In this document: piece by piece, positions 1 to 64,000 of the stretch
Numbering within the stretch: the first letter of the stretch is position 1
Layout: every line of letters starts with the position of its first letter
Notes under the pieces: generated by a model
Told to the model about the DNA's origin: nothing
The model's input: the letters and a program-made list of their open reading frames with translations, nothing else
Database searches by the model: none
Assembly (NCBI GenBank): GCA_001897295.1
Contig: MKSN01000001.1
Span: 672,141 to 736,140, forward strand
Source of the DNA: Candidatus Saccharibacteria bacterium 49-20
Lineage (GTDB): Bacteria; Patescibacteriota; Saccharimonadia; Saccharimonadales; Saccharimonadaceae
Direction of reading: 5' to 3'
DNA length: 64,000 bases
Made by a program: the position numbers and the translations under genes

Positions 1-160
1 CCGTCCTTGTGTCATTCGTCACAGCAATAAGCTGAAACCATGGGACGAGCGTCAGAAGCAACCCGACTACAGTTAATAAAAAGAGCGCGTATCCGTAGTA
101 CACGGTCACGCGCATCTGTGCATTATTCCTTTGAACCGATTTTGAAGCTTTTTTAGCCAT
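1..160 (-). CDS. hypothetical membrane protein, N-terminal part only (gene continues past window start)
   Basis: Minus-strand ATG at 158-160. The translation MAKKASKSVQRNNAQMRVTVYYGYALFLLTVVGLLLTLVPWFQLIAVTNDTRT stays open to position 1 and has one clear hydrophobic helix. It is absent from the ORF track because it is truncated. Confidence 0.4.
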   Translation of the reverse strand, partial: MAKKASKSVQRNNAQMRVTVYYGYALFLLTVVGLLLTLVPWFQLIAVTNDTRT

Positions 161-177
161 GCCCACTCCTTTAAAAT

Positions 178-253
178 TGGTACCCCGGGCAGGAATCGAA
201 CCTACAACCTTATCCTTAGGACGGATCTGCTCTTCCAGTTGAGCTACCGAGGC
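178..253 (-). tRNA. tRNA-Arg (anticodon CCU), CCA encoded
   Basis: The reverse complement GCCTCGGTAGCTCAACTGGAAGAGCAGATCCGTCCTAAGGATAAGGTTGTAGGTTCGATTCCTGCCCGGGGTACCA (76 nt) folds by hand into a cloverleaf. Acceptor stem is 7 bp (two G.U pairs), D stem GCTC/GAGC, anticodon loop GT-CCT-AA, T arm GTAGG-TTCGATT-CCTGC, with a terminal CCA. Confidence 0.85.
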
Positions 254-288
254 GTATACCCTATTTTAACAGATGAAAAACGATACAC

Positions 289-675
289 CTATTTACGAAT
301 TCGTTTCCATTCCGCGGATCCATATTGAACAATTCTTTTATACCGCAGCTGCGCGTTCAGCATATATACCGTAGTGGGCGCCACCACGACTGAAAGGATC
401 GCAAACATAGTCAACATCGCACCCACTATACCCTCTGTCTCCACTAGGACTTCAATATGAGTCGAGTGCAATAGTCCGCCCACGATAAGCGCACATACCG
501 CAGTAACTACTGAACCAACAACCGAATACAGCACCAGCTTCCACATAACGGGCTCGACAAATACATCTCGGGGTTCATTTACCTTTAGCTTAAACCGACG
601 AACAAGTGCGATGGGTAAAATCCACACGATAAGCGCGGCCACCGTCCCTAGAAAAATTCCGATATTCGCTTCCAT
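289..675 (-). CDS. hypothetical small integral membrane protein (about 4 TM)
   Basis: 128-aa ORF with four hydrophobic segments. No recognisable motif. Confidence 0.5.
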   Translation of the reverse strand: MEANIGIFLGTVAALIVWILPIALVRRFKLKVNEPRDVFVEPVMWKLVLYSVVGSVVTAVCALIVGGLLHSTHIEVLVETEGIVGAMLTMFAILSVVVAPTTVYMLNAQLRYKRIVQYGSAEWKRIRK

Positions 676-742
676 GCATCCAATATACCAAAGTAAAAAG
701 AGGCCGCAAGTTTGCGACCTCTTTTCATACTATCGTGGCGTA

Positions 743-1246
743 TTAGCGAGTAAACTTCTCGTTCAAAGCCTGGTAGTCGTAAAGTTCATCATCCGAGAAC
801 CAGTGGCCGATTTCTTGCTCAGCTTCTTCTGGGTCACCAGAAGCGTGAATAAGGTTTGGAATACCCTTCTTGGCGCCGTCTGCAAAGCCAAAGCTCATGT
901 GAGAGAAGTCACCGCGGATAGTTCCAGGAAGTGCAGACTTCGGCTCGGTTGTACCGACAAGCTTGCGCACGAGTGCAACCGCCTCGACACCTTCAAACAC
1001 CATGGCAATCACTGGGCCTTGGAGCATAAGGTCGAGAGTAATATTAAAGGTTTCTTCGCCACGACGAGTCACCATCTTACCAATATCTTCGTAGTGCTTG
1101 TAGTAGTGATCGCGGTCTGGTGCGATCATCTTTGTAGCGACAATCTTAAGGCCTACACGCTCGAAACGAGTAAGGATTTCCCCTACAACGCCGCGCTGCA
1201 CTGCGTCCGGCTTAAATAGTACCAATGTCTTTTCAACATCTGCCAT
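743..1246 (-). CDS. ndk: nucleoside-diphosphate kinase
   Basis: KTLVLFKPDAVQRG N-terminus, GTIRGDF and NLIHASG (active-site His) motifs typical of NDK. 167 aa. Confidence 0.93.
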   Translation of the reverse strand: MADVEKTLVLFKPDAVQRGVVGEILTRFERVGLKIVATKMIAPDRDHYYKHYEDIGKMVTRRGEETFNITLDLMLQGPVIAMVFEGVEAVALVRKLVGTTEPKSALPGTIRGDFSHMSFGFADGAKKGIPNLIHASGDPEEAEQEIGHWFSDDELYDYQALNEKFTR

Positions 1247-1279
1247 GAATTCTTCCCTTCGGAATTAACTGTATTACTT

Positions 1280-2080
1280 TTATTGTACCAAAAGAATGGT
1301 CGCGAGCACGAGTGCTAAGCCAATGCGGTACCATCCAAACACTGCCAATGAGTGCTTCGAGAGGAACTTCATCAAGAAGCCCACCGCAAGCAAGCCACTA
1401 GCGAAGGCAAAGAAGTTTGCCAATGCGAGCGTACCGAAGTGTGACATAAGGTAGTCGCTGTCGGTCAAAAGCACCTTAAGTGTCACGCCGGCCATAATCG
1501 GAAGCGACGCGAGGAAACTATACTCGGCAGCTTCAGCGGCACTAAGCCCCATAAAGCGACCGGCAATAATAGTCGAGCCGGATCGTGAGGTACCTGGAAT
1601 CAGCGCGAGTACCTGCGCGCCACCAATAATAAGCGCGCGCCACCATGGAAGCTTTTCGCCGTCTTTCATTGGTGAGAGCTTTGGAAGCTTCTCAAGTACC
1701 ACCATTACCACACCGACAATCGCCAGCGTAAACACCACTACCACCGCACTGGTAAAGAACGGGGTTTCTTCGATAAAACCAGCCAAAAGGAACCCAGCGA
1801 CACCTGCAGGAAGTGCAGTAATAAGGATGTTGCGCGCCAAACGATAATTACGGTTCTTGGTAATATCAACCAGAATCTTCCAGATTTTCTTACGGAAGAA
1901 TACGAGCAGCGCGAGCATCGTACCAATGTTAATAAACTCGAGGAATAAGTGGTCACCGCCACCGCCAAAAAGATACTGCGCAATCACAAGGTGTCCCGAA
2001 CTACTAATCGGAATGAACTCGGTAAGTCCCTGAATGAGGCCTAGGATAATTGCTTCTAACCACGCTGGCATTGTACCCAT
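1280..2080 (-). CDS. uppP: undecaprenyl-diphosphate phosphatase (UppP/BacA)
   Basis: GLTEFIPISSSGHL and PGTSRSGSTI signature motifs. Polytopic membrane protein of 266 aa. Confidence 0.92.
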   Translation of the reverse strand: MGTMPAWLEAIILGLIQGLTEFIPISSSGHLVIAQYLFGGGGDHLFLEFINIGTMLALLVFFRKKIWKILVDITKNRNYRLARNILITALPAGVAGFLLAGFIEETPFFTSAVVVVFTLAIVGVVMVVLEKLPKLSPMKDGEKLPWWRALIIGGAQVLALIPGTSRSGSTIIAGRFMGLSAAEAAEYSFLASLPIMAGVTLKVLLTDSDYLMSHFGTLALANFFAFASGLLAVGFLMKFLSKHSLAVFGWYRIGLALVLATILLVQ

Positions 2081-2117
2081 TCTACCCTGTTTGACGGTTT
2101 TAGGCTATGCTAATAGC

Positions 2118-3050
2118 ATGAGCAGTTACGAACAAAAGTATGTCTCCGACTACATTCTCGACTTTATCGAACACCTTGAGGTTGAGGGTGGACGCATGCC
2201 GCGCACTGCTGAAAACTATGAATTTTATCTAAATCGCTTTGTCGAGTTTGCAGGTGACATCACACCCGACCAAATTACCGCCGAACTTCTTCGTAAGTAC
2301 CGCCTATGGCTCAACCGCTACAAGAGCCTCGACGGCAACGAACTTGCCATGATTACGCAGTCCTACCACCTAATCGCCCTTAGGGGCTTTCTGAAGTACT
2401 TCTCACGACGCGATATCCCCTCGATGGCACCCGATAAAATCGAACTTCCTAAAACGCACCGCAAACAGGTCACCTTCCTTCACTACGACGAAGTCGTACG
2501 CCTCCTTGAACAAGTCGATACCAACGAAGAAAGCGGCCTGCGCGACCGCGCCATCCTCGAACTCCTCTTCTCAAGCGGTCTGCGTGTCTCTGAACTTGTG
2601 AATTTAAACCGCGACCACATTAACACCAAGCGTCGAGAATTTATGGTACGCGGTAAGGGTCAAAAAGACCGCCCAGTCTACATTAGCGAATCTGCCGCCG
2701 ATTGGGTTGAACAGTATTTGGCCATCCGCCAAGATACCCTCGCCCCCCTCTTCATTAGTTACAGTAAAAACGTCGAAGCCAACACCAGCGGAGATTACCG
2801 CCGCCTCACCGCCCGCAGTATTCAGCGCATGGTCAGTAAGTATGCCCGCCTCGCAGGCATCACAAAGCACGTCAGCCCGCACACTATGCGTCACAGCTTC
2901 GCAACAGACCTTCTGATGAATGGCGCTGATCTACGCAGCGTCCAAAGCATGCTTGGCCATAGCAACATCGCAACCACCCAAATCTACACCCACGTCACCG
3001 ATGCGCATCTGAAAGATGTGTATGAGAAGTTCCACAGCGAATCTCGCTAG
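2118..3050 (+). CDS. tyrosine site-specific recombinase, XerC/XerD family
   Basis: N-terminal SAM-like core-binding domain. C-terminal catalytic region has LLFSSGLRVSEL ... HTMRHSFATDLL ... LGHSNIATTQIYTHV (R, H-x-x-R, H, Y). Start placed at ATG 2118 because the 2034 start overlaps uppP by 47 nt. Confidence 0.88.
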   Translation: MSSYEQKYVSDYILDFIEHLEVEGGRMPRTAENYEFYLNRFVEFAGDITPDQITAELLRKYRLWLNRYKSLDGNELAMITQSYHLIALRGFLKYFSRRDIPSMAPDKIELPKTHRKQVTFLHYDEVVRLLEQVDTNEESGLRDRAILELLFSSGLRVSELVNLNRDHINTKRREFMVRGKGQKDRPVYISESAADWVEQYLAIRQDTLAPLFISYSKNVEANTSGDYRRLTARSIQRMVSKYARLAGITKHVSPHTMRHSFATDLLMNGADLRSVQSMLGHSNIATTQIYTHVTDAHLKDVYEKFHSESR

Positions 3051-3166
3051 CCCAAAATACTTCTAGTGTTTCTGAGCGACATCTGCAACCCAAGTTGAGC
3101 CGGGCGCAGAGGCCCCGGCAAAACGTGGCGTGAAGCCGTCCGAAGAAACTCTAGAAGTGTTTTGGG
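3051..3166. repeat. 116-bp element with 23-bp terminal inverted repeats (2 mismatches) and an internal GC hairpin; bidirectional terminator or MITE-like element
   Basis: The left arm cccaaaatacttctagtgtttct (3051-3073) pairs with the right arm agaaactctagaagtgttttggg (3144-3166). An inner hairpin gccggg...cccggc sits around 3099-3119. The element exactly fills the gap between the convergent xer and PilX-like genes. Confidence 0.6.
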
Positions 3167-3172
3167 TTACAG

Positions 3173-4429
3173 TTACGGTGTGCAAGAACCAGCAATATAC
3201 GCATCATTCGTCACGCCAAAGTCTTTACAGAAGTTGCCAGTGACATCGATACTTGCATCTGGATACGGGAAGCTGGTGTCGTAAAGGTCAACGCGGCTTA
3301 AGATGCGCCTGAACACATCGTTTGCGCGTCCTGTTGAGTCGATTTCTGGCTGCACGTCCTTGAAACGAATGACATTTGAGCCAGAGGCGTCTGGGGCGCC
3401 GCCGGTGCTCAGTGCAATCTCGTAGTGCGTGGCGTTATAGAACGGCGTCAGGCGTAGGAATGCGGTGCGATCTCCCCCACCAATAGGTGTTGGCAAACGA
3501 AGTGACATCGCACAGGCATAGCCACCGCTACTCACGTTCGCGCGGCACTGCACGCCAACCGGTGATGAGTTTGGTGAGTCTGGATCTGGATCGTCGGCTG
3601 CATTATTTTTACGAATATCCTGGCCTACAAATGGAGTCGTATTTGGAATATAGCCGATTGCAGCGTTACCACTTGAAGTGCCCGAGTATGGGTATAAGAA
3701 CAGTGTATTCGAGTTACTTTGGCTGCTTCCATTGACGATATCAAAGTCGCCTAGTGTGAAGTTTGTACCAAACTGAATGAGCTGCGCGCGCATCACCGAA
3801 GGGCGCCCCGCAGGCCATGAACTCTGCTGCAAGAGTGGTCGTGGTGAAGAAAGCGGGTTAAGGCTCACCGCACCCGTGACGTTACTCACGTCATCGCGGT
3901 CGTACCAATATACCGTCACCGTGTCGTAGCCAGATACGCCTACAAGTGGGATCATCTGACCCTGGTTTGGCGAAGCATTTCCTACATAGCGTTCCGTTTC
4001 AAGCTTCATCGTCAAACAGGTATAGGCCTGGTTGAGGTCGACATCGTTCGAACTTGATGATTGCTGCACCTTAATTTCACCCGGTGTCGATGGTGAGCCG
4101 CCCGTCACGGCTGAATTAGGCACTACCCCACCAACCAGCACGCCGGCGTTACAGACGTCGGTTGAAAGTTGGCTGCTAAGCGCCGCACAGTCGGTTGGTG
4201 AATTTGAACACACTTGCTGGTAACGAAGCAAGGCGCGCTTAGCGTCTTCAACACCTGCCATCGCTGAGTCATAGGCGCTTTGCGACAAGTCATTGTCACT
4301 TGATTGCTGTTGGTCAGACATCATGAGGCGCAGGAAGCTCACGGTAATCACCGTGATAATAAGCATCGCGAAAATAACGACAAATAGTGAAACTGCACCT
4401 GCTTGTTTGTTCCTGCTCATGGTTTTCAT
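3173..4429 (-). CDS. PilX-like pilus assembly/minor-pilin-associated protein
   Basis: N-terminus QAGAVSLFVVIFAMLIITVITVSFLRLM resembles a PilX_N hydrophobic segment. Last gene of the minor-pilin run, with a 1-nt TAATG overlap with the upstream pilin gene. The large Ser/Thr/Asn-rich body has conserved Cys residues. Confidence 0.65.
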   Translation of the reverse strand: MKTMSRNKQAGAVSLFVVIFAMLIITVITVSFLRLMMSDQQQSSDNDLSQSAYDSAMAGVEDAKRALLRYQQVCSNSPTDCAALSSQLSTDVCNAGVLVGGVVPNSAVTGGSPSTPGEIKVQQSSSSNDVDLNQAYTCLTMKLETERYVGNASPNQGQMIPLVGVSGYDTVTVYWYDRDDVSNVTGAVSLNPLSSPRPLLQQSSWPAGRPSVMRAQLIQFGTNFTLGDFDIVNGSSQSNSNTLFLYPYSGTSSGNAAIGYIPNTTPFVGQDIRKNNAADDPDPDSPNSSPVGVQCRANVSSGGYACAMSLRLPTPIGGGDRTAFLRLTPFYNATHYEIALSTGGAPDASGSNVIRFKDVQPEIDSTGRANDVFRRILSRVDLYDTSFPYPDASIDVTGNFCKDFGVTNDAYIAGSCTP

Positions 4430-5163
4430 TAAACCCTATTCCCCGCCCTAATGACAAGGCTAAATTGTTTTACATTACAGTATCCAGTATCGGCACCAGC
4501 CTGCCCTGCGTTCAAACACGAAAGTTGGTCGGTTGCCATTGTCGCGTTCTCCCCAGACCCAAGCACGTACTCAAAGGTATAGAGTCGCTCGTTCGTCGTG
4601 CTGTCATAGGCAGAACTCGTCGTACTTAAAGTAATCTTATTGATATTCATTTTGTAATCACCCGCCGAAACGAGTTCCTGCGTCTGCGCCACGTCCGCCG
4701 AGCGCACGTTCTTGTAGGTCAGAGCCCCGAGAGCATTTACTGAACAATATAATTTTGCCGCGTCAGGCACCTTCACCAGGTGCACTTCTCGAGTGTGAGA
4801 GGTATTTGTTTCCGTGCCGTACCAGACAAGGTTTGAGTCTGTCGGGTTGCCGGTTGCAGGTGTTTGGAGTGCTTTGCCGTTATTCCAGATATAGGTGTAG
4901 TTGCCAAGGCAGATGCGCCCACCCGCGCTCGTGGTGCGGTAATCAGTCGCCAGCGTAATCGCCTCTACTGAAGAAAGTGACTTACGGAAATCAGCCGAGA
5001 TATCACGCGATACTTGATTCACCTCTTTGAGCGAGAGGCCCTTGCGATAAATCGTACCGATTTGAATCACCGTCATCGCGATCCCAAGCAGCAGCACCGC
5101 GATAAAGCTCATCGCGAGCATGAGTTCAATAATGGTAAATCCCTTTTTAGCCGCGTGGTTCAT
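4429..5163 (-). CDS. type IV minor pilin (prepilin-type N-terminal cleavage/methylation domain)
   Basis: Class III signal KKG|FTIIELMLAMSFIAVLLLGIAM with Glu at +5. Confidence 0.8.
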   Translation of the reverse strand: MNHAAKKGFTIIELMLAMSFIAVLLLGIAMTVIQIGTIYRKGLSLKEVNQVSRDISADFRKSLSSVEAITLATDYRTTSAGGRICLGNYTYIWNNGKALQTPATGNPTDSNLVWYGTETNTSHTREVHLVKVPDAAKLYCSVNALGALTYKNVRSADVAQTQELVSAGDYKMNINKITLSTTSSAYDSTTNERLYTFEYVLGSGENATMATDQLSCLNAGQAGADTGYCNVKQFSLVIRAGNRV

Positions 5164-5779
5164 AAAGCCTCACAATTGTTCCTATATTCATTGGTGTCTT
5201 CAACCCCGGACCGTCCCAGCAGGCGCGAATATGGAAATCGGTGTAGCCCGTATTCTGCTGGTTCACATCAGCGCTTGAACCCGAGCGAATTGGCTCTACC
5301 CAAATACCCTGACTCTGCGTAAGGTTTGATCCAGTATAGACGAGCTTCGCGTAGACATCTGGGTATTTGTACGTCGCTGTCGTACTGAGTGTTGCAGTCT
5401 TTGGGTTGACGATAATACTTCCTGTCGGTCGAGTACCACAAGGTTGCGTACCAAACTTAGTCGCCGCACGAATGCCATTGTCGTAGTTGTCTTGTGCCTG
5501 CGCCACTACTTTAGCGTACTCGGCCGCAGGACCAGTTGCTGAAGCAAGGTTAATGCCCGCATAGTAGGCTTGAACATACGAGTCGTGCATAAAGCGAAGC
5601 GCTTCGGCCTGGCTGTCGATCTCTTGGCGTACCTGGGTGAGCTCAAGTGAGCGCTGCGATGCCGCCGTACCTTGATTCATAAGTGAAATGGCCGACACGA
5701 CAATCAGGCTAAAGACGGTTACTGCAAAGAGCACCTCGATGATAGTATCGCCCCTTTGGCGCCTACGAATCCCTAACAT
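5147..5779 (-). CDS. type IV minor pilin-like protein (atypical +1 residue)
   Basis: RG|[24 protein letters not shown] keeps Gly-1 and Glu+5, but +1 is Asp rather than Phe/Met. Overlaps both neighbouring pilin genes. Confidence 0.62.
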
Positions 5780-6579
5780 TGTGACGGTGTCCCCGCAAGG
5801 TCATTCGTACGCACCTCGATCGCGCTGGCTGAAGTTGCAAACGATGAAATATAAATACCACTATCCCCACCTACCGTAAGGCCACCAGAAGACACGCAGA
5901 GCGTTCGAGCAGCCTGTCCCGGCTTAGTGTTTCCCGCAACAAGCAGGTTCGTGAAGGTAGACTGATTAATTGCGTTCTTCGCCGGTACAGAGTCGCTTGT
6001 AAAGGTATACATCATGCCTGAATCTGGTGAGCGAATAAACAAAATGCCAATCCTACGTGGTGATGATGCGCCGGTGACAGCGACATCTTGCTGCTTGGTT
6101 GGGTCGGAGTTGGCCTTCGCCCACGCGATAGACGTACCCCACTCGAGCTGACGCTCGTCAACTTGCGTGTTTGAAGCGCTCAGTGCGTAGTTGCTGCGAA
6201 GTTTATTGACATCACTTCCCGTTGAGCCCGTCCCTCGGTCTACTGCAAGTACGCTATAGATTGAAATGTCCTGGCCTTCGATGCGCATGTACTTACCTAC
6301 GAGGAAACAGTCGCTCTGTCCCCTAAACTCGTTGCCGCCAGAAACAGAATTCGCGTTATTGTCACACGACCAAGAATTGTCGCGTCCATTCTGGACGTTC
6401 GAGAGCTCTGAGTACTGTGCCTGAAGGAGTGACTTGAAGCTCTCGGTCGAATCACGATACCGCTGCACGTTAAGTGAGGCCCCTGCGCCCGCAATCATGC
6501 CAATAATCAAGAAGCCCGTTACCGCGAGGAAGAGCATTGTCTCGATAATCGTAAACCCTTTAGATGCCCGGATGCCCAT
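5773..6579 (-). CDS. type IV minor pilin
   Basis: SKG|[20 protein letters not shown] class III signal peptide. Confidence 0.8.
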
Positions 6580-6589
6580 ATCTGGGCTA

Positions 6590-6598
6590 ATTATAGCA
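6590..6598 (-). promoter_or_regulatory. extended -10 element TGCTATAAT upstream of the minor-pilin genes
   Basis: The minus strand reads gcttaTGCTATAATtagcccagatATG. The hexamer ends 10 nt before the ATG at 6579, with no SD in between. Confidence 0.45.
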
Positions 6599-6610
6599 TA
6601 AGCAGTTCTA

Positions 6611-7504
6611 TTAAATACCTAGTGTTGCAAGATACCAATCAAGAATGTGCCACCCGATAAACCATGCCAAAATCGTACCCGAAATTAACATCGGTCCGAA
6701 CGGGATATGCGAAGTACGCTCCACCTTCTTCATCGCAAGCAGCGGAATCACAATAAGGCAGCCGATGAAGTTCGCAAGGAACAGCGCCACGCCCGCGAGC
6801 TGCCAGTCAACCAAGATCAGCCCCAGGCCCACGCCAAGCTTTACATCACCAAACCCAACCCAGCGGCCCTGAGAAATCGCATAGAGCACTGCATAGAGCC
6901 CCGAGAGAAGCCCTACTGCGCCAATTGCAGTCAGGATTGTACCACCAATATCCTGCGTCTCAGCCGCCGAAACACCCACAATACCAAGCCCTACTACGGC
7001 GAGCGCAATCACAAAGCTGTCAGGGAGCAAGAACCACTTCAGGTCATAGGCAAACAATACCGCCATAATGACGCCTGCGGCGAGCCACAATACGAAATGC
7101 GCAATCTCGAGGCCAGTGGTGACCCCACCTGGCCAGAACGCGTACGACAGCACGAAAAACGCAATCGTTCCGAGCTCCATAAGTAATTCAAACTTACCGA
7201 TTGGGTGTTTACACTTACGGCAACGGCCCCTAAGCGATAGCCAGCTGATGACTGGGATCAGATCATACCACTTGAGCTCGTAACCACACTCCAAGCAACG
7301 CGAGCGATCCTGCATAGTCTTTTTTCCAAGTAGCTTTTTCAGGCGCGAGTATTCCTTGTGATCATACGGCTCTTTCGCCGCCTTATCGGCCTGCAGCTGC
7401 CTTGCTCGAAGCCGCCATACCGTTGCACCCGCAAAACTACCGAAACATGCGCCAACGAGCACCAGCGCCAAGTACACAACAAATTCATTCATAAGCACCA
7501 TCAT
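6611..7504 (-). CDS. pilD: prepilin peptidase (A24 family, PilD)
   Basis: N-terminal Cys-rich segment [33 protein letters not shown], multiple TM segments, and GFGDVKL and PFGPML Asp-box regions. Confidence 0.92.
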
Positions 7505-7574
7505 AGCACGGCCGCGCCCCCTACTAAAAGAAAGAGCCCCGTTGGAGCTCTTTCTTCATAAGGAAACTTAGTTC

Positions 7575-8060
7575 CTAGGTGTCGAGACAGTAACCAGACT
7601 TGTTACCACCTTCAAGTTGTGTCACGGTTGCGAATTGACGAGATGTACCCGCAGTAATTGTTACAGAACCGTTCACTCCATTAGAGCCACACTTCATACC
7701 CTTGTAGACACGGATGGTGCCGTCAGGAATCGTGTAAGTACCTGCAGTTGCCGGGTTTACCACGGTCACAGTGTTGATGTTGTTTGACAGCTTAGCGAAG
7801 GTCTTATTGGTACCAGTACCAGTTGCTTCGAGTTGGTTGTCCATGTTCGCGGTAGTTGGGAACGTACCACGGTTGTTATTGGCGTATGTTGTTACTGCTG
7901 AAGCCACAGAACCTACGTCACTCTTACGAGCCGTGTCGCGTTGGCCACTCTGAAGCGCTGGGAGTGCCACGAAGACCATCAAGAAGATTAGACCCGCGAT
8001 AGCAAGCACCAAGACAACCTCGATGATTGTGAATCCTTTATTTTGTTTTACGAAGTTCAT
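7575..8060 (-). CDS. pilA: major type IV pilin
   Basis: MNFVKQNKG|FTIIEVVLVLAIAGLIFLMVFVALPALQ, 161 aa, with a C-terminal Cys pair (KCGS...GYCLDT). Start placed at ATG 8060, preceded by AAAGGTGGG. The ORF-track start at 8081 would add 7 residues. Confidence 0.85.
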   Translation of the reverse strand: MNFVKQNKGFTIIEVVLVLAIAGLIFLMVFVALPALQSGQRDTARKSDVGSVASAVTTYANNNRGTFPTTANMDNQLEATGTGTNKTFAKLSNNINTVTVVNPATAGTYTIPDGTIRVYKGMKCGSNGVNGSVTITAGTSRQFATVTQLEGGNKSGYCLDT

Positions 8061-8141
8061 TTGGGTTAGCCCACCTTTCATATGAACATTAATTCGGTTA
8101 AGCTTATACTAAACCACTTTTTTTACGTTGTCTAGCTCTTT

Positions 8142-9353
8142 TTAGACGCTAATACCGTTCACCAAGCTATAGATTGGGAATAGAATTGCGCCCACCATTC
8201 CTCCCGCGACAACCGCGAGGACAACCATGAGAATTGGCTCAATAGCCGTTGAAATGGTGCGAATTTGTTCGTCGAGCTCGTCTTCGTATACTTGGGCAAC
8301 CTTACCCATCATTTCGTCGATCTTACCCGACTGTTCACCAATACGAATCATCTGCGATACAAGTGGTTCAATAAGCTCTTCTGGTTCAAGTGCAGTCGAA
8401 AGCGCCTTACCGCCCTGCACCTTATCTGCAGCGCGTACAATCGCCGCTTCAAGCAAGGTGTTGTTAATAGCGTGGCTCGTGACCTTGAGGGTGTCGAGCA
8501 TGCTCACACCCGTACTAAGAAGGGTCTGTGCAGTACGCGCAAAGCGCGCCATGTAGAGCTTCGAGAACATCTTACCGAATAACGGCACTTTAAGCTTAAA
8601 GGTGTCCTTAAACTTAATACCATTCTCGGTCTTCATGAACTGCACGAGGAAGAAAATACCAATACCGAGGACGATTGCCACGAGCCACCAGAAGCCTGCC
8701 AAGAAGTTCGCCATCTTCACCATGATGTCAGTCAGGACTGGAAGTGGCTTTCCAAGGTCGTCATACAGCTTTTCCACCTGTGGAACAACCGTGAACAACA
8801 TGAAGGCCATCACACCACCAATCACAAAGAGGACAATCATTGGGTACATCATGGCACCACGAATACGGCCCGCAACGGCAGCGTCTTTTTCTTGCTGGTT
8901 TGCAATGCGCTGGAGCGATTCATCGAGCGTACCCGACAACTCACCTGCTGCAATAAGCGAAAGGAAGACTTCGTTAAACACCTTTGGGTGCTTTGCGAAT
9001 GAGTCAGAAAGCGAGCGACCACCCTCAACCGAGACAGAGATATCTTCGACAACCGCCTGAAGCTGCTTGTTTTGCGTTTGATCCTTCACGGTATGAAGGC
9101 TCTGGCTAAGCGGCAACCCTGCGCCAATCAAGGTTGCAAGCTGACGCGTAAAGACAACCTTATCTTTCGTACCAATACGGCCATTGATGCGGCTCATGAA
9201 GCTTCCGTCACCAATTTGCTCTTTGACGTTCAGTGGCACGAAGCCCTGCTTAATCAGCAGGCGTGCAGCAGCGGTTTCAGAGTCGGCCTGAATAGTCGAC
9301 TTTACAACCTTATTGGTCGCCTGATCCCTTGCTTCATAGGTAAATTTTTTCAC
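8142..9353 (-). CDS. pilC: type IV pilus platform protein PilC (GspF family)
   Basis: 403 aa with two GspF-type repeats and three TM segments. Lies in pilB-pilT-pilC context. Confidence 0.93.
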   Translation of the reverse strand: MKKFTYEARDQATNKVVKSTIQADSETAAARLLIKQGFVPLNVKEQIGDGSFMSRINGRIGTKDKVVFTRQLATLIGAGLPLSQSLHTVKDQTQNKQLQAVVEDISVSVEGGRSLSDSFAKHPKVFNEVFLSLIAAGELSGTLDESLQRIANQQEKDAAVAGRIRGAMMYPMIVLFVIGGVMAFMLFTVVPQVEKLYDDLGKPLPVLTDIMVKMANFLAGFWWLVAIVLGIGIFFLVQFMKTENGIKFKDTFKLKVPLFGKMFSKLYMARFARTAQTLLSTGVSMLDTLKVTSHAINNTLLEAAIVRAADKVQGGKALSTALEPEELIEPLVSQMIRIGEQSGKIDEMMGKVAQVYEDELDEQIRTISTAIEPILMVVLAVVAGGMVGAILFPIYSLVNGISV

Positions 9354-9356
9354 CTG

Positions 9357-10424
9357 TTATCCCCTCATAAGCCTTTCGAATTCAACAAGGTCAACGGCAA
9401 ACTCACGCGCATTGTCGTAGGTTACCGTACCAGCCTGCACGAGGCTTGCGAGTGTACGGTCCATGGTCTGCATCCCCTGCTCTGCCCCGGTTTGAATAAT
9501 CGCGTCGAGCTGGTGGCTCTTACCCTCACGAATAATATTGCGGACTGCTGGGTTGGCGATAAGAATTTCCGCCGCTACCACGCGACCGCCGCCAATTGCA
9601 GGGACGAGACGCTGCGAACAAATCGCCATCAAGATGTTTGAAAGCTGCGCACGAATCTGTGGCTGCTGGTGAGGAGGGAACACGTCAATCATACGGTCAA
9701 TCGACTGCGCCGCAGAGTTAGTGTGCAGTGTTGCGAACACAAGGTGTCCGGTTTCTGCAATCGTAATCGCCGCAGAGATAGTTTCGAGGTCACGCATCTC
9801 ACCAATCAACACGACGTCTGGGTCTTGGCGAAGGCTCGAACGAAGCGCCGCGCTAAATGAGTAGGTGTCGTAGTGCACTTCGCGCTGCACAATGACCGAC
9901 TTCTTTGACTTGTGGGTAAACTCAATTGGGTCTTCGATGGTAATAATGTGGGCCGACTTTTCAGTGTTGATCTTGTCGACAAGTGCCGCAAGTGTGGTCG
10001 ACTTACCTGAACCGGTTGGACCAGTCACAAGCACGAGACCGCGTGGATATTCAGCAAATCCCATTACTACAGATGGCATACCGAGCTCGGTCACCGACTT
10101 AATTTCGTTAGGAATGAGACGAAGCGCAGCCGCAAGATTACCGCGTTCGTGGAAGGCGTTTACACGGAAGCGTCCGAGTGTACCAAAGGCGAATGAAAAG
10201 TCGAATTCTTTGTCCTTTAGAAGGATCTGACGCTGGTCTTGGTCGAGAATAGCGAACACGAGTGTTTCAACACCCGCTTCATCCAAAGGGTTAAAGCCCG
10301 CAACTGGTACAAGCTGTCCGTCAATACGGAGCATTGGTGGCAAGCCCACCTGAAGGTGAAGGTCGGACGCGCGCCGCTTCACCACTTCTTCTAGCAATAC
10401 TTCGATTCGTAAGTTTTGATTCAT
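9357..10424 (-). CDS. pilT: twitching-motility retraction ATPase PilT
   Basis: 355 aa with Walker A GPTGSGKST, Walker B VVLIGEMRD and the PilT signature PAVRNIIREGKSHQL. Confidence 0.94.
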   Translation of the reverse strand: MNQNLRIEVLLEEVVKRRASDLHLQVGLPPMLRIDGQLVPVAGFNPLDEAGVETLVFAILDQDQRQILLKDKEFDFSFAFGTLGRFRVNAFHERGNLAAALRLIPNEIKSVTELGMPSVVMGFAEYPRGLVLVTGPTGSGKSTTLAALVDKINTEKSAHIITIEDPIEFTHKSKKSVIVQREVHYDTYSFSAALRSSLRQDPDVVLIGEMRDLETISAAITIAETGHLVFATLHTNSAAQSIDRMIDVFPPHQQPQIRAQLSNILMAICSQRLVPAIGGGRVVAAEILIANPAVRNIIREGKSHQLDAIIQTGAEQGMQTMDRTLASLVQAGTVTYDNAREFAVDLVEFERLMRG

Positions 10425-10437
10425 ATTGTGCCCACTC

Positions 10438-12201
10438 CTATGCTGTATCTGATGTAACGCGGTTAACCTCTTCTATTGTAGTGAGACCCGTTAACGCCTT
10501 TAGGTATCCGTCCTGTCGCATGGTAATCATCCCCTGCGATACGGCAAGTCGCTGAATTTCAGCACTCGTTGCCCGTTCGACGATAAGCTTTTGGATGTCC
10601 GTGTTCACATCCATCACTTCGTAAAGACCTGCACGACCAGTGTAGCCGTGTGGCGTTTGAGGGGTATCAATTCCTCTGACTAAAGTATAAGCGCTTTGGC
10701 CTGCTAATGGTAGGTCTTTATATCCCAAATCGGCAGAAACCTTTGCAACCTCTTCTTTTGTCTTTGGCAGAAGGTGCCCAACTGTGGCAAGAATGTTTTG
10801 CGTCTCGATTGGTGACGATTGGTACGTTTCGCGCTTATTCGCCACGCGACGCACAAGGCGCTGACCAATAATAGTATTCACCGTACTGGCAATAAGGAAC
10901 GGCTCGATATTCATATCAAGAAGACGCGGAAGCACACCTGCAGCCGAGTTGGTGTGCAGCGTACTAAACACAAGGTGTCCCGTAAGCGCCGCCTGGACAG
11001 CGAGTCCCGCGGTTTCGGCGTCACGGATCTCACCTACCATCACGACGTCCGGGTCCTGACGCAGAATTGAACGAAGGCCATTGGCAAACGTAAGTCCCAC
11101 TTCGGCATTTACCTGAATCTGGTTTACCCCTGCCATCTTATACTCAACCGGGTCTTCGAGGGTCACGATATTCACCGTATCGTCTTTAATTTCTTTAATG
11201 AGTGCATACAGACTGGTCGACTTACCTGAACCGGTAGGCCCAGAGGTCAGCACCATGCCGTTTGGACGCTTGACGCCGCGACGAATCACGCGCAGTGCAC
11301 GGCCCGCATATCCCATTTCCTCGAGGTCAAAGCTATTGCCTGACTTATCAAGAAGACGGATCACAATTTGCTCGCCCCATACCACTGGGCTAATGGCGAT
11401 ACGAAGGTCGACCTCTTTGTTCGCGACCTTGACGGCGAACTGACCGTCCTGCGGGATACGGTGTTCGTCAATTTTGAGGTTTGAAAGAATCTTCACACGA
11501 CTCACCAGCGCTGGCTCAATACTTTTTGGCAGCTGCATCACTTCACGAAGCACGCCGTCGACACGACAGCGAATCTTGAGCGCCGTCTCAAGAGGTTCGA
11601 CGTGGATGTCACTGGCACGAGACTTCACCGCGTACTCGAGAATCTTACTAAGGGCTTGGCTAATTGGTGAGTCTTGGACAATCGTCTTTACATCACTCGC
11701 CTCTTCCGCCTTCAGTTCATCCTGAGACGCCTTGGCGGCTTGGTCGACGCTCGAAAGGTCGGTTTTGTACTGGTCGAGTACGTGACGCACGCCTGCTTCC
11801 GAGGCCATGAAGACCTTCAGTGGACGCTGAATACGGTTTGCGAGGTAGTCAACCGCCTGGACGTTGTTTCCGTCAAGCATGGCAACCGCAAGACGGTTTT
11901 GCACTTCAGCCAAGGGCACGGCCATAAAGCGCTCCGCGATGTCCTCTGGAAGCAGCGCAAGGATATTCTGGTCAATGAGTGTGCTCGCGAGGTTTACATA
12001 CGGCACACCTGAAACCTGCGCAATGGCGTGCGTCAAAAGCTCATCATCAATAATGTCCTGATCGGTAAGTAAGCTAAAGAGCGGCTTACTCTCTTTTGCA
12101 GCCTGCTCTTTTGTCGCGGTAATCACGTCAGCAGCAACAAGCCCTTCATCAATCAGCAGGGCTATGAGCTTTTCTTGGATGTCGTCAGTGAGGAGTGCCA
12201 T
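10438..12201 (-). CDS. pilB: type IV pilus extension ATPase PilB (GspE family)
   Basis: 587 aa with an N-terminal GSPII/MshEN-like domain, Walker A SGPTGSGKSTSL, Walker B VVMVGEIRD and a His box (LVFSTLHTNSA). Confidence 0.94.
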   Translation of the reverse strand: MALLTDDIQEKLIALLIDEGLVAADVITATKEQAAKESKPLFSLLTDQDIIDDELLTHAIAQVSGVPYVNLASTLIDQNILALLPEDIAERFMAVPLAEVQNRLAVAMLDGNNVQAVDYLANRIQRPLKVFMASEAGVRHVLDQYKTDLSSVDQAAKASQDELKAEEASDVKTIVQDSPISQALSKILEYAVKSRASDIHVEPLETALKIRCRVDGVLREVMQLPKSIEPALVSRVKILSNLKIDEHRIPQDGQFAVKVANKEVDLRIAISPVVWGEQIVIRLLDKSGNSFDLEEMGYAGRALRVIRRGVKRPNGMVLTSGPTGSGKSTSLYALIKEIKDDTVNIVTLEDPVEYKMAGVNQIQVNAEVGLTFANGLRSILRQDPDVVMVGEIRDAETAGLAVQAALTGHLVFSTLHTNSAAGVLPRLLDMNIEPFLIASTVNTIIGQRLVRRVANKRETYQSSPIETQNILATVGHLLPKTKEEVAKVSADLGYKDLPLAGQSAYTLVRGIDTPQTPHGYTGRAGLYEVMDVNTDIQKLIVERATSAEIQRLAVSQGMITMRQDGYLKALTGLTTIEEVNRVTSDTA

Positions 12202-12219
12202 ATAAGCTAAGTGTCCTCC

Positions 12220-12444
12220 CTACTCGTTCGTGGGTGTAATCTGCACCTCTATGGCAGGGTTAATTGCATTTTGGTTGAAGATGTTTTGATCTGGAGGGGT
12301 TACCTCACTCTCGATGCGCTCAATTGACTTCACAGTCACCTCTTCGCTCTCAGAGCCATTGAAGATTCCGCGCGTTACAAAGAACGCGACCATCACACTC
12401 ACGACGGCAATAAGGATAATCATTGCTATATCGGTTTTTTTCAT
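12220..12444 (-). CDS. small single-pass membrane protein in the pilMNO-pilB interval
   Basis: 74 aa with one N-terminal TM (IAMIILIAVVSVMVAFFV). Its start overlaps the pilO stop by 4 nt, in the position PilP occupies in diderm clusters. No motif recognised. Confidence 0.5.
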   Translation of the reverse strand: MKKTDIAMIILIAVVSVMVAFFVTRGIFNGSESEEVTVKSIERIESEVTPPDQNIFNQNAINPAIEVQITPTNE

Positions 12445-13130
12445 CGAGGCACCTTCTTATCTTGGAGTTCAATTGTCTTTGCTGGTTCGTAGAATACTTT
12501 TCCGCGCACTGTCATTTGTGGCGTTCCCTGAATTTCAATACGAACTGAAGTTACCTGCACGGTACGGATTGAACGTTCGAGGTTCACGAGTACTTGCTTA
12601 AAGGCATCGAGTGAACCCTTTACTTGGAACTGGAATGTAATCTCGTTACCGGCTGCGTCGCCTTCTGCTGGCGCCGCTGCGTCGTCAGATGCCAGTGTTT
12701 CAACACCCACAATTGGGTCAACCTGTAGTGATTCAATCGAAAGCCCATCAATACCTACAAGCAGCTTGTTTTGCAGTGACGAACCAAATGCGAATGAGTT
12801 TGGCTCAGATGGGAGTGCGTCAAGAATTACCTGGAGCGCTTGGTCTTGCTCGTTTGCTTTTACGCTTGAGAGTGCCACATTCGTATCGAGTACACGGACT
12901 TGATCTTCAAGTTCTTTCACAACAGAGTTATTGTGTTCGAGCGTCGAGACAGTGTTTTGCTTTTCTGCGAGGACTTTCTCGTTGTAGATAAGCTTCTGTG
13001 CCATGAAGATACTTACCACCAGTGCTGAACCAACCAGCGCAGACGCAATCGCGATCCAAATGAACATCGTCTTGTTGGCGTTGGCGATTTGGGTTCGCTT
13101 ACGAATTGCTACATCATTACCTTGTTTCAT
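12441..13130 (-). CDS. pilO: PilO-like pilus alignment protein
   Basis: One TM followed by a coiled-coil segment (LIYNEKVLAEKQNTVSTLEHNNSVVKELEDQVRVLD), located directly after pilN. Start placed at ATG 13130 (TAG-t-ATG junction with pilN) rather than 13157. Confidence 0.6.
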   Translation of the reverse strand: MKQGNDVAIRKRTQIANANKTMFIWIAIASALVGSALVVSIFMAQKLIYNEKVLAEKQNTVSTLEHNNSVVKELEDQVRVLDTNVALSSVKANEQDQALQVILDALPSEPNSFAFGSSLQNKLLVGIDGLSIESLQVDPIVGVETLASDDAAAPAEGDAAGNEITFQFQVKGSLDAFKQVLVNLERSIRTVQVTSVRIEIQGTPQMTVRGKVFYEPAKTIELQDKKVPR

Positions 13131-13131
13131 A

Positions 13132-13848
13132 CTACAAATCCGTCGCCCTTTCCTCAAAGATCTTCCTTGGAATACCTAGGTAAGAGTCGGTGACGTTACC
13201 GTCAACACTGAGCTTAATTGCGATACCGCTAATATTTGGCGAGAAGGCTTTCTCTGCATAGGTAAATGTCAGCACAAAACGCAGGACCAAGTTGTTGTCG
13301 GCGTCCCTTCCGTAGCTCGTGTCGGTCACACTAATGTCGCTCGCGAGGTCGACGGTGGTTTGCTCTTCTGTTTCAGGTTCGGTGTAGGTCAGTGTTGCGC
13401 TATCAAGGGTCTTCTTAAAGAGCTCCATGCTGTCGTAGCCGCGAGTCTGGCCTTCAAGGCGAACGGTTTTCTCTTCTGCGTCGATAGTGATTTGTGACAT
13501 GCGTGCATCGTTTGGTGCCGGTGGCACAACTGCCGAAAGGATATCGAATACGCGTGAATCAACGTTCTTTGCGCTATTGAGCTCACTTACCTTGTTGAGT
13601 TGGTTCTGAATGGTCAAAATCTTCGAAAGGTCCTCTACCTTTGCAAGCTTTTCAGAACCTTCTTTGATTTGGCCGTCCAAAATTGCGCTGCGTACGTTTT
13701 GGGCACCAAAGACATAGGCCACCAATGCGACCACAAGACCCGCCGCGATAATACTCACAAGGATTGAGCTTGAAATAACGGTCGCGCGCATACGCTGCGC
13801 ACGGAGAAGCTCCTGCTTTACATCGGGGATGAGGTTAATTTCAATCAT
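13132..13848 (-). CDS. pilN: PilN-like pilus alignment protein
   Basis: MIEINLIPDVKQELLRAQR N-terminus (the INLLP-type PilM-binding motif), then one TM. Overlaps the pilM stop by 4 nt. Confidence 0.68.
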   Translation of the reverse strand: MIEINLIPDVKQELLRAQRMRATVISSSILVSIIAAGLVVALVAYVFGAQNVRSAILDGQIKEGSEKLAKVEDLSKILTIQNQLNKVSELNSAKNVDSRVFDILSAVVPPAPNDARMSQITIDAEEKTVRLEGQTRGYDSMELFKKTLDSATLTYTEPETEEQTTVDLASDISVTDTSYGRDADNNLVLRFVLTFTYAEKAFSPNISGIAIKLSVDGNVTDSYLGIPRKIFEERATDL

Positions 13849-14891
13849 ATACGCGTCTTCCTTTGCGCGAGGCCAATTGCCGCAGCATATTCTGTCGCAA
13901 CGGTCATAAGCTGCTGCTGGTCACCCTGTGACACGCGGACGCGCTGCCATGGGTTTGCAAGGCTCGACTGAATCCCAGTCTTACCGCTGACATATTCACC
14001 AAAACCAGGCACCACTGAACCGAAGCCGGAAAGCATAATGCCGCCTACTGGAGTGTTAGGGTAGCGAGTTTGGAAGAACTTGATTGACTTGATAAGTTCG
14101 ACTGCGAAGTTGTCGAGTGTACCTTCAATCGCGCGGTAGACCTGACCTTCAAGGCGGTCTGGCGCAAGACCAAACTTCAAAATGAACTGGCGCGCTTGGT
14201 CTTCTTGAACGTTAAGGTTTTGGACCGCAGCCTTAATAAGCGACTTAAGTCCCGTAGGAATCGTACGGACGAGTCGCGGTGCATCACCAAAGGTAATCGC
14301 AAGGTCGGTTGACTGCTCGCCCACATCGATAATAAGACGAGCATCCGCAACACCAGAAGGCAACAGTGAGCGGATCATCGCGAGTGGATCTGGTTCAGCA
14401 GCAATCACGTTAAGGCCGAGGCTCTCGACAAATTCGAGGCGCTCTTCAGCGTAGGTGTTTGAAGTACTTGCAATAAGGACTTCTTGCATCTTAGGGTCGT
14501 GCAGTGACGTACCGAGCAGCGCCCAGTCTACCTTCGCCTCGTTAACCGCCATAGGAATGTACTGATCAACTTGGTATTTGATGGTGTTTCGAAGTTCGTT
14601 TTCGGGCATGACAGGAACTTCAATCACAGTAGTGAAGGTCTTGCTTGAAGGGAGGCCGATCACCACGTTCTTCGTCTTAATACCGCTCTGCCCTACCGCG
14701 GTCATAATCACTTCGCCGAGTTTACGCATCGCTTCAGGTGAAGATGCGGCGGCAATTTTTTCATCGAGAGGCGCGTACCCAAAGTGAACGAGGTTCCATC
14801 CGTCAGACCCCGCAGGAGCTAGCTGAACAACACGAACAGCGTTCGTTCCTATGTCTAGTGCAAAAAAGTCGCCCACGCCATGTACTGCCAT
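13845..14891 (-). CDS. pilM: type IV pilus assembly ATPase-fold protein PilM
   Basis: Actin/HSP70-like fold motifs (FALDIGTNAVRVVQL, IIDVGEQSTDL, GIMLSGFGS). Start moved to ATG 14891 because the ORF-track ATG at 14903 lies inside the predicted -10 hexamer. Confidence 0.85.
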   Translation of the reverse strand: MAVHGVGDFFALDIGTNAVRVVQLAPAGSDGWNLVHFGYAPLDEKIAAASSPEAMRKLGEVIMTAVGQSGIKTKNVVIGLPSSKTFTTVIEVPVMPENELRNTIKYQVDQYIPMAVNEAKVDWALLGTSLHDPKMQEVLIASTSNTYAEERLEFVESLGLNVIAAEPDPLAMIRSLLPSGVADARLIIDVGEQSTDLAITFGDAPRLVRTIPTGLKSLIKAAVQNLNVQEDQARQFILKFGLAPDRLEGQVYRAIEGTLDNFAVELIKSIKFFQTRYPNTPVGGIMLSGFGSVVPGFGEYVSGKTGIQSSLANPWQRVRVSQGDQQQLMTVATEYAAAIGLAQRKTRI

Positions 14892-14901
14892 ATTGTCCCT
14901 C

Positions 14902-14930
14902 ATTATAGGAAAGCGTTAGCGGAATAGCAA
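14902..14930 (-). promoter_or_regulatory. sigma-70 type promoter for pilM operon (TTGCTA-17-TATAAT)
   Basis: The minus strand reads TTGCTAttccgctaacgctttccTATAATgagggacaatATG, with an exact 17-nt spacer. The -10 ends 10 nt before the ATG at 14891. Confidence 0.6.
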
Positions 14931-14952
14931 TACATTTTTCCCTTGTTTTTAT

Positions 14953-16782
14953 CTAGAAGCGCGGCGGAAGTTCTTTTGTCGTGACGGTCGGCAAACGGCC
15001 GGTTCCCGGGCTATAGCTTGTTGCCCAAATGTAGGCATCGGCGCGAAGGTTAAATACCTCGGCTGGGTCATCTGCGGCCGCGCCAGACCCCGCCCCTGCC
15101 GTACGGCGAAGCAGTAAGTGGTTGGCAGAAATTGGGCCGTTAATCGTCAGCTTGGTGTTACAAATAGTCGCGTTCACCGTGGTTGTTTGCGAAACCGCGC
15201 CCGCTCCACACGTATTAATGATGCCGTTTTGTGCAGCCGGTGACGTCGTGTCACTACCCACCGCGATGAGCCACGCATCAATGTTAGTGACCGCACTCGA
15301 AATAATGATATTCTTCGCAATAATCACGGCCTGCGGAATGTCTTCGACACTTGTCAGTGGAGTTGTCGTGTAGTTAATGTTGTTCGTAATTGTCACCGTT
15401 GTATTTGGCGCATTAATCACCACCCACTTCCCCGATCCAATTGCACTTCCACCCGTCACATATGCATTGGTCGCGTTCGAGGTGTAAAGGCGTGGCGCCG
15501 ATGGCGATGAGATAAGCGAGCTAAGGCTCACCGGGCTCGCCGCAGTACTCGCCGGTAAGTTAGGCGTTGCCGTCGAACCAGACGTCACAACTGGGAAGCG
15601 TGAAGCGATATTTGGTGCAATTGTACTGGTTGCGTAGCGCCCCTGCGTGACACCCGAGCCACAGGCGCTCGTGCCTGCATTCGAGAACGTGAGGTAATTA
15701 AGTGCACAGGTATTCACCGACCCGACACCCCCTACGAATCCAGAGCCTGATGACATACCTGTCACCGTACCAGTTGGAATGAGTGCGTATTCACCCCATG
15801 AGCCATAGTAACGTCCCGTATCGGCACGTGACACCGAAGTAACAATGTTTGAGGTACGCGATGCATTCGTTGCGGTGCCGCGACCCACAATTAGGTCACC
15901 GCCAATCACCTGAACCTTTGGCTTTTTGGCGACAATCACACAGGCGGCCGAGGATTCCGTCCAACCCGCGTTATCACGCCCTGCTGGAGAGGCACTCGTG
16001 GCTCTACAGAGCCGTCTTCCGAAGTCAGATGGCTGTACGGTATAGCTTGAGTTTGCCCCTGCACTTCCGCCTGGATCCGTACCAGACCCAAAGCCCCAGT
16101 CTGGACCAGCGCTATTCGTCCAGTCTCCCCTGTTTTGATAGTGCCACGTCACGTGACGCGTTGTGCGTCCCGGGCCGTTATTACTCACATAGTGAGTCCA
16201 GGTAATAGTGTCGCCTACCTCAGCCACGCTCATATTGGCACTTGAAGATACCGAGATAGTCCACGGGGTTTGCCCGTAACAGAACCACTCAAGGTTTGAA
16301 CCCCAAGTAAGACCTGACGTACCACTAATCCCCTGCGCAAGCGCTTCGTTATAGTAGTTGTGCACCTGGCTAATGCCCTCCGCACCGTAGTAGTGCGCAT
16401 TTGTATAGCCTGAGTACGGTGGCCCTTCGGAACTAATACCGTTATTTGCATCAAAGGCAAAGGCACGCTCAAGGCCGGCACCGTTACGCACCACATAAAT
16501 CCACACCGACTGCACATCGCGACAGATATTTTGCACCTCGCCCCAACTCCATCGGCGGCCAAGCGTCGTAAATCCGCCACTAGGCCCGCTGCCTGTGACA
16601 TCATATTTCTTCCATGCAAAGCCGTTGTCTGTACAGTAGTTTGTACACGCGCCAGACCCACCACCACCGGCGCCCTGACCGTGGACATTCGCCACAAAGA
16701 GAAAACCGCTCGCAAGCACAACGAGCCCACCTACCAGTGCAGCGTATCGAGCCCATTGACTACGCAGTATCAGCGATTTCAT
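14953..16782 (-). CDS. large secreted/anchored protein of unknown function, paralog 1 (DUF11/CARDB-like Ig segment plus beta-helix-like C-terminal part, ends PPRF)
   Basis: 609 aa with an N-terminal signal/anchor. Collinear with the 16851-18734 product through many identical blocks (GPSGGF, VWxYVVRN, TITWxH, KPKVxVxGG, VTGMxSGSGFxGG, GKWVVI, IIAKNIII, LTINGP, FNLRADAYxWA, PPRF-stop). Confidence 0.8.
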   Translation of the reverse strand: MKSLILRSQWARYAALVGGLVVLASGFLFVANVHGQGAGGGGSGACTNYCTDNGFAWKKYDVTGSGPSGGFTTLGRRWSWGEVQNICRDVQSVWIYVVRNGAGLERAFAFDANNGISSEGPPYSGYTNAHYYGAEGISQVHNYYNEALAQGISGTSGLTWGSNLEWFCYGQTPWTISVSSSANMSVAEVGDTITWTHYVSNNGPGRTTRHVTWHYQNRGDWTNSAGPDWGFGSGTDPGGSAGANSSYTVQPSDFGRRLCRATSASPAGRDNAGWTESSAACVIVAKKPKVQVIGGDLIVGRGTATNASRTSNIVTSVSRADTGRYYGSWGEYALIPTGTVTGMSSGSGFVGGVGSVNTCALNYLTFSNAGTSACGSGVTQGRYATSTIAPNIASRFPVVTSGSTATPNLPASTAASPVSLSSLISSPSAPRLYTSNATNAYVTGGSAIGSGKWVVINAPNTTVTITNNINYTTTPLTSVEDIPQAVIIAKNIIISSAVTNIDAWLIAVGSDTTSPAAQNGIINTCGAGAVSQTTTVNATICNTKLTINGPISANHLLLRRTAGAGSGAAADDPAEVFNLRADAYIWATSYSPGTGRLPTVTTKELPPRF

Positions 16783-16850
16783 ATTAGGTTAATCATAAGC
16801 CTTTTAGGGCTTCGCCGCAAGGTCTCGAGGCGAGTTTACACCCCTATAAA

Positions 16851-18734
16851 CTAGAACCTAGGGGGCACTTCAATAATCGAAGTTGTCTCAGCGCGATTGT
16901 TTACATCGAGTGATTTTGCCCAAAGATAGGCATCGGCACGAAGATTAAAGGATTCTGCAGATTGTGCGATTGTTGCGCCACTTTCTGCGCCAAACGTACG
17001 ATACAAAAGCAGTCGGTTCACCATCACGGGGCCGTTTATGGTCAGGTTCTTGTTACAATTCGCACCTCGCAGATCAGCCATTTTACTCACTGCGCCACAG
17101 GTCACCAACATGCCATCGTTGCCCGTACCACGCCCCACCAGCCAGGCGTCAACGCTTGTCACACTATCTTTAATAATGATATTTTTCGCAATAATAATCA
17201 CCTGCGGAATGTCGCGAATCGTCTTCAGCGCACCAGTTGCATACTCGATATTTTGATCAATATACACCGTATTGTCGGGCACGTGGATCACCACCCATTT
17301 GCCCTTCGGGATCTTCTCCGACGATGTAAGGTGGACTGCGTCTTTGCTTGTATATACTTTCGTGCTGTCGAGCGTCTTGATATCTGTTGAAGTAGGAGTC
17401 TTTAAGTCGGTCGCGCGGTCAGCCGAGAACCTAGCGGCAAGCGCACTCGCCTGCGACGATGAGGTACTGTACTTGCCTATTTGCTTACTATCGCATTTCG
17501 ATGAATCGTCAGTACGGTTATTTCCAAACGTAAGATAACTGACCGCACATAAATCGCCAGTCGTACGACCACCAGCAAATCCAGAGCCAGACGCCATACC
17601 CGTCACCAGCCCCTTACTTGCGATGCCATACTCAACCCACGATCCGTAGTACTTGCCGTCGCGGTAGCTTACAGCCGTATCAACTGAATTCGCGCGCACC
17701 TCGCCACCCAACACATGTACCTTTGGTCGCTTAATAATCAGCACACACTGCTCGTCCGATTTGGTCGAACCACCAGTATTTTTCGCAGGTTCGGCGTAGG
17801 TGTAGCGGCACAGATTCTTGCCGTAATCGGATGGTTTTACAAGATACGTTGACGTCTTGGAGTCCTTCGCGTCCTTCGCTTTGCGAGCGGTAAACTTCCA
17901 GCTCTCTGCGGTGCCCGTGCCAAGACCCTGCTCGTTATCGGCTCGCCAGGTAATGTCGACGTTCGTCTGATTTGCACCATTATTTTTTATGGTGTGCGCC
18001 CAGGTAATTGTTTCGCCCGGCTCGGCATACTCGCGGTCACGCGCCGTAGTCACCGTGACACTCCATGGTGGATTATCACTCCAACAAAACCACCCCACAC
18101 TCCAGCCCCAAGAGGCTCGATCGCCGCCCGCGCCTTCATACTTAGCGCGAACCGAACGCACCACCTCGTCAGCCGTGCCATAGCCACTAGCTCCGCCGTA
18201 CCGTGCCGAGCCGTCATGCACACCATCCGCATTGTATTCATATGGGTCACCACCCGCGCCTGGTCGATCTATCCACCAGTCTTTTGACGGATACTTCGCA
18301 GCACCACCATTGTTGTTGTCGGGGTTGAAGTTATCCCTGTAATACTCGTAGGTGTTTTGGAACGTAAAGCTCTTCTCCTTACCCGTTGAGTTGCGCACCA
18401 CATACACCCATACCTTGTTCGAGCCCGCCGCACTACACTTCCCCGCAACGCTATTCTTATCGTTCACGTTTCCCCAGTAGCCCGAGTAAAAACCGCCCGA
18501 AGGCCCAGTGGTATCAGACACATCATAGAGCTTCCAACCATGCCCCTTGCTTGTCCAGTAGTCTCCGCTTGCGCCGCTCGAAGTTCCCGGATTTCCCGAT
18601 ACAAATTCAGCGTGCGTTGAAGAGGTTGAAAGCAAGGTGGCGATAGCTACGACGGTCACCGCAATAACCGCACCCCCAATAAGTACGGTCGGCTGCCTCC
18701 ACTGCCCACGATGAAATGGCATCTTCATATGCAT
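16851..18734 (-). CDS. large secreted/anchored protein of unknown function, paralog 2
   Basis: 627 aa with N-terminal TM/signal (VLIGGAVIAVTVVAIATLL). Shares the block structure of 14953-16782 and ends EVPPRF-stop. The exact start is uncertain (three ATGs at 18734, 18728 and 18722). Confidence 0.8.
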   Translation of the reverse strand: MHMKMPFHRGQWRQPTVLIGGAVIAVTVVAIATLLSTSSTHAEFVSGNPGTSSGASGDYWTSKGHGWKLYDVSDTTGPSGGFYSGYWGNVNDKNSVAGKCSAAGSNKVWVYVVRNSTGKEKSFTFQNTYEYYRDNFNPDNNNGGAAKYPSKDWWIDRPGAGGDPYEYNADGVHDGSARYGGASGYGTADEVVRSVRAKYEGAGGDRASWGWSVGWFCWSDNPPWSVTVTTARDREYAEPGETITWAHTIKNNGANQTNVDITWRADNEQGLGTGTAESWKFTARKAKDAKDSKTSTYLVKPSDYGKNLCRYTYAEPAKNTGGSTKSDEQCVLIIKRPKVHVLGGEVRANSVDTAVSYRDGKYYGSWVEYGIASKGLVTGMASGSGFAGGRTTGDLCAVSYLTFGNNRTDDSSKCDSKQIGKYSTSSSQASALAARFSADRATDLKTPTSTDIKTLDSTKVYTSKDAVHLTSSEKIPKGKWVVIHVPDNTVYIDQNIEYATGALKTIRDIPQVIIIAKNIIIKDSVTSVDAWLVGRGTGNDGMLVTCGAVSKMADLRGANCNKNLTINGPVMVNRLLLYRTFGAESGATIAQSAESFNLRADAYLWAKSLDVNNRAETTSIIEVPPRF

Positions 18735-18795
18735 TAAGCATATGCTAAACTGGGCAAACTTCCAATAGGTTAAGTACCGTCACTCACCCCTGTCG

Positions 18796-18804
18796 TGGTA
18801 TACT
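18796..18804 (+). promoter_or_regulatory. extended -10 (TGGTATACT) for ychF, 7 nt from the ATG
   Basis: The sequence reads gtcgTGgTATACTattcactATG with no SD. The geometry fits a leaderless transcript. Confidence 0.55.
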
Positions 18805-18811
18805 ATTCACT

Positions 18812-19894
18812 ATGAGTTTATCTATTGGAATCGTGGGACTCCCGAATGTCGGCAAGTCTACACTCTTTAACGCCCTGACTGACAATAATATTTTGGCAGC
18901 CAACTACCCTTTCGCAACGATTGAGCCAAACACAGGTATTATCGCAGTACCTGATGATCGTCTTGAGGTACTACAAAAAATGTATTCAGCAGAAAAGCTT
19001 ATTCCGGCGACGGTTACTTTTGTTGATATCGCCGGCCTTGTTGCGGGTGCAAGTAAGGGCGAAGGTCTTGGCAACAAGTTCCTCGCAAATATTCGTGAGT
19101 GTGACGCGATTGCCCACGTAGTCCGTGCGTTTGAAGATTCAGATGTCACCCACGTCAACGACCGCGTTGACCCTATCGCCGACATTGAAATCATCAACAC
19201 CGAGCTTATCTTGGCTGACCTTCAATCGATTGAGCGCCACATTCCAAAGCTCGAGCGCGAGGCGAAGGCCAACCCCTCTGCTCGTGGGCAAATTGAAGAA
19301 TTAAAAAAGCTCCAAGCAGAGCTTGAAGCCGGCAAGCTTGCCTCTTCGGTTGAAGGGTTGAGCAAAGAAGTTATCCAAAGCCTGCAGCTACTAAGCGCAA
19401 AGCCAGTTATTTATGTCTTTAACGTCGACGAGTTCACCCTTGGTAACGATGCCCGTAAGGCCGAACTTGCCGAGCTCGTTGCACCTTCTGATAGTGTATT
19501 TATTTGTGCAAAACTTGAAGAGGAACTTCGAGGACTCGCTAAAGATGATGCCGCTGAACTTCTCGCCTCTTACGACGTGACCGAATCTGGCCTTTCGCAA
19601 CTTGCGCGCGTCGCGTACCACACCCTTGGGCTTCAAAGCTACCTGACCGCCGGACCAAAAGAGGTGCGCGCCTGGACAATTAAACAGGGCTCGACCGCCC
19701 CACAGGCCGCTGGTGTCATTCACACCGACTTCGAAAAGGGCTTCATCGCCGCAGCAATTGTTGATTATGATGACTTCGTGACCGCAGGTTCTGAACAAGC
19801 CGCAAAGGCTGCCGGTAAGCTTCGCACCGAAGGGCGCGACTATATCATGCGCCCAGGCGATATTGTTGAATTCCGCTTCAACGTCAGTAAATAA
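18812..19894 (+). CDS. ychF: ribosome-binding ATPase YchF
   Basis: GIVGLPNVGKSTLFNALT P-loop, 360 aa, YchF-type C-terminal domain (DFEKGFIAAAIV...IVEFRFNV). Confidence 0.94.
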   Translation: MSLSIGIVGLPNVGKSTLFNALTDNNILAANYPFATIEPNTGIIAVPDDRLEVLQKMYSAEKLIPATVTFVDIAGLVAGASKGEGLGNKFLANIRECDAIAHVVRAFEDSDVTHVNDRVDPIADIEIINTELILADLQSIERHIPKLEREAKANPSARGQIEELKKLQAELEAGKLASSVEGLSKEVIQSLQLLSAKPVIYVFNVDEFTLGNDARKAELAELVAPSDSVFICAKLEEELRGLAKDDAAELLASYDVTESGLSQLARVAYHTLGLQSYLTAGPKEVRAWTIKQGSTAPQAAGVIHTDFEKGFIAAAIVDYDDFVTAGSEQAAKAAGKLRTEGRDYIMRPGDIVEFRFNVSK

Positions 19895-19915
19895 TTTCTC
19901 CCTAAAAAAGAAGCA

Positions 19916-19940
19916 AGCCCCGGATTAACCGGGGCTTTTT
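19916..19940 (+). terminator. intrinsic terminator of ychF
   Basis: agccccgg-attaa-ccggggct followed by ttttt. Confidence 0.8.
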
Positions 19941-19970
19941 GCCACTTCACCACTCGTTTCGACCGCACCC

Positions 19971-20011
19971 GCGGACCGCCTCACCCCGAAGGGCTAATTG
20001 AGGCGGTCCGC
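19971..20011 (-). terminator. 13-bp perfect GC-rich hairpin spanning the stop codon of the sortase-like gene (no U-tract)
   Basis: gcggaccgcctca (19971-19983) pairs with tgaggcggtccgc (19999-20011). No U-run follows on the minus strand. Terminator function is inferred. Confidence 0.5.
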
Positions 20012-20767
20012 GAGACGGGACTCGAGGTGTTCATTGGAGGCAGACTCTTCCACCAGCGGCTCCGGGTACTGGACCTGAAGCACGACGGCAGTATTCTGCG
20101 TGGTGTGACCATCTTGGCGCGGGCCGTCCCGGTTGCAGGTCACGAAGACCCACTTGCCAGGCTGTGGCTCGGGGCTGAACACCCGTCCGTCCTGCGAGAA
20201 GTCCGACTTACTGATGTCGAACACCTCTTGGACGACGAGCGTCACCGTTTCGCCACAGGCAGTCACCGTCACAACGTCACCCGGCTTAAAGTCGGTGATG
20301 TGATCGAACACCGCGCCAACCCCGAGATCGAGGTAGGCGTGGCCGTACACATACACCGCATCTTCAGCCTGCGTCGACATGACGCTGTAGATGTTGTCGT
20401 GACGGTAGTAGCCAGAGTACCAGACGGCCTGCGAGACTTCGGGCGGATTGACTCCACCTTCAGCCTGCGCCTGCTCGTATGTGTACTCCCCCACCTCCGC
20501 CTCCAGTCCAATGGACGGGGCGGAAATGTGAGCCGCAGTGCATGCGGCCGGCCTGGGTGTGGGCGTTGGGGTCGGCGTGGGTGCTTCCGTCGGGGTTGCC
20601 GACGGAGTGGGCTCACGCGTCACCGTCGGACTTGGCGAAGGATCCGCAGCGCTCGTGGGGGGCGTGCCGAACGTCAGGTATGCACCTGCCGCAAGCGACA
20701 CGACCCCCAGAGCAACTACGAGGACCGCCAAGACGCGACGCACACGACGACGCGTCTTGCGAGCCAT
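19994..20767 (-). CDS. sortase-like transpeptidase (class E/F-like architecture), high-GC
   Basis: N-terminal TM, a Pro/Thr/Ala linker, then sortase-like blocks: ISAPSIGLEAEV, VYVYGHAY (His), AVFDHITDFKPGDVVTV and WVFVTCNRD (TC Cys). The Arg usually found about 12-14 residues after the Cys is not obvious (GHTTQNTAVV). Third codon positions are strongly G/C in this frame. Confidence 0.65.
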   Translation of the reverse strand: MARKTRRRVRRVLAVLVVALGVVSLAAGAYLTFGTPPTSAADPSPSPTVTREPTPSATPTEAPTPTPTPTPRPAACTAAHISAPSIGLEAEVGEYTYEQAQAEGGVNPPEVSQAVWYSGYYRHDNIYSVMSTQAEDAVYVYGHAYLDLGVGAVFDHITDFKPGDVVTVTACGETVTLVVQEVFDISKSDFSQDGRVFSPEPQPGKWVFVTCNRDGPRQDGHTTQNTAVVLQVQYPEPLVEESASNEHLESRLADRLN

Positions 20768-21717
20768 CAGCGACGGATCGCCGAGAGCTTGGACCGACGC
20801 ACGAACGCCATGACGACGATCGTGATGAACAGCACGCCGACACCCATCAGGCTGTAGCCGAGGACCGAGGGGCCCTCGACGACGTCACCCGTGTGGGCGG
20901 CCGGCGGGGCCGGCTTGACGGGCGTCTGCACGACCGGCTGCTGAACGACGGGCGCCTGGACCTCGGGGGTCGTGGGCGTCTCGCCGGACGGCGGCGTGGT
21001 TCCACCGTCGCCACCACCGTCACCCGGGTTGGGGCACGGGATGGTGACGTCGTAGGAGTTGCCGACCGGGCTGTCCGGGATGAACACCCCGAACACGTAG
21101 GTACCGCACGGCGACCACGGGAACGAACCCGACTGAGTCAGCGAGCCACCCTCGGTGAACGTGAGCTCCTTCGCGACGTCCTGCGCCCCGTAGCCGATGA
21201 TCACGGTCTGCGGGAGCGGGACGTTCTCCGGGCCCAGGTTGACGACGTAGTCGACACCCGAACCGTCCGCAGACGGCGTGAGCGTGGCGCTGACCGTCGG
21301 GCTGACGACCGGCGGGGTCGCGTCGCAGGTCCCGTCGAAGGTGAACTCGTTGACGAACAGGGTCTCGGCCGTGGTGTTGAGCCAGTACGAGACGGTGAAC
21401 GTCGACGGGAACGTGTCGACGGGAACGGTGACCGAGCGCGTGAACGGCGAGATGACGCCGACGGCGTAGTTCTCGACGTTCAGGCTGGCACCGTTGACGC
21501 TGAAGCCGCCCTGCATCTCCGCGTCGATGCCCACGGTGGGGACCGAAACGGTGAAGGTGGCGACGTTGTCGGCACAGGTGCCCGAGTTGCTGACCTGGCC
21601 GATGGCCGCCCAGGAATCGGGCGGCGCGGCACTGGCCGCGGTAGCGGGCACGATGACGGACAGGGACACGGCGGCAGCAGCCGCCAGGGCCGCCATGAGG
21701 CGGTTGCGCTTGCGCAT
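20767..21717 (-). CDS. cell-wall-anchored surface protein with AAHTG sorting-like signal, high-GC
   Basis: Signal peptide MRKRNRLMAALAAAAAVSLSVIVPATAASA, then two Cys-pair-containing beta-rich segments and a Pro-rich stalk. AAHTG (nt 20887-20901) is followed by a hydrophobic helix and an RRSKLSAIRR tail. The stop overlaps the sortase start (TGATG, 20765-20769). Confidence 0.7.
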   Translation of the reverse strand: MRKRNRLMAALAAAAAVSLSVIVPATAASAAPPDSWAAIGQVSNSGTCADNVATFTVSVPTVGIDAEMQGGFSVNGASLNVENYAVGVISPFTRSVTVPVDTFPSTFTVSYWLNTTAETLFVNEFTFDGTCDATPPVVSPTVSATLTPSADGSGVDYVVNLGPENVPLPQTVIIGYGAQDVAKELTFTEGGSLTQSGSFPWSPCGTYVFGVFIPDSPVGNSYDVTIPCPNPGDGGGDGGTTPPSGETPTTPEVQAPVVQQPVVQTPVKPAPPAAHTGDVVEGPSVLGYSLMGVGVLFITIVVMAFVRRSKLSAIRR

Positions 21718-21822
21718 GTTGTCTCCAAATGGTGATGTGGCACACCGGAGTATCCGGTGGGCTATGTGATGGCACCCTCCCTATTCTGTAAGGGGTGGTG
21801 TGTTTCCATGACACTAGTGGGG

Positions 21823-21831
21823 ATTATACCA
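21823..21831 (-). promoter_or_regulatory. extended -10 (TGGTATAAT) upstream of the high-GC island
   Basis: The minus strand reads tttttaTGGTATAATcccc in AT-rich sequence about 100 nt upstream of ATG 21717. The leader contains a caccgga-tac-tccggtg hairpin (about 21748-21764). Confidence 0.45.
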
Positions 21832-21878
21832 TAAAAAGCTAAAAAAGTAAATACTCTCGGCTTTTCATACCGCTTCGC

Positions 21879-22604
21879 TTAGAGCGATTTCAACAGGTAG
21901 AAGCGCTCGCGATTACCCTTCGAGCCGGCCACTTCACTATCGCGCTTGTCCTGAATAATAAATAAGTCTTTCGCCCAAAACTCAAAATCCTTCAAAATCT
22001 GACGGCGCACACCATCATTTTTAATAATTCCTTTATTTGTCTGGTGCTTGCCCGCTTCAAACTGCGGCTTTACCATCGCAACGATTTGCGTATCTTTCGT
22101 CACAAGCGCGACTGCCAAATGAGGCAAGATATCGCGAAGGCTAATAAATGACACGTCGATCACGACAATATTTGGACGATCCGCCGCAGCTAACGTAAAG
22201 TCGCGAATATCGGTCTTTTCATGGAGTTCAATCCGGGGATCATCCTGAAGACTTGGGTGGAGTTGGTCGGTTCCCACATCAACCGCGTATACCTTTTTCG
22301 CGCCGTGTTGCAACGAGTAATCAGTAAATCCACCCGTGCTACTTCCGACATCAAGCACCACCTTATCTTTAAAATTAAGGTTGAGAAGCTTCGCAACACT
22401 CGCAAGCTTCAACCCCGCCCTACTGACATACTGCTCATCGGCAAGTAACTTAAGCTCGGAATCTTCGCGCACAAAGTGACCCGATTTCGTCACCACTTTG
22501 CCATCAACCGTTACTTTCCCAAGCTTAATCCAGCTCTCCGCCTGAGAGCGTGTTGGGGCAAGTCCACGAGCGGTCAGCTCGGCGTCTAAACGGTTTTTAG
22601 TCAT
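21879..22604 (-). CDS. tlyA: TlyA-family rRNA 2'-O-methyltransferase
   Basis: N-terminal S4 domain (RLDAELTARGLAPTRSQAESWIKLGKVTVDG) plus FtsJ-type methyltransferase (VLDVGSSTGGFTD). Confidence 0.9.
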   Translation of the reverse strand: MTKNRLDAELTARGLAPTRSQAESWIKLGKVTVDGKVVTKSGHFVREDSELKLLADEQYVSRAGLKLASVAKLLNLNFKDKVVLDVGSSTGGFTDYSLQHGAKKVYAVDVGTDQLHPSLQDDPRIELHEKTDIRDFTLAAADRPNIVVIDVSFISLRDILPHLAVALVTKDTQIVAMVKPQFEAGKHQTNKGIIKNDGVRRQILKDFEFWAKDLFIIQDKRDSEVAGSKGNRERFYLLKSL

Positions 22605-22609
22605 AAATT

Positions 22610-23143
22610 CTATTGATTCCTTTCGGAGTGTTTAATAATGCGCGCGTCGGTGGCCATTGCAGCCCCCTTAAGCCCAATCTTGGCAACAATTTGCCAGGTT
22701 GCACGACCCTCTCGCTTCTCGGCGATTGAAAAGCCACCTATCTCAATGGTATCACCCTTCTGGGCACGAGGATCATCCTTGTCGATTGAGATGTGAGGAT
22801 TGTACGGCATGCGGTACTGGGCATTATGGGGTAAGTACTGAAATACCGCCAGAATCTTTCGGTGCACCGCCATAAGTTGAGGTGTGTGCTCAAGATGGCG
22901 TACGGGTACGTCGCGCTTGGGACCAAATTTGTCATCCTCTCCAATAGTGGCCATAAACGGCTCCATTGGGTTGATATAACGGCGAAGCTGCTCGGCGTGC
23001 GCAGGCCTCAGGGTTGTCTCGACTGGCGGAAAATACGTCATGTGGAGCGGCCACTCCCCACTTGGGAACTCTTCGCCCAGCTGCACCGGCTCAACAAAAA
23101 ACGCCGGGAGGATTTTTCCACCCCGCGCTTCCTGTTCAGACAT
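22610..23143 (-). CDS. 2H phosphoesterase superfamily protein (LigT-like)
   Basis: Two H-x-T/S motifs at appropriate spacing (PLHMTYF and NPHISID). 177 aa. Confidence 0.5.
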   Translation of the reverse strand: MSEQEARGGKILPAFFVEPVQLGEEFPSGEWPLHMTYFPPVETTLRPAHAEQLRRYINPMEPFMATIGEDDKFGPKRDVPVRHLEHTPQLMAVHRKILAVFQYLPHNAQYRMPYNPHISIDKDDPRAQKGDTIEIGGFSIAEKREGRATWQIVAKIGLKGAAMATDARIIKHSERNQ

Positions 23144-23148
23144 GCTGG

Positions 23149-23715
23149 TTACTTCTTTCGTTCTCGGTATGAACCGTTTTCGGTGTCGACGGAAAGAATG
23201 TCGCCTACCTTAATGAACGCAGGAACCTTGATGACAAGGCCTGTTTCAAGTGTGGCGTCCTTAAGGACACTACTTGTAGTATCGCCCTTTACGACGTCTT
23301 CGGTGTAGGTTACTTCAAGGTAAAGGTTCTTTGGAAGCTCTACGTTGATAACAGTACCCTCGAAGAATTGAAGTGAAAGGCTGTCACCTTCTTTAAGGTA
23401 TGGAGCTGCATCGGCACAGACATCAGCAGGAAGCTGGAACTGCTCGAAGCTCTCTGGATCCATAAAGTAAAAGTTGTCAGTGTCTTTGTAGAGATACTGG
23501 ACCGTTTGGTACGTTACTTCTGCTGAATCGATCTTGTCTTGACCCTTGTAGGTCTTTGGGATCACAGAACCATCAATCAGGTTCTTTAGGCGGATGTTCA
23601 CGATGCTTCCGCCGCGGCCCATCACCTTTTGGTTGTAGTCGATAACCTTAAAAGGCTTGCCGTCCACTTGAACGACAACGCCTTTCTTTAGGTCAGTTGG
23701 TTGCAACTGCGCCAT
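23149..23715 (-). CDS. efp: elongation factor P
   Basis: 188 aa; LKKGVVVQVDGKPFKVIDYNQKVMGRGGSIVNIRLKNL is typical of the EF-P N-terminal KOW domain. Confidence 0.94.
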   Translation of the reverse strand: MAQLQPTDLKKGVVVQVDGKPFKVIDYNQKVMGRGGSIVNIRLKNLIDGSVIPKTYKGQDKIDSAEVTYQTVQYLYKDTDNFYFMDPESFEQFQLPADVCADAAPYLKEGDSLSLQFFEGTVINVELPKNLYLEVTYTEDVVKGDTTSSVLKDATLETGLVIKVPAFIKVGDILSVDTENGSYRERKK

Positions 23716-23721
23716 GGTCGA

Positions 23722-23922
23722 TTACCCTTGTGCTACGAATGGTAGTAGTGCAAGGTGACGAGCACGCTTAATCGCTACTGCGAGTTGGCGTTGTTGCTTC
23801 GCGCTAAGGCCAGTCTTACCGATTGGTTCGATTTGACCGTAGATGTTTACGTAACGCTGCAGAGTCTTGACGTCTTTGTAGTCAAAGTATGCAGGTGTGT
23901 CTTTCTTCATACGTTTTGCCAT
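23722..23922 (-). CDS. rpsR: 30S ribosomal protein S18
   Basis: [14 protein letters not shown]...[25 protein letters not shown]. Confidence 0.94.
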
Positions 23923-23947
23923 TGTTATTCTCCTGTCTTTCTAGGGT

Positions 23948-24391
23948 CTAGAAAGGAATTTCACTTAAATCAATTGGTTTGTCGTCGATGTCTTCAATCA
24001 CGACATCTTTCGAGTTGTTACGAGATTGAGTGCTTGAGCTTGGTGCGGCCGCGTTTCCACCATCGCTGCCGTTAGGGCCGTCAAGGAAGGTTACGTCGTT
24101 CGCTACCACTTCAACGCGGCTGCGCTTCTTACCAGTTTCTTTGTCATCCCAGCTATCCTGGCGAAGGCGGCCTTGTACGAGTACGCGGCGTCCCTTTGCA
24201 AGGTACTGCATCACGAGCTCACCAGTCTTTTCCCACGCGGTTACGTCGAAAAAGTCTGCTTGGTCGTCTTGGCCAGCGCGGTCGACGGCAATGCTAAAGC
24301 TAGCAATGGTCTTACCGGTGGTTGTTGTACGCTGTTCTGGGTCGCGTGTAAGGCGTCCCATAAGGATTACCTGGTTAATGCTTCGTGCCAT
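23948..24391 (-). CDS. ssb: single-stranded DNA-binding protein
   Basis: OB fold (INQVILMGRLTRDPE...), a Gly/Ser-rich linker and an acidic tail ending DLSEIPF. Confidence 0.94.
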   Translation of the reverse strand: MARSINQVILMGRLTRDPEQRTTTTGKTIASFSIAVDRAGQDDQADFFDVTAWEKTGELVMQYLAKGRRVLVQGRLRQDSWDDKETGKKRSRVEVVANDVTFLDGPNGSDGGNAAAPSSSTQSRNNSKDVVIEDIDDKPIDLSEIPF

Positions 24392-24424
24392 GTTGTATAC
24401 TCCCCTCTACTCTCGTTTAAAGCC

Positions 24425-24784
24425 TTAGGCTTCTTCTTTAGTGTCGTCTGAAGACTTTTCAGCCGCCTTCTTTGCTTGCTCTGCAAGTGCAGCGCGTCCC
24501 TTAGGGTCTACCTTTACCAAGAGGTAACGGAGGACTTCGTCGGTGATATTAAACGTGTTGCTAATCTTGAGTGGTGCGTCTGCTGGAAGTTCAACATCGA
24601 TGTACACATACACTGCAAATTCTTCACGCTTAATTGCGTACTGGAGCTTCTTTTTACCCCAGTTGTCCTCGCGGACAATTTTTCCGCCTGCTGAGGTTAC
24701 GATGTCGCGTACCTTCGCAAGTGGAGTTTCCAAATCTGCTTCGAGATCTGGGTGGATAAGAACGGTAAGTTCGTATTCCTTCAC
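24425..24784 (-). CDS. rpsF: 30S ribosomal protein S6 (GTG start)
   Basis: KEYELTVLIHPDLE N-terminus. AAGGAG SD lies 8 nt upstream of GTG 24784. Classic rpsF-ssb-rpsR order. Confidence 0.92.
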   Translation of the reverse strand: MKEYELTVLIHPDLEADLETPLAKVRDIVTSAGGKIVREDNWGKKKLQYAIKREEFAVYVYIDVELPADAPLKISNTFNITDEVLRYLLVKVDPKGRAALAEQAKKAAEKSSDDTKEEA

Positions 24785-24948
24785 TAGTGTCTCCTTTTGG
24801 AATCCTGCTTTATAACCCTAGTGGGGCTAGTAGCAGATGCTTACCCTTTTTCCATTTGTCATCTCGCATATGAGAAATGACGGTAAGCTTGAGTTATTAA
24901 CGGTGTTATTATACCCCAACTCACCCCTGTTTGCAAGTGATGACCCCT

Positions 24949-25515
24949 TTAGTATGGCAGACGATCCTGAGATTGTTTTAAAATCCCTACGACAGTTTTG
25001 TAAAGCAACTCCAGTTCTTCTTTTGTAATCTTCGATTCGCTCGCCAATTCCTCAATCAATGCGGAGCCGTCAATGATATTCTCGCCGATACTGTCGTACT
25101 CTCGCACCCCATATACCCTTCGTACATCCTTCTGCACCAGAATACCCCGCTGCTCATCAGTCCTAAACTGGAAAAGGTATTCCCGCTCGAGTTCACCAGA
25201 CTTCATATATAATGCGGTCGTCAAATTTTGGTTTGGGCTACTCTGGTCATTTCCATCAAGAGAATATGGGCCCCAGGCGCTAATAGTAACGCTCTCTGGC
25301 GGATCGAGTGCACGTGCAATATATTCGTTAACAATGGGGTCATCAGGTGCTACATCAAAAGTAACACCCAGCCCACAATACTCGTCGTTTACATTATTTT
25401 CGCGATACGTCCTTCGCACTCCGCTGAGCAAAAGCTTGTCGACTTCTTGCATAAATAGGTACATCTGCACGTCGAGCTCAGGAAACTGTTCTTGGTTATT
25501 TTCTTTTTCGTTCAT
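24949..25515 (-). CDS. hypothetical protein (AT-richer orphan)
   Basis: Start placed at ATG 25515 (MNEKENNQEQ...), preceded by GGAGA. The ORF-track N-terminal extension to 25578 would read through an intrinsic terminator. No motif recognised. Confidence 0.55.
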   Translation of the reverse strand: MNEKENNQEQFPELDVQMYLFMQEVDKLLLSGVRRTYRENNVNDEYCGLGVTFDVAPDDPIVNEYIARALDPPESVTISAWGPYSLDGNDQSSPNQNLTTALYMKSGELEREYLFQFRTDEQRGILVQKDVRRVYGVREYDSIGENIIDGSALIEELASESKITKEELELLYKTVVGILKQSQDRLPY

Positions 25516-25526
25516 TTCTTTTCTCC

Positions 25527-25552
25527 AAAAAAAACGACCTCTTTCGAGGCCG
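25527..25552 (-). terminator. intrinsic terminator (7-bp stem plus U8) 12 nt upstream of the ATG of the 24949-25515 gene
   Basis: The minus-strand RNA reads cggccuc-gaaa-gaggucg-uuuuuuuu. The stem is complete only on the minus strand (A-C on the plus strand becomes U.G). Confidence 0.65.
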
Positions 25553-25689
25553 ATATAAAGTAATATATTTATGCACAATAGCTACACAGGCCTCACATGT
25601 GATGCACAAACGTGATGTAGTGTGTTGTTGATAAATATCATCGTATTTATAGTATAAAAGAATTTAGTCTAAGCGTCAACTAGGAATGC

Positions 25690-27957
25690 TTACCCCAGCT
25701 CTTCGTCATCAGCGTTTCCGCCACCCGTACCAAACACCTCATCAAGGCTCGATACAAGCACGTCACGAGGCCGTGCGCCATCCGCAGGGCCGATAATCCC
25801 CTGCTCTTCCATCTCTTCAATAAGGCGCGCTGCGCGGGCGTAGCCAACACGGAGGCGACGCTGCAGCAGGCTTGCAGATGCCTTGCCGCTATCAACTACT
25901 ACGCGAACCGCGTCCATAAACATATCGTCGTGGCCATCACTGTTAGAATCAAAGTCCATCACTACACCACCCTTGCCATTAAGCTGGACTGGCTGGCTGA
26001 CAACTTCGTCGTTGTACTGTGGAGGTGATTGCAAGCGAAGGTGGTCGGTAATCTTCATAACTTCTTCGTCGGTTACCCAGGCACCCTGAATACGCTTCGG
26101 CTTTGGCATTGCAGCCGTAAGCATCAGCATGTCACCCTGGCCAAGGAGCTTCTCGGCACCAATTTGGTCAAGAATAGTTCGTGAGTCAACCTGCGAAGCC
26201 ACAGTAAAGGCAATACGGGCTGGGACGTTGGCCTTAATAAGACCAGTAATAACGTCGACAGATGGGCGTTGGGTCGCAAGTACCAAGTGAATACCGACAG
26301 CACGAGCCTTCTGCGCAAGGCGCACAATCAGCGCTTCTACGTCGCGGGCTGCAACCATCATCAGGTCGGCGAGCTCGTCGATCACAATCACAATGTACGG
26401 CATCGAACCGTCTTCATGCTGTTGCTCGTGGCCCTCTTCATCTTGAACAACAATTTTGGTCTTTCCGCTTTGGACCATACCGTTATACGTTTTAATGTCG
26501 CGCACCTTGTGTTCAGCCAAAAGCTTGTAACGGCGCTCCATCTCGTTTACCGCCCACTTCAGCGCGCTAATCGTCTTTTCAGGTTCGTTAATTACAGGCG
26601 TAATAAGGTGCGGAATATCCTCGTAAGGCGCCATTTCCACCTGCTTAGGGTCAACCAGAATCAGTTTCATTTCTGAAGGGCTGTTGCGGTATAGAAGGCT
26701 TGAGAGCAGCGTGTTAATCATGACCGACTTACCAGAGCCAGTCTGACCGGCGATAAGAAGGTGTGGCATCTTGTTGAGTTCACCCACTACGGCGTCACCA
26801 GCAATGTCTTTACCAATCGCAAAGCCAAGTGGCTCACCACTACCATTCCACTGCTTGCTCGTAAGAATCGAGTGAATACGTACATCGGCAGCTTTACGGT
26901 TCGGCACTTCAATACCAACCGCCTTTTGGCCAGGAATTGGCGCTTCCATGCGAAGGCTTTGCGCCGCGAGGTTAAGGGCGATGTTGGTTTCAAGCGCGGT
27001 AATTTTAGTCAGCTTTACGCCGCTTGGTGGACGAAGGGTGTACTGAGTCACCTTAGGGCCAATGTTGGCGCCTTCCATTTCAACCGAAATATTAAATTCA
27101 GCCAAAGTATCCTTAATCGTTTGTGCATTTGCCTGTACGTCACCGGCGTCAGCTGGAGACTGCTTCTTTTCAAGCAAATCGAGGCCTGGCGCTTTCCAGT
27201 TAGGGTCGCTGACGGCAACAAGTGCAGCTTGGTCTTCGGCGGCCTTATCTTTTTGAACACTATTCTTCAGTGAGCCGAGGTGTGGGCTCTTTTTCTTATC
27301 TTCCGCTGGGTCGAGGGTTGAGACACCCGCGTTCACTGTAAAGTCAGCCATTGCACCCTTCTTTGCAGGCGCATCAAGCGCTGCAGCATTACGCATCACC
27401 CTCACGTTCTCTTCTTGCTCGCTATTGTCGCGGCGCGAAAGACCCCAGAGCTTCTTAATGACCGTAATTGGTGAGGTGCGCGTAATAAAGAGTGCGGTCA
27501 AAAGAATCAGTACGATATAAATAAATACTGCCACACCCGCGTCAACAAGTTGGAGCATACCGCTGTTTACGGTGTCACCAATGAAGCCGCCGGTGGTTTT
27601 GCCTTCAGCTTTCAAAAGGCCGAACAGACCCGCCACCCATACAAGTTCGATAGCGGTTGCGAATTTCATAATGAACGGAATGCGGTTGTCTTCGGCGCGG
27701 AAGATTTCTACAGCAACGTAAATGAACACCACAGGCACGACGTACACGCCGTACCCAATTGTCGCCATAGTAGCCATATTGAGCCAATCAAGGACATCCC
27801 CACCGAGGCCAAACCAACCCAAAATAATAAGCAGCGAGAAGACAACAAGAAGGACAGCCCCTACCTGAGCCCAGAACCCATCCGGCAACACATGTTGCGG
27901 TGCGCTGCTTACCGGTGCTTTTTTGCGACTTGCGCTCTTTCGCTTCTTCTTTGCCAT
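25690..27957 (-). CDS. ftsK: DNA translocase FtsK/SpoIIIE
   Basis: 755 aa with N-terminal TM helices, a linker, motor domain with Walker A GQTGSGKSV and Walker B IVIDELADL, and a C-terminal gamma winged helix (SLLQRRLRVGYARAARLIEEME). Confidence 0.94.
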   Translation of the reverse strand: MAKKKRKSASRKKAPVSSAPQHVLPDGFWAQVGAVLLVVFSLLIILGWFGLGGDVLDWLNMATMATIGYGVYVVPVVFIYVAVEIFRAEDNRIPFIMKFATAIELVWVAGLFGLLKAEGKTTGGFIGDTVNSGMLQLVDAGVAVFIYIVLILLTALFITRTSPITVIKKLWGLSRRDNSEQEENVRVMRNAAALDAPAKKGAMADFTVNAGVSTLDPAEDKKKSPHLGSLKNSVQKDKAAEDQAALVAVSDPNWKAPGLDLLEKKQSPADAGDVQANAQTIKDTLAEFNISVEMEGANIGPKVTQYTLRPPSGVKLTKITALETNIALNLAAQSLRMEAPIPGQKAVGIEVPNRKAADVRIHSILTSKQWNGSGEPLGFAIGKDIAGDAVVGELNKMPHLLIAGQTGSGKSVMINTLLSSLLYRNSPSEMKLILVDPKQVEMAPYEDIPHLITPVINEPEKTISALKWAVNEMERRYKLLAEHKVRDIKTYNGMVQSGKTKIVVQDEEGHEQQHEDGSMPYIVIVIDELADLMMVAARDVEALIVRLAQKARAVGIHLVLATQRPSVDVITGLIKANVPARIAFTVASQVDSRTILDQIGAEKLLGQGDMLMLTAAMPKPKRIQGAWVTDEEVMKITDHLRLQSPPQYNDEVVSQPVQLNGKGGVVMDFDSNSDGHDDMFMDAVRVVVDSGKASASLLQRRLRVGYARAARLIEEMEEQGIIGPADGARPRDVLVSSLDEVFGTGGGNADDEELG

Positions 27958-28128
27958 AATCTTTTTATATTATACGGGGTGAACCGCTTTTGGTAATAGA
28001 TATATTATAGCAAAATTTACCACATTTTGCAAGAGGCTTATGGTTTGGCATGAAGGGTTGGCTTTGCCCACGAGAAATGGTTTACTGGAAAAGGACAATC
28101 CGTCCGGAAACGAAAGAAAGGAAGTGCC

Positions 28129-28599
28129 ATGCGCACTACCCCGCATACGATCCCGGACTGTGACGTTCAGTTCGTGATAGGGCCTCGTGTCAATATCCTA
28201 CGTATGAACAACAACGTGCTTCGCACCGTCTGTGACGGCGAGTACGAGGGCTGGTCTCCCCGACTGGTCCGACTGGCGTTCAAGCGTGAGATCTTCGACG
28301 CAAGAGGTATCGGGCTATGGAGCAAGATCTTCGAAGGTATCGAAGGAATTCCCATTCGCCTGAGCGACGAACTGCAGGCATCGTACAATGCCCTGCTGGA
28401 TTCACATGCGCGCGTCACACTGACGCGGGTCAACTTCGATCGGAGAAATCTGTTCAAGCGCCCGCCCCTCTGGTCACGCATCAAGCTCACGCTCGTCCAG
28501 CCCACTACTCGTCGCCTCCGCTTCGAGCAGCCGGCTGCGACTGGACCTATCTCCATCTACAACGCGTCCATCGGTCGAATCGACCCGATTGCCGCCTGA
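28129..28599 (+). CDS. hypothetical protein, elevated-GC single-gene cassette A
   Basis: 156-aa ORF with GAAAGGAAG SD 5 nt upstream of the ATG, third positions enriched in G/C, and a long GC hairpin after the stop. No motif recognised. Confidence 0.55.
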   Translation: MRTTPHTIPDCDVQFVIGPRVNILRMNNNVLRTVCDGEYEGWSPRLVRLAFKREIFDARGIGLWSKIFEGIEGIPIRLSDELQASYNALLDSHARVTLTRVNFDRRNLFKRPPLWSRIKLTLVQPTTRRLRFEQPAATGPISIYNASIGRIDPIAA

Positions 28600-28631
28600 G
28601 CCCCGCCTGTACATGCGTCGCAGCCCCCCCC

Positions 28632-28674
28632 AAACGAATAGGGACTCCGCATGTCGCGGGGCCCCTATTCGTTT
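28632..28674. terminator. long hairpin (12-bp outer stem aaacgaataggg/ccctattcgttt with inner ccgc/gcgg) between convergent cassette A and the RCC1-pilin gene
   Basis: Read directly from the sequence. It lies between stops at 28599 (+) and 28689 (-). Confidence 0.6.
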
Positions 28675-28688
28675 TAAGCCAAAGTAAT

Positions 28689-30260
28689 TTATGGATTGAG
28701 TACTTTTACAGGTACGAGCGAGTTTGTCATCGCACCGTTACCAAGTTGTCCGTAGACATTGCGGCCCCAACAGTAGGCGTTACCGTCAGTCGCCTGCGCA
28801 CAGTAGAAGTCCGCACCGGCGGTAATGCTCCAAAGGTACTTACCTGCAAGTACACCCGTATCAACAACCGCTACTGGCGAGCTTGAGTTAGTTGTTGAGT
28901 TATTACCAAGCTGTCCATTTGAGTTATACCCCCAACAGTAAGCCTTACCTTCATCAGATAGTGCACAGGTTGAGTAAAGACCAGCTGCGATTGAAGTCAT
29001 CTTCTTGCCGCCCAGCACACCTGTCGTACTGACTGCAACTGGACTCAGCGCGTTGGTAGTGGTGCCGTTCCCTACCGCACCATAAGGATTGCGACCCCAA
29101 CAGTAGGCTTTCGCATCAGAGGCAATCGCACACGTTTGGTCGTAAAGCGAGACCTTGCGAATCGTCTTACCTGAAAGCGCGCCACTTGTTGAAACTGGTG
29201 TTGCAGAATTAGTTGAAGTGGTCGAGCCATTTCCAAGCTGACCATACGCATTGTTTCCCCAACAATACAGTTGGTTACTCGTATCGATAGCACAGCCGTT
29301 ATAAGGCCCACCTACAATATCACGAAGACTCAAGCCAGAAAGTGAGCCGGCATTAACCGCAACGGGTGTTGAGCGGTTTGCAGTAGTGCCGTCACCAATA
29401 TTGCCACTTGAGTTAATACCCCAGCAGGACGCCGAGTAGTCTAAGGTAACCGTACAGCTATGCCAGGTTCCCGATGAAACAATAATATTCTTTTTGTTCA
29501 GTAGTACACCCGCGTCATTCACGCGCACTGGTACATTCGAATCAGCGAGTGTTGCGTCATTACCTAGTTGCCCATAGGTGTCTTGGCCCCAACAATACAC
29601 CTGATAGCTCGTATCAGTCGCACACGACCCATATCCTGCTCCCGAAAGGCGATAAATCGGACGGTTGCCGATCGCACCATTCGCAGTAATTGGCAGTGGC
29701 GTACCACTATTTGTTGCGCTCCCATTACCACCCTGCGAGTTGTCGCGTGCACCCCAACAGTACGCCTTGTTGTCGTACGAGACACCACAGGTGTGGTATG
29801 AACCAGCCACGACGCGCTTCCAGCCACTTGTAATAGCAGCCGCATAGGCATCATCTGATGGCACGGTGTTTGTACACACGCCTGCCTTCGACTCGACCGT
29901 ATAGGCGCTGTCGGCGTTATTAAGGTTGCCTTGCGTATTGAAGACGCGGACACACCAATCCTTACCGTCGTCCGACACAGACACATCGGCCTGATTGCCT
30001 TCACTTACTTTAATATCGAGTCCGTCTGGAGCTGGATTGCTCGAAGACCATGCGGTGTACGTTGAGCCGTGCTTTGTGCCGTACAACCCCAGTGCGTCGC
30101 GAATCGCGCTTCCGTCACTTTTCACTGATGTGTCATGCGCATTCTTCGTGACAAGCCCATAGGCCACTAATACTACTGCGGCCAAAATCGCAATCACCAC
30201 CACAACGATGATGAGCTCAACGACCGTAAACCCTTTTCGTGAACTCCCTACCCTCTTCAT
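28689..30260 (-). CDS. modular type IV pilin fused to a seven-bladed RCC1/BLIP-II-like beta-propeller
   Basis: RKG|FTVVELIIVVVVIAILAAVVLVAYG class III signal, then a pilin head of about 130 aa with a Cys pair. Seven repeats follow, each carrying (Y/S)CWG and most also YGQLGNG-type motifs (AYCWGARD, VYCWGQD, ASCWGINS, LYCWGNN, AYCWGRNP, AYCWGYNS, AYCWGRNV). Confidence 0.85.
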   Translation of the reverse strand: MKRVGSSRKGFTVVELIIVVVVIAILAAVVLVAYGLVTKNAHDTSVKSDGSAIRDALGLYGTKHGSTYTAWSSSNPAPDGLDIKVSEGNQADVSVSDDGKDWCVRVFNTQGNLNNADSAYTVESKAGVCTNTVPSDDAYAAAITSGWKRVVAGSYHTCGVSYDNKAYCWGARDNSQGGNGSATNSGTPLPITANGAIGNRPIYRLSGAGYGSCATDTSYQVYCWGQDTYGQLGNDATLADSNVPVRVNDAGVLLNKKNIIVSSGTWHSCTVTLDYSASCWGINSSGNIGDGTTANRSTPVAVNAGSLSGLSLRDIVGGPYNGCAIDTSNQLYCWGNNAYGQLGNGSTTSTNSATPVSTSGALSGKTIRKVSLYDQTCAIASDAKAYCWGRNPYGAVGNGTTTNALSPVAVSTTGVLGGKKMTSIAAGLYSTCALSDEGKAYCWGYNSNGQLGNNSTTNSSSPVAVVDTGVLAGKYLWSITAGADFYCAQATDGNAYCWGRNVYGQLGNGAMTNSLVPVKVLNP

Positions 30261-30323
30261 ATACCCCTAGTATACGAAAACACCAGGTCTTTTCCAACCT
30301 GGTGCATATTCGTGTATTAAAAA

Positions 30324-32507
30324 CTAGTAGCCGCGTGCGTCGGTGCGCTGCTTTGGCTCGGTTGCTTCGCTGTCTGGGACAACTGGCGCCGGGAAATTCT
30401 TGGGCGCCGGGCGCTTGAATTGGCGGTTTCCACCTTGGCCACGGTTCTGGCCTTTCGGCTGGCCTTCGCCGTTTTGACCACGGTTATCGCCACGACCTTC
30501 ACGGTTTTGGTCACTATTTTGTGGCTTTCCACCACCACCAATTTCGTTGATCACAGGGATCACGATTGGGGTGCGGCGCGTTTGGTCGTAGAGCACGTGC
30601 GTCAGTTCGTCCTTAATTTCCTTCTTCACAACGTCCAGATCAACCTTGCGACCATTAAAGGTGCGGGCAACTTTTTGCTTCAAGTACTGGCGAATGATAC
30701 CCATGAGCTCTTCACTGTCGCGCAGGTAAATAAATCCGCGACTAATGATATCAGGGCTGGTCATAAGGCGACCACTTCCCTTTTGTACGGTAAGTACAAC
30801 CACGAAGATGCCTTCGTTGCTCATGTGAATACGGTCTTTAAGGACCACTTCTGAAACGATCTCACCAGAGTCGTCGTACATGATACCGCCCACTGGTACG
30901 CGACCGGCTTTCTTGGCGAGACCTTGGCTAATTTCGATTACGTCACCAGAGTCACATACGAAAATGTTTTCGCGTGGAATCGCGGCTTCTTTCTGTGCAA
31001 GTTCAGCATTGTGGACAAGCATGTGGAATTCACCGTGGATTGGCATGTAGAACTTAGGGTTCAGTGCGTTAATAAGCTTCACGTGGTCGTCGTAGTAGCC
31101 GTGACCTGAAAGGTGAAGTGGACCAATACCGGTAAGGTGTGTCTTACCGTTTTGAATCACACCACTGCCTTCGCGCATGAGGCCATCAACAGTACGAGTC
31201 ACGTACTTTTCATTACCAGGAATTGGGTTTGAGCTAAAGACGATTTGGTCTGAGTTCTTAATCTTAATGAACTTGTGTGAACCATTCGCCATACGGTTAA
31301 GCACGGCGCTAAATTCACCCTGTGAACCAGTACAAATGATGGTCACCTTACTGTCTGGAAGCTTTACGATATCTTCCATCTTCACGATCACGTCCTTAGG
31401 AACGGTAATTGTACCAGTGCGAAGGGCAACTTCAACGTTTTGGATCATACTGTACCCCGCAAAGGCAACCTTACGGCCGTGCGCCTTCGCTTCGTTCAGA
31501 ATGATTTGCATACGGTGAATCTGGCTACTGAAGGCACTAATAATCAGACGACTATTAGGATACTTCTCCATTACCTGACCCATACTGGCTTGAATTTCAA
31601 ACTCACCGTGGGTGTGGGTACCATCTGATTCACAGTTGGTAGATTCGTTCATAAGAAGGGTAATACCCTCTTTGGTTGCGATTTCAGTCAGGCGTTCAAG
31701 GTCGAACTTTACACCGTCAACTGGGTTTTCTTCGAAGCGCCAGTCACCAGTGTCAACCAAGACACCTTCTGGTGTGCGCACAACGACTGCCGTTGCGTCT
31801 GGAATTGAGTGGTTCACGCGTACGAGTTCGATGCTGAAGTTATCACCAAGGAATACTTGTTCGTGCGCTTCTGGGTCCATGACATGGTAGTCAGGTGCGT
31901 ACTCAGTGGTCGCCTCTTCCATGTTCTTTTGAACCATGGCGAGGGTAAACTTCGAACCGTAGACCGGTGCAGGAAGTTGGTGAAGCAAGTGACGAACCGC
32001 ACCGATGTGGTCAAGGTGTCCGTGCGTAAACACGATACCGCGGATCTTGTGCTTGTTTTCAAGCAAGTAGCTGATGTCCGGCACGATGTAGTTAATACCC
32101 GGGTAGTCTGAGCCTGGGAAAAGAAATCCCATGTCGATCACAATGATGTCGTTATCGTATTCGATCGCCATCATGTTCTTACCAATACCCATTTCACCAA
32201 GACCACCGATTGGAATCACGCGAAGGCGTGGACCAGGGGTACGTGGCTGCTTCTTTTGGTCGGCAATGCTAAATTGACGTCCGTTGTAGCCGTTAAACAT
32301 CGACTTGTTTACAGGTACGTTAATGAGGTGCTGTGAGGCACGCGCATTGACGTCGTCGCTGGTGCGACGTTGTGCGCGAAACACTTCTCCCCTACGGGTC
32401 TGAGTGTTTGCGAGCACGGTGTTATTTTGTTTAGGTCGCTGATTGTTACCGCGCGGCTGTTTTGCCGCGTCGTCAGCTTGTGGGGTTGCGAGTCTTCGTC
32501 CTCCCAT
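30324..32507 (-). CDS. rnj: ribonuclease J with N- and C-terminal low-complexity extensions
   Basis: Metallo-beta-lactamase/beta-CASP core (FTHGHLDHIGA, DTGDWRF, HLSGHG). Basic N-terminal extension of about 95 aa and an RGG/Q/N-rich C-terminal tail of about 70 aa. Confidence 0.92.
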   Translation of the reverse strand: MGGRRLATPQADDAAKQPRGNNQRPKQNNTVLANTQTRRGEVFRAQRRTSDDVNARASQHLINVPVNKSMFNGYNGRQFSIADQKKQPRTPGPRLRVIPIGGLGEMGIGKNMMAIEYDNDIIVIDMGFLFPGSDYPGINYIVPDISYLLENKHKIRGIVFTHGHLDHIGAVRHLLHQLPAPVYGSKFTLAMVQKNMEEATTEYAPDYHVMDPEAHEQVFLGDNFSIELVRVNHSIPDATAVVVRTPEGVLVDTGDWRFEENPVDGVKFDLERLTEIATKEGITLLMNESTNCESDGTHTHGEFEIQASMGQVMEKYPNSRLIISAFSSQIHRMQIILNEAKAHGRKVAFAGYSMIQNVEVALRTGTITVPKDVIVKMEDIVKLPDSKVTIICTGSQGEFSAVLNRMANGSHKFIKIKNSDQIVFSSNPIPGNEKYVTRTVDGLMREGSGVIQNGKTHLTGIGPLHLSGHGYYDDHVKLINALNPKFYMPIHGEFHMLVHNAELAQKEAAIPRENIFVCDSGDVIEISQGLAKKAGRVPVGGIMYDDSGEIVSEVVLKDRIHMSNEGIFVVVLTVQKGSGRLMTSPDIISRGFIYLRDSEELMGIIRQYLKQKVARTFNGRKVDLDVVKKEIKDELTHVLYDQTRRTPIVIPVINEIGGGGKPQNSDQNREGRGDNRGQNGEGQPKGQNRGQGGNRQFKRPAPKNFPAPVVPDSEATEPKQRTDARGY

Positions 32508-32677
32508 AATGTTGTTGTTTCTCCTTTTTGTTCAAAGAGTTCTCCCAGGCGACTTTCTTTTAATCCGACTGGTGAGCTTTCTTTTGGTTAACAATTAATG
32601 ATTTCTGATATAAGGGTGGGGTTTTACGGGCTGTAGCCTTAACTACGTGACAGAATTCCCCTTTGAAAGTAGTCTTA

Positions 32678-32686
32678 TTATAGCAA
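32678..32686 (-). promoter_or_regulatory. extended -10 (TGCTATAAT) giving RNase J a leader of about 165 nt
   Basis: The minus strand reads cagttTGCTATAATaagac. The ATG at 32507 is preceded by AAGGAG. Confidence 0.5.
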
Positions 32687-32714
32687 ACTGACCCCTAAAA
32701 GTCAATCACTCACC

Positions 32715-33302
32715 TTAGGTAAGCCTATCGATCTCCTCTTTCAGAAGCTTGAAATCATCTCTAAATACCTGGCGACCATTCTTGATAAACCTTAGCGCCG
32801 ATGGGTGCAAAAGCGGCATCAAAGGCAACGCCTGCTGTCCTAGCTGCACCCGTTGAAGCTGACCGTGGATCGTTTTAATTTTCCCCTCTGGCACGAAGTG
32901 GCCCAGGCTGATGCGTCCAAATGTCACGAGCAGTCGAGGCTTCACAATCTGAAGCTCGCTCTCGAGATGTGGCGCAAACTCCGCAATTTCCTCGGGTGAT
33001 GGGTCACGGTTCTCTGGTGGTCGATACTTTACGATGTTTGTAATATAGAAATCATCACGATTCATACCGAGTTCGCCAAATACCGTGTTTACAAACTTAC
33101 CGGCCGCGCCCACAAACGGCTTTCCCTGTAAGTCCTCTTCTTCCCCGGGGGCCTCGCCAATAAACACGACATCTGCATCGTAGTTGCCCGTACCCATCAC
33201 AAGGTGCGTAGCGTTCGACTCATTTTTGAGCGCAAGACCAACACCCCCGTCCAGCATATGTTGAGCGAGGGTGTTAAGTTGGTCCTTAGTGGTGGGGTTC
33301 AT
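32715..33302 (-). CDS. uracil-DNA glycosylase, family 4
   Basis: [21 protein letters not shown] and LLHPSA motifs. 195 aa. Confidence 0.88.
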
Positions 33303-33314
33303 ACCCCGACTATA

Positions 33315-34415
33315 CTATGATTTTTGCTTTTCGGTAAGGAAGTCGCCGAGAGCCTTCGCGCTATCCTTGACGCTCATTTCGTCGTCACGCTTCTCAAGTG
33401 AGTCGCTGAGGGTGCTTGATGCTTCGCTAATCTTCTTTTGTACCGCGCTCATTTGGTCACGAAGGGCCTTGTACTGTTCGTACTGACTACCGAAAGGATT
33501 CGTAAGTGCAGCACTCTTTTCGTAAATAGTTGCGTATTCGCCGTATGAAGTTCCGATTGTGCTAATGAAAGTCTTCATTTCTGCATTTGGAATGTCCGTT
33601 ACACCCTGGAGCTCACTTGAACAAGCCTTAAGGGCTGCGACGCGGCCTGCAGTGTCAGTAGCGTCGCTAATCTTACCGCAAGTTGCCATCGCTGGGCGAA
33701 GGTTCTTCACAGAGTTAATAAGCTCTGTTGCATATACGAGGTATGCTTTTACCTTGTCATTAAATGGACCATAGAGCTTTGCGCCCTCACCTACACGAAC
33801 GGCCTTCATCTTTGAAAGCGCTTCGTTTTCGGTCTTGATTTCCGCGATTGAATCTTCGGCTTCTTTCACTGCTTCGTTGAATTCTGCATCGTCATCGCCA
33901 CTAATTGAGTAACTGACGGACGAGACGTCGCCGGTAAGCCCTGCAGAAGCAACGCTTACTTTATTGTACTGACGGGTTGCTTCTTGGTAGTCTTGCTTCG
34001 ATACAGAAGTAAGCATGAAGTACGCAACCACACCAATAATGGCAAGAAGTACTGCACCACCCACGATCGCAGCGATAAGAACGATCTTGTTCTTAGAGCC
34101 TGGAGCCTGTGGAGCTGGAGTTGGTGCGAACCCAGGTGCCTGTGGGGCGGCTGGAGCTTCTGGAGTTCCTGCGGCTGCAAAAAGGTTTGGCGCAGCTGGC
34201 GCAGGTGGTGTGACTGGGGCAACTGGGGCTTCCGGAGCAACCGGTGTAGTTGGTGCAGCTGGTTCAACCGGCGCTGGAGCCTCTGGGGCAACCGGCGCTT
34301 CTGGCGCGGCAGGTGCAGCCGGTGCTGGCGCAGGGGTTGTGTCAAGTGGCTGTGGTGCTGGTGGTGTATCACCTACAGGTGGCACATTGTTTGGATTGGT
34401 CGCATTTGGATCCAT
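33315..34415 (-). CDS. membrane-anchored protein: Pro/Ala-rich N-terminal region, one TM, helical ectodomain (paralog of 34487-35257)
   Basis: About 110 aa of (A/P/V/E/T)-rich repeats, TM IVLIAAIVGGAVLLAIIGVVAYFML, then a domain collinear with the next gene. Both have a conserved Cys pair and a KALxDxL tail. Confidence 0.7.
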   Translation of the reverse strand: MDPNATNPNNVPPVGDTPPAPQPLDTTPAPAPAAPAAPEAPVAPEAPAPVEPAAPTTPVAPEAPVAPVTPPAPAAPNLFAAAGTPEAPAAPQAPGFAPTPAPQAPGSKNKIVLIAAIVGGAVLLAIIGVVAYFMLTSVSKQDYQEATRQYNKVSVASAGLTGDVSSVSYSISGDDDAEFNEAVKEAEDSIAEIKTENEALSKMKAVRVGEGAKLYGPFNDKVKAYLVYATELINSVKNLRPAMATCGKISDATDTAGRVAALKACSSELQGVTDIPNAEMKTFISTIGTSYGEYATIYEKSAALTNPFGSQYEQYKALRDQMSAVQKKISEASSTLSDSLEKRDDEMSVKDSAKALGDFLTEKQKS

Positions 34416-34486
34416 CTATATACTCCTAAAAATAAACTTAAGCTGTTTTTTAGTATACAGGAGTATAAGCGGGTTGCCAAAAGTGG

Positions 34487-35257
34487 CTAAAAGACCCGAG
34501 ATTTTGCCTCAAGATAGTCGTGCAGCGCCTTTGCGCTATCAGTAGCAAGGACTGCAGTTCGACGCTGCTGAACATTCTTCGTAAAGGTCGAGCTCGCGGT
34601 CGAGAAGTCTTCAAGGACAGCTTCTCGTTGGGTGCTTAACGCGGCGTATTCGGCGCTATTCGTGTCAGCAATTACCGCCATTTGGTCTAGGATGGTCGCG
34701 AGTTCGTCGTACTTTGCTGCGAATGCTGTTGCTAGCTGCGCGTAGTCTTCGTCGGGGGCGTCGCTCACCGCCTGCATCTCAACCGCACAAGCACGGACAA
34801 CCGCCGCACCTTCGGCATTCGCCTTTACAGTTTGCATCTCGGTTGAACACTTGCGAAGCACGGGCTGGAGCTTCTCCATCGAATCAATGACATTCGTATT
34901 GTACGCAATAAAGCGCTTCAGGTCTTCGTTGTAGGCGTCATAAAGGGCCTTCCCCTCGCCTTCTTTCAGAACCGACTCATCACCAAGTGCCTCATTCTCT
35001 TTTTCGAGTGACACAAAGGCAGCCCGTACCGCAGTAATGCCCTGTGCAAACTCTTCATCGGTCGCCTCACTGGCGTTGAGGGAAATATTTGTGCGACCAA
35101 GCGCGTTATCAACATTTTGGAACTGTGCCTGTGCGTCGCGGTATGGTTGGCGAGCTGGCGTCACAAGAATACCATACACAAGCAGCCCACAAATAATCGC
35201 CAAGGCAGCAGCAATACTACCAATCAAGGTTTTCTTTGAAGATAAGACTCCAGACAT
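34487..35257 (-). CDS. membrane-anchored helical protein (paralog of 33315-34415, without the Pro/Ala region)
   Basis: N-terminal TM, then a similar helical domain (..RKCSTEMQTV...RACAVEMQAV.., SAKALHDYLEAK). Confidence 0.7.
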   Translation of the reverse strand: MSGVLSSKKTLIGSIAAALAIICGLLVYGILVTPARQPYRDAQAQFQNVDNALGRTNISLNASEATDEEFAQGITAVRAAFVSLEKENEALGDESVLKEGEGKALYDAYNEDLKRFIAYNTNVIDSMEKLQPVLRKCSTEMQTVKANAEGAAVVRACAVEMQAVSDAPDEDYAQLATAFAAKYDELATILDQMAVIADTNSAEYAALSTQREAVLEDFSTASSTFTKNVQQRRTAVLATDSAKALHDYLEAKSRVF

Positions 35258-35284
35258 ACTTTACCTAGTGTACAGGATGCCGCC

Positions 35285-36928
35285 TTAAAGTTGCACCACT
35301 TCGCCGCTAAGCTGTTTTCGGAAATGCGTATCGTGAGAGATGTACAAAATAGCACCCGCATAACTCTGCAGGGCGTTTTCGAGCTCCTCGATACTTGGAA
35401 GATCAAGGTGGTTCGTCGGCTCGTCGAGTACGAGCAGCGACGGGCTATCGGCCAGCATATCAATAAGCTGCAGGCGGGCCTTTTGGCCACCGCTAAGCTG
35501 CTTCACCGGAATACTCGCGTCACCCTGGCTAAACAGGTAGTCAGCCATAAGCTGGCGCACCTTTGTGTCACCTACTTTAAGGCCACGCGAGAGGAAAATA
35601 TGTTCAATCGCCTCGGCAAGCGTCTTATCAAGAATCTCCGTTGGCGTCTCTTGTTCGTACACACCGACGCGAATCTTCTTATCAACATCGATCACACCAT
35701 CAAAGCTTTTAGCACTGAACGACTTTCCTTGCGCGGTCGCAAGAAGTGTTTTTACGAGCGTCGACTTACCCGCCCCGTTACGGCCACGCAGTTCGACAAC
35801 CTCGCCTTCACGAATTTGGAAGGAAATATCTTTAAAGAGTGGCGTGTCATAGCCAAGCGAAAGCCCAGTGATATTCACAAGAAGACGACTATAGCCTTCT
35901 TCCCCATTCACGCCGTGAAGCTTAATGTTCTTTGCCTTATACTTCTGATATTGCTCACCCGTTTTGAGGCCCATATCTTGGACCGATTCGCGGTCTACCC
36001 AGAATGTCGGCTTCTCGGTCTTTTCAAGCTTCGCAAGCTCGGCGCGCGACTGCTCTTCGAGGCGCTTAAAGCGCTGAATTGTACTCGGTGAACGAGATTT
36101 TTCCTTATAGCGTTGGTACTCAAGTACCTTAGCTTTTAGGTTCACGATCCGGCGCTGCGTCAGTTCATACTCGTTCATCATCGAACCAGTGCTTGATGAG
36201 TTTTGGCGCAAGTAATCAGTATAATTACCCTTGTAGCTAAGGATTTTCTGGTCTTTTACCTCAAGAATACGATCAACTTTTTCGAGTACATCACGGTCGT
36301 GCGAAATCACAATCATCGCATCGTTTGCAGACGACATCCATTGAAGAAACTTGTCTTTCGCGACGTAGTCCATGTGGTTGGTTGGCTCGTCGACAAGCGC
36401 GAGTTGCGCCTTCGAAAGCATTACCTTTGCAACTTCAATCAGGCGCTTTTGACCACCTGACAGTTCGCCGAGTGTCGAGTTGATACGGTCGCCCAGTTGG
36501 AATGAGTCGAGCACCTTCTCCACTTCATTCTCAATCGTGTAGTAGCCAAGCGCGTCAAACTGTTCGAGCGCTTCGGAATACTCGTTAATGAGGTGCATCT
36601 TGTCGCCCATGATCAACGGATGGTTTTCAAGGATATGCTTTAGCTTGGCATACTTCGGAAGGTCTTGAAGAATATACTCGAGCACCGGCATATCCTCGAA
36701 GCCGTGATGCTCTTGGCGGGTTGCCACCATGTGCACCCCCTTACTAAGCTGCAATTCACCCTGGAAGTCGTTATCTTCACCCGCGAGAATACGGAAAAGA
36801 GTTGTCTTACCCTCACCATTACGGCCAATCAGCCCCACCTTTTCACCGTCCTCAACAAAAAACGAGGTGCCGTTAAAAAGGCTTTTGTCGCCAAAGGATT
36901 TTTCGCTGATGGTCGCAGTGATAATCAT
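35285..36928 (-). CDS. ABC-F family ATPase (two ABC domains, no TM domain)
   Basis: Two Walker A sites (GRNGEGKTT, GRNGAGKST), two LSGGQK signatures, and an inter-domain charged linker. Confidence 0.9.
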   Translation of the reverse strand: MIITATISEKSFGDKSLFNGTSFFVEDGEKVGLIGRNGEGKTTLFRILAGEDNDFQGELQLSKGVHMVATRQEHHGFEDMPVLEYILQDLPKYAKLKHILENHPLIMGDKMHLINEYSEALEQFDALGYYTIENEVEKVLDSFQLGDRINSTLGELSGGQKRLIEVAKVMLSKAQLALVDEPTNHMDYVAKDKFLQWMSSANDAMIVISHDRDVLEKVDRILEVKDQKILSYKGNYTDYLRQNSSSTGSMMNEYELTQRRIVNLKAKVLEYQRYKEKSRSPSTIQRFKRLEEQSRAELAKLEKTEKPTFWVDRESVQDMGLKTGEQYQKYKAKNIKLHGVNGEEGYSRLLVNITGLSLGYDTPLFKDISFQIREGEVVELRGRNGAGKSTLVKTLLATAQGKSFSAKSFDGVIDVDKKIRVGVYEQETPTEILDKTLAEAIEHIFLSRGLKVGDTKVRQLMADYLFSQGDASIPVKQLSGGQKARLQLIDMLADSPSLLVLDEPTNHLDLPSIEELENALQSYAGAILYISHDTHFRKQLSGEVVQL

Positions 36929-36978
36929 ACAGTGTCCTATTATACCCTGTTATCTTAGATAATAACAGAGGTGGAATA

Positions 36979-37007
36979 TTGATATATTATATAACTTATG
37001 TTATAAT
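36979..37007 (+). promoter_or_regulatory. sigma-70 promoter TTGATA-17-TATAAT for cassette B, with the -10 in the loop of an inverted repeat
   Basis: TTGATAtattatataacttatgtTATAAT has an exact 17-nt spacer. An inverted repeat cttatgt/acataag (36995-37016) brackets the -10. Confidence 0.6.
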
Positions 37008-37065
37008 ATACATAAGCTTATGTTCCTGCATCCGCAGTGAGCGAAGTCCGAGAGAAAGGAAGGCC

Positions 37066-37605
37066 ATGGCCTCCACCTCACCCGCACCTTTCCCGTACCG
37101 CGACGCCAGAAGCACTCACCTTCACGTTCGCCAGATGCACGAAAACGTCGGCAACTTCCCCTACTTCGAAGAAGAGGGGTCGCTGCCCGTCATCGACGCC
37201 GACACGTACTCTGCATGGCGGCGCCTGGAGTTGCTATTCCCCGACGCCAACACCGTGGAGACAGGGCATCCCTTCGGAATACCTGCTCGTATGGAATTCT
37301 TCTGGGACCCCAGCTACGACAGTCGGGGTGTGACGTTCTTCGACGACAAGGGTCACCTCATCGTCCACGTCCTGCACGCCCTACTGGGCTACGGCGGCTC
37401 CGGACCGATGTTCAGCAAGCAGATCATGCTGCATCTCGGCGTCTCGGAAACGATGTTCCAGGACATCCAGTCCGCACTCTGGGATCAGCGGCCCTACAAG
37501 GTCGTCCTCTCCCGCGAGCGTCACGACATCGTCGATGAGGACGTCGAGTTCGTCGCTCCTGGCTCTGGCATTCTGCCGAGCTGGGAGTGGTGGCGCGTGC
37601 TCTGA
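37066..37605 (+). CDS. hypothetical protein, elevated-GC single-gene cassette B
   Basis: 179-aa ORF from ATG 37066, preceded by GAGAAAGGAAG. Third positions are enriched in G/C, and a 12-bp GC hairpin follows the stop. Contains an LLGYGGSGP motif that I cannot assign to a family. Confidence 0.55.
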   Translation: MASTSPAPFPYRDARSTHLHVRQMHENVGNFPYFEEEGSLPVIDADTYSAWRRLELLFPDANTVETGHPFGIPARMEFFWDPSYDSRGVTFFDDKGHLIVHVLHALLGYGGSGPMFSKQIMLHLGVSETMFQDIQSALWDQRPYKVVLSRERHDIVDEDVEFVAPGSGILPSWEWWRVL

Positions 37606-37626
37606 TCCACACTCATCGGGAAAGGT

Positions 37627-37656
37627 AAGGCCCGCGAGATTCGTCTCGCGGGCCTT
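37627..37656. terminator. 12-bp perfect GC hairpin between convergent cassette B and pnp
   Basis: aaggcccgcgag-attcgt-ctcgcgggcctt, with a T-run at 37662-37666 on the plus strand. Confidence 0.7.
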
Positions 37657-37676
37657 CCTCCTTTTTATACGACTAA

Positions 37677-39803
37677 CTATTCACGGTTTGCTTCTTTAAT
37701 AGAAAGACTCAAACGACCCTTTTCATCAATCGCCACAAGCTTCACCTTCACGATTTGGCCTTCAGTAAGCACATCTTCAACCTTTTCGACGCGTTCGTCA
37801 GAAAGTTGTGAGATGTGAACCATACCGTCGGTTCCAGGAAGGATATTCACAAATGCACCGAAGTCTTTAATAGTCACAACCTTACCTTCGTAGATAGTAC
37901 CTACTTCAGGTTCAGTCGTAAGACCCTTAATCCATTCGATTGCGCGTGCAATGCCCTCTGCATCTGAGCCAGCCACAGTAATGAGACCGTCTTCCTTGAT
38001 GTCGATTTCAGCACCGGTTTCCGAAGTAATCTTGTTAATCACTTCTCCACCCTTACCAATGACTGCACCAATCTTTTCTGGGTTGATCTTAATCTTCTCG
38101 ATACGTGGCGCGTATGGGCTGAGCTCCTTGCGTGGTTCAGCGAGTGTCGCGAGCATACTTTCAAGAATGTGCGCACGGCCCTTCTTTGCAGTCATGATTG
38201 CTTCTTTAAGAATTTCAACTGGGAGTCCGTGGACCTTCATGTCCATTTGGAGTGCAGTAATACCTGCAGCGGTACCGGCAGACTTGAAGTCCATGTCACC
38301 GGCGAAGTCTTCAGCGTCAGCGATGTCGCTCAGAATGTTTGGCGTGTCGCCGTCCATAATAAGCCCCATTGCGATACCAGATACAGGCGCCTTAATTGGC
38401 ACACCCGCGTCCATAAGCGCAAGACAGCTAGAACACGTTGCGGCCATTGAAGTTGAACCGTTTTGACTCATGATTTCCGTCACGCTACGAATGGCGTATG
38501 GGAAGTCTTCAACATCAGGAAGCACTGGAAGAAGCGCACGCTCTGCAAGATAGCCGTGACCAATTTCGCGGCGACCTGGACCACCGAGGCGCTGTACTTC
38601 ACCTACTGTGTAGCCTGGTGCGTTGTAGTGGTGCATGTAGCGACGCTCGCCATCGTTGATTTCCATTGTGTCAACGAGTTGTGCGTAGCTAAGTGGCGCG
38701 AGGGTTACGACATTAAGGCCCTGGGTCATACCACGAGTAAAGAGTGCTGAGCCGTGTACGCGTGGGAGGACGCCTACTTCGCTTGAAAGTGGACGAATCT
38801 CATCGAATGCGCGACCGTCTGGGCGAACCTTGTGCTCAACAATACCCTTGCGGACATCTTTATGAACTGCAGCCGTAAAGGCCTCGTCGTACTTATCGCG
38901 TGGATAGGTAGCGCCTTCGTTCTCCGCTTCGTACTTAGCGGCGGTTTCTTCGTGGAAAGCCCAGCGAAGCTGGTTGATAAGCTCATTGCGTTCTGGGTAT
39001 GGCTTGCGAATTGCTTCACCAAGCTTGCCATCTACCCATGCGTCAGCTGCTTCTTGAAGCGCTGGGTCTGGGAGTACCAATCTGTATTCTTGTGCAACTG
39101 GTGCGATCTTTTCAGCAAGCTCTTTTTGAAGCGCGATTGCTGGTTGGTAGTGTTCGTAGGCCCATGCGAGTGCATCGGCAACCACTTCTTCTGGCACTTG
39201 GTCGGCACCAGCTTCCACCATGGTAATACCACTTTCAATACCTGCGACTACAAGGTCGAGATCTGAGGCTTCACGCTCTTCAGGTGAGAGGAATGCTTTG
39301 AATTCGCCGTTCACGCGACCCACGCGAAGACCCGCAACCGGACCATCGAATGGTGTACCGGTAAGCATAAGAGCCGCAGAGGCTGCAATCATTGCCGGCA
39401 TGTCTGGGCGGAATGATGGGTCGAGGCTGAGCACACTTGCGACAACCTGCACTTCTTGGCGGTACCCCTTAGGGAACAACGGACGGATTGGGCGGTCAAT
39501 CAAACGACCGATAAGAATCGCCTCGTCAGATGGACGGCCTTCACGCTTAATGAAGCGGCTGCCGCTAATTTTGCCAGCTGCATAAAATTTTTCTTCATAG
39601 TCGATACTGAGCGGGAAGTAATCGAGTACTACTGGGCGCGTCCCAACGGTTGCTGAACCAAGCACAACGGTGTCGCCGTACTTTACGAGTACAGAACCAG
39701 TGGTGCGAAAGCCTACGCGGTTTACTTCCAATGTTAATGGACGACCTTCGAACTCGGTCGTCACGCTAATAATGTCCTTGCCATACGGATTGATTGTTGG
39801 CAT
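37677..39803 (-). CDS. pnp: polyribonucleotide nucleotidyltransferase (PNPase)
   Basis: 708 aa with two RNase PH domains, a KH domain (IGAVIGKGGEVINKI) and an S1 domain (GTIYEGKVVTIKDFGAFVNI). Confidence 0.95.
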   Translation of the reverse strand: MPTINPYGKDIISVTTEFEGRPLTLEVNRVGFRTTGSVLVKYGDTVVLGSATVGTRPVVLDYFPLSIDYEEKFYAAGKISGSRFIKREGRPSDEAILIGRLIDRPIRPLFPKGYRQEVQVVASVLSLDPSFRPDMPAMIAASAALMLTGTPFDGPVAGLRVGRVNGEFKAFLSPEEREASDLDLVVAGIESGITMVEAGADQVPEEVVADALAWAYEHYQPAIALQKELAEKIAPVAQEYRLVLPDPALQEAADAWVDGKLGEAIRKPYPERNELINQLRWAFHEETAAKYEAENEGATYPRDKYDEAFTAAVHKDVRKGIVEHKVRPDGRAFDEIRPLSSEVGVLPRVHGSALFTRGMTQGLNVVTLAPLSYAQLVDTMEINDGERRYMHHYNAPGYTVGEVQRLGGPGRREIGHGYLAERALLPVLPDVEDFPYAIRSVTEIMSQNGSTSMAATCSSCLALMDAGVPIKAPVSGIAMGLIMDGDTPNILSDIADAEDFAGDMDFKSAGTAAGITALQMDMKVHGLPVEILKEAIMTAKKGRAHILESMLATLAEPRKELSPYAPRIEKIKINPEKIGAVIGKGGEVINKITSETGAEIDIKEDGLITVAGSDAEGIARAIEWIKGLTTEPEVGTIYEGKVVTIKDFGAFVNILPGTDGMVHISQLSDERVEKVEDVLTEGQIVKVKLVAIDEKGRLSLSIKEANRE

Positions 39804-39919
39804 TGAACCTCCTTATTTTTAGTCCCACTTCTTTCTTTAAAGCGAGTAAGTAACGGGTACAGTGTTTCGATAGAATCGAAGCGCTCTATCCTGCACTTAT
39901 TCGCATGTGGGATATACCT

Positions 39920-39928
39920 ATTATAGCA
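39920..39928 (-). promoter_or_regulatory. extended -10 (TGCTATAAT) giving pnp a leader of about 110 nt
   Basis: The minus strand reads gtgactaTGCTATAATagg. AAGGAGG SD lies before ATG 39803. Confidence 0.5.
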
Positions 39929-40019
39929 TAGTCACAACAGTAGTAGACTTGACTTTTTATACTGTTTATGGTAATTTGATTTTATACAATTCAAAAACAA
40001 ACACGAGGCACCTTACACT

Positions 40020-40253
40020 ATGGGCGAACAAGATCCTTTCGAAGCAAGAGCAGCGCACGCAAAGCAAGTTGTAGACCGCATCAGAAGCGCCACGCCCGAA
40101 GAGCGCGCAGCAAACCTTGAAGCGGGTATTCATGACATGGCAGAGGACCTTTACAGTAGGTTGCGCCTAGAGCACGACATTCAGATGTACAATGCCCGAA
40201 GACAAAGACTCGCCGCCACAGCAACGAGTCACCTTGTCGACAGGGTTCAGTAG
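40020..40253 (+). CDS. small hypothetical protein (77 aa, helical, charged)
   Basis: ORF only. A possible TTGACT-17-TAATTT promoter lies at 39949-39977. No motif recognised. Confidence 0.4.
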   Translation: MGEQDPFEARAAHAKQVVDRIRSATPEERAANLEAGIHDMAEDLYSRLRLEHDIQMYNARRQRLAATATSHLVDRVQ

Positions 40254-40256
40254 TCC

Positions 40257-40637
40257 TTAACCGTTTCGCGGAATCGCCACAAGATCGATATCAAACACGA
40301 GGTCGCTATTTGCAGGGATGTTCCTTGAAGGGCTTGAGGCGCCGTATGCCATCTCTGCAGGGATAATCAGACGACGAGTACCACCAATTTTCATACCAGG
40401 AACACCGTGCGTCCAGCCCTTAATAACCTGGTCGAGACCAAAGGTGATCGCGTCACCAAAGTCGTGACTACTTTGGAAAATAATACCGTTCTTCACTAGT
40501 GCGCCGGTGTAGTGTGCAGTAATAGTTGCACCCGGCTTCACTTCTTCGCCAGCTCCTACTTCTACATCGATAATTTCAAGTTCTTTTACTTCGTCGCGCG
40601 GGTCAAAGCCGTGCAGTTTTGTACCTTCGTAGGCCAT
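40257..40637 (-). CDS. FKBP-type peptidyl-prolyl cis-trans isomerase
   Basis: HYTGALVKNGIIFQSS..., GWTHGVPGMKIGGTRRLIIPAEMAYG. Confidence 0.9.
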   Translation of the reverse strand: MAYEGTKLHGFDPRDEVKELEIIDVEVGAGEEVKPGATITAHYTGALVKNGIIFQSSHDFGDAITFGLDQVIKGWTHGVPGMKIGGTRRLIIPAEMAYGASSPSRNIPANSDLVFDIDLVAIPRNG

Positions 40638-40801
40638 AGTTTCTCCTTGGTTCTTTATTCTATTTTACCAAAGTATTCCCTAGGGCACCCTCCCCTGCTA
40701 TACTTTCCCTACTATGACCTGCGGGTCCTCTACGCGTCGACGTTCGGACGAGCCGAACCACTAACGCTCACCTACATAACAATTACAAGGAGAGCAACAA
40801 C

Positions 40802-41248
40802 ATGAGCACACGTCGTACAAACGTGAGGGGTATTATTTATCGTGACGGACAACTCCTCGTCACAAAGTTTCGCCAGGAGGACAATTCGGAGAGTGAACAC
40901 TGGGGTACTTTCGGGGGCGGGCTTGATATTGGCGAGTCGATTCTCGAAGGACTTCACCGCGAGATGATTGAAGAGACAGGCATTGCACCGAAGATTGGTC
41001 GCCTACTCTTTATTCAGCAGTTTTATGATGGCGAGAAAGAACAGTTCGAGCTTTTCTTTCACATCGAAAACCCAGAGGACTACGAAGCGATTAGCCTTGA
41101 GAGTACTTCGCACGGACTTCTCGAACTCACGCGCAGTGAATTCGTAGACCCAAAGAAGAGTTTCGTTTTGCCGGCATTTTTAAGCAACATTGATATCGAA
41201 TCATACATCAATGGCACGCTTCCAGTGCACATCTATAGCGAACTTTAG
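40802..41248 (+). CDS. NUDIX hydrolase
   Basis: Nudix box GGGLDIGESILEGLHREMIEETGI. Confidence 0.87.
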   Translation: MSTRRTNVRGIIYRDGQLLVTKFRQEDNSESEHWGTFGGGLDIGESILEGLHREMIEETGIAPKIGRLLFIQQFYDGEKEQFELFFHIENPEDYEAISLESTSHGLLELTRSEFVDPKKSFVLPAFLSNIDIESYINGTLPVHIYSEL

Positions 41249-42039
41249 ACAGACTTCACATCGCGGCGCGGGAAGAATAATAGCGCAATGAAAAGCGACA
41301 CAAGAATCACGACCCCGTAAAATACCGCGTTCCCCCATTCCACCGTGCCGTGGGCGATTTCTACCGCTGGGAAATAGTGGAAAAACGAAAGTTTTTCGTA
41401 TGGCTCAAGCCAATCTACAGCCTGCGCGAAGGTACTGAGTAAGAAGCTGCCAATAGCCAAGATAATCGCCACACCGGTAGTAATTGCACGCTTACCCGTC
41501 GAAAGCCCGATTGCGAAAATAAGGCTCGCCAGCGCCGTCACAAGTAGCCATGTAAATAGGCCGAGTCGTACGAGGACCATCTGATCAACCGACTCACCAA
41601 TCGTCAGAAGCCCAACTTCTACACCAATTATTGGTGCGAGTGAAGCTACGAAACAGATGATAACGATTGAAAACCACTTCGCAAGAATAATCTTTCGACG
41701 ACTCACAGGTAATGCAATCAATGTGCGCAATTGCCCCTTATCCTCCTCTCCGACCGTCAGGCCAATCGCAAGCAAGATAGAAAGGATACTGATAAAGATC
41801 GGCAAGCGAATATCAAAGACCTGGCTGCCAATGTAGCCCGGAAGTTCTTTCCAATCTTGCAAATCGCCCACTAAGCCTTGTAGCGCAGGAGGTAGGCTAT
41901 CAAGGAGTCCGTCAATTTGCCCACCGCTAAAAGATGGAAAGAACGAGGTCATCACAAAACCAAGGAATCCAATACCAATCGCCCACCCAAGAATGAAATA
42001 CCGCTTATCGCGCAGGGTCTTAAAAAATAGATTAAACAT
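41245..42039 (-). CDS. ABC-2 type exporter permease
   Basis: Six TM segments. Start placed at ATG 42039 (MFNLFFKTLRDKRYF), which overlaps the ATPase stop by 8 nt. Confidence 0.75.
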   Translation of the reverse strand: MFNLFFKTLRDKRYFILGWAIGIGFLGFVMTSFFPSFSGGQIDGLLDSLPPALQGLVGDLQDWKELPGYIGSQVFDIRLPIFISILSILLAIGLTVGEEDKGQLRTLIALPVSRRKIILAKWFSIVIICFVASLAPIIGVEVGLLTIGESVDQMVLVRLGLFTWLLVTALASLIFAIGLSTGKRAITTGVAIILAIGSFLLSTFAQAVDWLEPYEKLSFFHYFPAVEIAHGTVEWGNAVFYGVVILVSLFIALLFFPRRDVKSV

Positions 42040-42940
42040 TTTCAGACTCCTCTTCTTGGTACAAATCTTCAAAAGCCGCTTCAGCACTATGATCGGTAAT
42101 TGTCACGTCCAATAGGTGCGGCAGCGTGCCGAGCCATTCTTGCAGACGGATTGCCTTCTCCTTATAGATAAACTCAAGAACATAGCCTTCGGTCTGCTTG
42201 TGCGCCTCGACCATCTCGGCGGCTCTCGGTGCGGTCACCCTCTCTTTTGTCATCACGCGCACCAACTTACCCGCTTGGGTCTCGAGATCTGAAGTCGGGA
42301 TATCTTTGACGAGCTTGCCGTTTTTAATGAGCAAGATGCGCGTACACACATCCGTCACTTCGTTTAGGTAGTGCGACGACATAAAGATAGTTGCGCCGTT
42401 TTCAGAGGCCTCCCGCACCAACTCAATGAAGTGCTGCTGCATCAGTGGGTCGAGTCCGCTACTCGGCTCGTCAAGAATAATGAGTTCAGGCTCGGTCATA
42501 AAGGCAGAAATGAGGGCAATTTTTTGCTTATTACCCCTTGAAAGTGTGTTCAGTTTTTTATCGAGCTGCGGATCAAAGCGAGTCACCAAACTTTTAAATA
42601 GTTCAGTATTAGTTGATACCCCATACGAGCGAGCCACAAACCGTAGATACTGCGCGCCGGTCATACCGTCAAACAAGCTCATATCACCCGTCGCAAAACC
42701 AATGCGACGATGGCTATGGTGCGCATTCGGCAGCGTCACCCGTTCACCAAAAAGCTCTACCTCACCACCCGATGGGTGCTGAAAGCCAAGTAGCATATTA
42801 ATAGTAGTGGATTTCCCTGCGCCGTTCAGGCCAACAAACCCGATCACTTCTCCCTTATGTACAGAGAATGACACATCGTCGACTGCGGCATAGTTGCCGT
42901 ATCGTTTAGAAAGATTCTTTGTTGCAATAATAGCGGTCAT
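42032..42940 (-). CDS. ABC transporter ATP-binding protein
   Basis: Walker A GLNGAGKST, signature LSRGNKQK, Walker B LIILDEP. Confidence 0.92.
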   Translation of the reverse strand: MTAIIATKNLSKRYGNYAAVDDVSFSVHKGEVIGFVGLNGAGKSTTINMLLGFQHPSGGEVELFGERVTLPNAHHSHRRIGFATGDMSLFDGMTGAQYLRFVARSYGVSTNTELFKSLVTRFDPQLDKKLNTLSRGNKQKIALISAFMTEPELIILDEPSSGLDPLMQQHFIELVREASENGATIFMSSHYLNEVTDVCTRILLIKNGKLVKDIPTSDLETQAGKLVRVMTKERVTAPRAAEMVEAHKQTEGYVLEFIYKEKAIRLQEWLGTLPHLLDVTITDHSAEAAFEDLYQEEESENV

Positions 42941-42980
42941 GCTTCTAGTATAGCGCCGCCAAATAAAAAAAGAACTTCGC

Positions 42981-43247
42981 TTATTTGCGAAGTCCTAGTT
43001 TTGCAACGACAGCTTTGTAAGCTTCGAAGTCTTTTGCCTCTAAGTACTTTAGAAGGCGCTTGCGGCGTCCAACCATCTGCACGAGGCCGCGACGAGCCAT
43101 GTGGTCGTGCTTGTTGAGCTTAAGGTGCTCGGTTACCTCTTTAATACGCACAGTAAGTACTGACACTTGAGCTTGTGGGCTTCCAACGTCAGTTTTGTGC
43201 GTTTGCGTCAGGGCGAATGCCTGTGCTTTGTTCTCTGCAGTAATCAT
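42981..43247 (-). CDS. rpsO: 30S ribosomal protein S15
   Basis: Start placed at ATG 43247 (88 aa). Contains GSPQAQVSVLTVRIKEVTEHLKLNKHDHMARRGLVQMVGRRKRLLKYL. TGCTATAGT lies 9 nt upstream. Confidence 0.92.
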   Translation of the reverse strand: MITAENKAQAFALTQTHKTDVGSPQAQVSVLTVRIKEVTEHLKLNKHDHMARRGLVQMVGRRKRLLKYLEAKDFEAYKAVVAKLGLRK

Positions 43248-43345
43248 CAGGTGTGTACTATAGCAGAAATTTCCACAGGTTTCAAGAGGTACTACGCAAA
43301 GGAATTCCAAAATGCTCTTGCTTTGCAAAAAAGCGGCGTATACTA

Positions 43346-43846
43346 ATGCTCAAGAAGATTGATCAGGGCAAATCAATGTCAGAAATATACACACACGAAC
43401 CCCAGCGTCATATTATCGACTACCCCCACTTGGTAGATACTGCCCAGCTGAGCGCCGCGCGCCTGCTCGATATCGACAAGTCCCTCGATTCCGACACATT
43501 TGCGGAAGTACTGGCTCACCATAAGCCCGAAGATCACGAACGAATCATGCAACAAGTTGGTGTACGATTCGACGATGCACTTATTAGTTTTGTGACTGCA
43601 TCTATTATTGGACGCCGAAACCAAGATGTGGTCATTCTAGCGGACGCATCCGAAGGTTTTGACGGTCACCTGCCGTGGGAGCCGCGCTTAACCGCACATG
43701 TAGAGAACCTGAAAAATCACGGCCATCTTCAGACGGTAAATGTATGGGTAGAGCGTTTCTCAACCGATGACCAGGACATCCAAGCCCTTACCGAAACCGC
43801 ACGCGAACTTGCTGTCGAAACCACACCGGAATATCATCCTGCTTAA
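43346..43846 (+). CDS. hypothetical protein (start uncertain: 43346 or 43376)
   Basis: The ORF-track start at 43253 would leave no room for the divergent rpsO promoter. TATACT lies at 43339-43344. No motif recognised. Confidence 0.5.
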   Translation: MLKKIDQGKSMSEIYTHEPQRHIIDYPHLVDTAQLSAARLLDIDKSLDSDTFAEVLAHHKPEDHERIMQQVGVRFDDALISFVTASIIGRRNQDVVILADASEGFDGHLPWEPRLTAHVENLKNHGHLQTVNVWVERFSTDDQDIQALTETARELAVETTPEYHPA

Positions 43847-43849
43847 GCA

Positions 43850-43878
43850 TTGACTTTTTATCTGTTAAGTGGTATAAT
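43850..43878 (+). promoter_or_regulatory. near-consensus promoter TTGACT-17-(TGg)TATAAT, 9 nt before the ATG of the 1156-aa gene
   Basis: TTGACTttttatctgttaagtggTATAATtcaaccgttATG, with no SD. Confidence 0.65.
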
Positions 43879-43887
43879 TCAACCGTT

Positions 43888-46800
43888 ATGGAACTGCTGA
43901 GGTTTCCTTCGCGCGGAGGGTTCTCCGTACGAAGTGTTTTTATTTTTGCCCTAACCGTTATTATCACGGCCCTATTATGGGCAACCTTCGCAAGCACCCC
44001 TACTCACGCGGCTGACGCCCAGTGGAATGGTGCATCTCTTCAATACAACGGCAACCAATACCTTTCATATGGCACCGCTCAAACTGGCGATAGCATCGGG
44101 CTTCCAGCCGGAACCGACTTCTACGCCTATATCCCAGCTGCACCTTCGACACCCGCAACCGGCCCAGCAACGCAAAAGGCGTACGTCATTTACTTTGCAC
44201 CAGGCGCATCGCCTCCAAGCGAAGCCAACGCAACCTACGTTGAGTACACTTACGACCCAAGCACGAAGACTTTCTCTAACCCAACCAACTCAACCGCCAT
44301 CACCGTTGACACCAACTCTGCCGCCTCAACAGGTACCGCCTGTGCGATTGAAGGCATCGGTTGGATTGCTTGTCCTGCGATGACTTGGCTTGCAAACGGT
44401 ATGGACAGCGTCTTCGACCTGATTGCCGACTTTATGGAAGTGCAACCGCTTCAAACTGGTAACACCCAGGGAAGCCTCTACCAGTCATGGAACATGGTGC
44501 GAAGTATTGCGAATATCGCCTTCATCATCGTATTCATTATTATTATCTACTCACAGCTCACCAATATTGGTGTGACGAGCTATGGACTCAAGAAGCTTAT
44601 TCCTCGCCTCATCATCGCAGCCGTGGCCGTCAACATCTCGTACTACATCGCGGCGATTGCGGTCGACATCTCGAACATCCTCGGCTACTCGCTCCAGGAC
44701 CTTCTTATGGGTATGCAGCGCGAAGTGGTCGCCAATGGTGTTGTTGATCCAAACGCCCAAGCCGATATTAATAGCGGCCTCAGTTGGGGTGCCTTTACTG
44801 CCTTCATTATTTCAGGTGGTACTGCCGTCGTTGCAGGAACCGCAGGACTCCTTATTGCCTCTGGTGGTACGATTACCGCGATTGCTTTCCTCCTCCTCCC
44901 AACTCTCCTCGGGCTCATCCTTGCACTCCTCGTGGTATTCCTTATCCTCGCAGCGCGCCAGGCAATCATCATTATCTTGGTGATTATCGCGCCGCTTGCT
45001 ATCGTTGCCTACCTACTGCCAAACACCGAAAAGTGGTTCGACAAATGGCGCGGCCTCTTTATGACCATGCTGATTTTCTTCCCAGCTTTCGCAGTTGTAT
45101 TTGGTGGCGCGCAGCTCGCAGGTTCAATCATTATTAAGAACGCCGACTCAGTCACGATGCAGCTACTTGGTATGACCGTACAGATTGCTCCACTTGTCAT
45201 TACCCCAATCCTGTTGAAGTTCAGTGGGTCACTCCTTGGCAACATTGCACGCATTGTTAACAACCCAAACAAGGGGCTTATCGACCGTACCCGCAACTGG
45301 TCAAACGCGCGCGCCGACTGGCACAAGAAGCGCGGTACTGGTGGGCTCGACCGCAAAGGTAATCCTATTAACGCAGTCGACAAGAACGGCAACCCAATTG
45401 TGGGCGGCCTTGGTCGCAGGAACTTCGCACGCCGCTCTGCGCGCTACCTCGACGGACGTACTCGCCGTCTTGCTGATCGCACCGCAAACGCCGAGACCGC
45501 AACAGCAAATGCCTACGAAAACGGCAAGCTCTACGCCAAGACTGACCGCAAGGGCAATGTCCGCTACGACATGGCGCTTCAAAAGGCTGCCATTAAGTCC
45601 GACCAAGAGGCCACCCACAACCGACATGGCGCTCACGTTGAGCACGCCAAGACGCACCGTGGCTCTATGATGTACGACCGCGCAATTACCGAGGAGTCTA
45701 CTAAAGAACTCTTTACTGCTGCCCAAAACGACACCGCGGCACACTTCAACCGTGAACGTATCATTGGTGGCACCGCACTTAACCGAAGCTCACGACAGAT
45801 CGAGCTCAGTAAGATGCGCCTCGACATCTCAGATAACGACAAGCAAATCTACTTCACTGAAGAGCGTATGCGTACCGGTACGCAGCTTAATGCACTCGTC
45901 GATACCTTTGAATCTTCGAAGCTTCACCTTGAAGGCAGCCAACAACGCTACACTGCGCGTGTTGATACTATGAAGACCGACCCAAGCAACGCCCTCTACC
46001 TTGCGTCACAAGTTGCACAGGCAGGCAAGGACCACGCTGAGGCGGCACAAAACCGTGTCCAGGCTATGTTCGATGACCTTCGCAAGACCGAGCGCGCTCC
46101 TGGCGACCCTACGCCTAACGTTCTCAACGTTGCAGCGCGCGACCTTGTCAGCAGTAAGGTCATTGCTGAGCGTGGCCAAGCTGAATTTACCGAATACATC
46201 AGTACCCTTAAGTCTACCCAAGGCACTACCCTTCACCGTCAAGTGGTGGATGCTGAAAAGGCTAAGCAAAGTGCACAAGTCGCCGAGACCAAGCTCACTC
46301 GTATTGTTGAAGAATACAAGGGCGGCGGTAAGCGTGACGAAAACGGCAACATCTTTATCGATGGCCAACAAGTTACCGACCAAAGCATCCTTAGCCTGAC
46401 CGAGCAAATGGTCTATAACACCGAGCAGCTTTCTGCTGAAAAGCAGGGTGTGGAATCTGCACAGTACGAACAACGTCAACACGTTTCGCGTCTCCTTGCA
46501 GCTGAAGAAGGCAGCGCCGACTGGGCGCGTGCGCAGGAACTCCTTAATGTTGCCGGTAGCATCGACAATAACGGTCAGCAGCGTGCACTTGCAAACGCAC
46601 TTGCGCAACGTTCACGTAGCCGTACTGAAGTGCTTAACAACATTAAGTCGATCTTTAGCTTCCGTAACATTACCGATGCTGACGTAAGTAGGCTCGCACA
46701 AGGCGAGGACATTCCTGGCATCGAGAAAACCCAAGATACTATCGCTGCGGCCCTCGAAGCTATCCTTAGTGGTGGTAACGCCGAAGAAATCGTCAACGTG

Positions 46801-47358
46801 ATGCAAAAGACCGACTTCTCATTCCCTGGTATGAGCGATGAGGAGCGCGAAGAACTTCAAATTATCGCCTCTGACGCCCTCATGGGCAACAGCGCTCGCC
46901 CGCCATTCATGACCGTTGGATTCACCAAGATGTTGAAGTCTGGTAAGCGCTTCGATGGCACACTCTTCACCGATGCTGCCGCTGACCCTGCGAACCCAGA
47001 CGGTAAGCTTAATAGCGCAGCCACTGGCGACCCTAACCCAGGCAACACTCCATTCAACCGTATGATCATCACTGCAATTAATAACGGTAAGATCGACTCT
47101 AAGAAGCTCCAGGGCGCAGGCAAGGACTACGCAAAGGCAGTCTTCGAAGCTATGGACTCACTTCCTGGCGACATTAACGCGACCGCGAAGACCAAGCTCC
47201 TCGCCGAACTCGCCAAGACATTGGACCCAAGGCGCGAAGCCTCAGAAGGTCTCGCCGACAGTCTTCCATTCCTCCAAAGTATGGTGGACAACCTTGGCGG
47301 AGAGCTCATGCCTGACGGTTCAGTGAAGCTCAACCCAGACGGTACTCCTAAGCAGTAG
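43888..47358 (+). CDS. very large multi-pass membrane protein: signal peptide, ~150-aa ectodomain, ~8 TM block, ~690-aa charged helical C-terminal region (VirB6/TrbL-like topology, unverified)
   Basis: Signal sequence ...ASTPTHA|ADAQW. Hydrophobic block at about residues 195-460. The remainder is K/R/D/E/Q/A-rich with no recognised catalytic motif. Confidence 0.8.
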   Translation: MELLRFPSRGGFSVRSVFIFALTVIITALLWATFASTPTHAADAQWNGASLQYNGNQYLSYGTAQTGDSIGLPAGTDFYAYIPAAPSTPATGPATQKAYVIYFAPGASPPSEANATYVEYTYDPSTKTFSNPTNSTAITVDTNSAASTGTACAIEGIGWIACPAMTWLANGMDSVFDLIADFMEVQPLQTGNTQGSLYQSWNMVRSIANIAFIIVFIIIIYSQLTNIGVTSYGLKKLIPRLIIAAVAVNISYYIAAIAVDISNILGYSLQDLLMGMQREVVANGVVDPNAQADINSGLSWGAFTAFIISGGTAVVAGTAGLLIASGGTITAIAFLLLPTLLGLILALLVVFLILAARQAIIIILVIIAPLAIVAYLLPNTEKWFDKWRGLFMTMLIFFPAFAVVFGGAQLAGSIIIKNADSVTMQLLGMTVQIAPLVITPILLKFSGSLLGNIARIVNNPNKGLIDRTRNWSNARADWHKKRGTGGLDRKGNPINAVDKNGNPIVGGLGRRNFARRSARYLDGRTRRLADRTANAETATANAYENGKLYAKTDRKGNVRYDMALQKAAIKSDQEATHNRHGAHVEHAKTHRGSMMYDRAITEESTKELFTAAQNDTAAHFNRERIIGGTALNRSSRQIELSKMRLDISDNDKQIYFTEERMRTGTQLNALVDTFESSKLHLEGSQQRYTARVDTMKTDPSNALYLASQVAQAGKDHAEAAQNRVQAMFDDLRKTERAPGDPTPNVLNVAARDLVSSKVIAERGQAEFTEYISTLKSTQGTTLHRQVVDAEKAKQSAQVAETKLTRIVEEYKGGGKRDENGNIFIDGQQVTDQSILSLTEQMVYNTEQLSAEKQGVESAQYEQRQHVSRLLAAEEGSADWARAQELLNVAGSIDNNGQQRALANALAQRSRSRTEVLNNIKSIFSFRNITDADVSRLAQGEDIPGIEKTQDTIAAALEAILSGGNAEEIVNVMQKTDFSFPGMSDEEREELQIIASDALMGNSARPPFMTVGFTKMLKSGKRFDGTLFTDAAADPANPDGKLNSAATGDPNPGNTPFNRMIITAINNGKIDSKKLQGAGKDYAKAVFEAMDSLPGDINATAKTKLLAELAKTLDPRREASEGLADSLPFLQSMVDNLGGELMPDGSVKLNPDGTPKQ

Positions 47359-48016
47359 TAATAGGTGTCGCGTCGTCGACACGCCAGTCCGCTACTTTCG
47401 TGCGGCGAAGCTCGGCGCAATACGCACCGGTTTCGAGCACCTTCCCGATATCTTCGGCGAGGCTACGAATGTATGTACCACTACTGACATGTGCGCGAAT
47501 GCGAACATCAGGATACGTATAATCGATAAGTTCAAGGTTATATACCGTGACCTGGCGCTCGGGGATTTCAACGACCTCGCCCTTACGCGCTAAGTCGTAC
47601 GCACGGCGGCCATTAATCTTAATGGCACTAAACATAGGCGGACGTTGCGTAATTTCACCACGAAACGGCTCTAGCGCGGCCTCTACGGCCTCTTTGGTTG
47701 GAATATGAGTAGAAACCTCAGTCAGCTCGCCCTCGGGGTCTCCCGTCGAGCTCGTAAGACCAAGGCGAATCACTGCTTCGTATTCTTTATCGAGTTTTGA
47801 GTAGTTCATCGCGTTGCGACATTCTTTGCCTGTCACAATCAACATAAGCCCGGTCGCAAATGGATCGAGCGTACCCGTGTGGCCAACCTTGGCTTTCTTC
47901 CCTAGTTGCTCTGAAAGGCGTCGACGGACACGCGCAACCACACCAAAACTGGTGATGCCAGCTGGCTTGTCGATAAGAATCATACCGTCTTCAGGAACAA
48001 TAAAATCTGGGTTCAT
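47348..48016 (-). CDS. truB: tRNA pseudouridine-55 synthase TruB
   Basis: GHTGTLDPFATGLMLI catalytic Asp motif. 222 aa. Confidence 0.92.
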   Translation of the reverse strand: MNPDFIVPEDGMILIDKPAGITSFGVVARVRRRLSEQLGKKAKVGHTGTLDPFATGLMLIVTGKECRNAMNYSKLDKEYEAVIRLGLTSSTGDPEGELTEVSTHIPTKEAVEAALEPFRGEITQRPPMFSAIKINGRRAYDLARKGEVVEIPERQVTVYNLELIDYTYPDVRIRAHVSSGTYIRSLAEDIGKVLETGAYCAELRRTKVADWRVDDATPITTA

Positions 48017-48037
48017 TAAGGCTATTATACCCGAGTG

Positions 48038-49954
48038 CTATTGCTGGGGTGGAATCTGGAACTGTCCAGGGTCTGCAGGGCCTTGTTGCGGCTGCGTAGG
48101 TGCGGCTTGCACAGGAGGCAGCGCAGGCTCTGGTGCATAGGCACTATTTTCCGCAGGAACCGCATTGTTTGTGTAGTCAGGTGCAGGAGCTGGCTCTGGG
48201 GCTAAGATGTCACCCAAAATACCCGACTGTGGGGTTGGTGGCAGTGGAATACCAGGGGCCGGTGCACCTACCTGAGAAAAGTCAGGGATTGGTGGCGGCA
48301 AAGGAAGACCAAGATCTGCCGGAGATGCGTTCGCTGGTGGCTGAGGCGCTTCAGTATACGCAGACGTTGGCGCAGGCGCCGGTGCTGGTGTGGTGACAGG
48401 CTCTGGCATAATTTGCGATGAAAGTGGCTGAATCACGCGCTCAGAGCCAACCGCAATCGCCGGTGAACCAGGCGCTTGTCCGTAGTCAGATTCTTCTGGA
48501 GCGTACGCAGAGTGTACACCTTCGCTTAGTGATGCAGCGGCGCCAAAGTCGTTCACCCCGACTGATCCAGGTGCTGCAGAAGGCGTGCCCGGGAATCCAG
48601 CGTCGGTGTTACCCGCAGGAGCTGCCTCGGCACTTCCAAGGTATGAGTGTGATAAGATTGTTCGGTTTTGGTCGTTTTCCGCTTCACGACGCGCATCTTC
48701 AGCAGCTTGCTCTGCGGTTGCATTGAGCGTACCGCCAAGAATTGGCTCTACTCCGTCGTCATCGGCAGCATAGGCTGAACCGGCCGCCGGTGTTGACGGT
48801 GCAACTTCTTCGTAATTTACTGTGGGCTTTTCCGCTACTGCAGGCTCAATCGCAGGCAGTTGCGGTACTGGTTCTTCATCGGCAGCGTAGTTCGAGTGAA
48901 TTTGCGCCTCTTCATGACGAATCTCTTCCTCAGCTTCTTCGCGCGCTTCTTCTTGAGCGGCCTTTTCCTGTGCAACGGATACTTCTTCGATTACTTTTTC
49001 GCGCGCTTCTTCATCGCCAAGGATGCGGCGATCAAGTTCGGCGAGGGTTTCACCCTCGTGTGCGATATTCAATGACGACCCGTTATCGTGCTTTTTAATA
49101 GTCAACGAACCGTCGCCAGATTCCTTGTCGACTTCGACGTCTTCGCTCGGCGTCTCTTCGGGCTCTTCAGTAGGACCACCTTTAATTTCGTGCGAAGCCT
49201 GAAGTTCAGTTGCAATTAACTGCTGATCAGCACCCGCAGACATAAGCGTCGCGGCAACGGTCATCACCTTAGAAGTGGTGTGCTCGTTACTAAAGCGGTC
49301 GGTTTCGGCCACGATACCCGTAAGGAGCGCGGTTGCAATCTGCTCATCAAGGAGTGATTTTTTCTTGTCGTCTTTCAAGGCTTCCGCAAGGCCTGCAACC
49401 ATTTCACTCAGACTACTCGCGTTTGCGTCGCGCCAATCAATGCCACCAAGGTCACTCACCTGCTCGCCAGCACTCAAGGTAATAATTGCTGCGTCATGCA
49501 GAATCTGCCCGTGGTCTTCGAGGGCTTTATCGAGGTGTTTTTGGTCATCCACGCCAAGTGCAATCACAAGTTCGACGTTGTAGTCACCCTGACTGAATTC
49601 AAGGTCACTTTGGTCGATGGTGGTTTTGTACGGCGTAATGAAGATCTTTACTGAGTCGCCCTCTACTTTGTAGCGAAGGTGATCGGCCTTTTCTTTATTA
49701 AGGGCGATGATGAAATCGCGAAGGCTGTCAGTTGTGTCATCGAAGGTTTTCTCTGGCTCAAGGAAAGCAATCGCAGGAGGCGTTTCACCACTAAAAATAG
49801 AGGTGGCGTACTTTTCGTGCTTATCAAGAATCATCGTCAGCGCAAGGGCTGCCGAAAGGGCATCAACAGAAGGACTGTCAGATACAGTCACAAGAATTTT
49901 TGAAGATTCTTTAATCTTCTCGACTACCTGTTGTTTGGCTTTGATTTCATCCAT
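48038..49954 (-). CDS. DHH/NrnA-like domain protein with degenerate motifs and a ~300-aa Pro/Ala/Glu-rich disordered tail
   Basis: The N-terminal ~330 aa resemble a DHH-DHHA1 layout (ILVTVSDSPSVDALSAALAL, GIVAETDRFSN), but the canonical DxD, DHH and GGGH residues are not all present. Confidence 0.5.
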   Translation of the reverse strand: MDEIKAKQQVVEKIKESSKILVTVSDSPSVDALSAALALTMILDKHEKYATSIFSGETPPAIAFLEPEKTFDDTTDSLRDFIIALNKEKADHLRYKVEGDSVKIFITPYKTTIDQSDLEFSQGDYNVELVIALGVDDQKHLDKALEDHGQILHDAAIITLSAGEQVSDLGGIDWRDANASSLSEMVAGLAEALKDDKKKSLLDEQIATALLTGIVAETDRFSNEHTTSKVMTVAATLMSAGADQQLIATELQASHEIKGGPTEEPEETPSEDVEVDKESGDGSLTIKKHDNGSSLNIAHEGETLAELDRRILGDEEAREKVIEEVSVAQEKAAQEEAREEAEEEIRHEEAQIHSNYAADEEPVPQLPAIEPAVAEKPTVNYEEVAPSTPAAGSAYAADDDGVEPILGGTLNATAEQAAEDARREAENDQNRTILSHSYLGSAEAAPAGNTDAGFPGTPSAAPGSVGVNDFGAAASLSEGVHSAYAPEESDYGQAPGSPAIAVGSERVIQPLSSQIMPEPVTTPAPAPAPTSAYTEAPQPPANASPADLGLPLPPPIPDFSQVGAPAPGIPLPPTPQSGILGDILAPEPAPAPDYTNNAVPAENSAYAPEPALPPVQAAPTQPQQGPADPGQFQIPPQQ

Positions 49955-50055
49955 GGTGTGTTTCTTTTTGCCTTCGGTCCATTTGTTTTAGATAGACGCG
50001 TTTGCCTCACTATAGCATAAGGGTTTTTAAAGCGTCAACAAATATACCCCCACTC

Positions 50056-50084
50056 TTTACTTTTCGTGCATTTTCCTCTATAAT
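50056..50084 (+). promoter_or_regulatory. promoter TTTACT-17-TATAAT for rpsT
   Basis: TTTACTtttcgtgcattttcctcTATAAT, with the ATG 43 nt downstream behind aaggtaaaggaa. Confidence 0.55.
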
Positions 50085-50126
50085 CACCCCTTGATTGACA
50101 TAACAAATCTAAGGTAAAGGAACTTC

Positions 50127-50489
50127 ATGCCAATTATCAAATCCGCTATCAAGCGAGCAAAACAAACTGTCGTACGTCGCGAACGCAACGTGGCAACTAA
50201 GCGTGCCCTCAAGGACGCCGTAAAGGCTTTCAACGCAGCACCTTCTGCTGCTACCCTTTCTGCTGCACAAAGCGCAATCGACACTGCAGTAAAGAAGAAC
50301 GTACTTAACAAGAACACTGCTTCACGTCGCAAGGCACTTCTTGCAAAGAACGCAAAAGCTGCAGGCGTAAAGCCAGCCGCTACCAAGAAGGCTGCTCCTA
50401 AGGCCACTGCAAAGCCAGCAACTAAGACTGCTGCTGCAAAACCTGCTGCAAAGAAGGCTCCTGCGAAGAAGCCAGCTGCAAAGAAGTAA
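50127..50489 (+). CDS. rpsT: 30S ribosomal protein S20 with Lys/Ala/Pro-rich C-terminal extension
   Basis: MPIIKSAIKRAKQTVVRRERN... core of about 85 aa, then AAGVKPAATKKAAPKATAKPATKTAAAKPAAKKAPAKKPAAKK. Confidence 0.9.
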   Translation: MPIIKSAIKRAKQTVVRRERNVATKRALKDAVKAFNAAPSAATLSAAQSAIDTAVKKNVLNKNTASRRKALLAKNAKAAGVKPAATKKAAPKATAKPATKTAAAKPAAKKAPAKKPAAKK

Positions 50490-50506
50490 GTTTACCGCTC
50501 TCTTAC

Positions 50507-50536
50507 AAAAATACCTCCATCTCGGAGGTATTTTTT
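50507..50536. terminator. bidirectional intrinsic terminator between rpsT and holA
   Basis: aaaa-atacctcc-atctc-ggaggtat-tttttt. Confidence 0.8.
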
Positions 50537-51437
50537 ATTGTGCAGTTTCCAGTAAGGTTCGTTCGATAAGAAGCCACGGCTCGGCTTTTGAGCGCTTCAT
50601 ATCAGCGTCAGTCTTCGCAAACAGCTCTACAATATACCCAACCTTCGCCTTACCTAGCCGTTTGCCGTGACGAGTAAGTTTTGAAGCAACGAACGGGTGT
50701 ACGCCGAAGTCTTTGGCTGGGTTGGCGGTGTCATCGCCAAAAGTAACCGCCGCAAGCGTAAGGGCTTGTGAGGTTAAAAGTGCAAACAAGGCATACGGAT
50801 CCTCTTGGAGTGAAAGTGTGTCGAGCATCTTCGCAACCTGCTGAGTCCTGCCCTCAAGTGCCGTTTCAAACAATTGAAAAATGTTTTCAGTTGGGTTTGG
50901 TGGTACGATGTCGTTAATCGCCTGCTCATCTACGGTATCGAGTAGCCCCAGCGTTGTAACAGCGTGCGCCAACTGCCATTGGTCGAGCCCTACGCGCTGC
51001 ACAAGATGTGCTGCGAGCCTTTTGTCGAGCTTCAGCCCTTCAGCTTGCGCACGAGCGCTCACCCACTGCTCTGCTTTCGCGTAGTCGCGCTCGCCCCACA
51101 CGGGGAACTCTTGCAGATCCGCAGCGGCTTTCAGTGCTTTATAGCTTGTGGTGCGCTTATCGGGCTTCGTATCAATGAAGGCGACGTGGATATCGTCATT
51201 CACGCGCGGAAGCCATTCGGGGAGTTTCTCCCACAAGGTACTATTCGTTGAAATGTCTTGAATAATAACCAAGCGCTCGGTAGCAAAAAGGCTCACACCC
51301 ATCAGGACATCCGGCAATTGAGAAAGACTGAGGTCGGCCCCGTCAAAGCGCTCTGGTGTGCCCGAAAAAGACGCCTCGAGCGACTTCACTGCTTCGCGAA
51401 TCTCGAAGCTGTTTTCTCCAACAAGCCAGGTAATCAT
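50535..51437 (-). CDS. holA: DNA polymerase III delta subunit
   Basis: 300 aa, HolA-like layout (..SLFATERLVIIQD.., ..VGLDQWQLAHAVTTLGLL..). Confidence 0.78.
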   Translation of the reverse strand: MITWLVGENSFEIREAVKSLEASFSGTPERFDGADLSLSQLPDVLMGVSLFATERLVIIQDISTNSTLWEKLPEWLPRVNDDIHVAFIDTKPDKRTTSYKALKAAADLQEFPVWGERDYAKAEQWVSARAQAEGLKLDKRLAAHLVQRVGLDQWQLAHAVTTLGLLDTVDEQAINDIVPPNPTENIFQLFETALEGRTQQVAKMLDTLSLQEDPYALFALLTSQALTLAAVTFGDDTANPAKDFGVHPFVASKLTRHGKRLGKAKVGYIVELFAKTDADMKRSKAEPWLLIERTLLETAQ

Positions 51438-51455
51438 ATCTTCAGTATACCAGTG

Positions 51456-52322
51456 TTACACCTGCTGGCAGAATGGGCAAATATGCGTCCCTCGCCCCGC
51501 GACGCGCAGCTTTTCGATTGTCGTTCCACACCGTGGACACACTAAGCCTTCACGCCTAAACACGCGGGCGAAATCCATGTAACTTCCCTTCTTGCCTTCC
51601 GCGTTCACGTAGGTATGGTTCGATGAGCCACCCTTTTCTACGGCCAGGTTCATGACCGCGCGCATTTCATGAAACAGTAATTCAAATTCTTGTTCAGTAA
51701 TCGTATTTACCAAACGCTTTGGGTGGATTTTTGCACCCCAAAGCGATTCGTCCGCATAGATATTACCGATGCCCGCTACCACCGACTGATCGAGAAGTGC
51801 GGCTTTAATGTTAGTACGGCCGCGGCGCGCAAATCGTTGCATAAATTCTTTGGCTGTAAAATTTTCACTCAGTGGCTCAGGGCCCACCTTCTGCATAAAA
51901 TCAATGTTCGGAATTTCAATAGTGGGCATTAATCGCATCCAGCCAAACTTGCGCTGGTCGTTAAAGAAAAGCTTCGCGCCATCTGTAAATGTGAGTGTCA
52001 CGCGCGTTGATTTGTCGGGAAGGTCATTCACCAAGCTATCATTCGGATGCCCCGCCCCAAAACGCGTCTCACCCACAAACACAAGCTGCCCTGTCATTTT
52101 CAGGTGAATAATTAATGAGTACTCAGTCGATAGATCAATCATTAGTACCTTTGCGCGGCGACGAACATCCGTAATAGTTGCGCCCAACAAAAAGCGACTC
52201 ACGTCATCGAGGGTATTTGGAAATCCCTTTGCAGTATCGTGTGCTTCGGCCTTCACCACCTTGCCGATAATGAGCTCCGAAAGCCCCCGACGTACTGTCT
52301 CGACTTCGGGTAGTTCTGGCAT
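51456..52322 (-). CDS. mutM: formamidopyrimidine-DNA glycosylase
   Basis: MPELPEVETVRRGL N-terminus, H2TH region, C-terminal zinc finger CPRCGTTIEKLRVAGRGTHICPFCQ. Confidence 0.93.
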   Translation of the reverse strand: MPELPEVETVRRGLSELIIGKVVKAEAHDTAKGFPNTLDDVSRFLLGATITDVRRRAKVLMIDLSTEYSLIIHLKMTGQLVFVGETRFGAGHPNDSLVNDLPDKSTRVTLTFTDGAKLFFNDQRKFGWMRLMPTIEIPNIDFMQKVGPEPLSENFTAKEFMQRFARRGRTNIKAALLDQSVVAGIGNIYADESLWGAKIHPKRLVNTITEQEFELLFHEMRAVMNLAVEKGGSSNHTYVNAEGKKGSYMDFARVFRREGLVCPRCGTTIEKLRVAGRGTHICPFCQQV

Positions 52323-52326
52323 AGGA

Positions 52327-52929
52327 TTAAATCTTTAGGTTTGCTTCAATATTTGAGCCGTCAGGAATCTGGCTAAGGAAAAGTCGAGAAAGCTGTGTTG
52401 AGCTAGCTTTGAGTGACCCAGGAGAACCACTACAGGTTGAAGTCCAAAGCATCGTCTGGTCTTCGCCGCCGCTCATAGTGCGGTATTCGTATACCTTACC
52501 CGTCGCACAAACGCCAAGGACGTTATTCTTGTCACCGGTGAACGGTGTGCCCGCAACCATGTTTGCCTTATTAAGGGCGTGGACGAATTGGTCGTATGCG
52601 GCGGTATTGTTCGAGAGTACTTGTTGGTCAGTAATCACATCAAGGTAGCCGGTGTAGGCGGTAAATTTACGCTCGGTTGGAGAGATGATTACTTGGTAAG
52701 AACGGAAGTCTTCATCGGCCACAATGGGACCACGCACCGTCATACTGACTGCACGGCCGTCATCGGTGTTGAGAAGCCCCTGCTGTTGAGCCTGAAACTC
52801 CGTAACCGCAGTTGAAGAAGATCCCGTGAAAAGAAGGCGCGCCAAAGCAACGAGCCCGGCAATCGCAATAACGATCACAATAATGGTCAAAACAGTTGGA
52901 AGAATGCGTGATGTTCGATAATTAGCCAT
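52327..52929 (-). CDS. hypothetical membrane-anchored protein
   Basis: One N-terminal TM (ILPTVLTIIVIVIAIAGLVALARLLF), ectodomain with a Cys pair. No motif recognised. Confidence 0.6.
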   Translation of the reverse strand: MANYRTSRILPTVLTIIVIVIAIAGLVALARLLFTGSSSTAVTEFQAQQQGLLNTDDGRAVSMTVRGPIVADEDFRSYQVIISPTERKFTAYTGYLDVITDQQVLSNNTAAYDQFVHALNKANMVAGTPFTGDKNNVLGVCATGKVYEYRTMSGGEDQTMLWTSTCSGSPGSLKASSTQLSRLFLSQIPDGSNIEANLKI

Positions 52930-52960
52930 GCCCCTACCTTAGTCCCTTTTTCTACCCCTG

Positions 52961-53554
52961 TCAACCTCTGTTAAGAAGTGCGTCGAGCTCGGCGGTTGCT
53001 TGCTGGTTAGTTTGGAACTGAATCGCCTGCATACCCGTTGCCTTTGCGCCTTCACAAAACTCGATAATATCGTCAATCATGACGCACTCCGTAGGACTTA
53101 CACCAAGGCGTGTGGCGGCAATTTCATAAATCTCTGGCTGGGGCTTTACATACCCCTCGTCACCCGAGGCGACAACCGTATCAAAATGGCTTTCAAGCTC
53201 GCCGTTCACAAAACGAATACTGAGCCGTTCGCGGCTGCTAATATTACTGAGCAACGCAACTTTGTAGTCTTTTTTGAGTTCAGCGATGTATTCAAGAAGC
53301 TGGCGATTCGGCACCTCTACCTGGTTTTGTTCCGCCAAAAACTCATCGGTATCCATACCAAAGAGTGCACTAATGTGCTCGGCTGTTTCTTCGCGGCTCA
53401 AGATTCCCATATCGGATGCATGGTTAATCGCACGAATCTCTTTCGCCCGCTCCGGGTCTTCGCGCTCAACTTCCATCAAATGCGTCTTGTACGCGTTTCC
53501 AAGTAATACTCCAAAGCAATCAAAAATTACCGCTTTAATCATTGGTTTCTCCAT
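52961..53554 (-). CDS. HAD-superfamily hydrolase
   Basis: VIFDCFGVLL (motif I variant), LLSNIS (motif II), IDDI (motif IV region). Confidence 0.8.
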   Translation of the reverse strand: MEKPMIKAVIFDCFGVLLGNAYKTHLMEVEREDPERAKEIRAINHASDMGILSREETAEHISALFGMDTDEFLAEQNQVEVPNRQLLEYIAELKKDYKVALLSNISSRERLSIRFVNGELESHFDTVVASGDEGYVKPQPEIYEIAATRLGVSPTECVMIDDIIEFCEGAKATGMQAIQFQTNQQATAELDALLNRG

Positions 53555-56080
53555 TTATAATTCACCCCAGGTATCGCCGATATGCACGTCGACTTTCAAA
53601 GCAATATCGAGTTCAGGTGCGATATTCTCCATGACATTTTGAAGAATTTCTGCGACCTTTTCGCCGTTCTCTTTTGGACACTCCACCAAGATTGAGTCAT
53701 GAATTTGCAGGATTTGCTCGCCTAGGTCACCGAGCTCTTCGTCAACCTTCAGCATGGCACGCTTCATAAGATCGGCTTCCGTACCCTGAATTGGCATATT
53801 AGCCGCAGCGCGCTCGGCACCCATGCGCACCATGAAGTTTGAACTCTTCACGTCTGGTGTTGGACGGCGGCGGCCATAATACGTTTCAACGTAACCTTCC
53901 ACGCGCGCCTTCTCGAGGGTGCTATCAATAAACTTTCGAATCGGTGCGCGAAGTTCGAAATACTGGTCGATAAAGTCTTTTGCCTGTGTAAATGACATAC
54001 CCGTGTTCGCCGCCAGACCGTGCGGACTCATGCCGTACAAGACGCCGAAGTTAATCACCTTTGCATCGCGCCGCTGGCTCTTCGTCACGTCATCCATCGG
54101 AATGCCGTAGACTTCACTGGCAGTTTTAGTGTGAATGTCGACGTTACCGTTAAAGTCGTTAATGAGTTTATCGTCACCAGCTAAAATGGCAGCGAGGCGC
54201 AACTCGAACTGTGAATAGTCCGCGCTTACAAGCACCTTGTCGCCGTCGGTAATAAAGGCTTCGCGAATGCGCCTTCCCTGCTCGGTGCGAATTGGAATAT
54301 TTTGCAGGTTAGGGTTGGTGCTGCTTAAACGGCCTGTTGCGGCGACATCTTGGTTAAAAGTCGTGTGAATACGATCCCACGAATCAGCAAGCTTTGGCAG
54401 TGAGTCGACATACGTGTTTTTGAGCTTCGCGAGCTCACGCGTCTTTTCGATGAGTTCAATAATTGGGTGTTGACCGCGTAGCTTATCAAGCTCAGCCTGG
54501 CCAGTACTGTAGCCCGTTTTGCCTTTTTTAATACCCGTGGTTGGAAGTTGCAACTTGGTAAATAACACCTCTGAAAGCTGCGCAGGACTCCCAATGTTAA
54601 ACTCGTAGCCTGCCATTGTATACATTTCTTGTTCAAGCTTTGCATGCTCGTCACCGAGTTCTTTACTGAGTTTTTCAAACTGGGCAGGATCGATCTTGAC
54701 GCCACGACGCTCGATAAGAAATAGCGTGTATGTGAGCGGAAAGTCGTAGTGATACGCGATGTCCGCTACCTTTGGCTCGTCTTCAAATACACGTTTTTGA
54801 CGGGCATATTCCGCACGAAGACCCGAAAGTATTTCCAGAGGATTTGTCGTGTCACTCCCCACTAAAGCCGCGACCGAGCGGTCACGTGCAAGCGGGTCAA
54901 TAAGAAACGCGCCTTGGCGTAAATCATGAACTTCCGGGAAGTGCACCGAGATATCTCGTGCGTCGAGTGCGTGGTACAGCGCCTTGACGTCGTAACTCAC
55001 TACGGTGCCCATTTCAAGCACACGCCACAGTGAGCTATCAATATCCGCAACCGGTTTTTGGTGTGCGGTTTTTCCGTCCGTAGAAACCCAAATTGTATCG
55101 TCAATCAGTTCAATCGAGATAGGGCCGTCGATAAGAAGTGGGCTTGGCCACTCGATCTCAGTAAGCGCGGCGACTTCAGGCTTCACCTCTTCAACCACTC
55201 CCCCGCCGGCCATCATGTGCTTTGGAAGGCGCTTTTCAAGTGAGGTAAACTGAAGACGCTTCAATATTGCCGCAACCTTGTTGAGGTCGGTATCGTTCAC
55301 ATCAGCGACGTCCCAGTCGAGCTTCACCGGCGCATCACACCAAATCTTACCGACTTCTTTCGTCATATACGCAAGGTCCTTACCGGCTTCAAGCTTCTTA
55401 GCGGTAGAAGGCTTAATGTCGGCAAGATGTTCATACACGCCATCGAGCGTCTGGAAATCTTGGAGTAGCTGGATGGCGGTCTTCTCGCCAATTCCCGGCA
55501 CGCCAGGTAAATTATCCGACGAGTCGCCCTTCAGTGACTTGAGGTCGAGGAACTGCTCTACGTCGATTCCATACTTTGCTTCAAACGCAGACACGTCAAA
55601 CTCTTCAAGATTTGAAAGCCCGTTTTTAATCGCAATCACCTTGGTGGTGGGGCTGATAAGTTGCAGTGCATCGAGGTCGCTGGTTAAAAGGTACGTCTCA
55701 ATTCCCTTTTCAGTTGCCTGTTCGGCAAACGCGCCAAGAATGTCGTCGGCTTCATAGTCGTCGAGTTCATAAAATGGCCAACCAAATGCATCGAGGAGCT
55801 CGTGCAAAATTGGTACCTGTGCGTAAAAGTCAGCCGGAGCAGGTTTGCGCCCCGCTTTGTACTCTGGGTAGATTTCACGGCGTTTGCGAATATTCGTTTT
55901 CGGTTTATCCCATGCAACTGCCACGTAATCTGGTTCAAGCTTCTTTATGAGCTCGATCGCAATCGATGCAAAGCCAAAGACACCGCCCGTTGGGGTGCCG
56001 TCTGGCAAAGAGAGTCCTGGCATTGCGTAATACCCGCGATAAAATACTGATTTTCCGTCGATGACCGCCAGTTTCTTCAT
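53555..56080 (-). CDS. polA: DNA polymerase I
   Basis: 841 aa with a 5'-3' exonuclease domain (YEADDILG, GDSSDNLPGVPGIGEKTA) and pol motifs A (LVSADYSQFELR), B (QRRDAKVINFGVLYG) and C (QIHDSI). Confidence 0.94.
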   Translation of the reverse strand: MKKLAVIDGKSVFYRGYYAMPGLSLPDGTPTGGVFGFASIAIELIKKLEPDYVAVAWDKPKTNIRKRREIYPEYKAGRKPAPADFYAQVPILHELLDAFGWPFYELDDYEADDILGAFAEQATEKGIETYLLTSDLDALQLISPTTKVIAIKNGLSNLEEFDVSAFEAKYGIDVEQFLDLKSLKGDSSDNLPGVPGIGEKTAIQLLQDFQTLDGVYEHLADIKPSTAKKLEAGKDLAYMTKEVGKIWCDAPVKLDWDVADVNDTDLNKVAAILKRLQFTSLEKRLPKHMMAGGGVVEEVKPEVAALTEIEWPSPLLIDGPISIELIDDTIWVSTDGKTAHQKPVADIDSSLWRVLEMGTVVSYDVKALYHALDARDISVHFPEVHDLRQGAFLIDPLARDRSVAALVGSDTTNPLEILSGLRAEYARQKRVFEDEPKVADIAYHYDFPLTYTLFLIERRGVKIDPAQFEKLSKELGDEHAKLEQEMYTMAGYEFNIGSPAQLSEVLFTKLQLPTTGIKKGKTGYSTGQAELDKLRGQHPIIELIEKTRELAKLKNTYVDSLPKLADSWDRIHTTFNQDVAATGRLSSTNPNLQNIPIRTEQGRRIREAFITDGDKVLVSADYSQFELRLAAILAGDDKLINDFNGNVDIHTKTASEVYGIPMDDVTKSQRRDAKVINFGVLYGMSPHGLAANTGMSFTQAKDFIDQYFELRAPIRKFIDSTLEKARVEGYVETYYGRRRPTPDVKSSNFMVRMGAERAAANMPIQGTEADLMKRAMLKVDEELGDLGEQILQIHDSILVECPKENGEKVAEILQNVMENIAPELDIALKVDVHIGDTWGEL

Positions 56081-56086
56081 AGCTTA

Positions 56087-56095
56087 AGTATAGCA
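56087..56095 (-). promoter_or_regulatory. extended -10 (TGCTATACT) 6 nt from the polA ATG
   Basis: The minus strand reads aaaacTGCTATACTtaagctATGaag with no SD. Confidence 0.5.
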
Positions 56096-56117
56096 GTTTT
56101 CTTGAGGTAGCTCGAGT

Positions 56118-57770
56118 TTATGCCACTCGCTCTTTATCTTCGCGTTCAAGGTGTACGTAAAGACCCGCCACAACGCGGCGTTCATGCAGCGCCATCTCTT
56201 CTGCCGTCAGCGCAGCGGTAACTCGCGCAACACCCGCGTGACCGGTTGCGAGGAAGCGCTGCATCGACTTATCAATCTCAACCCAACCGGTTGGCTTGCC
56301 CCGCTCCATCACCATTTGGCGCACCTTACTAAAGGCTGCGCGAGATTCTTTTGGCACATCCATACCCTGGCCTGGTGTTTTTCCTGAAATGACGCTTTCA
56401 ATAATGACCGCCGCAGTTGCTTCGTCAAAACGCTCCGCAAGAAGCCCCTGCACCTCAGTGCGAATAGCTTCAAACGACTCGTTGTCGTACGCTTGGGGCT
56501 CAAGAGCAGCGCTCACCGCGTCAGATTTACGAAGACGCGCTAATTCGGCGTTTGGACCCTTTGTAAGGAGCTTGCTCAGACCGCTAAATACCGCCGCATC
56601 CACGCGAAGCGCCTGATCGGGAGTTCGCACGGTTTTACGAAGGTCTTTGAGTGGGATTGGTTCACGATTTTTAGGCGTCCCGTTTTCGATAAACACGCCA
56701 AATGAATGACGCACCCAACGAAGTTCTTCTGGGTCAAGCTTGTAGGTAGGGTCGTCCAGGTACGGGCGAAGGTAGTTTGCTGTCGCTTCTACCGCAGCCT
56801 GCTTTGCGGCCGTCATGTCACCGGTCGATTTTGGGTCGAGGAAACTTGCGAGGCCAACGCGTGCGGTGCCATCGAGGCCAATACGGTCTTGAAGAAGCTG
56901 CGCAAGATGGGTGTGCGGGGGAAGATCGGAGACTACTTCCTTGCTACGAGATGGAATTGGAGTTGGCTTTGGCGCCACCGGGCGCGCACGCTCAATTGGT
57001 GTTGGTGCGGCAACCGGAGCTTCGGTATGCACTGCAACCGCGTGACTTTCTTCTGTAGGCGCGGCATCAGAACCATTCACCCTCTTCTTAAGATTTGATT
57101 CGAACATAGAGATTGCACCACCAGTCACGCCAAAGTGTGCGGCAATTTCTTTAGTTGCAACACCCCGAAGGCGGAGTGTGATTTGCTCGATAAATCGGTC
57201 GGTATTCTTGGCTGAGCGTGGTGGGTTCGCGGCAATAATTTTCGCCGCAATCGCCGCTTCATCATCAGTCTCGTTGGCTGAAATATCCTCACGCCAGTTC
57301 TCACCAAGCTTGTTCGCAAGCCATGACTCAGCGAATGGACTGAGTGTTACCACCGGAGCAAGCTCAACGCTCACAACAGGCTCAGACTCGACCACCGCCA
57401 GCTCAGCTTCAGGTGCAACCTCGTCCGCCTCAACCGCATGAAGTGTCGGTTCGGCTACCACCGCATCAGCAGGAGCCGCTACGGCGTCGTCGTCGCCCAC
57501 ACCAATCCCCTGGAGCAATCGCGTCACTTGGCTGGCCTTTTTACCAATCTTACTCGCGAGTCGTGGATCGGTTTCGCGAAGCTTATCAAGTGCCGCTTCC
57601 GCGCTCGCAAGAAGTGTCGCAAGTTCAGCAAGATGACCTACCGCAACTGTGCGTTTTGTCTCATTAAATTGCTCAATAGTCCGCTGCTCGGTTTCGGTCA
57701 ATAACCCCATCAAATCCCCTTCGCCTCTCGTTGTTTTCATCATAATACGCTGGTCAAGCGAGGCCGACAA
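56118..57770 (-). CDS. hypothetical protein with a central sigma-70 region-4/LuxR-like HTH
   Basis: RFIEQITLRLRGVATKEIAAHFGVTGGAISMFESNLKKRV resembles a region-4 type HTH, flanked by acidic and Pro-rich linkers. The C-terminal ~270 aa are unassigned. Start uncertain. Confidence 0.55.
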   Translation of the reverse strand: MSASLDQRIMMKTTRGEGDLMGLLTETEQRTIEQFNETKRTVAVGHLAELATLLASAEAALDKLRETDPRLASKIGKKASQVTRLLQGIGVGDDDAVAAPADAVVAEPTLHAVEADEVAPEAELAVVESEPVVSVELAPVVTLSPFAESWLANKLGENWREDISANETDDEAAIAAKIIAANPPRSAKNTDRFIEQITLRLRGVATKEIAAHFGVTGGAISMFESNLKKRVNGSDAAPTEESHAVAVHTEAPVAAPTPIERARPVAPKPTPIPSRSKEVVSDLPPHTHLAQLLQDRIGLDGTARVGLASFLDPKSTGDMTAAKQAAVEATANYLRPYLDDPTYKLDPEELRWVRHSFGVFIENGTPKNREPIPLKDLRKTVRTPDQALRVDAAVFSGLSKLLTKGPNAELARLRKSDAVSAALEPQAYDNESFEAIRTEVQGLLAERFDEATAAVIIESVISGKTPGQGMDVPKESRAAFSKVRQMVMERGKPTGWVEIDKSMQRFLATGHAGVARVTAALTAEEMALHERRVVAGLYVHLEREDKERVA

Positions 57771-57803
57771 GCGTAAGGAGTATCAATCTGTTACAATGAC
57801 CCT

Positions 57804-58379
57804 ATGACACATCCACACGACAACCTCAAAATTCTTGCCTTTGTTGGGCTTCCTGGCGCGGGAAAATCTACCGCCGTCGACTACTTTACCGAAAAAGGCT
57901 ACCCTAAAGTCTACTTTGGTGGCATCGTCTTTGAAGCAATGAAAGAAGAGGGTATCGAGATCACTCCTGAAAGTGAAAAAGCTTTCCGCACACGCTTCCG
58001 CGAAGAGCACGGTAAAGATGTGGTAGTAAACCGCATCGTGGATCAAATCAAACATCTTGCAGACGCAGGCCAGCATCGCGTCATCGCCGACGGCCTCTAC
58101 ACCTGGACTGAGTATAAGGTCCTCAAGAAGGCCTTTCCGGGTGAGCTTATTCTTGCGGCAGTCGTTGCACCGCGCCACCTTCGCTATCACCGCCTCGAAA
58201 ATCGTCCAGTTCGCCCATTCACCGCAAGCGAATCATACGACCGTGACATGCACGAAATCGAAAACCTTGAAAAAGGTGGTCCGATTGCAATTGCCGATCA
58301 CTACCTCGTAAACGATGGGTCGGTTGAGGCGTTCGACAAGAAACTCGACGCACTCGCTGAAGAAGTACACTTTAGTTAA
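57804..58379 (+). CDS. P-loop nucleotide/nucleoside kinase-like protein (dephospho-CoA-kinase-like fold, UPF0200-like)
   Basis: ILAFVGLPGAGKSTAVDYF Walker A. Size and layout fit small kinases. Confidence 0.65.
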   Translation: MTHPHDNLKILAFVGLPGAGKSTAVDYFTEKGYPKVYFGGIVFEAMKEEGIEITPESEKAFRTRFREEHGKDVVVNRIVDQIKHLADAGQHRVIADGLYTWTEYKVLKKAFPGELILAAVVAPRHLRYHRLENRPVRPFTASESYDRDMHEIENLEKGGPIAIADHYLVNDGSVEAFDKKLDALAEEVHFS

Positions 58380-59350
58380 GCAAGGAGCTTAAGACGCTTA
58401 CGCTCGGCCGCAGTCTTACCACCCCATACCCCATCAGGTTGGTCGGTCGCGATTGCATAATCGAGGCAGTAGAGCCGAGCAACACATTGCTCACAGACCT
58501 GCTTTGCCATACGCACAGTTGCGCGATTTGGGTTATTAAATAGTTCTGGATCCGTCTCGGTGCAATTTGCAAATTCGCCCCAGTTTAACGCGTTCGGGGT
58601 GAGGTCGTCACGGGAAATCCTTTGCGGCTGTTCTTCAATTTCGTCTACCCGTTCACTTGGGTGACGTGGCTTTAACTTCTTAAAATGATCGCCAAGCTCA
58701 TTCATCTGTGCAATCGTCTGTTCGGTTGGATAATACGAATAAAGCTGGTTATTGTACGGATTAAGCTTCACGACTGGCGTGAGTACGATGTAGCGTAATC
58801 GCCGCCTCACCCACTTTACCCCCACGCCAAGCACCGTTGCAAGCCCTTCGACCGTACTCTCATCATCACCCGCCACCGGATACGCACGCATGCGTGCATC
58901 TTCGGCTTCTAGTAACGGCAAATCATCCTCGCGACTGTAATACTCAAATAATCGGTTATTGACTGGGTTACGCTTCGTCGTGCTCTCGATATCAAAGTAG
59001 GGCAATCTCGCCGCCACCCATTTTTCATCACGATCCAAGGCGAGTGACAGGCCATTGATTGAAATATCAGATTCATCCACAACCGGGTAATCCATCAGTG
59101 CACGAAGTTCGGCTGCAAGCACATCAATAGCTTCTATCGGGTAGTAGGTTCGTAACCTCCCCTGACTATCGGGCCATTGGCGGGAAATCTCTTTGTATTT
59201 TTCAAGGCGAGGCTTTGTCCAGTCATGGGTCTTACCCAAATACTCGGCAGCCTTTCCAATCGTCATCCAGTAGTCCGGATGAAACACGTCCATAGAATTT
59301 TGCGCACCACGCTCAACGACAAAAGCGCCTTCAATCTCAGCAATACTCAC
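58376..59350 (-). CDS. WhiB-like (Wbl) Fe-S transcription factor domain fused to three N-terminal HTH-like repeats (GTG start)
   Basis: The C-terminal part reads NC-x22-C-x2-C-x5-C followed by GVWGG and a basic tail. The N-terminal 220 aa contain three ~67-aa repeats, with W44/W111/W180 and YY69/YY137/YY206 in register. Confidence 0.85.
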   Translation of the reverse strand: MSIAEIEGAFVVERGAQNSMDVFHPDYWMTIGKAAEYLGKTHDWTKPRLEKYKEISRQWPDSQGRLRTYYPIEAIDVLAAELRALMDYPVVDESDISINGLSLALDRDEKWVAARLPYFDIESTTKRNPVNNRLFEYYSREDDLPLLEAEDARMRAYPVAGDDESTVEGLATVLGVGVKWVRRRLRYIVLTPVVKLNPYNNQLYSYYPTEQTIAQMNELGDHFKKLKPRHPSERVDEIEEQPQRISRDDLTPNALNWGEFANCTETDPELFNNPNRATVRMAKQVCEQCVARLYCLDYAIATDQPDGVWGGKTAAERKRLKLLA

Positions 59351-59394
59351 AATGCCCTTATTTAGCCACCATCTGGCCCATTATGCAAGCATAA

Positions 59395-59419
59395 GAAAAA
59401 CCCAGCACACGGCTGGGTT
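59395..59419 (-). terminator. intrinsic terminator after rpoD
   Basis: The minus-strand RNA reads aacccagc-cgugu-gcuggguu-uuuc. Confidence 0.65.
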
Positions 59420-59439
59420 CTATCTTGCACTAGTGCATC

Positions 59440-60471
59440 TTAGCTCAAGTAATCGTGAAGCTTCTTTGAGTCTTTGTGTTTACGAAGCTTGGCAAGCGCC
59501 TTGGCTTCGATTTGACGGATACGCTCACGAGTCACAGCAAACTCTTGACCTACTTCTTCGAGGGTATGACTCTTGCCGTTTTCAAGACCAAAACGCATCT
59601 TGATAATTTTCTGTTCACGGTCTGAAAGTGTCGAAAGAATTTCCTGTACTTGCTCCTTAAGGAGTTGTGACGCCGCAGACTCTTCTGGAGTCGCGCTATC
59701 TTCATCCTCAATGAAGTCACGAAGCACTGAATCTTCTTCGTCACCATCACGGCCCACACCAGCATCGAGTGAAGTAATGTCCTGCTTAATCTTCATGACA
59801 TACTCAACCTTTTCTGGTTCCATTTCAAGCTCTTTTGCAAGTTCTTCAATGGTTGGTTCGCGGTTAAGTTCTTGAGTCATACGACGTTGCGTGCGGAGAA
59901 GCTTATTAATAGTTTCCACCATGTGTACTGGAATACGGATCGTACGCGCTTGGTCGGCAATGGCACGGGTAATCGCTTGGCGAATCCACCAGGTTGCGTA
60001 GGTTGAGAACTTGAATCCCTTGTCCGGGTCGAACTTTTCAACTGCGCGAAGAAGCCCCGTGTTACCTTCCTGAATAAGGTCAAGGAAGTCGAGGCCGCGG
60101 CCACTATAACGCTTCGCGATTGAAACCACGAGACGCATGTTGGCTTCAGCCATCTTGTCTTTCGCCTTCTTGTCACCGTCAACGACACGCTTTGCAAGCG
60201 CGAGTTCTTCTTCGGCGCTAAGAAGTGGGATCTTACCGATTTCACGTAGGTACAAGCGCACACTGTCGTCACTTGCATCGTCGAAGTACTGCTCTTGGCT
60301 TAGTACGTCTTCATCAGTGTCCATTTCCTCTTCTTCGAGGTCTTCGAGCGCTGGGCCGTCGAAGTCTGCAGGAAGCGTAATTTCATCAGCTACTACACCT
60401 TCAGTGGCACCTTCTTCAACAAGCGCGTCATCTTCAATAATTGGTTCTTCTTTTTTCTTACCTTTTGGCAC
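59440..60471 (-). CDS. rpoD: primary RNA polymerase sigma factor (sigma-70/RpoD)
   Basis: Acidic N-terminus, region 2 ([37 protein letters not shown]), and regions 3 and 4 ([24 protein letters not shown]). Confidence 0.94.
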
Positions 60472-62206
60472 GAGGCATCTCCTTGATTAATTCGTTAAGA
60501 GCTTGGCGCAACCGGAGAGCCTCCGCTTCATTGCCAATATCTTCGGCTTCGCGGAGTGCATTCATCAGTGCGTCTTTCTGTTTTTGCTTGTGTTCAGTTA
60601 TTGTGAGGCGGACCAAGCGGGCTGCTTCGTGGTAACGATCTTTGTCGTCCCACTCCCCGTATCGTGTATCGGCCTTTAATAGTAATATTTTGACATAGGT
60701 GTCGTAATCTTGCAACTCTTTAGGGATGGCCTGAACCGCCTCGATGCTGCGTCGTGTGTAGCGAAGCACCTCTTTACGCTCGTCGGTTGCGAGCATATCT
60801 TCCGTCACTTCCGCTAAGAGTTCGCGCACAGCAGGGTCAATCAAGGCGAGCGCAAGCATACTATCCTGGTGTGCCGCCGGGTCTTGCTTTACTTCCTCCG
60901 CAAGGTGCACTGGCTTCAGGTCACGGGGTCTCTCAACTTCGGTCGTGGTATCGAGCTTCTCCTTCACCGTCCCAAGCGAGGTTGAGGTATAGGCAGCAAT
61001 CTTTTGCATAAAGTGTTCCTGCTCAACAGGGTCTTGAAGGGCGCGCACAACCGCAAGTGCCGCAGTTGTGAACCGTCGCTTGCCTATTGGCGCCGTCATA
61101 TCTTCACGCTTCGTATACTGCGTAAGGAGCCAGTCGACGACATTCTCCGAGGTATCGATTGCCTTTTGCCAAAGTGCAAGGTCCTTCTGAATGAGTTCAT
61201 CCGGGTCTTTCACACCTTCGGGAAGGCTAATAATTGTAAGGTCTACACCCACTGCCTGTGCAATCGGAATCGCCCGTTCAGTCGCAGCTAGTCCTGCCGC
61301 GTCACCGTCAAACGCCAACCTTACATTCGGGCTAAGGCGAACCAATGCCTTAAGGTGTGATTCGGTCATAGCAGTACCCGCCGTCGCCACCACCTGAGTT
61401 ACACCCGCCTGATGGCTACTGACGACGTCGAGGTTGCCCTCAACGATCACCGCATAGTCACTTTTACGAATTGCATCTTTTGCTTGGCTCAACCCAAAGA
61501 CGTGGCGGCTCTTGTTGTACAGCGGAGTCTCTGGGGTGTTCAGATATTTAGGCGCATTCGGCTCATCGGCCAAGATACGACCCGTAAAGCCAATCACCTG
61601 CCCTGATGCATCCATCAGCGGCACCATCATACGCCCCCTAAAAAGGTCACCGCCAAAGCGATTTGTTAGCCCGCCTAGTGCAAGCTCTTGCTTAGAAAAG
61701 CCCTTCTTGGTTAAGAATTGTACGAGCGCATCCCCCGCATCGGGTGCGTACCCAATCTGAAAGGTTTGGACAATTTCTTTGCTCAAACCGCGCTTTTTAA
61801 ATACATACTCAAGCGCAGGAGTGTTTTGAAGCAAACTCTGCTGATAATACTTTGCTGCGAGTTGATGCGCTTCGAGCAAGCGACGCTTTTGCCGTGCAAG
61901 TTCTTGCCCACCCTTCGAGTCGTACGCCGACAAGTCCACGCCGGCACGTTGCGCAAGTAGTTCAAGCGCTCCGCGAAAATCAATTCCTTCAACTTCCATC
62001 ACGAAGCTAAATACGTCACCGCCCTTATTTGATGAAAAGTCATGCCAAATGTTTTTTTCTGGGCTCACGATGAAGCTTGGCGTTTTCTCGCCCGAGAAAG
62101 GACTTAAGCCCTTGAAGTTGCGCCCAGCACGTTTAAGCTGCACGTATTCACTCACCACGTCTTCGATATTGAGGCGGGCTCGTATTTCTTCCTTGGCATC
62201 CTGCAT
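60458..62206 (-). CDS. dnaG: DNA primase
   Basis: Zinc-ribbon region ([26 protein letters not shown]) and TOPRIM domain ([12 protein letters not shown]...FDGDAAG). Overlaps the rpoD start by 14 nt. Confidence 0.93.
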
Positions 62207-62212
62207 AGCTAT

Positions 62213-62221
62213 AGTATACCA
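62213..62221 (-). promoter_or_regulatory. extended -10 (TGGTATACT) 6 nt from the dnaG ATG
   Basis: The minus strand reads agTGGTATACTatagctATGcag with no SD. Confidence 0.5.
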
Positions 62222-62259
62222 CTCTTTACCTCTGTTATTGATTATGCTTAAATGGGGTC

Positions 62260-62871
62260 ATGAATCCCCAAAATGGACAGACTCCACTCGACTATCTCAA
62301 CCAGATATCGCCAGCCACTCAAAAGAAGCCTCTCTTCGCGTTGAATCTTAAAACTATCATCCTCGGCGCACTTGTCGTACTCGTACTCATTATCATCTTA
62401 GTAAACATCGGTAACGGCCTTGCTGCAGCGCGCAAAGAGCCATGGGAAACCTACGCCGCCCGCCTCGCGGCAACCAGTGAAATCGTCGATAGCTCAAGTG
62501 GCAAAATTAAGAACTCACAGCTCCGTTCACTCAACAGTGACCTGAAGCTCTACATCACCAATACCCAGCGTGACCTTGCCGAACCCCTCAAAGGCCTGAG
62601 TATTAACACTGCGAAGCTTCCAAAGTCGGTTACTGCAAAAGAAAGTAGTGCAAAAGCGCTCGAACGCCTTGAAGATGGACGACTCAACGCCAAGTACGAC
62701 AGTACCTACGCCCGCGAGATGAGCTACCAACTCGCAACAACCCTAGCGCTCCTTCAACAGCTCTATAAATCAAACGTGACACCAAAAACAAAAGCCTTTC
62801 TTGAAGACTCTTACAAGAATCTCGCCCCTACCTATAAGGCGATCTCTGAATTTAGCGCATCAAACGAATAA
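62260..62871 (+). CDS. hypothetical membrane-anchored helical protein
   Basis: One TM (IILGALVVLVLIIILV), then a helical ectodomain. No motif recognised. Confidence 0.6.
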   Translation: MNPQNGQTPLDYLNQISPATQKKPLFALNLKTIILGALVVLVLIIILVNIGNGLAAARKEPWETYAARLAATSEIVDSSSGKIKNSQLRSLNSDLKLYITNTQRDLAEPLKGLSINTAKLPKSVTAKESSAKALERLEDGRLNAKYDSTYAREMSYQLATTLALLQQLYKSNVTPKTKAFLEDSYKNLAPTYKAISEFSASNE

Positions 62872-63207
62872 TTATTCGGTAACAAGACGGTAGCTAAGGC
62901 GCGCGAGGTCTTTAATCTCGTCGTCATTGAGCTGTCCGGTGCAAATGATAGTGTTCCAGTGGTTCTTATTTAGGTGGTAGCCAGGAAGCACGCTCTCGTA
63001 CTTCTCACGAAGATTCTTGGCAAGCTGCGGGTCACACTTTAGGCTGACGCGGAGCGGATTACTACCATCGGCTATAATCGCGAACAACTTTCCTTCACCA
63101 GTTTCTTTGTGTCCCACTTTATAGACGCTCGTGCCTTCACCGAATGGAAAATCAAGCCAAGTGTTTGGAAAAGTCAGTAAATATTCTTCAAGTTCTTTGT
63201 GGTTCAT
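62872..63207 (-). CDS. MmcQ/YjbR family protein
   Basis: 111 aa; PFGEGTSVYKV...LFAII...VSLKCDP...PGYHLNKNHWNTI is typical of the YjbR fold family. Confidence 0.75.
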   Translation of the reverse strand: MNHKELEEYLLTFPNTWLDFPFGEGTSVYKVGHKETGEGKLFAIIADGSNPLRVSLKCDPQLAKNLREKYESVLPGYHLNKNHWNTIICTGQLNDDEIKDLARLSYRLVTE

Positions 63208-63216
63208 AGCCCTATT

Positions 63217-64000
63217 CTACAGGCTACCCTGAGGTGACTGCAACTGGCTCATTGTTTGGGTCCAGTTAAGGCGCGTCAAAATCTCGGCAGTTTCAGCCTC
63301 TGTCGCAGGCTTCGTTTGTTTATTCGCACTGCTTGACCCCACTACCCCGTACTTAATTTCCATTGGAAGTTTCGCCAAGTTTCCTGTTGTCGCCTTCGCT
63401 AGACAATCATCCTTAAAGGCCCCACAGGTATTACCCAATTCGAGCCATGAGGCCAGCTGGTCGCTCTTGGCATTGGTTGTGTTCATGACAACATTTATTA
63501 TCGCCGAGCGAGTTACCTCTTTGTTCGCTTGCTGGTCAAAGATGAAGTTCCCCATCGAGTACACAATGAGCTTACCCTTGTAGGTCTCGGTTGATTGCAC
63601 CCAGTGGGGGTGGTTACCAATAACCATATCCGCCCCCGCATCAATCATCGCGCGGTAGGTGGTGGTACGGATACTATCTGGGCCGGCTTTGTATTCGGCG
63701 CCCATGTGTGGCATCACGATGACGGGCATAAGTTCTGAGTACTTTTTAATTTCATCAATTGATGCCGCGGGTGGAATCTTAAAGACCCCGTTATAGCCAC
63801 ATAGTGCGATTGGTAGCTTCTGGTCTTTTGTTGTCTTGTCGTCGTACGAAACCGTGACCGGCAGTGCAACAACTTCGCAAGAATCTTCGGTGACTACAGG
63901 ATCGTAGTGTCCGAAATATTGAATACCGTTTTTATCAAGTTGCTGCTTTGTTTCGGTAAAACCGGCCGCTCCCCTATTGTCCGTATGGTTGTTAGCAAGT
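63217..64000 (-). CDS. CapA-family metallophosphoesterase-like protein, C-terminal part (gene continues past window end)
   Basis: The frame stays open upstream of the ORF-track Met to position 63999 and reads LANNHTDNRG at the edge (CapA NNH motif). GNHPHWVQ and YSMGNFIFDQ lie downstream. Confidence 0.78.
   Translation of the reverse strand, partial: LANNHTDNRGAAGFTETKQQLDKNGIQYFGHYDPVVTEDSCEVVALPVTVSYDDKTTKDQKLPIALCGYNGVFKIPPAASIDEIKKYSELMPVIVMPHMGAEYKAGPDSIRTTTYRAMIDAGADMVIGNHPHWVQSTETYKGKLIVYSMGNFIFDQQANKEVTRSAIINVVMNTTNAKSDQLASWLELGNTCGAFKDDCLAKATTGNLAKLPMEIKYGVVGSSSANKQTKPATEAETAEILTRLNWTQTMSQLQSPQGSL

Follow-up and report, generated by a model that had tools for sequence, protein, structure and literature searches.

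Here, we present a family of exported proteins, undescribed so far, that accompanies the type IV pilus genes of Saccharibacteria and comprises 2466 clusters at 50% identity. Two of its members, A and B, lie in tandem in a stretch of 64,000 nucleotides from an environmental Saccharibacterium, Candidatus Saccharibacteria bacterium 49-20 (hereafter the window). We propose, at a rough probability of one half, that A and B are non-homologous analogues of the PilC/PilY1 tip adhesins, docked through a conserved C-terminal tail on the minor-pilin tip complex.

A and B are collinear paralogs that follow a common plan: signal peptide, N-terminal domain, Ig-like domain, conserved C-terminal module and tail. 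Their features are as follows.

16851..18734, minus strand: paralog A, an open reading frame (ORF) of 627 residues, collinear with B (E 6e-101)
18609..18734, minus strand: Sec-type signal peptide of A, residues ~1-42, with a hydrophobic core at residues 17-35 and the site THA/EF (hydropathy)
~17736..18062, minus strand: A equivalent of the Ig-like domain of B
16896..17735, minus strand: C-terminal module of A, residues 334-613 (alignment with B)
16854..16895, minus strand: conserved 14-residue tail of A, RAETTSIIEVPPRF (A/B alignment, logo)
14953..16782, minus strand: paralog B, an ORF of 609 residues with 126 homologs (AlphaFold2 mean pLDDT 76.8)
16678..16782, minus strand: Sec-type signal peptide of B, residues ~1-35, with the site VHG/QG, then a Gly-rich linker (ORF, hydropathy)
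15928..16275, minus strand: Ig-like (CARDB/DUF11-like) beta-sandwich of B, residues ~170-285 (pLDDT 90-97)
14998..15927, minus strand: C-terminal module of B, residues 286-595, starting KKPKVQVIGGDL (domain-only model)
14956..14997, minus strand: conserved 14-residue tail of B, RLPTVTTKELPPRF, a proposed docking peptide (logo, 122 members)

The collinearity of the two proteins, which the original prediction had read from short shared blocks, is borne out by an end-to-end match (BLASTP, 36% identity, 51% positives, E 6e-101). Every one of those blocks is present in the alignment (G..WK.YDV, GPSGGF, VW.YVVRN, WFC, G[DE]TITW.H, PSD.G..LCR, KPKV.V.GG, YYGSW.EY, VTGM.SGSGF.GG, YLTF.N, GKWVVI, IPQ..IIAKNIII, DAWL, LTINGP, and FNLRADAY.WA), as is the shared terminus, E[LV]PPRF directly before the stop codon. 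The predicted N-terminal signal is also present in both proteins: each has one strong hydrophobic segment at residues ~15-35, preceded by a positively charged start, and hydropathy analysis of the whole proteins finds no other. The signal peptide of A contains neither a prepilin motif nor a lipobox. The start codon of A is ambiguous (M1, M3, or M5), with the A/B alignment starting at M3, and residues 25-54 of B have a pLDDT below 50 in the AlphaFold2 model. Across the family, an N-terminal hydrophobic segment is present in 222 of 234 members. We considered, and rejected, type IV pilins and modular minor pilins as an identity for the family, as the prepilin motif (G/[FM]T[LI][IV]E) occurs within the first 45 residues of none of the 234 members and no N_methyl Pfam match was obtained.

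The tail has the family-wide consensus R-[LIVA]-x-T-V-x-T-x-E-L-P-P-R-[FYL]. Its final six residues are matched in 227 of 240 members and carry ~3.5-4.3 bits each, after a variable 8-residue linker (logo, 122 members); conservation of the terminal PPRF thus extends from the A/B pair to the whole family. The final four to seven residues have a pLDDT below 50 in both AlphaFold models (full-length B and domain-only). When 2.45 Mb of sequence was scanned with a relaxed tail pattern, 163 of the 164 ORFs recovered were family members, and the tail was found on no unrelated protein. Therefore, the tail appears to be a family-specific docking element, not a common sorting signal. Of the two roles originally suggested for it, that of a sorting tag is not supported, because the tail is confined to the family within the 2.45 Mb and adjoins no transmembrane segment (no hydrophobic 18-mer in the last 60 residues of any of 234 members). 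This lack of a terminal hydrophobic helix, together with the ...ELPPRF end and the family restriction of the tail, also led us to reject a sortase (LPXTG-type) or PEP-CTERM-like signal. A docking tag is the better reading, and the tail may act as one by analogy with the pilus proteins discussed below.

The C-terminal module is ~320 residues long in the family and forms the protein end in every case among the 2466 representative clusters, with a median identity of 41%. The domain-only model for B reaches a pLDDT of 84.8 and a pTM of 0.85. Foldseek finds no significant PDB match to this model (none below E 4.6) and nothing in BFVD below E 1.8. Its best beta-solenoid matches are 5kdk, 6qvi, 6eio, and PL6 lyases (E 4.6-10, probability ≤0.05, TM ≤0.35). 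The beta-helix adhesin core once suggested for this region is thus not confirmed, and a right-handed beta-helix adhesin or lyase was rejected on the same fold comparisons. Gly, Pro, Cys, Trp, and hydrophobic residues make up most of the invariant positions of the family, which suggests structural roles.

The central domain of B is matched by CARDB (3idu/2kl6), RbmA, and TRAP-beta structures at E ~1e-3. The earlier likening of this segment to DUF11/CARDB domains therefore holds at the level of fold (3idu, E 2.5e-3, TM 0.68) but not for Pfam DUF11 (PF01345), to which the match is sub-threshold (E 0.046, 14.5 bits against a cutoff of 24.6). The match to TIGR01451 in A and B is likewise sub-threshold (14.5-14.9 bits against 24). 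Some relatives reach or approach the DUF11/DUF7507 thresholds; however, the Ig-like domain in A and B is a spacer and not the part that defines the family.

The N-terminal parts vary widely, and the family is the fastest-evolving protein of the pilus cluster. An N-region of the A/B type is found in just 14 of 157 loci. Most N-terminal regions have no recognizable binding domain (48 of 53 long members lack any Pfam match), and ricin-type lectin or DUF7507/DUF11 domains are occasionally present. Copy number is one to two. The Gly+Ala+Ser+Thr content of 38-45% is comparable to that reported for exposed TM7x pilins. As had been anticipated from the lack of any family recognizable by eye, searches of Pfam, NCBIfam, and PDB (profile against PDB sequences, E ≤ 10), together with Foldseek, returned no characterized family.

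In the window, B is followed by a pilus gene cluster on the same strand, with pilM next to it, as predicted, after a gap of 49 nt.

14902..14930, minus strand: sequence resembling a promoter, TTGCTA-17-TATAAT, between B and pilM
13845..14903, minus strand: pilM (Pfam PilM_2 on the L002 ortholog; synteny)
13132..13848, minus strand: pilN, in the cluster directly downstream of B (synteny)
12441..13157, minus strand: pilO-like gene (synteny)
10438..12201, minus strand: pilB (Pfam on L002 orthologs)
9357..10424, minus strand: pilT (Pfam on L002 orthologs)
8142..9353, minus strand: pilC (Pfam on L002 orthologs)
7575..8081, minus strand: major pilin (N_methyl match; Pfam on L002 orthologs)
6611..7504, minus strand: prepilin peptidase (Pfam on L002 orthologs)
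5773..6579, minus strand: minor pilin, 268 residues
5147..5779, minus strand: minor pilin, 210 residues
4429..5163, minus strand: minor pilin, 244 residues
3173..4429, minus strand: PilX/GspK-like minor pilin, 418 residues

The promoter that had been assigned to pilM exists as a sequence match (14930..14902), but the evidence that it is a separate promoter is weak, because its -10 hexamer shares bases with the first in-frame ATG of the pilM ORF and the region contains 6 such matches against 3.6 expected by chance. The four minor pilins (3173..6579) are candidate docking partners. The 418-residue pilin has its own lectin-like insert, and its Southlakia ortholog, SEML1_0116, combines a GspK-like pilin domain with a galactose-binding-like insert.

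Linkage to type IV pilus genes, which the original prediction expected of homologs, is found across lineages. In one-genome-per-species contigs, pilM is immediately preceded by a same-strand family gene in 72 of 77 species-level loci, at a median distance of ~52 nt. Metagenome loci picked by PilM similarity alone have a member in this position in 65 of 65 cases. The family gene heads the pilM-N-O operon in ~140 loci, and in most genomes it lies at this pilM end, ~10 kb from the minor pilins. In gut lineages, four independent contigs (L080, L161, L162, and L163) carry a divergent member directly or closely upstream of four minor pilin genes, without pilM. These pilins are orthologs of the four in the window, in the same order, and the tails of the gut members read RELAPRY, RELSPRY, and REVAPRY. 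Members without pilus neighbors are P0004 (in L001), whose gene is beside ychF with no pilus genes nearby, and those in L056 and L059.

The oral species Southlakia has no family gene in the ychF-pilM slot, which spans only 11 nt. Its 13-gene pilus cluster is essential (Tn-seq), and a 13-gene locus that lists no family gene is credited with twitching motility in TM7x. The Southlakia PilX/GspK-like protein is 384 residues long, against 418 in the window, and gives no indication of an additional strand as compensation. The Southlakia pilus is presumably functional even though the slot is empty. The family gene is thus probably an accessory, without which at least one lineage, empty at the pilM-adjacent position, would seem to build its pilus. 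Since oral Saccharibacteria build the same 13-gene pilus without the family gene at this slot, a PilC-like requirement of the protein for pilus biogenesis is unlikely.

The closest parallel is with PilC/PilY1 (IPR008707, PF05567). These are large proteins with an SPI signal, a variable N-terminus, and a conserved C-terminus ending in a low-pLDDT tail, whose last ~10-12 residues bind PilK by beta-strand addition. The family shares this layout in a large non-pilin protein with an SPI signal, down to a short tail of low confidence in monomer models and paralogs with a common tail (PilC1/PilC2; here A/B). Linkage to minor pilins is another common trait: pilY1 and mshQ genes sit with minor pilin genes, and the family gene is in the same cluster as them in ~140 loci and directly or closely upstream of them in the four gut contigs, although it is usually upstream of pilM. 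Membership in PilC/PilY1 fails because the family has no C-terminal beta-propeller; sequence and fold similarity are likewise lacking, with no match in the Pfam (E ≤ 1) or PDB-sequence (E ≤ 10) searches and none to PilY1 in Foldseek. The C-terminal module thus has neither a PilY1-type propeller nor a detectable structural relative, and the analogy therefore draws on architecture and synteny only. Furthermore, hosts of PilC/PilY1 have a double membrane, whereas those of the family have a single one, and the tail is nearly invariant here, whereas PilC/PilY1 plugs vary between systems. MshQ, a large protein unrelated to PilY1, provides a precedent for a non-homologous analogue: its gene neighbors minor pilins, and its docking via the extreme C-terminus is an AlphaFold prediction only. 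It belongs to the MSHA pilus of Vibrio cholerae, a double-membrane bacterium. The modular minor pilins of single-membrane type IVa pili (Streptococcus sanguinis PilB/PilC; Saccharibacterial PilX1/PilX2) also place ligand-binding modules at the pilus tip, and the 418-residue PilX/GspK-like protein is one of this kind in the window. They are, however, true pilins, marked by a pilin domain and a class III signal peptide, both of which the family lacks.

By this analogy, A and B would be Sec-exported, non-pilin accessories of the Saccharibacterial type IV pilus that associate with it at the protein level and do work similar to that of PilC/PilY1 or MshQ. The tail would most likely add a beta-strand to the GspK/PilX-like 418-residue minor pilin. 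In this arrangement, the pilus tip would display the fast-evolving N-terminal part together with the Ig-like spacer, and there they would bind the surface of the host bacterium. A and B, having the same tail, may be alternative tips on one machine. We are more guarded about the fuller version of this proposal, that single-membrane Saccharibacteria have a non-pilin tip adhesin of new fold, with an ELPPRF-ended plug into the minor-pilin cap and swappable N-domains that set the host. We count as points against a tip adhesin the ~10 kb to the minor pilins, the lectin-like insert of the pilin itself, N-regions mostly without Pfam matches, a C-terminal module without a PilY1-type propeller, and the published view that PilC/PilY1-type proteins are missing from monoderm type IVa pili.

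It is unlikely, though conceivable, that the proteins are instead surface adhesins or host-recognition proteins held on the wall or membrane by the C-terminal module, co-regulated with the pilus without being part of it. Wall-anchored surface proteins also have a variable N-terminus and a conserved C-terminus, Tn-seq in Southlakia found several essential non-pilus adhesins, and in the majority of genomes the family gene is at the pilM end, distant from the minor pilins; P0004 (in L001) and the members in L056 and L059 have no pilus neighbors at all. However, no SLH, LysM, WxL, or LPXTG plus transmembrane segment was detected (Pfam, NCBIfam, motif scan), and near-universal pilM adjacency with a switch to minor pilins in gut lineages is hard to obtain from co-regulation alone. 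A near-invariant, low-confidence peptide after a variable linker is also more suggestive of binding to a partner protein than to the wall. The position at the head of the pilM-N-O operon in ~140 loci, and a compact conserved module whose fold has no known relative, would also suit a factor at the pilus exit site of a single-membrane cell that acts as a gate, a cork, or a means of wall passage, taking on part of the role of secretin-associated proteins in double-membrane bacteria; PilY1 itself is reported to be cork-like in the secretin before assembly. We consider such a machine part improbable, given the essential Southlakia cluster, which has no family gene next to it, and the TM7x twitching locus, which lists none. 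The fastest evolution in the cluster and the variable N-termini and copy number are unlike core parts, and no membrane anchor exists beyond the signal peptide.

More improbable still is a secreted enzyme or toxin that acts on the host envelope (e.g., beta-helix lyase-like), with pilus-aided export and the tail as an export or docking signal. Saccharibacteria do live on the cell walls of their hosts, non-pilin cargo is exported by type IVb pili via a terminal peptide that binds tip pilins, and the weak Foldseek matches are beta-solenoids that include PL6 alginate lyases and a hemolysin TPS domain. These matches are nevertheless non-significant, no catalytic family emerged from the Pfam, NCBIfam, and PDB sequence searches, and the invariant residues suggest structural roles. 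There is only a very slight chance that the proteins are self-polymerizing or donor-strand subunits, with the tail joining copies head to tail or attaching the protein to the chaperone-usher-like Pam pili, a recent discovery in Saccharibacteria. Chaperone-usher subunits end in an aromatic residue after a beta-prone stretch, which the tail recalls. A parallel is offered by Ca. Mycosynbacter amalyticus, whose Pam pilins (PamA/PamB) are CPR-specific, Sec-exported, Ig-like surface filament proteins; they form two divergent paralogs that use donor-strand exchange. Yet, they are two-domain proteins of 38.7 and 55.3 kDa (a nine-strand N-terminal domain and a truncated Ig C-terminal domain) whose donor strand is the inter-domain linker. 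Their operon encodes PapD-like chaperones and adjoins ATP synthase genes instead of pilM, and none of this context is seen here. Compared by description, the size, domain plan, donor-strand position, and gene neighborhood of the Pam pilins all differ from those of A and B, and we rejected this identity.

Attachment to host bacteria is the way of life of CPR bacteria, Saccharibacteria included, and type IV pili are essential for it, with host recognition studied in oral strains only. In environmental lineages, the family described here varies more than any other protein of the pilus cluster and is present in essentially every cluster examined. If it is a true tip adhesin, it would be a prime candidate for host-range determination, with its N-domains deciding the host bacterium to which an environmental Saccharibacterium can attach. 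The C-terminal plug principle of PilC/PilY1 would then extend to a single-membrane phylum via an unrelated protein, overturning the view that modular pilins are the only tip decoration of single-membrane type IVa pili. The 14-residue tail would in that case also be a universal handle, with which cargo could be displayed on the pili of CPR bacteria or the pili blocked.

Genes A and B head the type IV pilus cluster as tandem paralogs, with ychF divergently oriented upstream of A. As first reported, the pair lies upstream of pilM on the same strand, with 49 nt between B and the pilM start. The gene order 3′ of B is pilM, pilN, a pilO-like gene, pilB, pilT, pilC, the major pilin, a prepilin peptidase, and four minor pilins.

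16851..18734, reverse strand: A, ORF of 627 aa
14953..16782, reverse strand: B, ORF of 609 aa
7575..8081, reverse strand: major pilin gene
5773..6579, reverse strand: minor pilin gene
5147..5779, reverse strand: minor pilin gene
4429..5163, reverse strand: minor pilin gene
3173..4429, reverse strand: minor pilin gene (418-aa PilX/GspK-like pilin)

A and B share 36% identity along their whole length (BLASTP, E 6e-101), and all of the short identical blocks listed in the original prediction recur in their collinear alignment. Both proteins end at E[LV]PPRF followed by a stop codon, and each has the expected N-terminal signal, a single hydrophobic segment after a basic start. Hydropathy analysis found no further membrane-type segments, and neither protein has a prepilin motif or lipobox.

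A separate promoter had also been proposed for pilM. The TTGCTA-17-TATAAT match is present (14930..14902), but the count of such matches in the region is not above chance expectation (6 versus 3.6 expected). Furthermore, its -10 box, TATAAT, overlaps the first ATG (14903) of the pilM ORF. Judged from sequence, the match says little about separate pilM transcription. Upstream of a second ATG (14891) is GAGGGA, a possible ribosome-binding site; thus, the true start of pilM may be M5 (MAVHG...). Within the cluster, the 240-nt gap between the pilO-like gene and pilB (12201-12441) matches a 74-aa gene in a related locus (L002, 5170..5394) and the 228-nt essential Southlakia gene SEML1_0107. It holds a small conserved pilus-cluster gene, missed by ORF listing at ≥80 aa.

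Between ychF and a TlyA-like methyltransferase lies a sharp GC island (19950-21800; GC 0.60-0.71 versus 0.45-0.52 in the flanks).

19994..20767, reverse strand: GC-island ORF
20767..21717, reverse strand: GC-island ORF

The island encodes a sortase (Pfam PF04203, E 2e-9; the nearest NCBIfam model, class F, scores far below cutoff) and an exported protein of 316 aa. The C-terminus of the latter, with AAHTG followed by a hydrophobic helix and the tail RRSKLSAIRR, resembles that of a sortase substrate. Composition suggests that the island was recently acquired from a high-GC donor, such as actinobacterial hosts. A related MAG locus (L001) also has a weak sortase match near ychF.

Searching with B retrieved 126 homologs; every one is from Saccharibacteria or Patescibacteria and is annotated as “hypothetical” or “exported protein of unknown function.” Many align solely to the last ~60% of B. 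This conserved C-terminal module (C-module), used in an exhaustive HMMER search, matched 2466 representative clusters (50% identity) at E ≤ 1e-3 and 673 clusters at the stricter E ≤ 1e-30. Among the matches listed, the C-module reaches the last residue every time, and the N-terminal part preceding it spans ~270 to ~810 aa. An N-terminal hydrophobic segment is present in 222/234 members. For 53 long members, Pfam assigned the N-terminal part to DUF7507 in three cases and to a ricin-type lectin or DUF11 in one case each, leaving the remainder unannotated; lectin domains are thus unsupported as a general feature. No characterized family was matched (Pfam, NCBIfam, PDB profile, and Foldseek searches), and the literature consulted on Saccharibacterial pili describes no family gene at the TM7x, Southlakia, or TM7i pilus loci. 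This is a large, pilus-linked, and previously undescribed family.

The terminal PPRF is retained beyond the A/B pair. The last six residues match E[LIVM][PA][PV][RK][FYL] in 227 of 240 members, with tails ending in ELPPRF (n = 154) or ELPPRY (n = 46). A logo of 122 members reveals a conserved 14-residue tail, R-[LIVA]-x-T-V-x-T-x-E-L-P-P-R-[FYL], separated from the last C-module helix (NLR.DAY.WA) by a variable 8-residue linker. This C-terminus had been suggested to be a sorting or docking tag. In the window and fetched loci (2.45 Mb; 3495 ORFs of at least 80 aa), however, a relaxed tail terminates 164 ORFs, 163 of which are family members, and no member has a prepilin motif or a hydrophobic helix near its C-terminus. 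We thus reject a general sorting tag and regard the tail as a family-specific element.

The predicted tie to type IV pilus genes is seen in both directions. Among 77 loci retrieved with a family peptide pattern (one genome per species), 72 carry the family gene directly upstream of, and in the same orientation as, pilM, with a median gap of ~52 nt; one more locus stops short of where pilM could appear, and seven have two tandem copies. In the reverse test, 80 metagenome loci were selected solely by similarity to the window PilM. Of these, 65 extend far enough upstream, and all of them carry a family gene upstream of pilM, eight in two copies. Median identity to the window is 92% for PilT, 87% for PilB, 80% for PilM, 74% for PilC, 57% for PilO, 52% for PilN, and 41% for the family C-module, and an A/B-type N-terminal region occurs in only 14/157 loci. 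Thus, of the cluster proteins, the family evolves fastest and is the most modular. None of the three outcomes named beforehand as refuting the original prediction (homologs without pilus linkage, a PPRF ending confined to the pair, or a match to a known family of unrelated function) was obtained.

The AlphaFold2 model of B (56-sequence alignment, mean pLDDT 76.8) comprises a signal peptide with a disordered Gly-rich linker, a small α/β N-domain (aa ~55-170, moderate confidence), a β-sandwich (aa ~170-285, pLDDT 90-97), and a large β-rich C-terminal region. In a Foldseek search of the full-length model against the PDB, only the β-sandwich was matched (E ~1e-3), to the Ig-like domains of CARDB (3idu, TM 0.68), RbmA, and TRAP-beta. 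This agrees with the sub-threshold DUF11/TIGR01451 matches that were the only Pfam/NCBIfam matches to A and B. The DUF11/CARDB-type Ig domain proposed earlier is thereby supported at the level of fold, the DUF11 sequence match being sub-threshold, and the central spacer is the only part of A/B that the model places in a known fold class (Ig-like, CARDB/DUF11-like). Modeled alone, the C-terminal 330 residues of B (92 sequences) form a compact and confident C-module (pLDDT 84.8, pTM 0.85), with pLDDT <50 at the last four residues. Foldseek returned no significant neighbor for it in the PDB (best E 4.6, weak β-solenoid proteins) or BFVD, and the family profile had no match to PDB sequences at E ≤ 10. 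The suggested β-helix adhesin core was therefore dropped.

Ca. Southlakia epibionticum, of the oral clade, has the same 13-gene pilus cluster, which is essential (Cell 2023 paper). Its ychF (102732-103880) and pilM (from 103892; Table S1, Cell 2023 paper) are 11 nt apart, with room for no gene. Thus, the family is probably accessory, and a core machine component is unlikely.

Family genes away from pilM often adjoin pilins. Four independent contigs from gut-associated Saccharibacteria encode divergent members with tails RELAPRY, RELSPRY, and REVAPRY. On two of them (L080 and L163), the member is directly upstream of four genes orthologous to the window minor pilins, in the same order; this set is one gene away in L162 and three genes away in L161. 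Alignments to the four window minor pilins have E values between 1e-17 and 1e-56; those to the 418-aa PilX/GspK-like pilin are best (1e-53 to 1e-56). A search for PilX/GspK-like sequences in lineages without the family yielded close environmental relatives alone. Pilus neighbors are missing only for L056, L059, and one member in L001 (P0004).

A subtype with the tail RELPVRF also lies away from pilM (L056, 8774..11053 and 12142..14361; L063, 8744..11026). Each L056 copy is preceded by a 210-268-aa gene with the C-terminus ...YDKVMKKLNG[VI]KV, with trigger factor and ClpP following; L063 has two type IV pilin genes ~1 kb downstream. The L059 member (8494..10539, 681 aa, tail KELPPRY) follows a small TPR protein, without nearby pilus genes, on a contig of high GC from a Thermomicrobiales bin, representing either a binning error or transfer beyond Saccharibacteria. 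Apart from these TPR repeats, the small genes beside members in L056, L063, L059, L161, and L162 have no Pfam matches. In L162, an exported 731-aa protein (2963..5158) directly upstream of the family member ends in ...TTAIHVADIPIRA, a loose echo of the family tail (T.....[DE][IL]P.R.). It has no BLASTP match to B at E ≤ 1e-3 and may be a very divergent paralog. P0004, the closest named B homolog (53% identity; Ca. Microsaccharimonas MAG GCA_049293555.1), is convergent with ychF and apart from the pilus cluster, and a different member, P0071, is upstream of pilM on another contig. Thus, the ychF-family-pilM block is rearranged in this genome.

PilC/PilY1, the pilus-tip adhesins of double-membrane bacteria, are large, SPI-exported non-pilins with variable N-termini and conserved C-termini, held on the tip by their last ~10-12 residues (two 2026 studies). 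Monomer models leave this tail disordered, and it adds a β-strand to a PilK-type minor pilin; the same docking is predicted for MshQ of the Vibrio cholerae MSHA pilus, which is unrelated to PilC/PilY1 (2026 studies). According to a recent paper, type IVa pili of single-membrane bacteria have no PilC/PilY1 and instead rely on modular pilins. The A/B family shares every architectural hallmark of PilC/PilY1 visible in sequence and monomer models, as well as the minor-pilin linkage, but not their defining β-propeller (Pfam, PDB profile search, and Foldseek of the C-module), and membership was therefore dropped. By analogy, it would work like PilC/PilY1 or MshQ; it is not a pilin, a sortase-type substrate, or a detectable β-helix protein.

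Because these hallmarks and this linkage are reproduced on an unrelated fold, we propose, at roughly even odds (about 0.5), that A and B dock on the minor-pilin cap, display their N-terminal parts to bind the host, and serve as alternative tips. The conserved module and tail would engage the cap, probably through the 418-aa PilX/GspK-like pilin, with the tail adding a β-strand to the minor pilin. The family, tail, export, modularity, and synteny are direct observations, from which we infer location, partner, strand addition, and adhesion by analogy. Several findings argue against a strictly PilC-like role. Lineages without the gene at the pilM position still rely on the same pilus cluster; the Southlakia PilX-like protein is no longer than its counterpart (384 versus 418 aa), giving no sign of a compensating strand; and the family gene usually lies ~10 kb from the minor pilins.

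An adhesin anchored in the envelope and simply co-regulated with the pilus would be consistent with the modular layout and with the few copies lacking pilus linkage, but it fits poorly with the switch into a minor-pilin neighborhood, and no wall-binding domain was found; we consider it unlikely. A gating or exit-site component of the pilus machine is more doubtful still, given the rapid evolution of the family and its absence beside the Southlakia pilus cluster. The β-solenoid matches are the sole basis for a secreted enzyme or toxin with the tail as export signal and are non-significant, making this very improbable. A donor-strand polymer or Pam-pilus link was considered in view of the Pam pili newly described in Ca. 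Mycosynbacter, but we give it hardly any weight, since Pam pilins differ in size, domain plan, and neighborhood, on which grounds identity with them was rejected. The best-rated reading is that the A/B family would be a non-homologous analogue of tip adhesins, with alternative tips that may act by a mechanism like that of PilC/PilY1.

Follow-up and report, generated by a model that had tools for sequence, protein, structure and literature searches.

A GC-rich operon of a class-F-like sortase and a hypervariable surface protein, probably native to Saccharibacteria

The GC-rich segment between ychF and tlyA on contig MKSN01000001.1 of Candidatus Saccharibacteria bacterium 49-20 is probably a native, long-resident two-gene operon of this Saccharibacterium, which displays a variable cell-surface protein. 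We analysed it within a stretch of 64,000 nucleotides, which is called the window and in which all positions are given. The segment encodes a surface protein and, downstream of it, a class-F-like sortase (Table 1). The initial annotation had described a sortase with its own adjacent substrate, translationally coupled and behind a native-type promoter, which is supported here, and had regarded the pair as recently acquired, which is not. Comparison with related contigs indicates that the operon is old and vertically inherited in the window's own clade, not a recent import.

Table 1. Features of the operon and its borders, with positions in the window
Feature	Position	Strand	Basis or remark
Promoter: -35 TTTACT 21851-21846, 17-nt spacer, extended -10 TGGTATAAT 21831-21823	21823-21851	-	consensus scan
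5' leader of about 100 nt, two predicted hairpins, GGAG Shine-Dalgarno 8 nt before ATG	21718-21816	-	RNA fold
Surface protein gene, 316 aa	20767-21717	-	ORF and translation
Signal peptide, aa 1-31	21625-21717	-	surface protein; begins MRKRNRLMAALAAAAAVSLSVIVPATAASA…
Beta-sandwich domain 1 (Cys48/Cys131)	21325-21591	-	surface protein; predicted
Beta-sandwich domain 2 (Cys204/Cys228)	21034-21297	-	surface protein; predicted
Pro/Gly/Thr stalk, aa 229-272	20902-21033	-	surface protein
AAHTG motif, aa 273-277	20887-20901	-	surface protein
TM helix, aa 285-306, then basic tail RRSKLSAIRR	20800-20865 (helix)	-	surface protein
Class-F-like sortase gene, 257 aa	19994-20767	-	Pfam, AF2, Foldseek
N-terminal TM anchor	20675-20737	-	sortase
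Pro/Thr linker	20540-20674	-	sortase
Catalytic domain	20063-20539	-	sortase
His143 codon (VYVYGHAY)	20339-20341	-	sortase
Cys211 codon (FVTCNRD)	20135-20137	-	sortase
His221 codon	20105-20107	-	sortase
Asn225 codon, canonical Arg position	20093-20095	-	sortase
GC-rich palindrome CGCGGACCGCCTCA-N15-TGAGGCGGTCCGCG	19970-20012	.	spans sortase stop codon; perfect 14-nt arms
Bidirectional intrinsic terminator common to ychF (+) and operon (-)	19915-19937	.	terminator scan

Distribution of the operon in Saccharibacteria

The best matches of ychF are Saccharibacteria MAGs (68-70%), and the gene order FtsK-S6-SSB-S18-EFP-TlyA-X-sortase-ychF-…-PilM is repeated in related contigs. The operon lies between tlyA and ychF on the Saccharibacterial contigs L001-L008, L094, L097, L090, L100 and L101, and beside ychF on two shorter ones (L089 and L102). 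At least eight Saccharibacterial lineages carry it in one of these two positions, without exception as a GC-rich operon. An empty tlyA-ychF site in related genomes had been proposed as a check, and it turned out that every related Saccharibacterial contig with ychF at least 80% identical has the operon at the site; in more distant Saccharimonadales (ychF 61-70%), unrelated genes fill the slot. In the four contigs measured (L001, L094, L089 and L090), ychF is 80-99% identical to that of the window, and the identities of sortase and ychF fall in step (96/99, 74/90, 58/88 and 36/80%). The sortase dS is 0.18, compared with 0.18-0.25 for the flanks. Besides, 16 contigs that stem from independent samples and assemblers (ENA, Logan, NCBI) show the same junctions, as do more distant lineages.

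Among 5.8 + 1.84 billion protein representatives, all matches with more than 50% identity whose context was examined lie in the same operon type. The two-gene layout recurs in contigs of natively 67-72% GC (L099, L092), whose sortases are 25-35% identical to the window's; this is also the range of the non-Saccharibacterial relatives checked. As to mobility, no integrase, no flanking direct repeats and no tRNA within 10 kb were found. A serine recombinase is encoded beyond ychF in L001-L005 and is absent from the window. Best homologs of the same lineage, at the same locus and of similar composition, together with equal dS and the balanced substitutions described below, contradict the recent acquisition that had been proposed.

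The sortase P0103, from the same locus of a Saccharibacterium (L102), groups with P0111 (46% identity, NJ bootstrap 68%), which comes from a non-Saccharibacterial contig of natively 70% GC, and the sortase tree is weakly resolved, with 21-32% bootstrap at deep splits. Strict vertical descent across the whole clade is therefore not proven, and an ancient origin from a high-GC, Actinomycetota-like lineage is possible.

Composition and its maintenance

The segment at 19941-21835 has a GC content of 65.6%, against 50.7% across the remaining window (z = 8.6), and a tetranucleotide distance of 0.62, against a background of 0.23 ± 0.03. These values bear out the jump in composition noticed initially between the ychF terminator and tlyA. 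At a resolution of 100 nt the GC borders lie at about 19950 and about 21790, and windowed GC found no second 1.9-kb stretch with GC above 0.55 in the 64 kb. An extreme GC content at third codon positions (GC3) had been claimed for both genes; it is high overall but uneven: the surface gene has 0.915 and the sortase gene 0.73, while ychF, tlyA, ligT, efp and a 627-aa gene show 0.50-0.58. In the surface gene, 92% of the codons end in C or G and 1% in A. Under native codon usage, a GC3 of only 0.52 would be expected from the proteins of the operon.

The ORF listing confirmed that many frames are open together inside the segment, which is a usual by-product of high GC, and an antisense ORF of 418 aa (20479-21735, plus strand) was rejected as an artefact. 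In the related contig L101, the high GC misled gene calling, which placed the substrate gene on the opposite strand. Among four marks of a genomic island (composition, site and homologs, mobility, decay), atypical composition is the single one found.

A foreign segment that drifts to the composition of its host is expected to show a large excess of GC→AT changes. The third-position changes (S>W:W>S) are 6:8 in the surface gene, 15:16 in the sortase gene and 75:66 in the flanks, where the regime of the flanks would give an S>W share of 93% for the surface gene (P = 2e-6) and 76% for the sortase gene (P = 1e-3); the test covers 14 + 31 changes, polarised with three sequences, in a region that is clearly recombining. 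Since GC→AT and AT→GC changes are balanced, the high GC is maintained and not decaying, and the GC of the operon is, on these small counts, at compositional equilibrium. Candidate causes of the held GC are selection on mRNA or codons, a conversion bias restricted to the cassette, and recurrent exchange with high-GC host DNA.

Features of the sortase

The N-terminal TM, the Pro/Thr linker and the sortase His and Cys blocks that had been read from the downstream product were all found. Its start codon overlaps the stop codon of the surface gene in TGATG at 20765-20769, an overlap already pointed out as translational coupling. The suggested Pfam search and fold prediction agree that the 257-aa protein models as a sortase: PF04203 matches residues 82-225 with 37.5 bits (cut-off 26.6, E = 2.3e-9), the catalytic core of the AF2 model has block-mean pLDDT mostly of 85-97, and all of the top 50 PDB matches in Foldseek are sortases (50/50; best 6BWE, E = 2.3e-9, probability 1.00).

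In the alignments His143 corresponds to the invariant His and Cys211 to the Cys of TxxC; 168 and 169 of the 173 aligned relatives, respectively, retain them. The catalytic Arg is replaced, as had been suspected: Asn225 stands where canonical members (P0050, P0052, P0053, P0055, P0056, P0049, P0058 and P0061) have their Arg. Most of the nearest relatives (138 of 161) have Asn at this position and 4 have Arg; the loss of Arg is therefore a subfamily-wide trait and not the decay of one gene. The doubt about activity which had been drawn from the missing Arg finds no argument here, Asn being the norm in the family. His221, found without exception in the first family alignment (11 of 11) and in 86 of the 173 aligned relatives, is a candidate replacement for the missing residue. 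The sortase gene is under purifying selection (omega 0.09 versus L001).

For the class assignment, the NCBIfam models of class F (NF033748) and class E (NF033747) gave 33.2 and 15.8 bits, below their cut-offs of 166 and 160, and class F was the top-scoring one among the sortase class models. A relative with 35-37% identity (P0104) carries the NCBI name "class F sortase [Candidatus Microsaccharimonas sp.]".

Features and diversification of the surface protein

The layout given for the upstream product (signal peptide, two Cys-pair domains, Pro-rich stalk, AAHTG, TM helix and RRSKLSAIRR tail) was found completely, and a signal peptide together with a C-terminal motif, hydrophobic helix and basic tail is the layout of a sortase substrate. 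The canonical LPXTG is absent; AAHTG is an LAXTG-type signal, and the cognate proteins of other lineages have PPLASTGD, LAATGSD, PPGAATGD, GAGTGDVV, RALTD or GATD at the same place. The surface gene is the sole ORF of the 64-kb window with a C-terminus like a sorting signal, no second candidate substrate having been found there. By analogy with sortase substrates, its product is most likely the protein anchored by the adjacent sortase.

The AF2 model, which is weak (mean pLDDT 57), shows all-beta folds for both domains, disorder in the stalk and a helix at the C-terminus, and Foldseek returned generic Ig/FN3-type matches only. No family match was found in Pfam and NCBIfam, nor a match to a Gram-positive anchor model, and all 11 homologs come from the same operon type.

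Omega reaches 0.56-0.65 in the surface gene, against 0.02-0.05 in the flanks. The identity between strains is mosaic, with blocks of 82-84% within 98-100%, and in L094, L090 and L097 the N-terminal domains are replaced while the stalk and the signal are retained. Homologous recombination is frequent around the locus. These alignments show a hypervariable protein that evolves rapidly with mosaic alleles.

Promoter, leader, palindrome and terminator

The AT-rich -10 element at 21823-31 had been described as native in style. The promoter (TTTACT-17-TATAAT with an upstream TG) has a consensus score of 10/12, and the window contains 7 copies of TGNTATAAT where 1.2 are expected, so the description is upheld. 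The promoter block ATTTACTTTTT…TATG(G/T)TA is kept in L001, L004 and L090, and also in L093, which has a different genomic context. The leader, whose 5' end is a transcription start deduced from the -10 element, folds with -33.9 kcal/mol (z = -3.3 vs shuffles); blocks of it are conserved between the window and L090, and no Rfam family matches it.

At the 3' end a 13-bp GC hairpin without U tail, different from native terminators, had been reported. A hairpin does exist, but its arms are of 14 nt (19970-19983 and 19999-20012), it extends across the stop codon of the sortase gene, the 5' arm coding for the C-terminal …ADRL, and a U-tailed terminator follows. This is the ychF terminator hairpin, about 30 nt beyond the palindrome on the same strand, with a 9-bp stem (7 GC pairs); CTTCTTTTT comes after it on the minus strand, and TTTTTG after the ychF stop on the plus strand. 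Because the shared hairpin is U-tailed on the minus strand also, the operon does have a native-type terminator. The 121-nt 3' segment (19900-20020, ychF terminator hairpin included) folds with -68.6 kcal/mol (z = -5.5). The pattern GGACCGCC-N5-35-GGCGGTCC occurs once in the window (0 expected), and among 96 fetched loci it occurs solely after the sortase, in L001-L008, L093 and L094. Variants with compensatory pair changes are found in L089, L090, L096, L097 and L102, and the palindrome is absent from the high-GC relative L099.

Proposed role and alternative explanations

In a native display operon, transcription would start from the extended -10 promoter and probably end at the conserved GC hairpin and the terminator shared with ychF. 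The surface protein would be exported via its signal peptide and retained in the membrane through the TM helix and basic tail at its C-terminus, and coupled translation would supply the membrane-anchored, class-F-like sortase. By analogy with studied sortases, Cys211 and His143 most likely cut the LAXTG-type signal between Thr and Gly (AAHT/G(D)), and the enzyme would then pass the C-terminal Thr of the surface protein to a peptidoglycan precursor, so that two disulfide-braced Ig-like domains would project from the wall on the Pro/Gly/Thr stalk. We infer cleavage after Thr and wall anchoring on this analogy, and also an adhesin or host-contact role of the surface protein and functions of the leader and the palindrome.

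A recent horizontal acquisition of the enzyme-substrate cassette from a high-GC actinobacterial host, with GC as the signature of the donor, is highly improbable. It agrees with the strongly deviant GC and tetranucleotide composition, the actinobacterial style of the codon usage, the sortase family being common in natively high-GC contigs of the same layout (L099, L092) and the life of cultivated Saccharibacteria on Actinomycetota. But at least eight Saccharibacterial lineages carry the operon at this locus or next to ychF, GC-rich in each case; its sortase dS equals that of the flanks and its substitutions are compositionally balanced; the matches above 50% identity with examined context are all of the same operon type, against 25-35% for the outsiders checked, the borders lack integrase, tRNA and direct repeat, and the native-type promoter is co-conserved with the operon. 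A distinctly unlikely variant is that the tlyA-ychF slot has been repeatedly refilled from, or exchanged with, high-GC bacteria, the promoter and palindrome being the borders of the unit; such exchange would account for both the persistently high GC and the extreme protein divergence. Same-locus sortases can be as low as 22-38% identical to one another, P0103 groups with P0111 as described above, P0117 (L100) is 52% identical to P0119, which neighbours a fasciclin-domain gene and not ychF, L093 has the complete unit (promoter, X, sortase, palindrome) in its different genomic context, and the frequent recombination around the locus fits as well. Against these stand the divergence of the sortase in the window's own clade, which tracks the flanks with matching dS, the palindrome common to Saccharibacterial copies and absent from L099, the balanced substitutions, by which GC is held without fresh import, and the poor resolution of the deep splits in the tree.

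A sortase-like protein without catalytic activity, or with another role, is very unlikely; in that case the surface protein would stay tethered to the membrane by its C-terminal helix. Asn225 in place of the canonical Arg, class model scores far under the cut-offs and a sorting motif other than LPXTG would be in line with it, whereas Asn prevails among the nearest relatives, some of which are named sortases by their sources, the His and Cys are nearly invariant, omega is low, the enzyme and an A-x-T-G/D signal are co-inherited across deep divergence, and His221 offers a candidate replacement residue. An assembly artefact, in which a foreign high-GC fragment was joined into a Saccharibacterial contig, can practically be dismissed: the abrupt composition change is all that favours it, against the same junctions on the 16 independent contigs and in more distant lineages, and a promoter and terminator common to native neighbours.

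For the native, long-resident operon, a wider proposal can be made, which is speculative and, taken as a whole, unlikely: a conserved Saccharibacterial display locus whose hypervariable Ig-like cargo would serve in contact with, or choice of, actinobacterial hosts, whose GC and codon bias would be actively held, and whose promoter and GGACCGCC…GGCGGTCC palindrome would delimit a portable unit.

That CPR bacteria commonly have sortases is established: Méheust et al. (2019, PMC6744442) report one family in over half of the CPR genomes. The component parts of the locus are ordinary, and a sortase adjoining its substrate is a familiar arrangement. The locus is a warning that a GC-rich patch need not mean recent horizontal transfer, as this one is GC-rich at one locus over a clade whose flank genes are saturated at synonymous sites. 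Besides, in these epibiotic bacteria it is a fixed and easily found site whose protein diversifies rapidly and is probably anchored to the wall. Studies of Saccharibacterial host attachment have centred on pili; the surface protein is a candidate host-contact factor, testable in genetically tractable Saccharibacteria.

Comparison with known systems

Like genomic islands, the segment is an outlier in GC, GC3 and tetranucleotides with sharp borders; it differs from them in its lack of mobility genes, tRNA and direct repeats, in occupying one site throughout a family-level clade and in a composition at equilibrium.

According to PMC11231552 and PMC13251363, which cite Di Girolamo et al. (2019), SrtF of Cutibacterium (Propionibacterium) acnes is the sole biochemically studied class F sortase, and the physiological roles of the class are largely unknown (PMC13251363). 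Class F gives the best class-model score, the relatives share the TC…G(H)…N-V-V signature seen here, and both have an N-terminal TM anchor, a Pro/Thr-rich linker and a catalytic domain. However, the window's sortase reaches 33 bits where the cut-off is 166, and the Saccharibacterial post-Cys loop reads TCNRDGPRxDGH-T-T-x-N instead of TCGGxFDxxxGHYxDN. The Saccharibacterial gene is also followed by the conserved palindrome and paired with a single adjacent hypervariable substrate.

Class E of Actinomycetota (for instance SrtE1 of Streptomyces coelicolor, PDB 5CUW, and SrtE of Thermobifida fusca, PDB 9M4U) resembles the present system in its LAXTG signal, with Ala at P3 here (AAHTG, LASTG, LAATG), and class E structures are among the Foldseek matches of the window's sortase. 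It differs in that the window's sortase reaches 16 bits where the class E model requires 160 and lacks the canonical Arg, and in that the Saccharibacterial motif is usually followed by Asp, some lineages having A-x-T-D without Gly.

Dedicated pairs of a sortase and a single target include SrtB with IsdC of S. aureus and a marine proteobacterial sortase with its target in TIGRFAMs. As in these pairs, one sortase gene adjoins one protein with a non-canonical signal, but the present system has another sortase lineage and another motif, and it stands apart by its hypervariable substrate and by a gene pair much richer in GC than its genome.

Composition and organization of the operon

The segment at 19941-21835, which holds two minus-strand genes in the interval between tlyA and ychF, is a true compositional outlier in the window, and the jump described in the initial annotation is confirmed. 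Its GC content is 0.656 versus 0.507 for the remainder of the window (z = 8.6), 1.9-kb stretches elsewhere in the window all stay at or below 0.55, and its tetranucleotide distance is 0.62 versus a background of 0.23 +/- 0.03. By GC, the borders of the segment fall near 19950 and 21790. The GC3 of neighbouring genes is 0.50-0.58, and 0.52 would be expected for both operon proteins if they were encoded with native codon usage.

The interpretation of the two genes (table below) as encoding a sortase together with its own substrate, downstream of a native promoter, is supported. The genes overlap in TGATG, and TGNTATAAT, present 7 times in the window where 1.2 copies would be expected, represents the native promoter style. 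The other sequence statements of the initial annotation on this segment hold too, apart from two corrections: the GC hairpin at the 3' end is present, but its arms are 14 bp rather than 13 bp, and a native-type terminator comes after it.

Features of the operon and its non-coding ends (window coordinates)
Feature	Position	Strand	Description
Surface protein gene	20767-21717	-	ORF, 316 aa, GC3 0.915
Sortase gene	19994-20767	-	ORF, 257 aa, GC3 0.73
Promoter	21851-21823	-	TTTACT-17-TGGTATAAT, upstream of the operon
5' leader	21718-21816	-	about 100 nt, two predicted hairpins
Perfect palindrome, 14 bp	19970-19983 / 19999-20012		downstream; overlies the sortase stop codon
ychF terminator hairpin	about 30 nt past the palindrome		also a U-tailed terminator when read on the minus strand

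The many overlapping ORFs on the two strands are what high GC commonly produces, and among them is a 418-aa antisense ORF (20479-21735, plus strand). It is a gene-calling trap of the same kind as in the related locus L101, where the public call of the substrate gene is on the wrong strand (3952-4848, minus) and the real substrate is encoded at 3895-4998 (plus; 367 aa, with a signal peptide, GAGTGDVV, a TM helix and a basic tail). The next GC3-richest ORFs of the window are 36979-37605 (plus; 0.745) and 28129-28599 (plus; 0.70), the mean being 0.53 +/- 0.06. Since an TGTTATAAT element lies inside the former at 36999-37007, its true start is probably further downstream. GC-rich genes (GC 0.61, GC3 0.73-0.76) were also observed near the operon in two Saccharibacterial contigs, namely L093:4063-4539 (minus), which has a lipoprotein-like product and is divergent from the cassette of that contig, and L090:9580-10434 (plus), which encodes an unannotated 284-aa protein. 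These genomes may contain GC-rich gene sets besides the operon.

Distribution, descent and maintenance of high GC

The window derives from a Saccharibacterium, the best matches of its ychF being Saccharibacteria MAGs (68-70%). An identical sortase is present on a 906-kb contig. Among the related loci that we fetched, L001-L008 carry the operon between tlyA and ychF, with about 95-96% identity to the window in the sortase and 97-99% in ychF. The sortase is 74% identical in L094 (ychF 90%), 56-58% in L089 (ychF 88%), 44% in L097, 29-36% in L090 (ychF 80%) and 33-36% in L100, L101 and L102, so that across lineages sortase identity declines in step with ychF identity. In all these loci the operon genes have a GC content of 0.57-0.69 and a GC3 of up to 0.92, versus 0.44-0.52 for the flanks, and copies in other contexts (L093, L096, L098) are also GC-rich, with flanks at 0.34-0.47. 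The slot between ychF and tlyA holds unrelated genes in more distant Saccharimonadales. A metagenome scan with a 5-sequence alignment returned only 3 loci. Neither direct repeats around the segment nor a tRNA within 10 kb was found, which leaves no insertion signature. The proposal that the cassette was recently acquired is refuted by a criterion of the initial annotation itself, as the best homologs are of the same lineage, at the same locus and with similar composition.

In comparison with L001, the window has a dS of 0.18 in the sortase gene, 0.18-0.25 in efp, tlyA and ychF, and 0.08 in the surface gene, which is strongly codon-biased. The agreement of the sortase gene with its flanks fits vertical descent. 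When third-position changes were polarised among the window, L001 and L004, GC→AT and AT→GC changes numbered 6 and 8 in the surface gene, 15 and 16 in the sortase gene, and 75 and 66 in the flanks. Under the regime of the flanks, GC→AT changes should make up 93% in the surface gene and 76% in the sortase gene (P of the observed counts = 2e-6 and 1e-3, respectively), and in the surface gene the per-site frequency of AT→GC exceeds that of GC→AT about 15-fold. Because the changes are balanced and native codons would give a GC3 of only 0.52, the high GC of the operon is an equilibrium that is actively kept, although these numbers of changes are low and the region undergoes recombination.

As for the cause, we considered GC-biased gene conversion at a recombination hotspot and codon adaptation for high expression. 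Compared with L001, L002, L004 and L005, window 18700-23800 is a mosaic of 78-91% identity blocks in a 99-100% context (for example, in ychF and ligT and at the 3' end of tlyA, about 21880-22150), a pattern suggesting that homologous recombination is frequent among related strains. Plain GC-biased gene conversion is insufficient as stated, since the flanks are equally mosaic yet of ordinary GC. Codon adaptation is unlikely, given that the neighbouring efp, as well as the ribosomal protein genes S6 and S18 in related loci, has a GC3 near 0.5.

Several other differences were observed around the locus. Just past ychF, L001 (7902-12780) and also L002-L005 contain a serine recombinase (Resolvase and Recombinase domains), an AAA_25 protein and an SMC/AAA_13-like gene, where the window has a 627-aa secreted protein (16851-18734). 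This strain-variable region abuts the conserved locus and is possibly mobile. A ligT-like gene of the 2'-5' RNA ligase family (window 22610-23143; L001:3619-4148) is intact in the window, L002, L003, L004 and L007, and is split over two frames in L001, L005, L006 and L008, where only a 66-aa remnant is called. In a pattern-based scan (L009-L038), the window's ychF shared 58-63% identity with actinobacterial ychF versus 52-56% with that of Proteobacteria, Clostridia and Bacteroidota; phylogenetic affinity, old transfer and search bias are possible reasons for this.

The sortase and its putative substrate

The 257-aa protein matches Pfam Sortase above the cut-off, its catalytic core is modelled at high confidence, and all of its top 50 PDB fold matches are sortases. 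An N-terminal helix and a Pro/Thr linker are present, as are His143 and Cys211. The best class model is NCBIfam class F, yet at 33 bits versus a cut-off of 166, and NCBI lists a relative of 35-37% identity under the name "class F sortase [Candidatus Microsaccharimonas sp.]". An exhaustive profile search yielded 2,371 relatives at E <= 1e-10; close homologs are few, and all those with readable context sit in an operon of this kind. Among the 173 nearest relatives that align, His and Cys show virtually no variation. The canonical Arg is indeed replaced, by Asn225, which had raised doubt about activity; with Asn at this position in 138 of 161 relatives, the missing Arg is a trait of the class-F-like family and not a lesion in the window gene.

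The 316-aa protein consists of a signal peptide, two predicted beta-sandwich domains that Cys48/131 and Cys204/228 bracket, a Pro/Gly/Thr stalk that is disordered, AAHTG, a TM helix and RRSKLSAIRR, and it is the only ORF product in the window with such a sorting-signal-like C-terminus. No family match was found in Pfam and NCBIfam. Its structure model is weak (pLDDT 57), and in the fold search it resembled only generic tandem domains of Ig/FN3 type (TM-scores near 0.2), so that it cannot be assigned to a specific adhesin family. The surface gene has an omega of 0.56-0.65, compared with 0.09 in the sortase gene and 0.02-0.05 in the flanks. When strains are compared, blocks of 82-84% identity stand within a 98-100% context, and one of these blocks spans the sorting-signal region; similar blocks exist in tlyA and ychF. 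L094, L097, L090 and L101 have N-terminal domains that differ or cannot be recognised, and they retain the stalk, the motif, the TM helix and the basic tail. Judging from the versions PPAAHTGD, PPLASTGD, LAATGSD, PPGAATGD, GAGTGDVV, RALTDVV, GATDIVGG and GGATDGG, the putative sorting motif is of LAXTG type, with a conserved core A/G-x-T followed by G and/or D. By inference, a role in host contact may reasonably be proposed for the variable Ig-like cargo.

Two further readings were considered. A target of a diversity-generating retroelement appears unlikely, as the variation spans whole domains and no reverse transcriptase is present among the operon-flanking genes; for pilus polymerisation in class C style, no pilin-type motif stood out.

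Conserved non-coding ends

Conservation between the window and L090 extends to the promoter and to parts of the leader, and the promoter block is also present in L093 in a different genomic context. The leader folds more stably than shuffled sequence (z = -3.3) and may be regulatory. The window has a single copy of the palindrome GGACCGCC-N-GGCGGTCC, which in exact form also follows the sortase gene in L001-L008, L093 and L094; variants with compensatory changes (C-G to U-A, C-G to G-C) exist in L089, L090, L096, L097 and L102. Among the other fetched loci there were 0 cases away from a sortase gene. The …ADRL C-terminal tails on many family members result from the ORF running into the palindrome. 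The palindrome may act in mRNA 3'-end stability, in termination or as a binding site. An Rfam scan of 19850-21950 (E <= 1) assigned neither the leader nor the palindrome to a known RNA family, its sole matches being two sub-threshold sroD hits on the ychF terminator.

Origin of the operon

The same layout exists in the natively high-GC contigs L099 (0.69-0.70 GC) and L092 (0.67-0.72 GC), where a gene for a small secreted protein with A-x-T-D/G, a TM helix and a basic tail overlaps a sortase gene; these sortases share 35% and 25% identity with the window enzyme, respectively. P0103, the Saccharibacterial sortase at the ychF locus of L102, is 46% identical to the L099 enzyme, closer than to most Saccharibacterial ones, and the two group at 68% NJ bootstrap. 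The layout and this affinity make an ancient exchange with a high-GC lineage plausible, and occasional later exchange may also have taken place. In the reduced NJ tree (28 taxa, 146 columns, some saturated distances) deep branches are poorly supported, with deeper splits at 21-32%, while the clade of the window, L089 and L097 reaches 88%. For this clade, nothing indicates a recent donor.

In conclusion, the wide occurrence of sortases in CPR bacteria has been described before (PMC6744442), and what stands out here, with modest interest, is the GC-rich composition at equilibrium across a whole clade and the conserved operon-specific palindrome.

Follow-up and report, generated by a model that had tools for sequence, protein, structure and literature searches.

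The 64,000-nucleotide stretch of DNA analyzed here (the window) carries, between the genes for RNase J (rnj) and FtsK (ftsK), a solitary gene whose product is a bimodular type IV pilin, composed of a pilin module and an RCC1-like propeller. The features of this locus, together with the pilus genes found elsewhere in the window, are as follows.

28689 to 30260, minus strand: complete gene for a modular prepilin of 523 amino acids (open reading frame list with Pfam N_methyl, RCC1, RCC1_2 and WD40_RLD matches); stop codon at 28689-28691
30231 to 30260, minus strand: leader peptide MKRVGSSRKG, residues 1-10, with Gly10 preceding the predicted PilD cleavage site
29823 to 30230, minus strand: pilin (carrier) module, residues 11-146 (AlphaFold2 models with pLDDT 88-90; head profile compared with solved pilins)
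28692 to 29822, minus strand: effector module, a seven-bladed RCC1-like beta-propeller, residues 147-523 (Pfam, PDB sequence matches, Foldseek, DSSP)
30269 to 30297, minus strand: promoter-like site TTGGAA-17 nt-TATACT (consensus scan, 9/12 matches)
30280 to 30305, minus strand: terminator-like hairpin and T-run closing the upstream RNase J gene (10-bp stem, 5 GC pairs, TTTCG tail)
28632 to 28674, no strand assigned: 19-nt inverted repeat (arms 89% complementary; -33.6 kcal/mol, z = -2.5)
6611 to 7504, minus strand: prepilin peptidase PilD (Pfam A24_N_bact, 80.5 bits; Peptidase_A24, 30 bits)
7575 to 14903, minus strand: pilus machinery block (Pfam N_methyl, T2SSF, T2SSE, MshEN and PilM_2)
Within this block, all on the minus strand: candidate major pilin, 7575-8081; PilC, 8142-9353; PilT, 9357-10424; PilB, 10438-12201; two PilN/O-sized open reading frames; PilM, 13845-14903

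The propeller pilin gene lies outside any pilin operon. Its reading frame opens with ATG, and an in-frame stop two codons upstream makes a longer form of the protein impossible. An identical 523-residue protein is encoded on two metagenome contigs. A TATACT box, which an earlier sequence-only reading had placed 8 nt from the ATG, is present at exactly that distance (30269-30274, minus strand). Because the rnj terminator hairpin and this box overlap at the hairpin's tail, and because a Shine-Dalgarno-like AGGGG separates the box from the ATG, we treat the box as a consensus match that marks a putative promoter; the scan of the region returned 3 sites versus 1.5 expected. The rnj hairpin itself argues for separate transcription of the pilin gene. 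On the other side, the inverted repeat starts 14 nt past the pilin stop codon and likely serves both the pilin gene and the convergent orf156 as a two-way terminator; neither orf156 nor orf209 has a Pfam or PHROG match. The gene had also been described as adjoining an elevated-GC cassette. Such a stretch does adjoin it (28100-28700), but its GC content is only 57-61% against a background of about 50%, and the strong GC island (62-66%, at 20000-22000) is 7 kb away.

The N-terminus carries a class III signal, MKRVGSSRKG/FTVVELIIVVVVIAILAAV, in which a basic leader ending in Gly is followed by about 20 hydrophobic residues, the mature protein starting FTVVE with Glu at +5. As the sequence-only reading had proposed, this is a type IV pilin signal: both Pfam N_methyl (24.0 bits versus a cut-off of 21.2, residues 7-31) and NCBIfam TIGR02532 (23.7 versus 16.3, residues 8-31) score above their cut-offs. 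The prepilin would be cleaved by PilD after Gly10. Behind the signal, AlphaFold2 models a pilin head of about 136 mature residues, close to the size first estimated, with an alpha-1 helix of 51 residues (13-63) that bears Glu5, a loop, and a sheet of three strands (89-95, 102-108 and 120-123). A helix and a three-stranded sheet are therefore predicted, at pLDDT 88-90, where a pilin fold was expected, and residues 11-146 adopt in the model the lollipop arrangement of an N-terminal helix on an antiparallel beta-sheet. The Cys pair already noticed in the head (Cys103/Cys129) is invariant in 20 full-length homologs. A profile of the head alone matches solved type IV pilins at E values of 1e-15 to 1e-9, among them Geopilin (1.3e-15), Thermus PilA (1e-12) and Streptococcus sanguinis PilE1 (1.8e-10), and its match to the PilA structure 9laa covers the entire pilin (residues 4-128). 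Foldseek with the isolated head returned no significant match, the top pilin being TTHA1221 (4bhr) at E 0.12-0.18, so we base the pilin-fold assignment on the modeled secondary structure and on the profile matches. Two short helices connect the head to the propeller in the model. The full-length model is confident (pLDDT 90, pTM 0.87), as is its linker region (blocks 121-150 at pLDDT 93-94), which points to a rigid attachment with a fixed arrangement of head and propeller.

Residues 147-523 consist of seven repeats of 48-56 residues (147-201, 202-257, 258-311, 312-366, 367-420, 421-475 and 476-523). The (Y/S)CWG motif reported for each of them reads YCWG in six of the seven and SCWG in one; GQLGN-type motifs, said to occur in most, are found in four, with SQGGNG, SGNIGDG and YGAVGNG in the remaining three. 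We scored the propeller against three RCC1-like families at their curated cut-offs: RCC1 (PF00415) gives 155 bits over six stretches (E 7e-46, cut-off 21.7), RCC1_2 (PF13540) 143.8 bits (cut-off 22) and WD40_RLD (PF25390) 210.4 bits (cut-off 150). The scores for the RCC1 families are far above chance level, and the profile searches suggested for both modules thus all exceed their thresholds. DSSP assigns 28 strands to the model between residues 147 and 519, four per blade. In a PDB sequence search the propeller matches UVR8 at 1e-40, and Foldseek superimposes it on UVR8 with E 6.5e-39, TM 0.90-0.94 and an rmsd of 1.7 A over about 378 columns at 24% identity. UVR8, the HERC2 RLD, RCC1 and the ACR4/CR4 ectodomain all share the fold and repeat family of the window propeller; these eukaryotic proteins, however, lack a pilin module and serve other biology (GEF, photoreceptor, ubiquitin ligase). 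Each blade also has a Cx9C pair (158/168, 213/223, 269/279, 323/333, 377/387, 432/442 and 487/497), and all seven pairs are invariant columns in the 20 full-length homologs. Such a pair is missing from UVR8 and RCC1. The disulfide-bearing propeller of the plant receptor kinases ACR4/CR4, matched in both the PDB sequence and Foldseek searches, is extracellular, as the propeller of the window pilin would be. The Cys pairs would stabilize the propeller outside the cell. An aromatic residue precedes the first Cys in all seven blades (Y155, Y210, W266, Y320, Y373, Y429 and F485/Y486); on the speculative hot-spot interpretation given below, these residues would form a multivalent glycan-binding face.

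The label originally given to this domain, a seven-bladed RCC1/BLIP-II-type propeller, holds in its RCC1 half, given the Pfam and UVR8 matches, but not in its BLIP-II half. BLIP-II, the beta-lactamase inhibitor protein II of Streptomyces exfoliatus, is a seven-bladed propeller that falls into one superfamily with RCC1, and this SCOP-level grouping speaks for a pilus-displayed inhibitor. If the module were a BLIP-II-like inhibitor, or a glycoside hydrolase or lectin-enzyme directed at host envelope enzymes, it would not be an adhesin. We regard this as highly improbable. Neither the PDB sequence matches up to E = 10 nor the best 50 Foldseek matches include BLIP-II, and Pfam and NCBIfam give no match to catalytic families. 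The blades are likewise of the RCC1 type, four-stranded and 48-56 residues long (about 54), unlike the short, three-stranded blades of BLIP-II (about 40 residues).

The window also contains the means to process and assemble such a protein. Cleavage and methylation of the propeller prepilin would fall to PilD. The PilB/C/M/T machinery is complete, and the 7575-14903 block is the sole pilus machinery within the 64-kb window that could polymerize the propeller pilin, and it would presumably handle this protein. PilD and the machinery lie 10-22 kb from the pilin gene. The gap to the last open reading frame of the pil block (18734) is 9.95 kb, in agreement with the distance of about 10 kb first reported, and that to pilM is 13.8 kb. 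Alpha-1 of the propeller pilin is 28% identical to that of the major-pilin candidate of the window and 44% identical to that of a PilA2 of the type found in Nanosynbacter lyticus TM7x; both likenesses are weak and do not discriminate between filaments.

The domains found by Pfam and the AlphaFold2 model give the protein the layout by which Raynaud et al. (2021) define modular pilins, namely an N_methyl/IPR012902 pilin module, a short linker and a bulky generic functional domain (PMC8179133). The description of the gene as encoding a modular pilin, with a seven-bladed RCC1-like propeller and away from the pilus machinery, is thereby borne out. S. sanguinis PilB and PilC follow the same plan with a vWA and a lectin module, respectively (PMC8179133); the window pilin differs in having an RCC1 propeller in place of a vWA or concanavalin-type lectin domain and in coming from a CPR epibiont that has another bacterium as its "host". 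The same survey predicts that bulky modular pilins sit at the pilus tip as adhesins, and its Dataset S1 already holds architectures that combine IPR012902 with RCC1 (IPR000408/PF13540) (PMC8179133). With these entries, and with a prepilin N-terminus in 37 of the best 120 homologs (in two others it is degenerate or truncated), the architecture is less unusual than initially assumed. An adhesive beta-propeller displayed at the tip, as proposed here, is also known from PilY1/PilC of diderm type IVa pili in Pseudomonas, Neisseria and Kingella (PMC12206443; PMC8179133). PilY1, however, is not a pilin; a complex of minor pilins holds it in place, and its propeller is of another family (IPR008707); the window protein has a prepilin N-terminus and matches no PilY1 family in Pfam at E<=1, and we rejected a PilY1/PilC-type identity.

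The closest functional precedent is PilX2 (TM7x_02980) of N. lyticus TM7x, a minor pilin that belongs to the thin T4P-2 pilus and has a heptabladed RCC1 propeller (ISME J 2025, PMC12206443; preprint PMC11623550). Its deletion halves host binding, it is needed for normal competitive fitness, and it has been proposed as a pilus-tip adhesin; SignalP calls no PilD signal in it, and the only experimental hints as to its ligand point to cell-wall glycans (PMC12206443; PMC11623550). We recovered a TM7x-type PilX2 locus from metagenome contigs by means of a published primer sequence (contig L088, 2917-4647). Both proteins come from Saccharibacteria and place a C-terminal seven-bladed RCC1 propeller on a pilin-like N-terminus, and their propellers (window residues 149-521, PilX2 residues 166-565) are 34% identical over 373 residues (E 3e-45) and share Cx9CWG blades. 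The remainder differs. The TM7x-type PilX2 of L088 (576 amino acids) starts MMRKKDG/YSLVL, lacks Glu5 and has no N_methyl match, whereas the window pilin has both; its head of about 165 residues does not align with the window pilin head, nor does it show similarity to a 418-residue minor-pilin-like protein of the window. PilX2 is encoded in a five-pilin operon (pilZ2-pilV2-pilW2-pilX2-pilA2, as read in L088), in contrast to the monocistronic, rnj/ftsK-flanked window gene. We thus rejected orthology, as only the propellers align while N-terminal modules and gene context differ. Since many non-pilin RCC1 proteins are nearer to the window propeller (40-47% identity) than PilX2 is (34%), the two proteins are probably independent fusions. 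Modular pilins and one RCC1-propeller pilin have therefore been described before, and no new principle is involved here. The window propeller pilin is mentioned neither in the Southlakia Tn-seq paper nor in the Mycosynbacter Pam-pilus preprint. To our knowledge, no RCC1-module pilin with a canonical prepilin signal has been characterized experimentally.

The reading we favor, and consider reasonably probable, is that this protein of a parasitic Saccharibacteria (TM7) epibiont displays its propeller at the tip of a type IV pilus, where it binds the surface of the host bacterium. The taxon is indicated by EF-P, whose 90% cluster bears the name Candidatus Saccharibacteria. After cleavage behind Gly10 by PilD, the hydrophobic alpha-1 would allow the machinery to load the protein as a low-abundance subunit into the filament. 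The propeller would sit at the tip because it is much bulkier than the pilin head and unable to pack within the filament body. Its face directed away from the head would then bind a component of the host surface, either a cell-wall glycan or a protein, and this binding would contribute to the recognition and attachment of the host. The halving of host binding upon PilX2 deletion adds weight to this reading (PMC11623550; PMC12206443). The role in recognition or adhesion that had been suggested for the protein thus appears the most likely one, by analogy with PilX2. Its presentation as a protein-binding module fares less evenly: display on a pilus is the most likely arrangement, but a protein ligand is unsupported, as the hints from PilX2 concern glycans.

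The rnj-pilin-ftsK slot is conserved in relatives, and the pilin diverges within it. Pilin identity to syntenic relatives is 54-55%, versus 84-93% for FtsK, RNase J, EF-P and SSB, and the pilin dN amounts to 3-5.6 times the values for the flanking genes; saturation of dS (1.5-5.4) restricts the comparison to relative dN. The pilin protein thus evolves much faster than the products of its neighbors. A dN/dS test gave no support for omega > 1, with apparent dN/dS far below 1 at saturated dS. This divergence pattern fits a surface protein that interacts with a host, and the gene product is probably a pilus-tip adhesin that evolves fast and holds on to the host bacterium.

The position of the gene and of its homologs bears on two other explanations. 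One is that the class III signal serves for export and anchoring only, and that the propeller is a membrane-anchored receptor that binds a substrate or partner at the cell surface, off any extended filament; such use of the signal would resemble short pseudopili or the sugar-binding proteins of the archaeal "bindosome". An orphan gene 10-14 kb from the pilus genes would suit this explanation, as would the scattering of family members among housekeeping genes (the 14-blade homolog P0009 between uvrB and a DEAD helicase gene, P0115 between ksgA and a tRNA synthetase gene) and the bulk of the propeller, 14-blade versions being hard to fit inside a filament. We nevertheless find it unlikely: beyond the signal, the head has the helix, sheet and Cys pair of a complete pilin module, conserved across 20 homologs, the packing problem disappears if the propeller is at the tip (PMC8179133), and TM7x PilX2 affects pilus-dependent host binding (PMC12206443; PMC11623550). 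The other explanation, which we rate lower still, is a core minor pilin that primes or regulates assembly, the propeller acting as a plug or length regulator and host binding being secondary. This would sit poorly with a solitary, fast-evolving gene and with the separate minor-pilin-like gene set of the window (3173-6579, downstream of pilD). Minor pilins that prime assembly normally come as a set of genes in a conserved operon.

The favored reading, a tip-displayed adhesin, can be extended to the region as a whole. A scan of genome contigs with an alignment of the family relied on the generic pilin helix for its pattern and mainly picked up unrelated pilins; the sole full-length relatives were L001 and L002. 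In a relative, the pilin next to ftsK has a head that aligns with the window head (34% identity) and a CBM_4_9 module in place of the propeller; CBM-type pilins of the kind that follow ftsK in relatives were not found in the 64-kb window. What is new here is the conserved rnj-pilin-ftsK slot, the 54% pilin identity beside flanks at 86-93%, and the CBM-fused related heads. A speculative and rather doubtful interpretation is that the rnj-ftsK-rpsF region is a hot spot of interchangeable tip adhesins, in which one pilin carrier is combined with varied effectors (RCC1 propeller or CBM_4_9) and genes are gained, lost and fast-diverging. Were this so, a single monocistronic gene would be a main determinant of which host bacterium is recognized, and exchange of the propeller or of the entire gene would redirect the host range.

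How ultrasmall CPR/Saccharibacteria epibionts recognize and attach to their hosts is largely unexplained, and pilus-tip adhesins are the leading candidates. The propeller pilin gene offers a clean candidate of this kind, with its canonical signal, single transcription unit, confident model and divergence pattern. From the comparison with PilX2, one kind of extracellular, Cys-pair RCC1 propeller seems to have been fused to two different pilin carriers. The window pilin and its relatives thus represent testable material on the determinants of host range in cultivable Saccharibacteria.

The 523-aa product of the gene at 28689 to 30260 is a modular type IV prepilin, in which a canonical class III signal and a pilin head precede a seven-repeat RCC1 propeller, as a sequence-only reading had proposed. 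An in-frame stop two codons upstream of the ATG excludes a longer form of this complete open reading frame. The N terminus, MKRVGSSRKG|FTVVELIIVVVVIAILAAV, comprises a short basic leader with a terminal Gly, then Phe1 and Glu5, and matches N_methyl (24.0 bits; Pfam cut-off, 21.2) and TIGR02532 (23.7 bits; NCBIfam cut-off, 16.3). Beyond it, Pfam recognizes RCC1 (155 bits), RCC1_2 (143.8 bits), and WD40_RLD (210.4 bits; cut-off, 150). The seven repeats span 48 to 56 aa each and all carry the expected (Y/S)CWG motif (YCWG in six, SCWG in one); GQLGN-type motifs, previously attributed to most repeats, occur in four. The 16 cysteines, namely the anticipated head pair (Cys103/Cys129) and one Cx9C pair per blade, are all conserved without exception across 20 aligned full-length homologs with 37 to 73% identity.

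A full-length AlphaFold2 model built with this alignment (mean pLDDT, 90; pTM, 0.87) contains a head with a single helix (residues 13 to 63), a loop, three strands (89-95, 102-108, and 120-123), and two short helices, followed by 28 strands within residues 147 to 519 that form seven four-stranded blades. Model confidence in the linker region equals that in the domains, and the propeller is therefore predicted to be fixed in position on the head. The top Foldseek match in the PDB is UVR8 (E, 6.5e-39; target TM, 0.90 to 0.94; rmsd, 1.7 Å), followed by the RLDs of HERC2, RCC1, RPGR, and HERC1 and, lower, the CR4 receptor-kinase ectodomain. The head modeled alone (pLDDT, 87.7) has no significant Foldseek match, and its best pilins, below significance, are Thermus TTHA1221 (E, 0.12 to 0.18; probability, 0.69 to 0.89) and a Shewanella pilin. 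Its sequence profile matches the solved type IV pilins Geopilin (E, 1.3e-15), Thermus PilA (1e-12, over residues 11 to 103), S. sanguinis PilE1 (1.8e-10), and PilA 9laa (residues 4 to 128). Despite the weak Foldseek result for the head alone, we take it to have a pilin fold, as the modeled helix and three-stranded sheet and the profile matches suggest.

The suggested likeness of the propeller to BLIP-II did not hold up, as BLIP-II is absent from the 50 best Foldseek matches to the model in the PDB and from PDB sequence matches up to an E value of 10. The suggestion that the propeller binds protein is likewise unsupported; glycan binding has been proposed for its analog PilX2, an RCC1-propeller minor pilin of Nanosynbacter lyticus TM7x (PMC12206443, PMC11623550). 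We regard the display of an inhibitor or enzyme as highly improbable. The propeller part also matches phrog_4219 (E, 5.6e-55; "regulator of chromosome condensation") and the tail-protein family phrog_20500 (E, 6.2e-07), so RCC1-type propellers occur in phage proteins, one of them annotated as a tail protein.

The taxon is Candidatus Saccharibacteria, the name carried by the 90% cluster of EF-P, and the PilT cluster contains Nanosynbacter/TM7 entries. The gene is flanked by ftsK and rnj, as follows:

25690-27957, minus strand, FtsK
28129-28599, plus strand, convergent 156-aa ORF between ftsK and the propeller pilin (57-61% GC)
28632-28674, 19-nt inverted repeat, 14 nt past the propeller-pilin stop
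28689-30260, minus strand, modular prepilin gene (complete ORF, 523 aa, ATG start)
30280-30305, terminator-like hairpin after the rnj stop, upstream of the propeller pilin
30324-32507, minus strand, RNase J (rnj)

Past the hairpin lies a promoter-like site, TTGGAA-17-TATACT, whose previously noticed TATACT box ends 8 nt upstream of the ATG, with AGGGG between the two. With the hairpin closing rnj, its own promoter-like site, the inverted repeat, and a convergent neighbor, the gene looks monocistronic. The 156-aa ORF has no family match in Pfam or PHROG. Two metagenome contigs have it annotated as a gene, but in L083 and L094, two contigs of relatives, it is missing from the corresponding intergenic position, a gap of about 100 nt; it is an insertion specific to the lineage.

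The window holds one block of pilus machinery, whose end lies 9.95 kb from the propeller pilin, in agreement with the earlier figure of about 10 kb; two more prepilin genes, downstream of pilD, are listed with it:

4429-5163, minus strand, 244-aa prepilin downstream of pilD, canonical G|FTIIE signal
5773-6579, minus strand, 268-aa prepilin downstream of pilD, canonical G|FTIIE signal
6611-7504, PilD
7575-8081, 168-aa prepilin
between the 168-aa prepilin and PilM, PilC, PilT, PilB, and two PilN/O-sized ORFs
13845-14903, PilM

The four ORFs downstream of pilD (3173-6579, minus strand) comprise these two canonical prepilins and two noncanonical pilin-like ORFs with hydrophobic N termini, one of 210 aa with RGD|TIIE and one of 418 aa without Glu5. 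They probably supply the minor pilins of the window's own pilus, the 418-aa protein being placed like a large PilX1-like tip pilin. That the propeller pilin is itself a minor pilin serving mainly in assembly seems rather improbable.

Two secreted paralogs of 609 and 627 aa adjoin pilM (14953-16782 and 16851-18734, minus strand), share long conserved blocks and C-terminal E(L/V)PPRF, and have no significant Pfam family; they may be pilus associated or part of another surface structure. A 62-66% GC island (19994-21717, minus strand) in this ~50% GC genome encodes a sortase together with a secreted protein of 316 aa, which ends in PPAAHTGD, a hydrophobic stretch, and RRSKLSAIRR, a C terminus similar to an LAxTG-type (class E sortase) cell-wall sorting signal. 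The pair looks acquired from a high-GC actinobacterium; actinobacteria are the usual host group of Saccharibacteria. Elsewhere, an MDR-NUDIX RNA motif (Rfam RF02918; 40711-40767, plus strand; 69.9 bits; gathering score, 54.9) lies a short way upstream of a 148-aa ORF (40802-41248).

A protein search returned thousands of RCC1-type relatives. Among the best 120, a prepilin N terminus is recognizable in 37 and degenerate or truncated in two more; the remainder carry Sec or lipoprotein signals with the same Cx9CWG blades. We consider it unlikely, though a fair step from negligible, that the window protein is a surface receptor whose prepilin helix serves as its anchor, outside any long filament. 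Prepilin-type relatives have 7 (500-530 aa), 8 (570-598 aa), or 13-14 blades (880-916 aa), and several, from MAGs of Saccharibacteria, Microsaccharimonas, and Actinomycetota, bear the name [quoted passage not shown] Distant relatives are likewise orphans amid housekeeping genes, some as tandem pairs. The closest homolog (P0002; 73% identity; L093:191-1762) was originally called from an internal start, and its signal therefore appeared absent; read from position 191, it begins MKRVGNSQKG|FTIVE and thus also bears a canonical prepilin signal.

Three related metagenome contigs (L083, L094, and L093) keep the rnj-pilin-ftsK order, with flanking identities of 89-91% (FtsK), 84-86% (RNase J), 93% (EF-P), and 88% (SSB). 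The pilin shares 54-55% identity, but 73% in L093, with divergence in both head and propeller, and its dN exceeds that of the flanking genes by a factor of 3 to 5.6; positive selection is not claimable because dS is saturated. Among syntenic orthologs, divergence is greatest in blades 2-4 (42-54% identity versus 66-73% for other blades). In L083, L094, and a further contig, L008, two or three extra prepilin genes come after ftsK (L083:6915-9302; L094:4767-6222; L008:2393-3139). One is modular (N_methyl, 24.8 bits; CBM_4_9, 31.9 bits; cut-off, 25.9), and its head aligns with the window-protein head (34% identity, residues 10-128). None of these genes is present in the window, which carries an unrelated 209-aa ORF (24949-25578) in their place.

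Modular pilins, which join a carrier to a generic effector domain with a predicted tip location, are established, with S. sanguinis PilB and PilC as worked examples, and IPR012902 plus RCC1 (IPR000408/PF13540) architectures already appear in that study's supplementary list (PMC8179133). TM7x PilX2, a minor pilin whose RCC1 propeller is described as heptabladed, is needed for full host binding, as its deletion leaves 4.6% binding in place of 10.6% and eliminates a competitive advantage (PMC12206443, PMC11623550). TM7x-type contigs retrieved with a primer from the PilX2 paper's supplement carry the operon pilZ2-pilV2-pilW2-pilX2-pilA2. Their PilX2 (576 aa) starts MMRKKDG|YSLVL without the Glu5 of the window protein and has no N_methyl match; in BLASTP, the propellers alone align (34% identity; E, 3e-45), whereas the heads do not. 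We therefore rejected PilX2 orthology, and the sequences point to a parallel fusion of the same propeller type onto a canonical pilin module. RCC1-propeller modular pilins are thus already known, and the window protein adds some useful comparative features.

In each of the seven blades, an aromatic residue precedes the first Cys by 2 to 4 positions and lies in the loop matching the UVR8 GWRHT loop, and these positions vary among homologs; we speculate that they fit a specificity-determining, perhaps glycan-stacking, face. The earlier adhesin proposal stands as a candidacy. Given the architecture, model, machinery present, synteny, and fast divergence, we lean toward a low-abundance pilin that would be cleaved by PilD and incorporated into the filament at its tip, where the propeller would bind a component of the host-cell surface and so may serve in host recognition.
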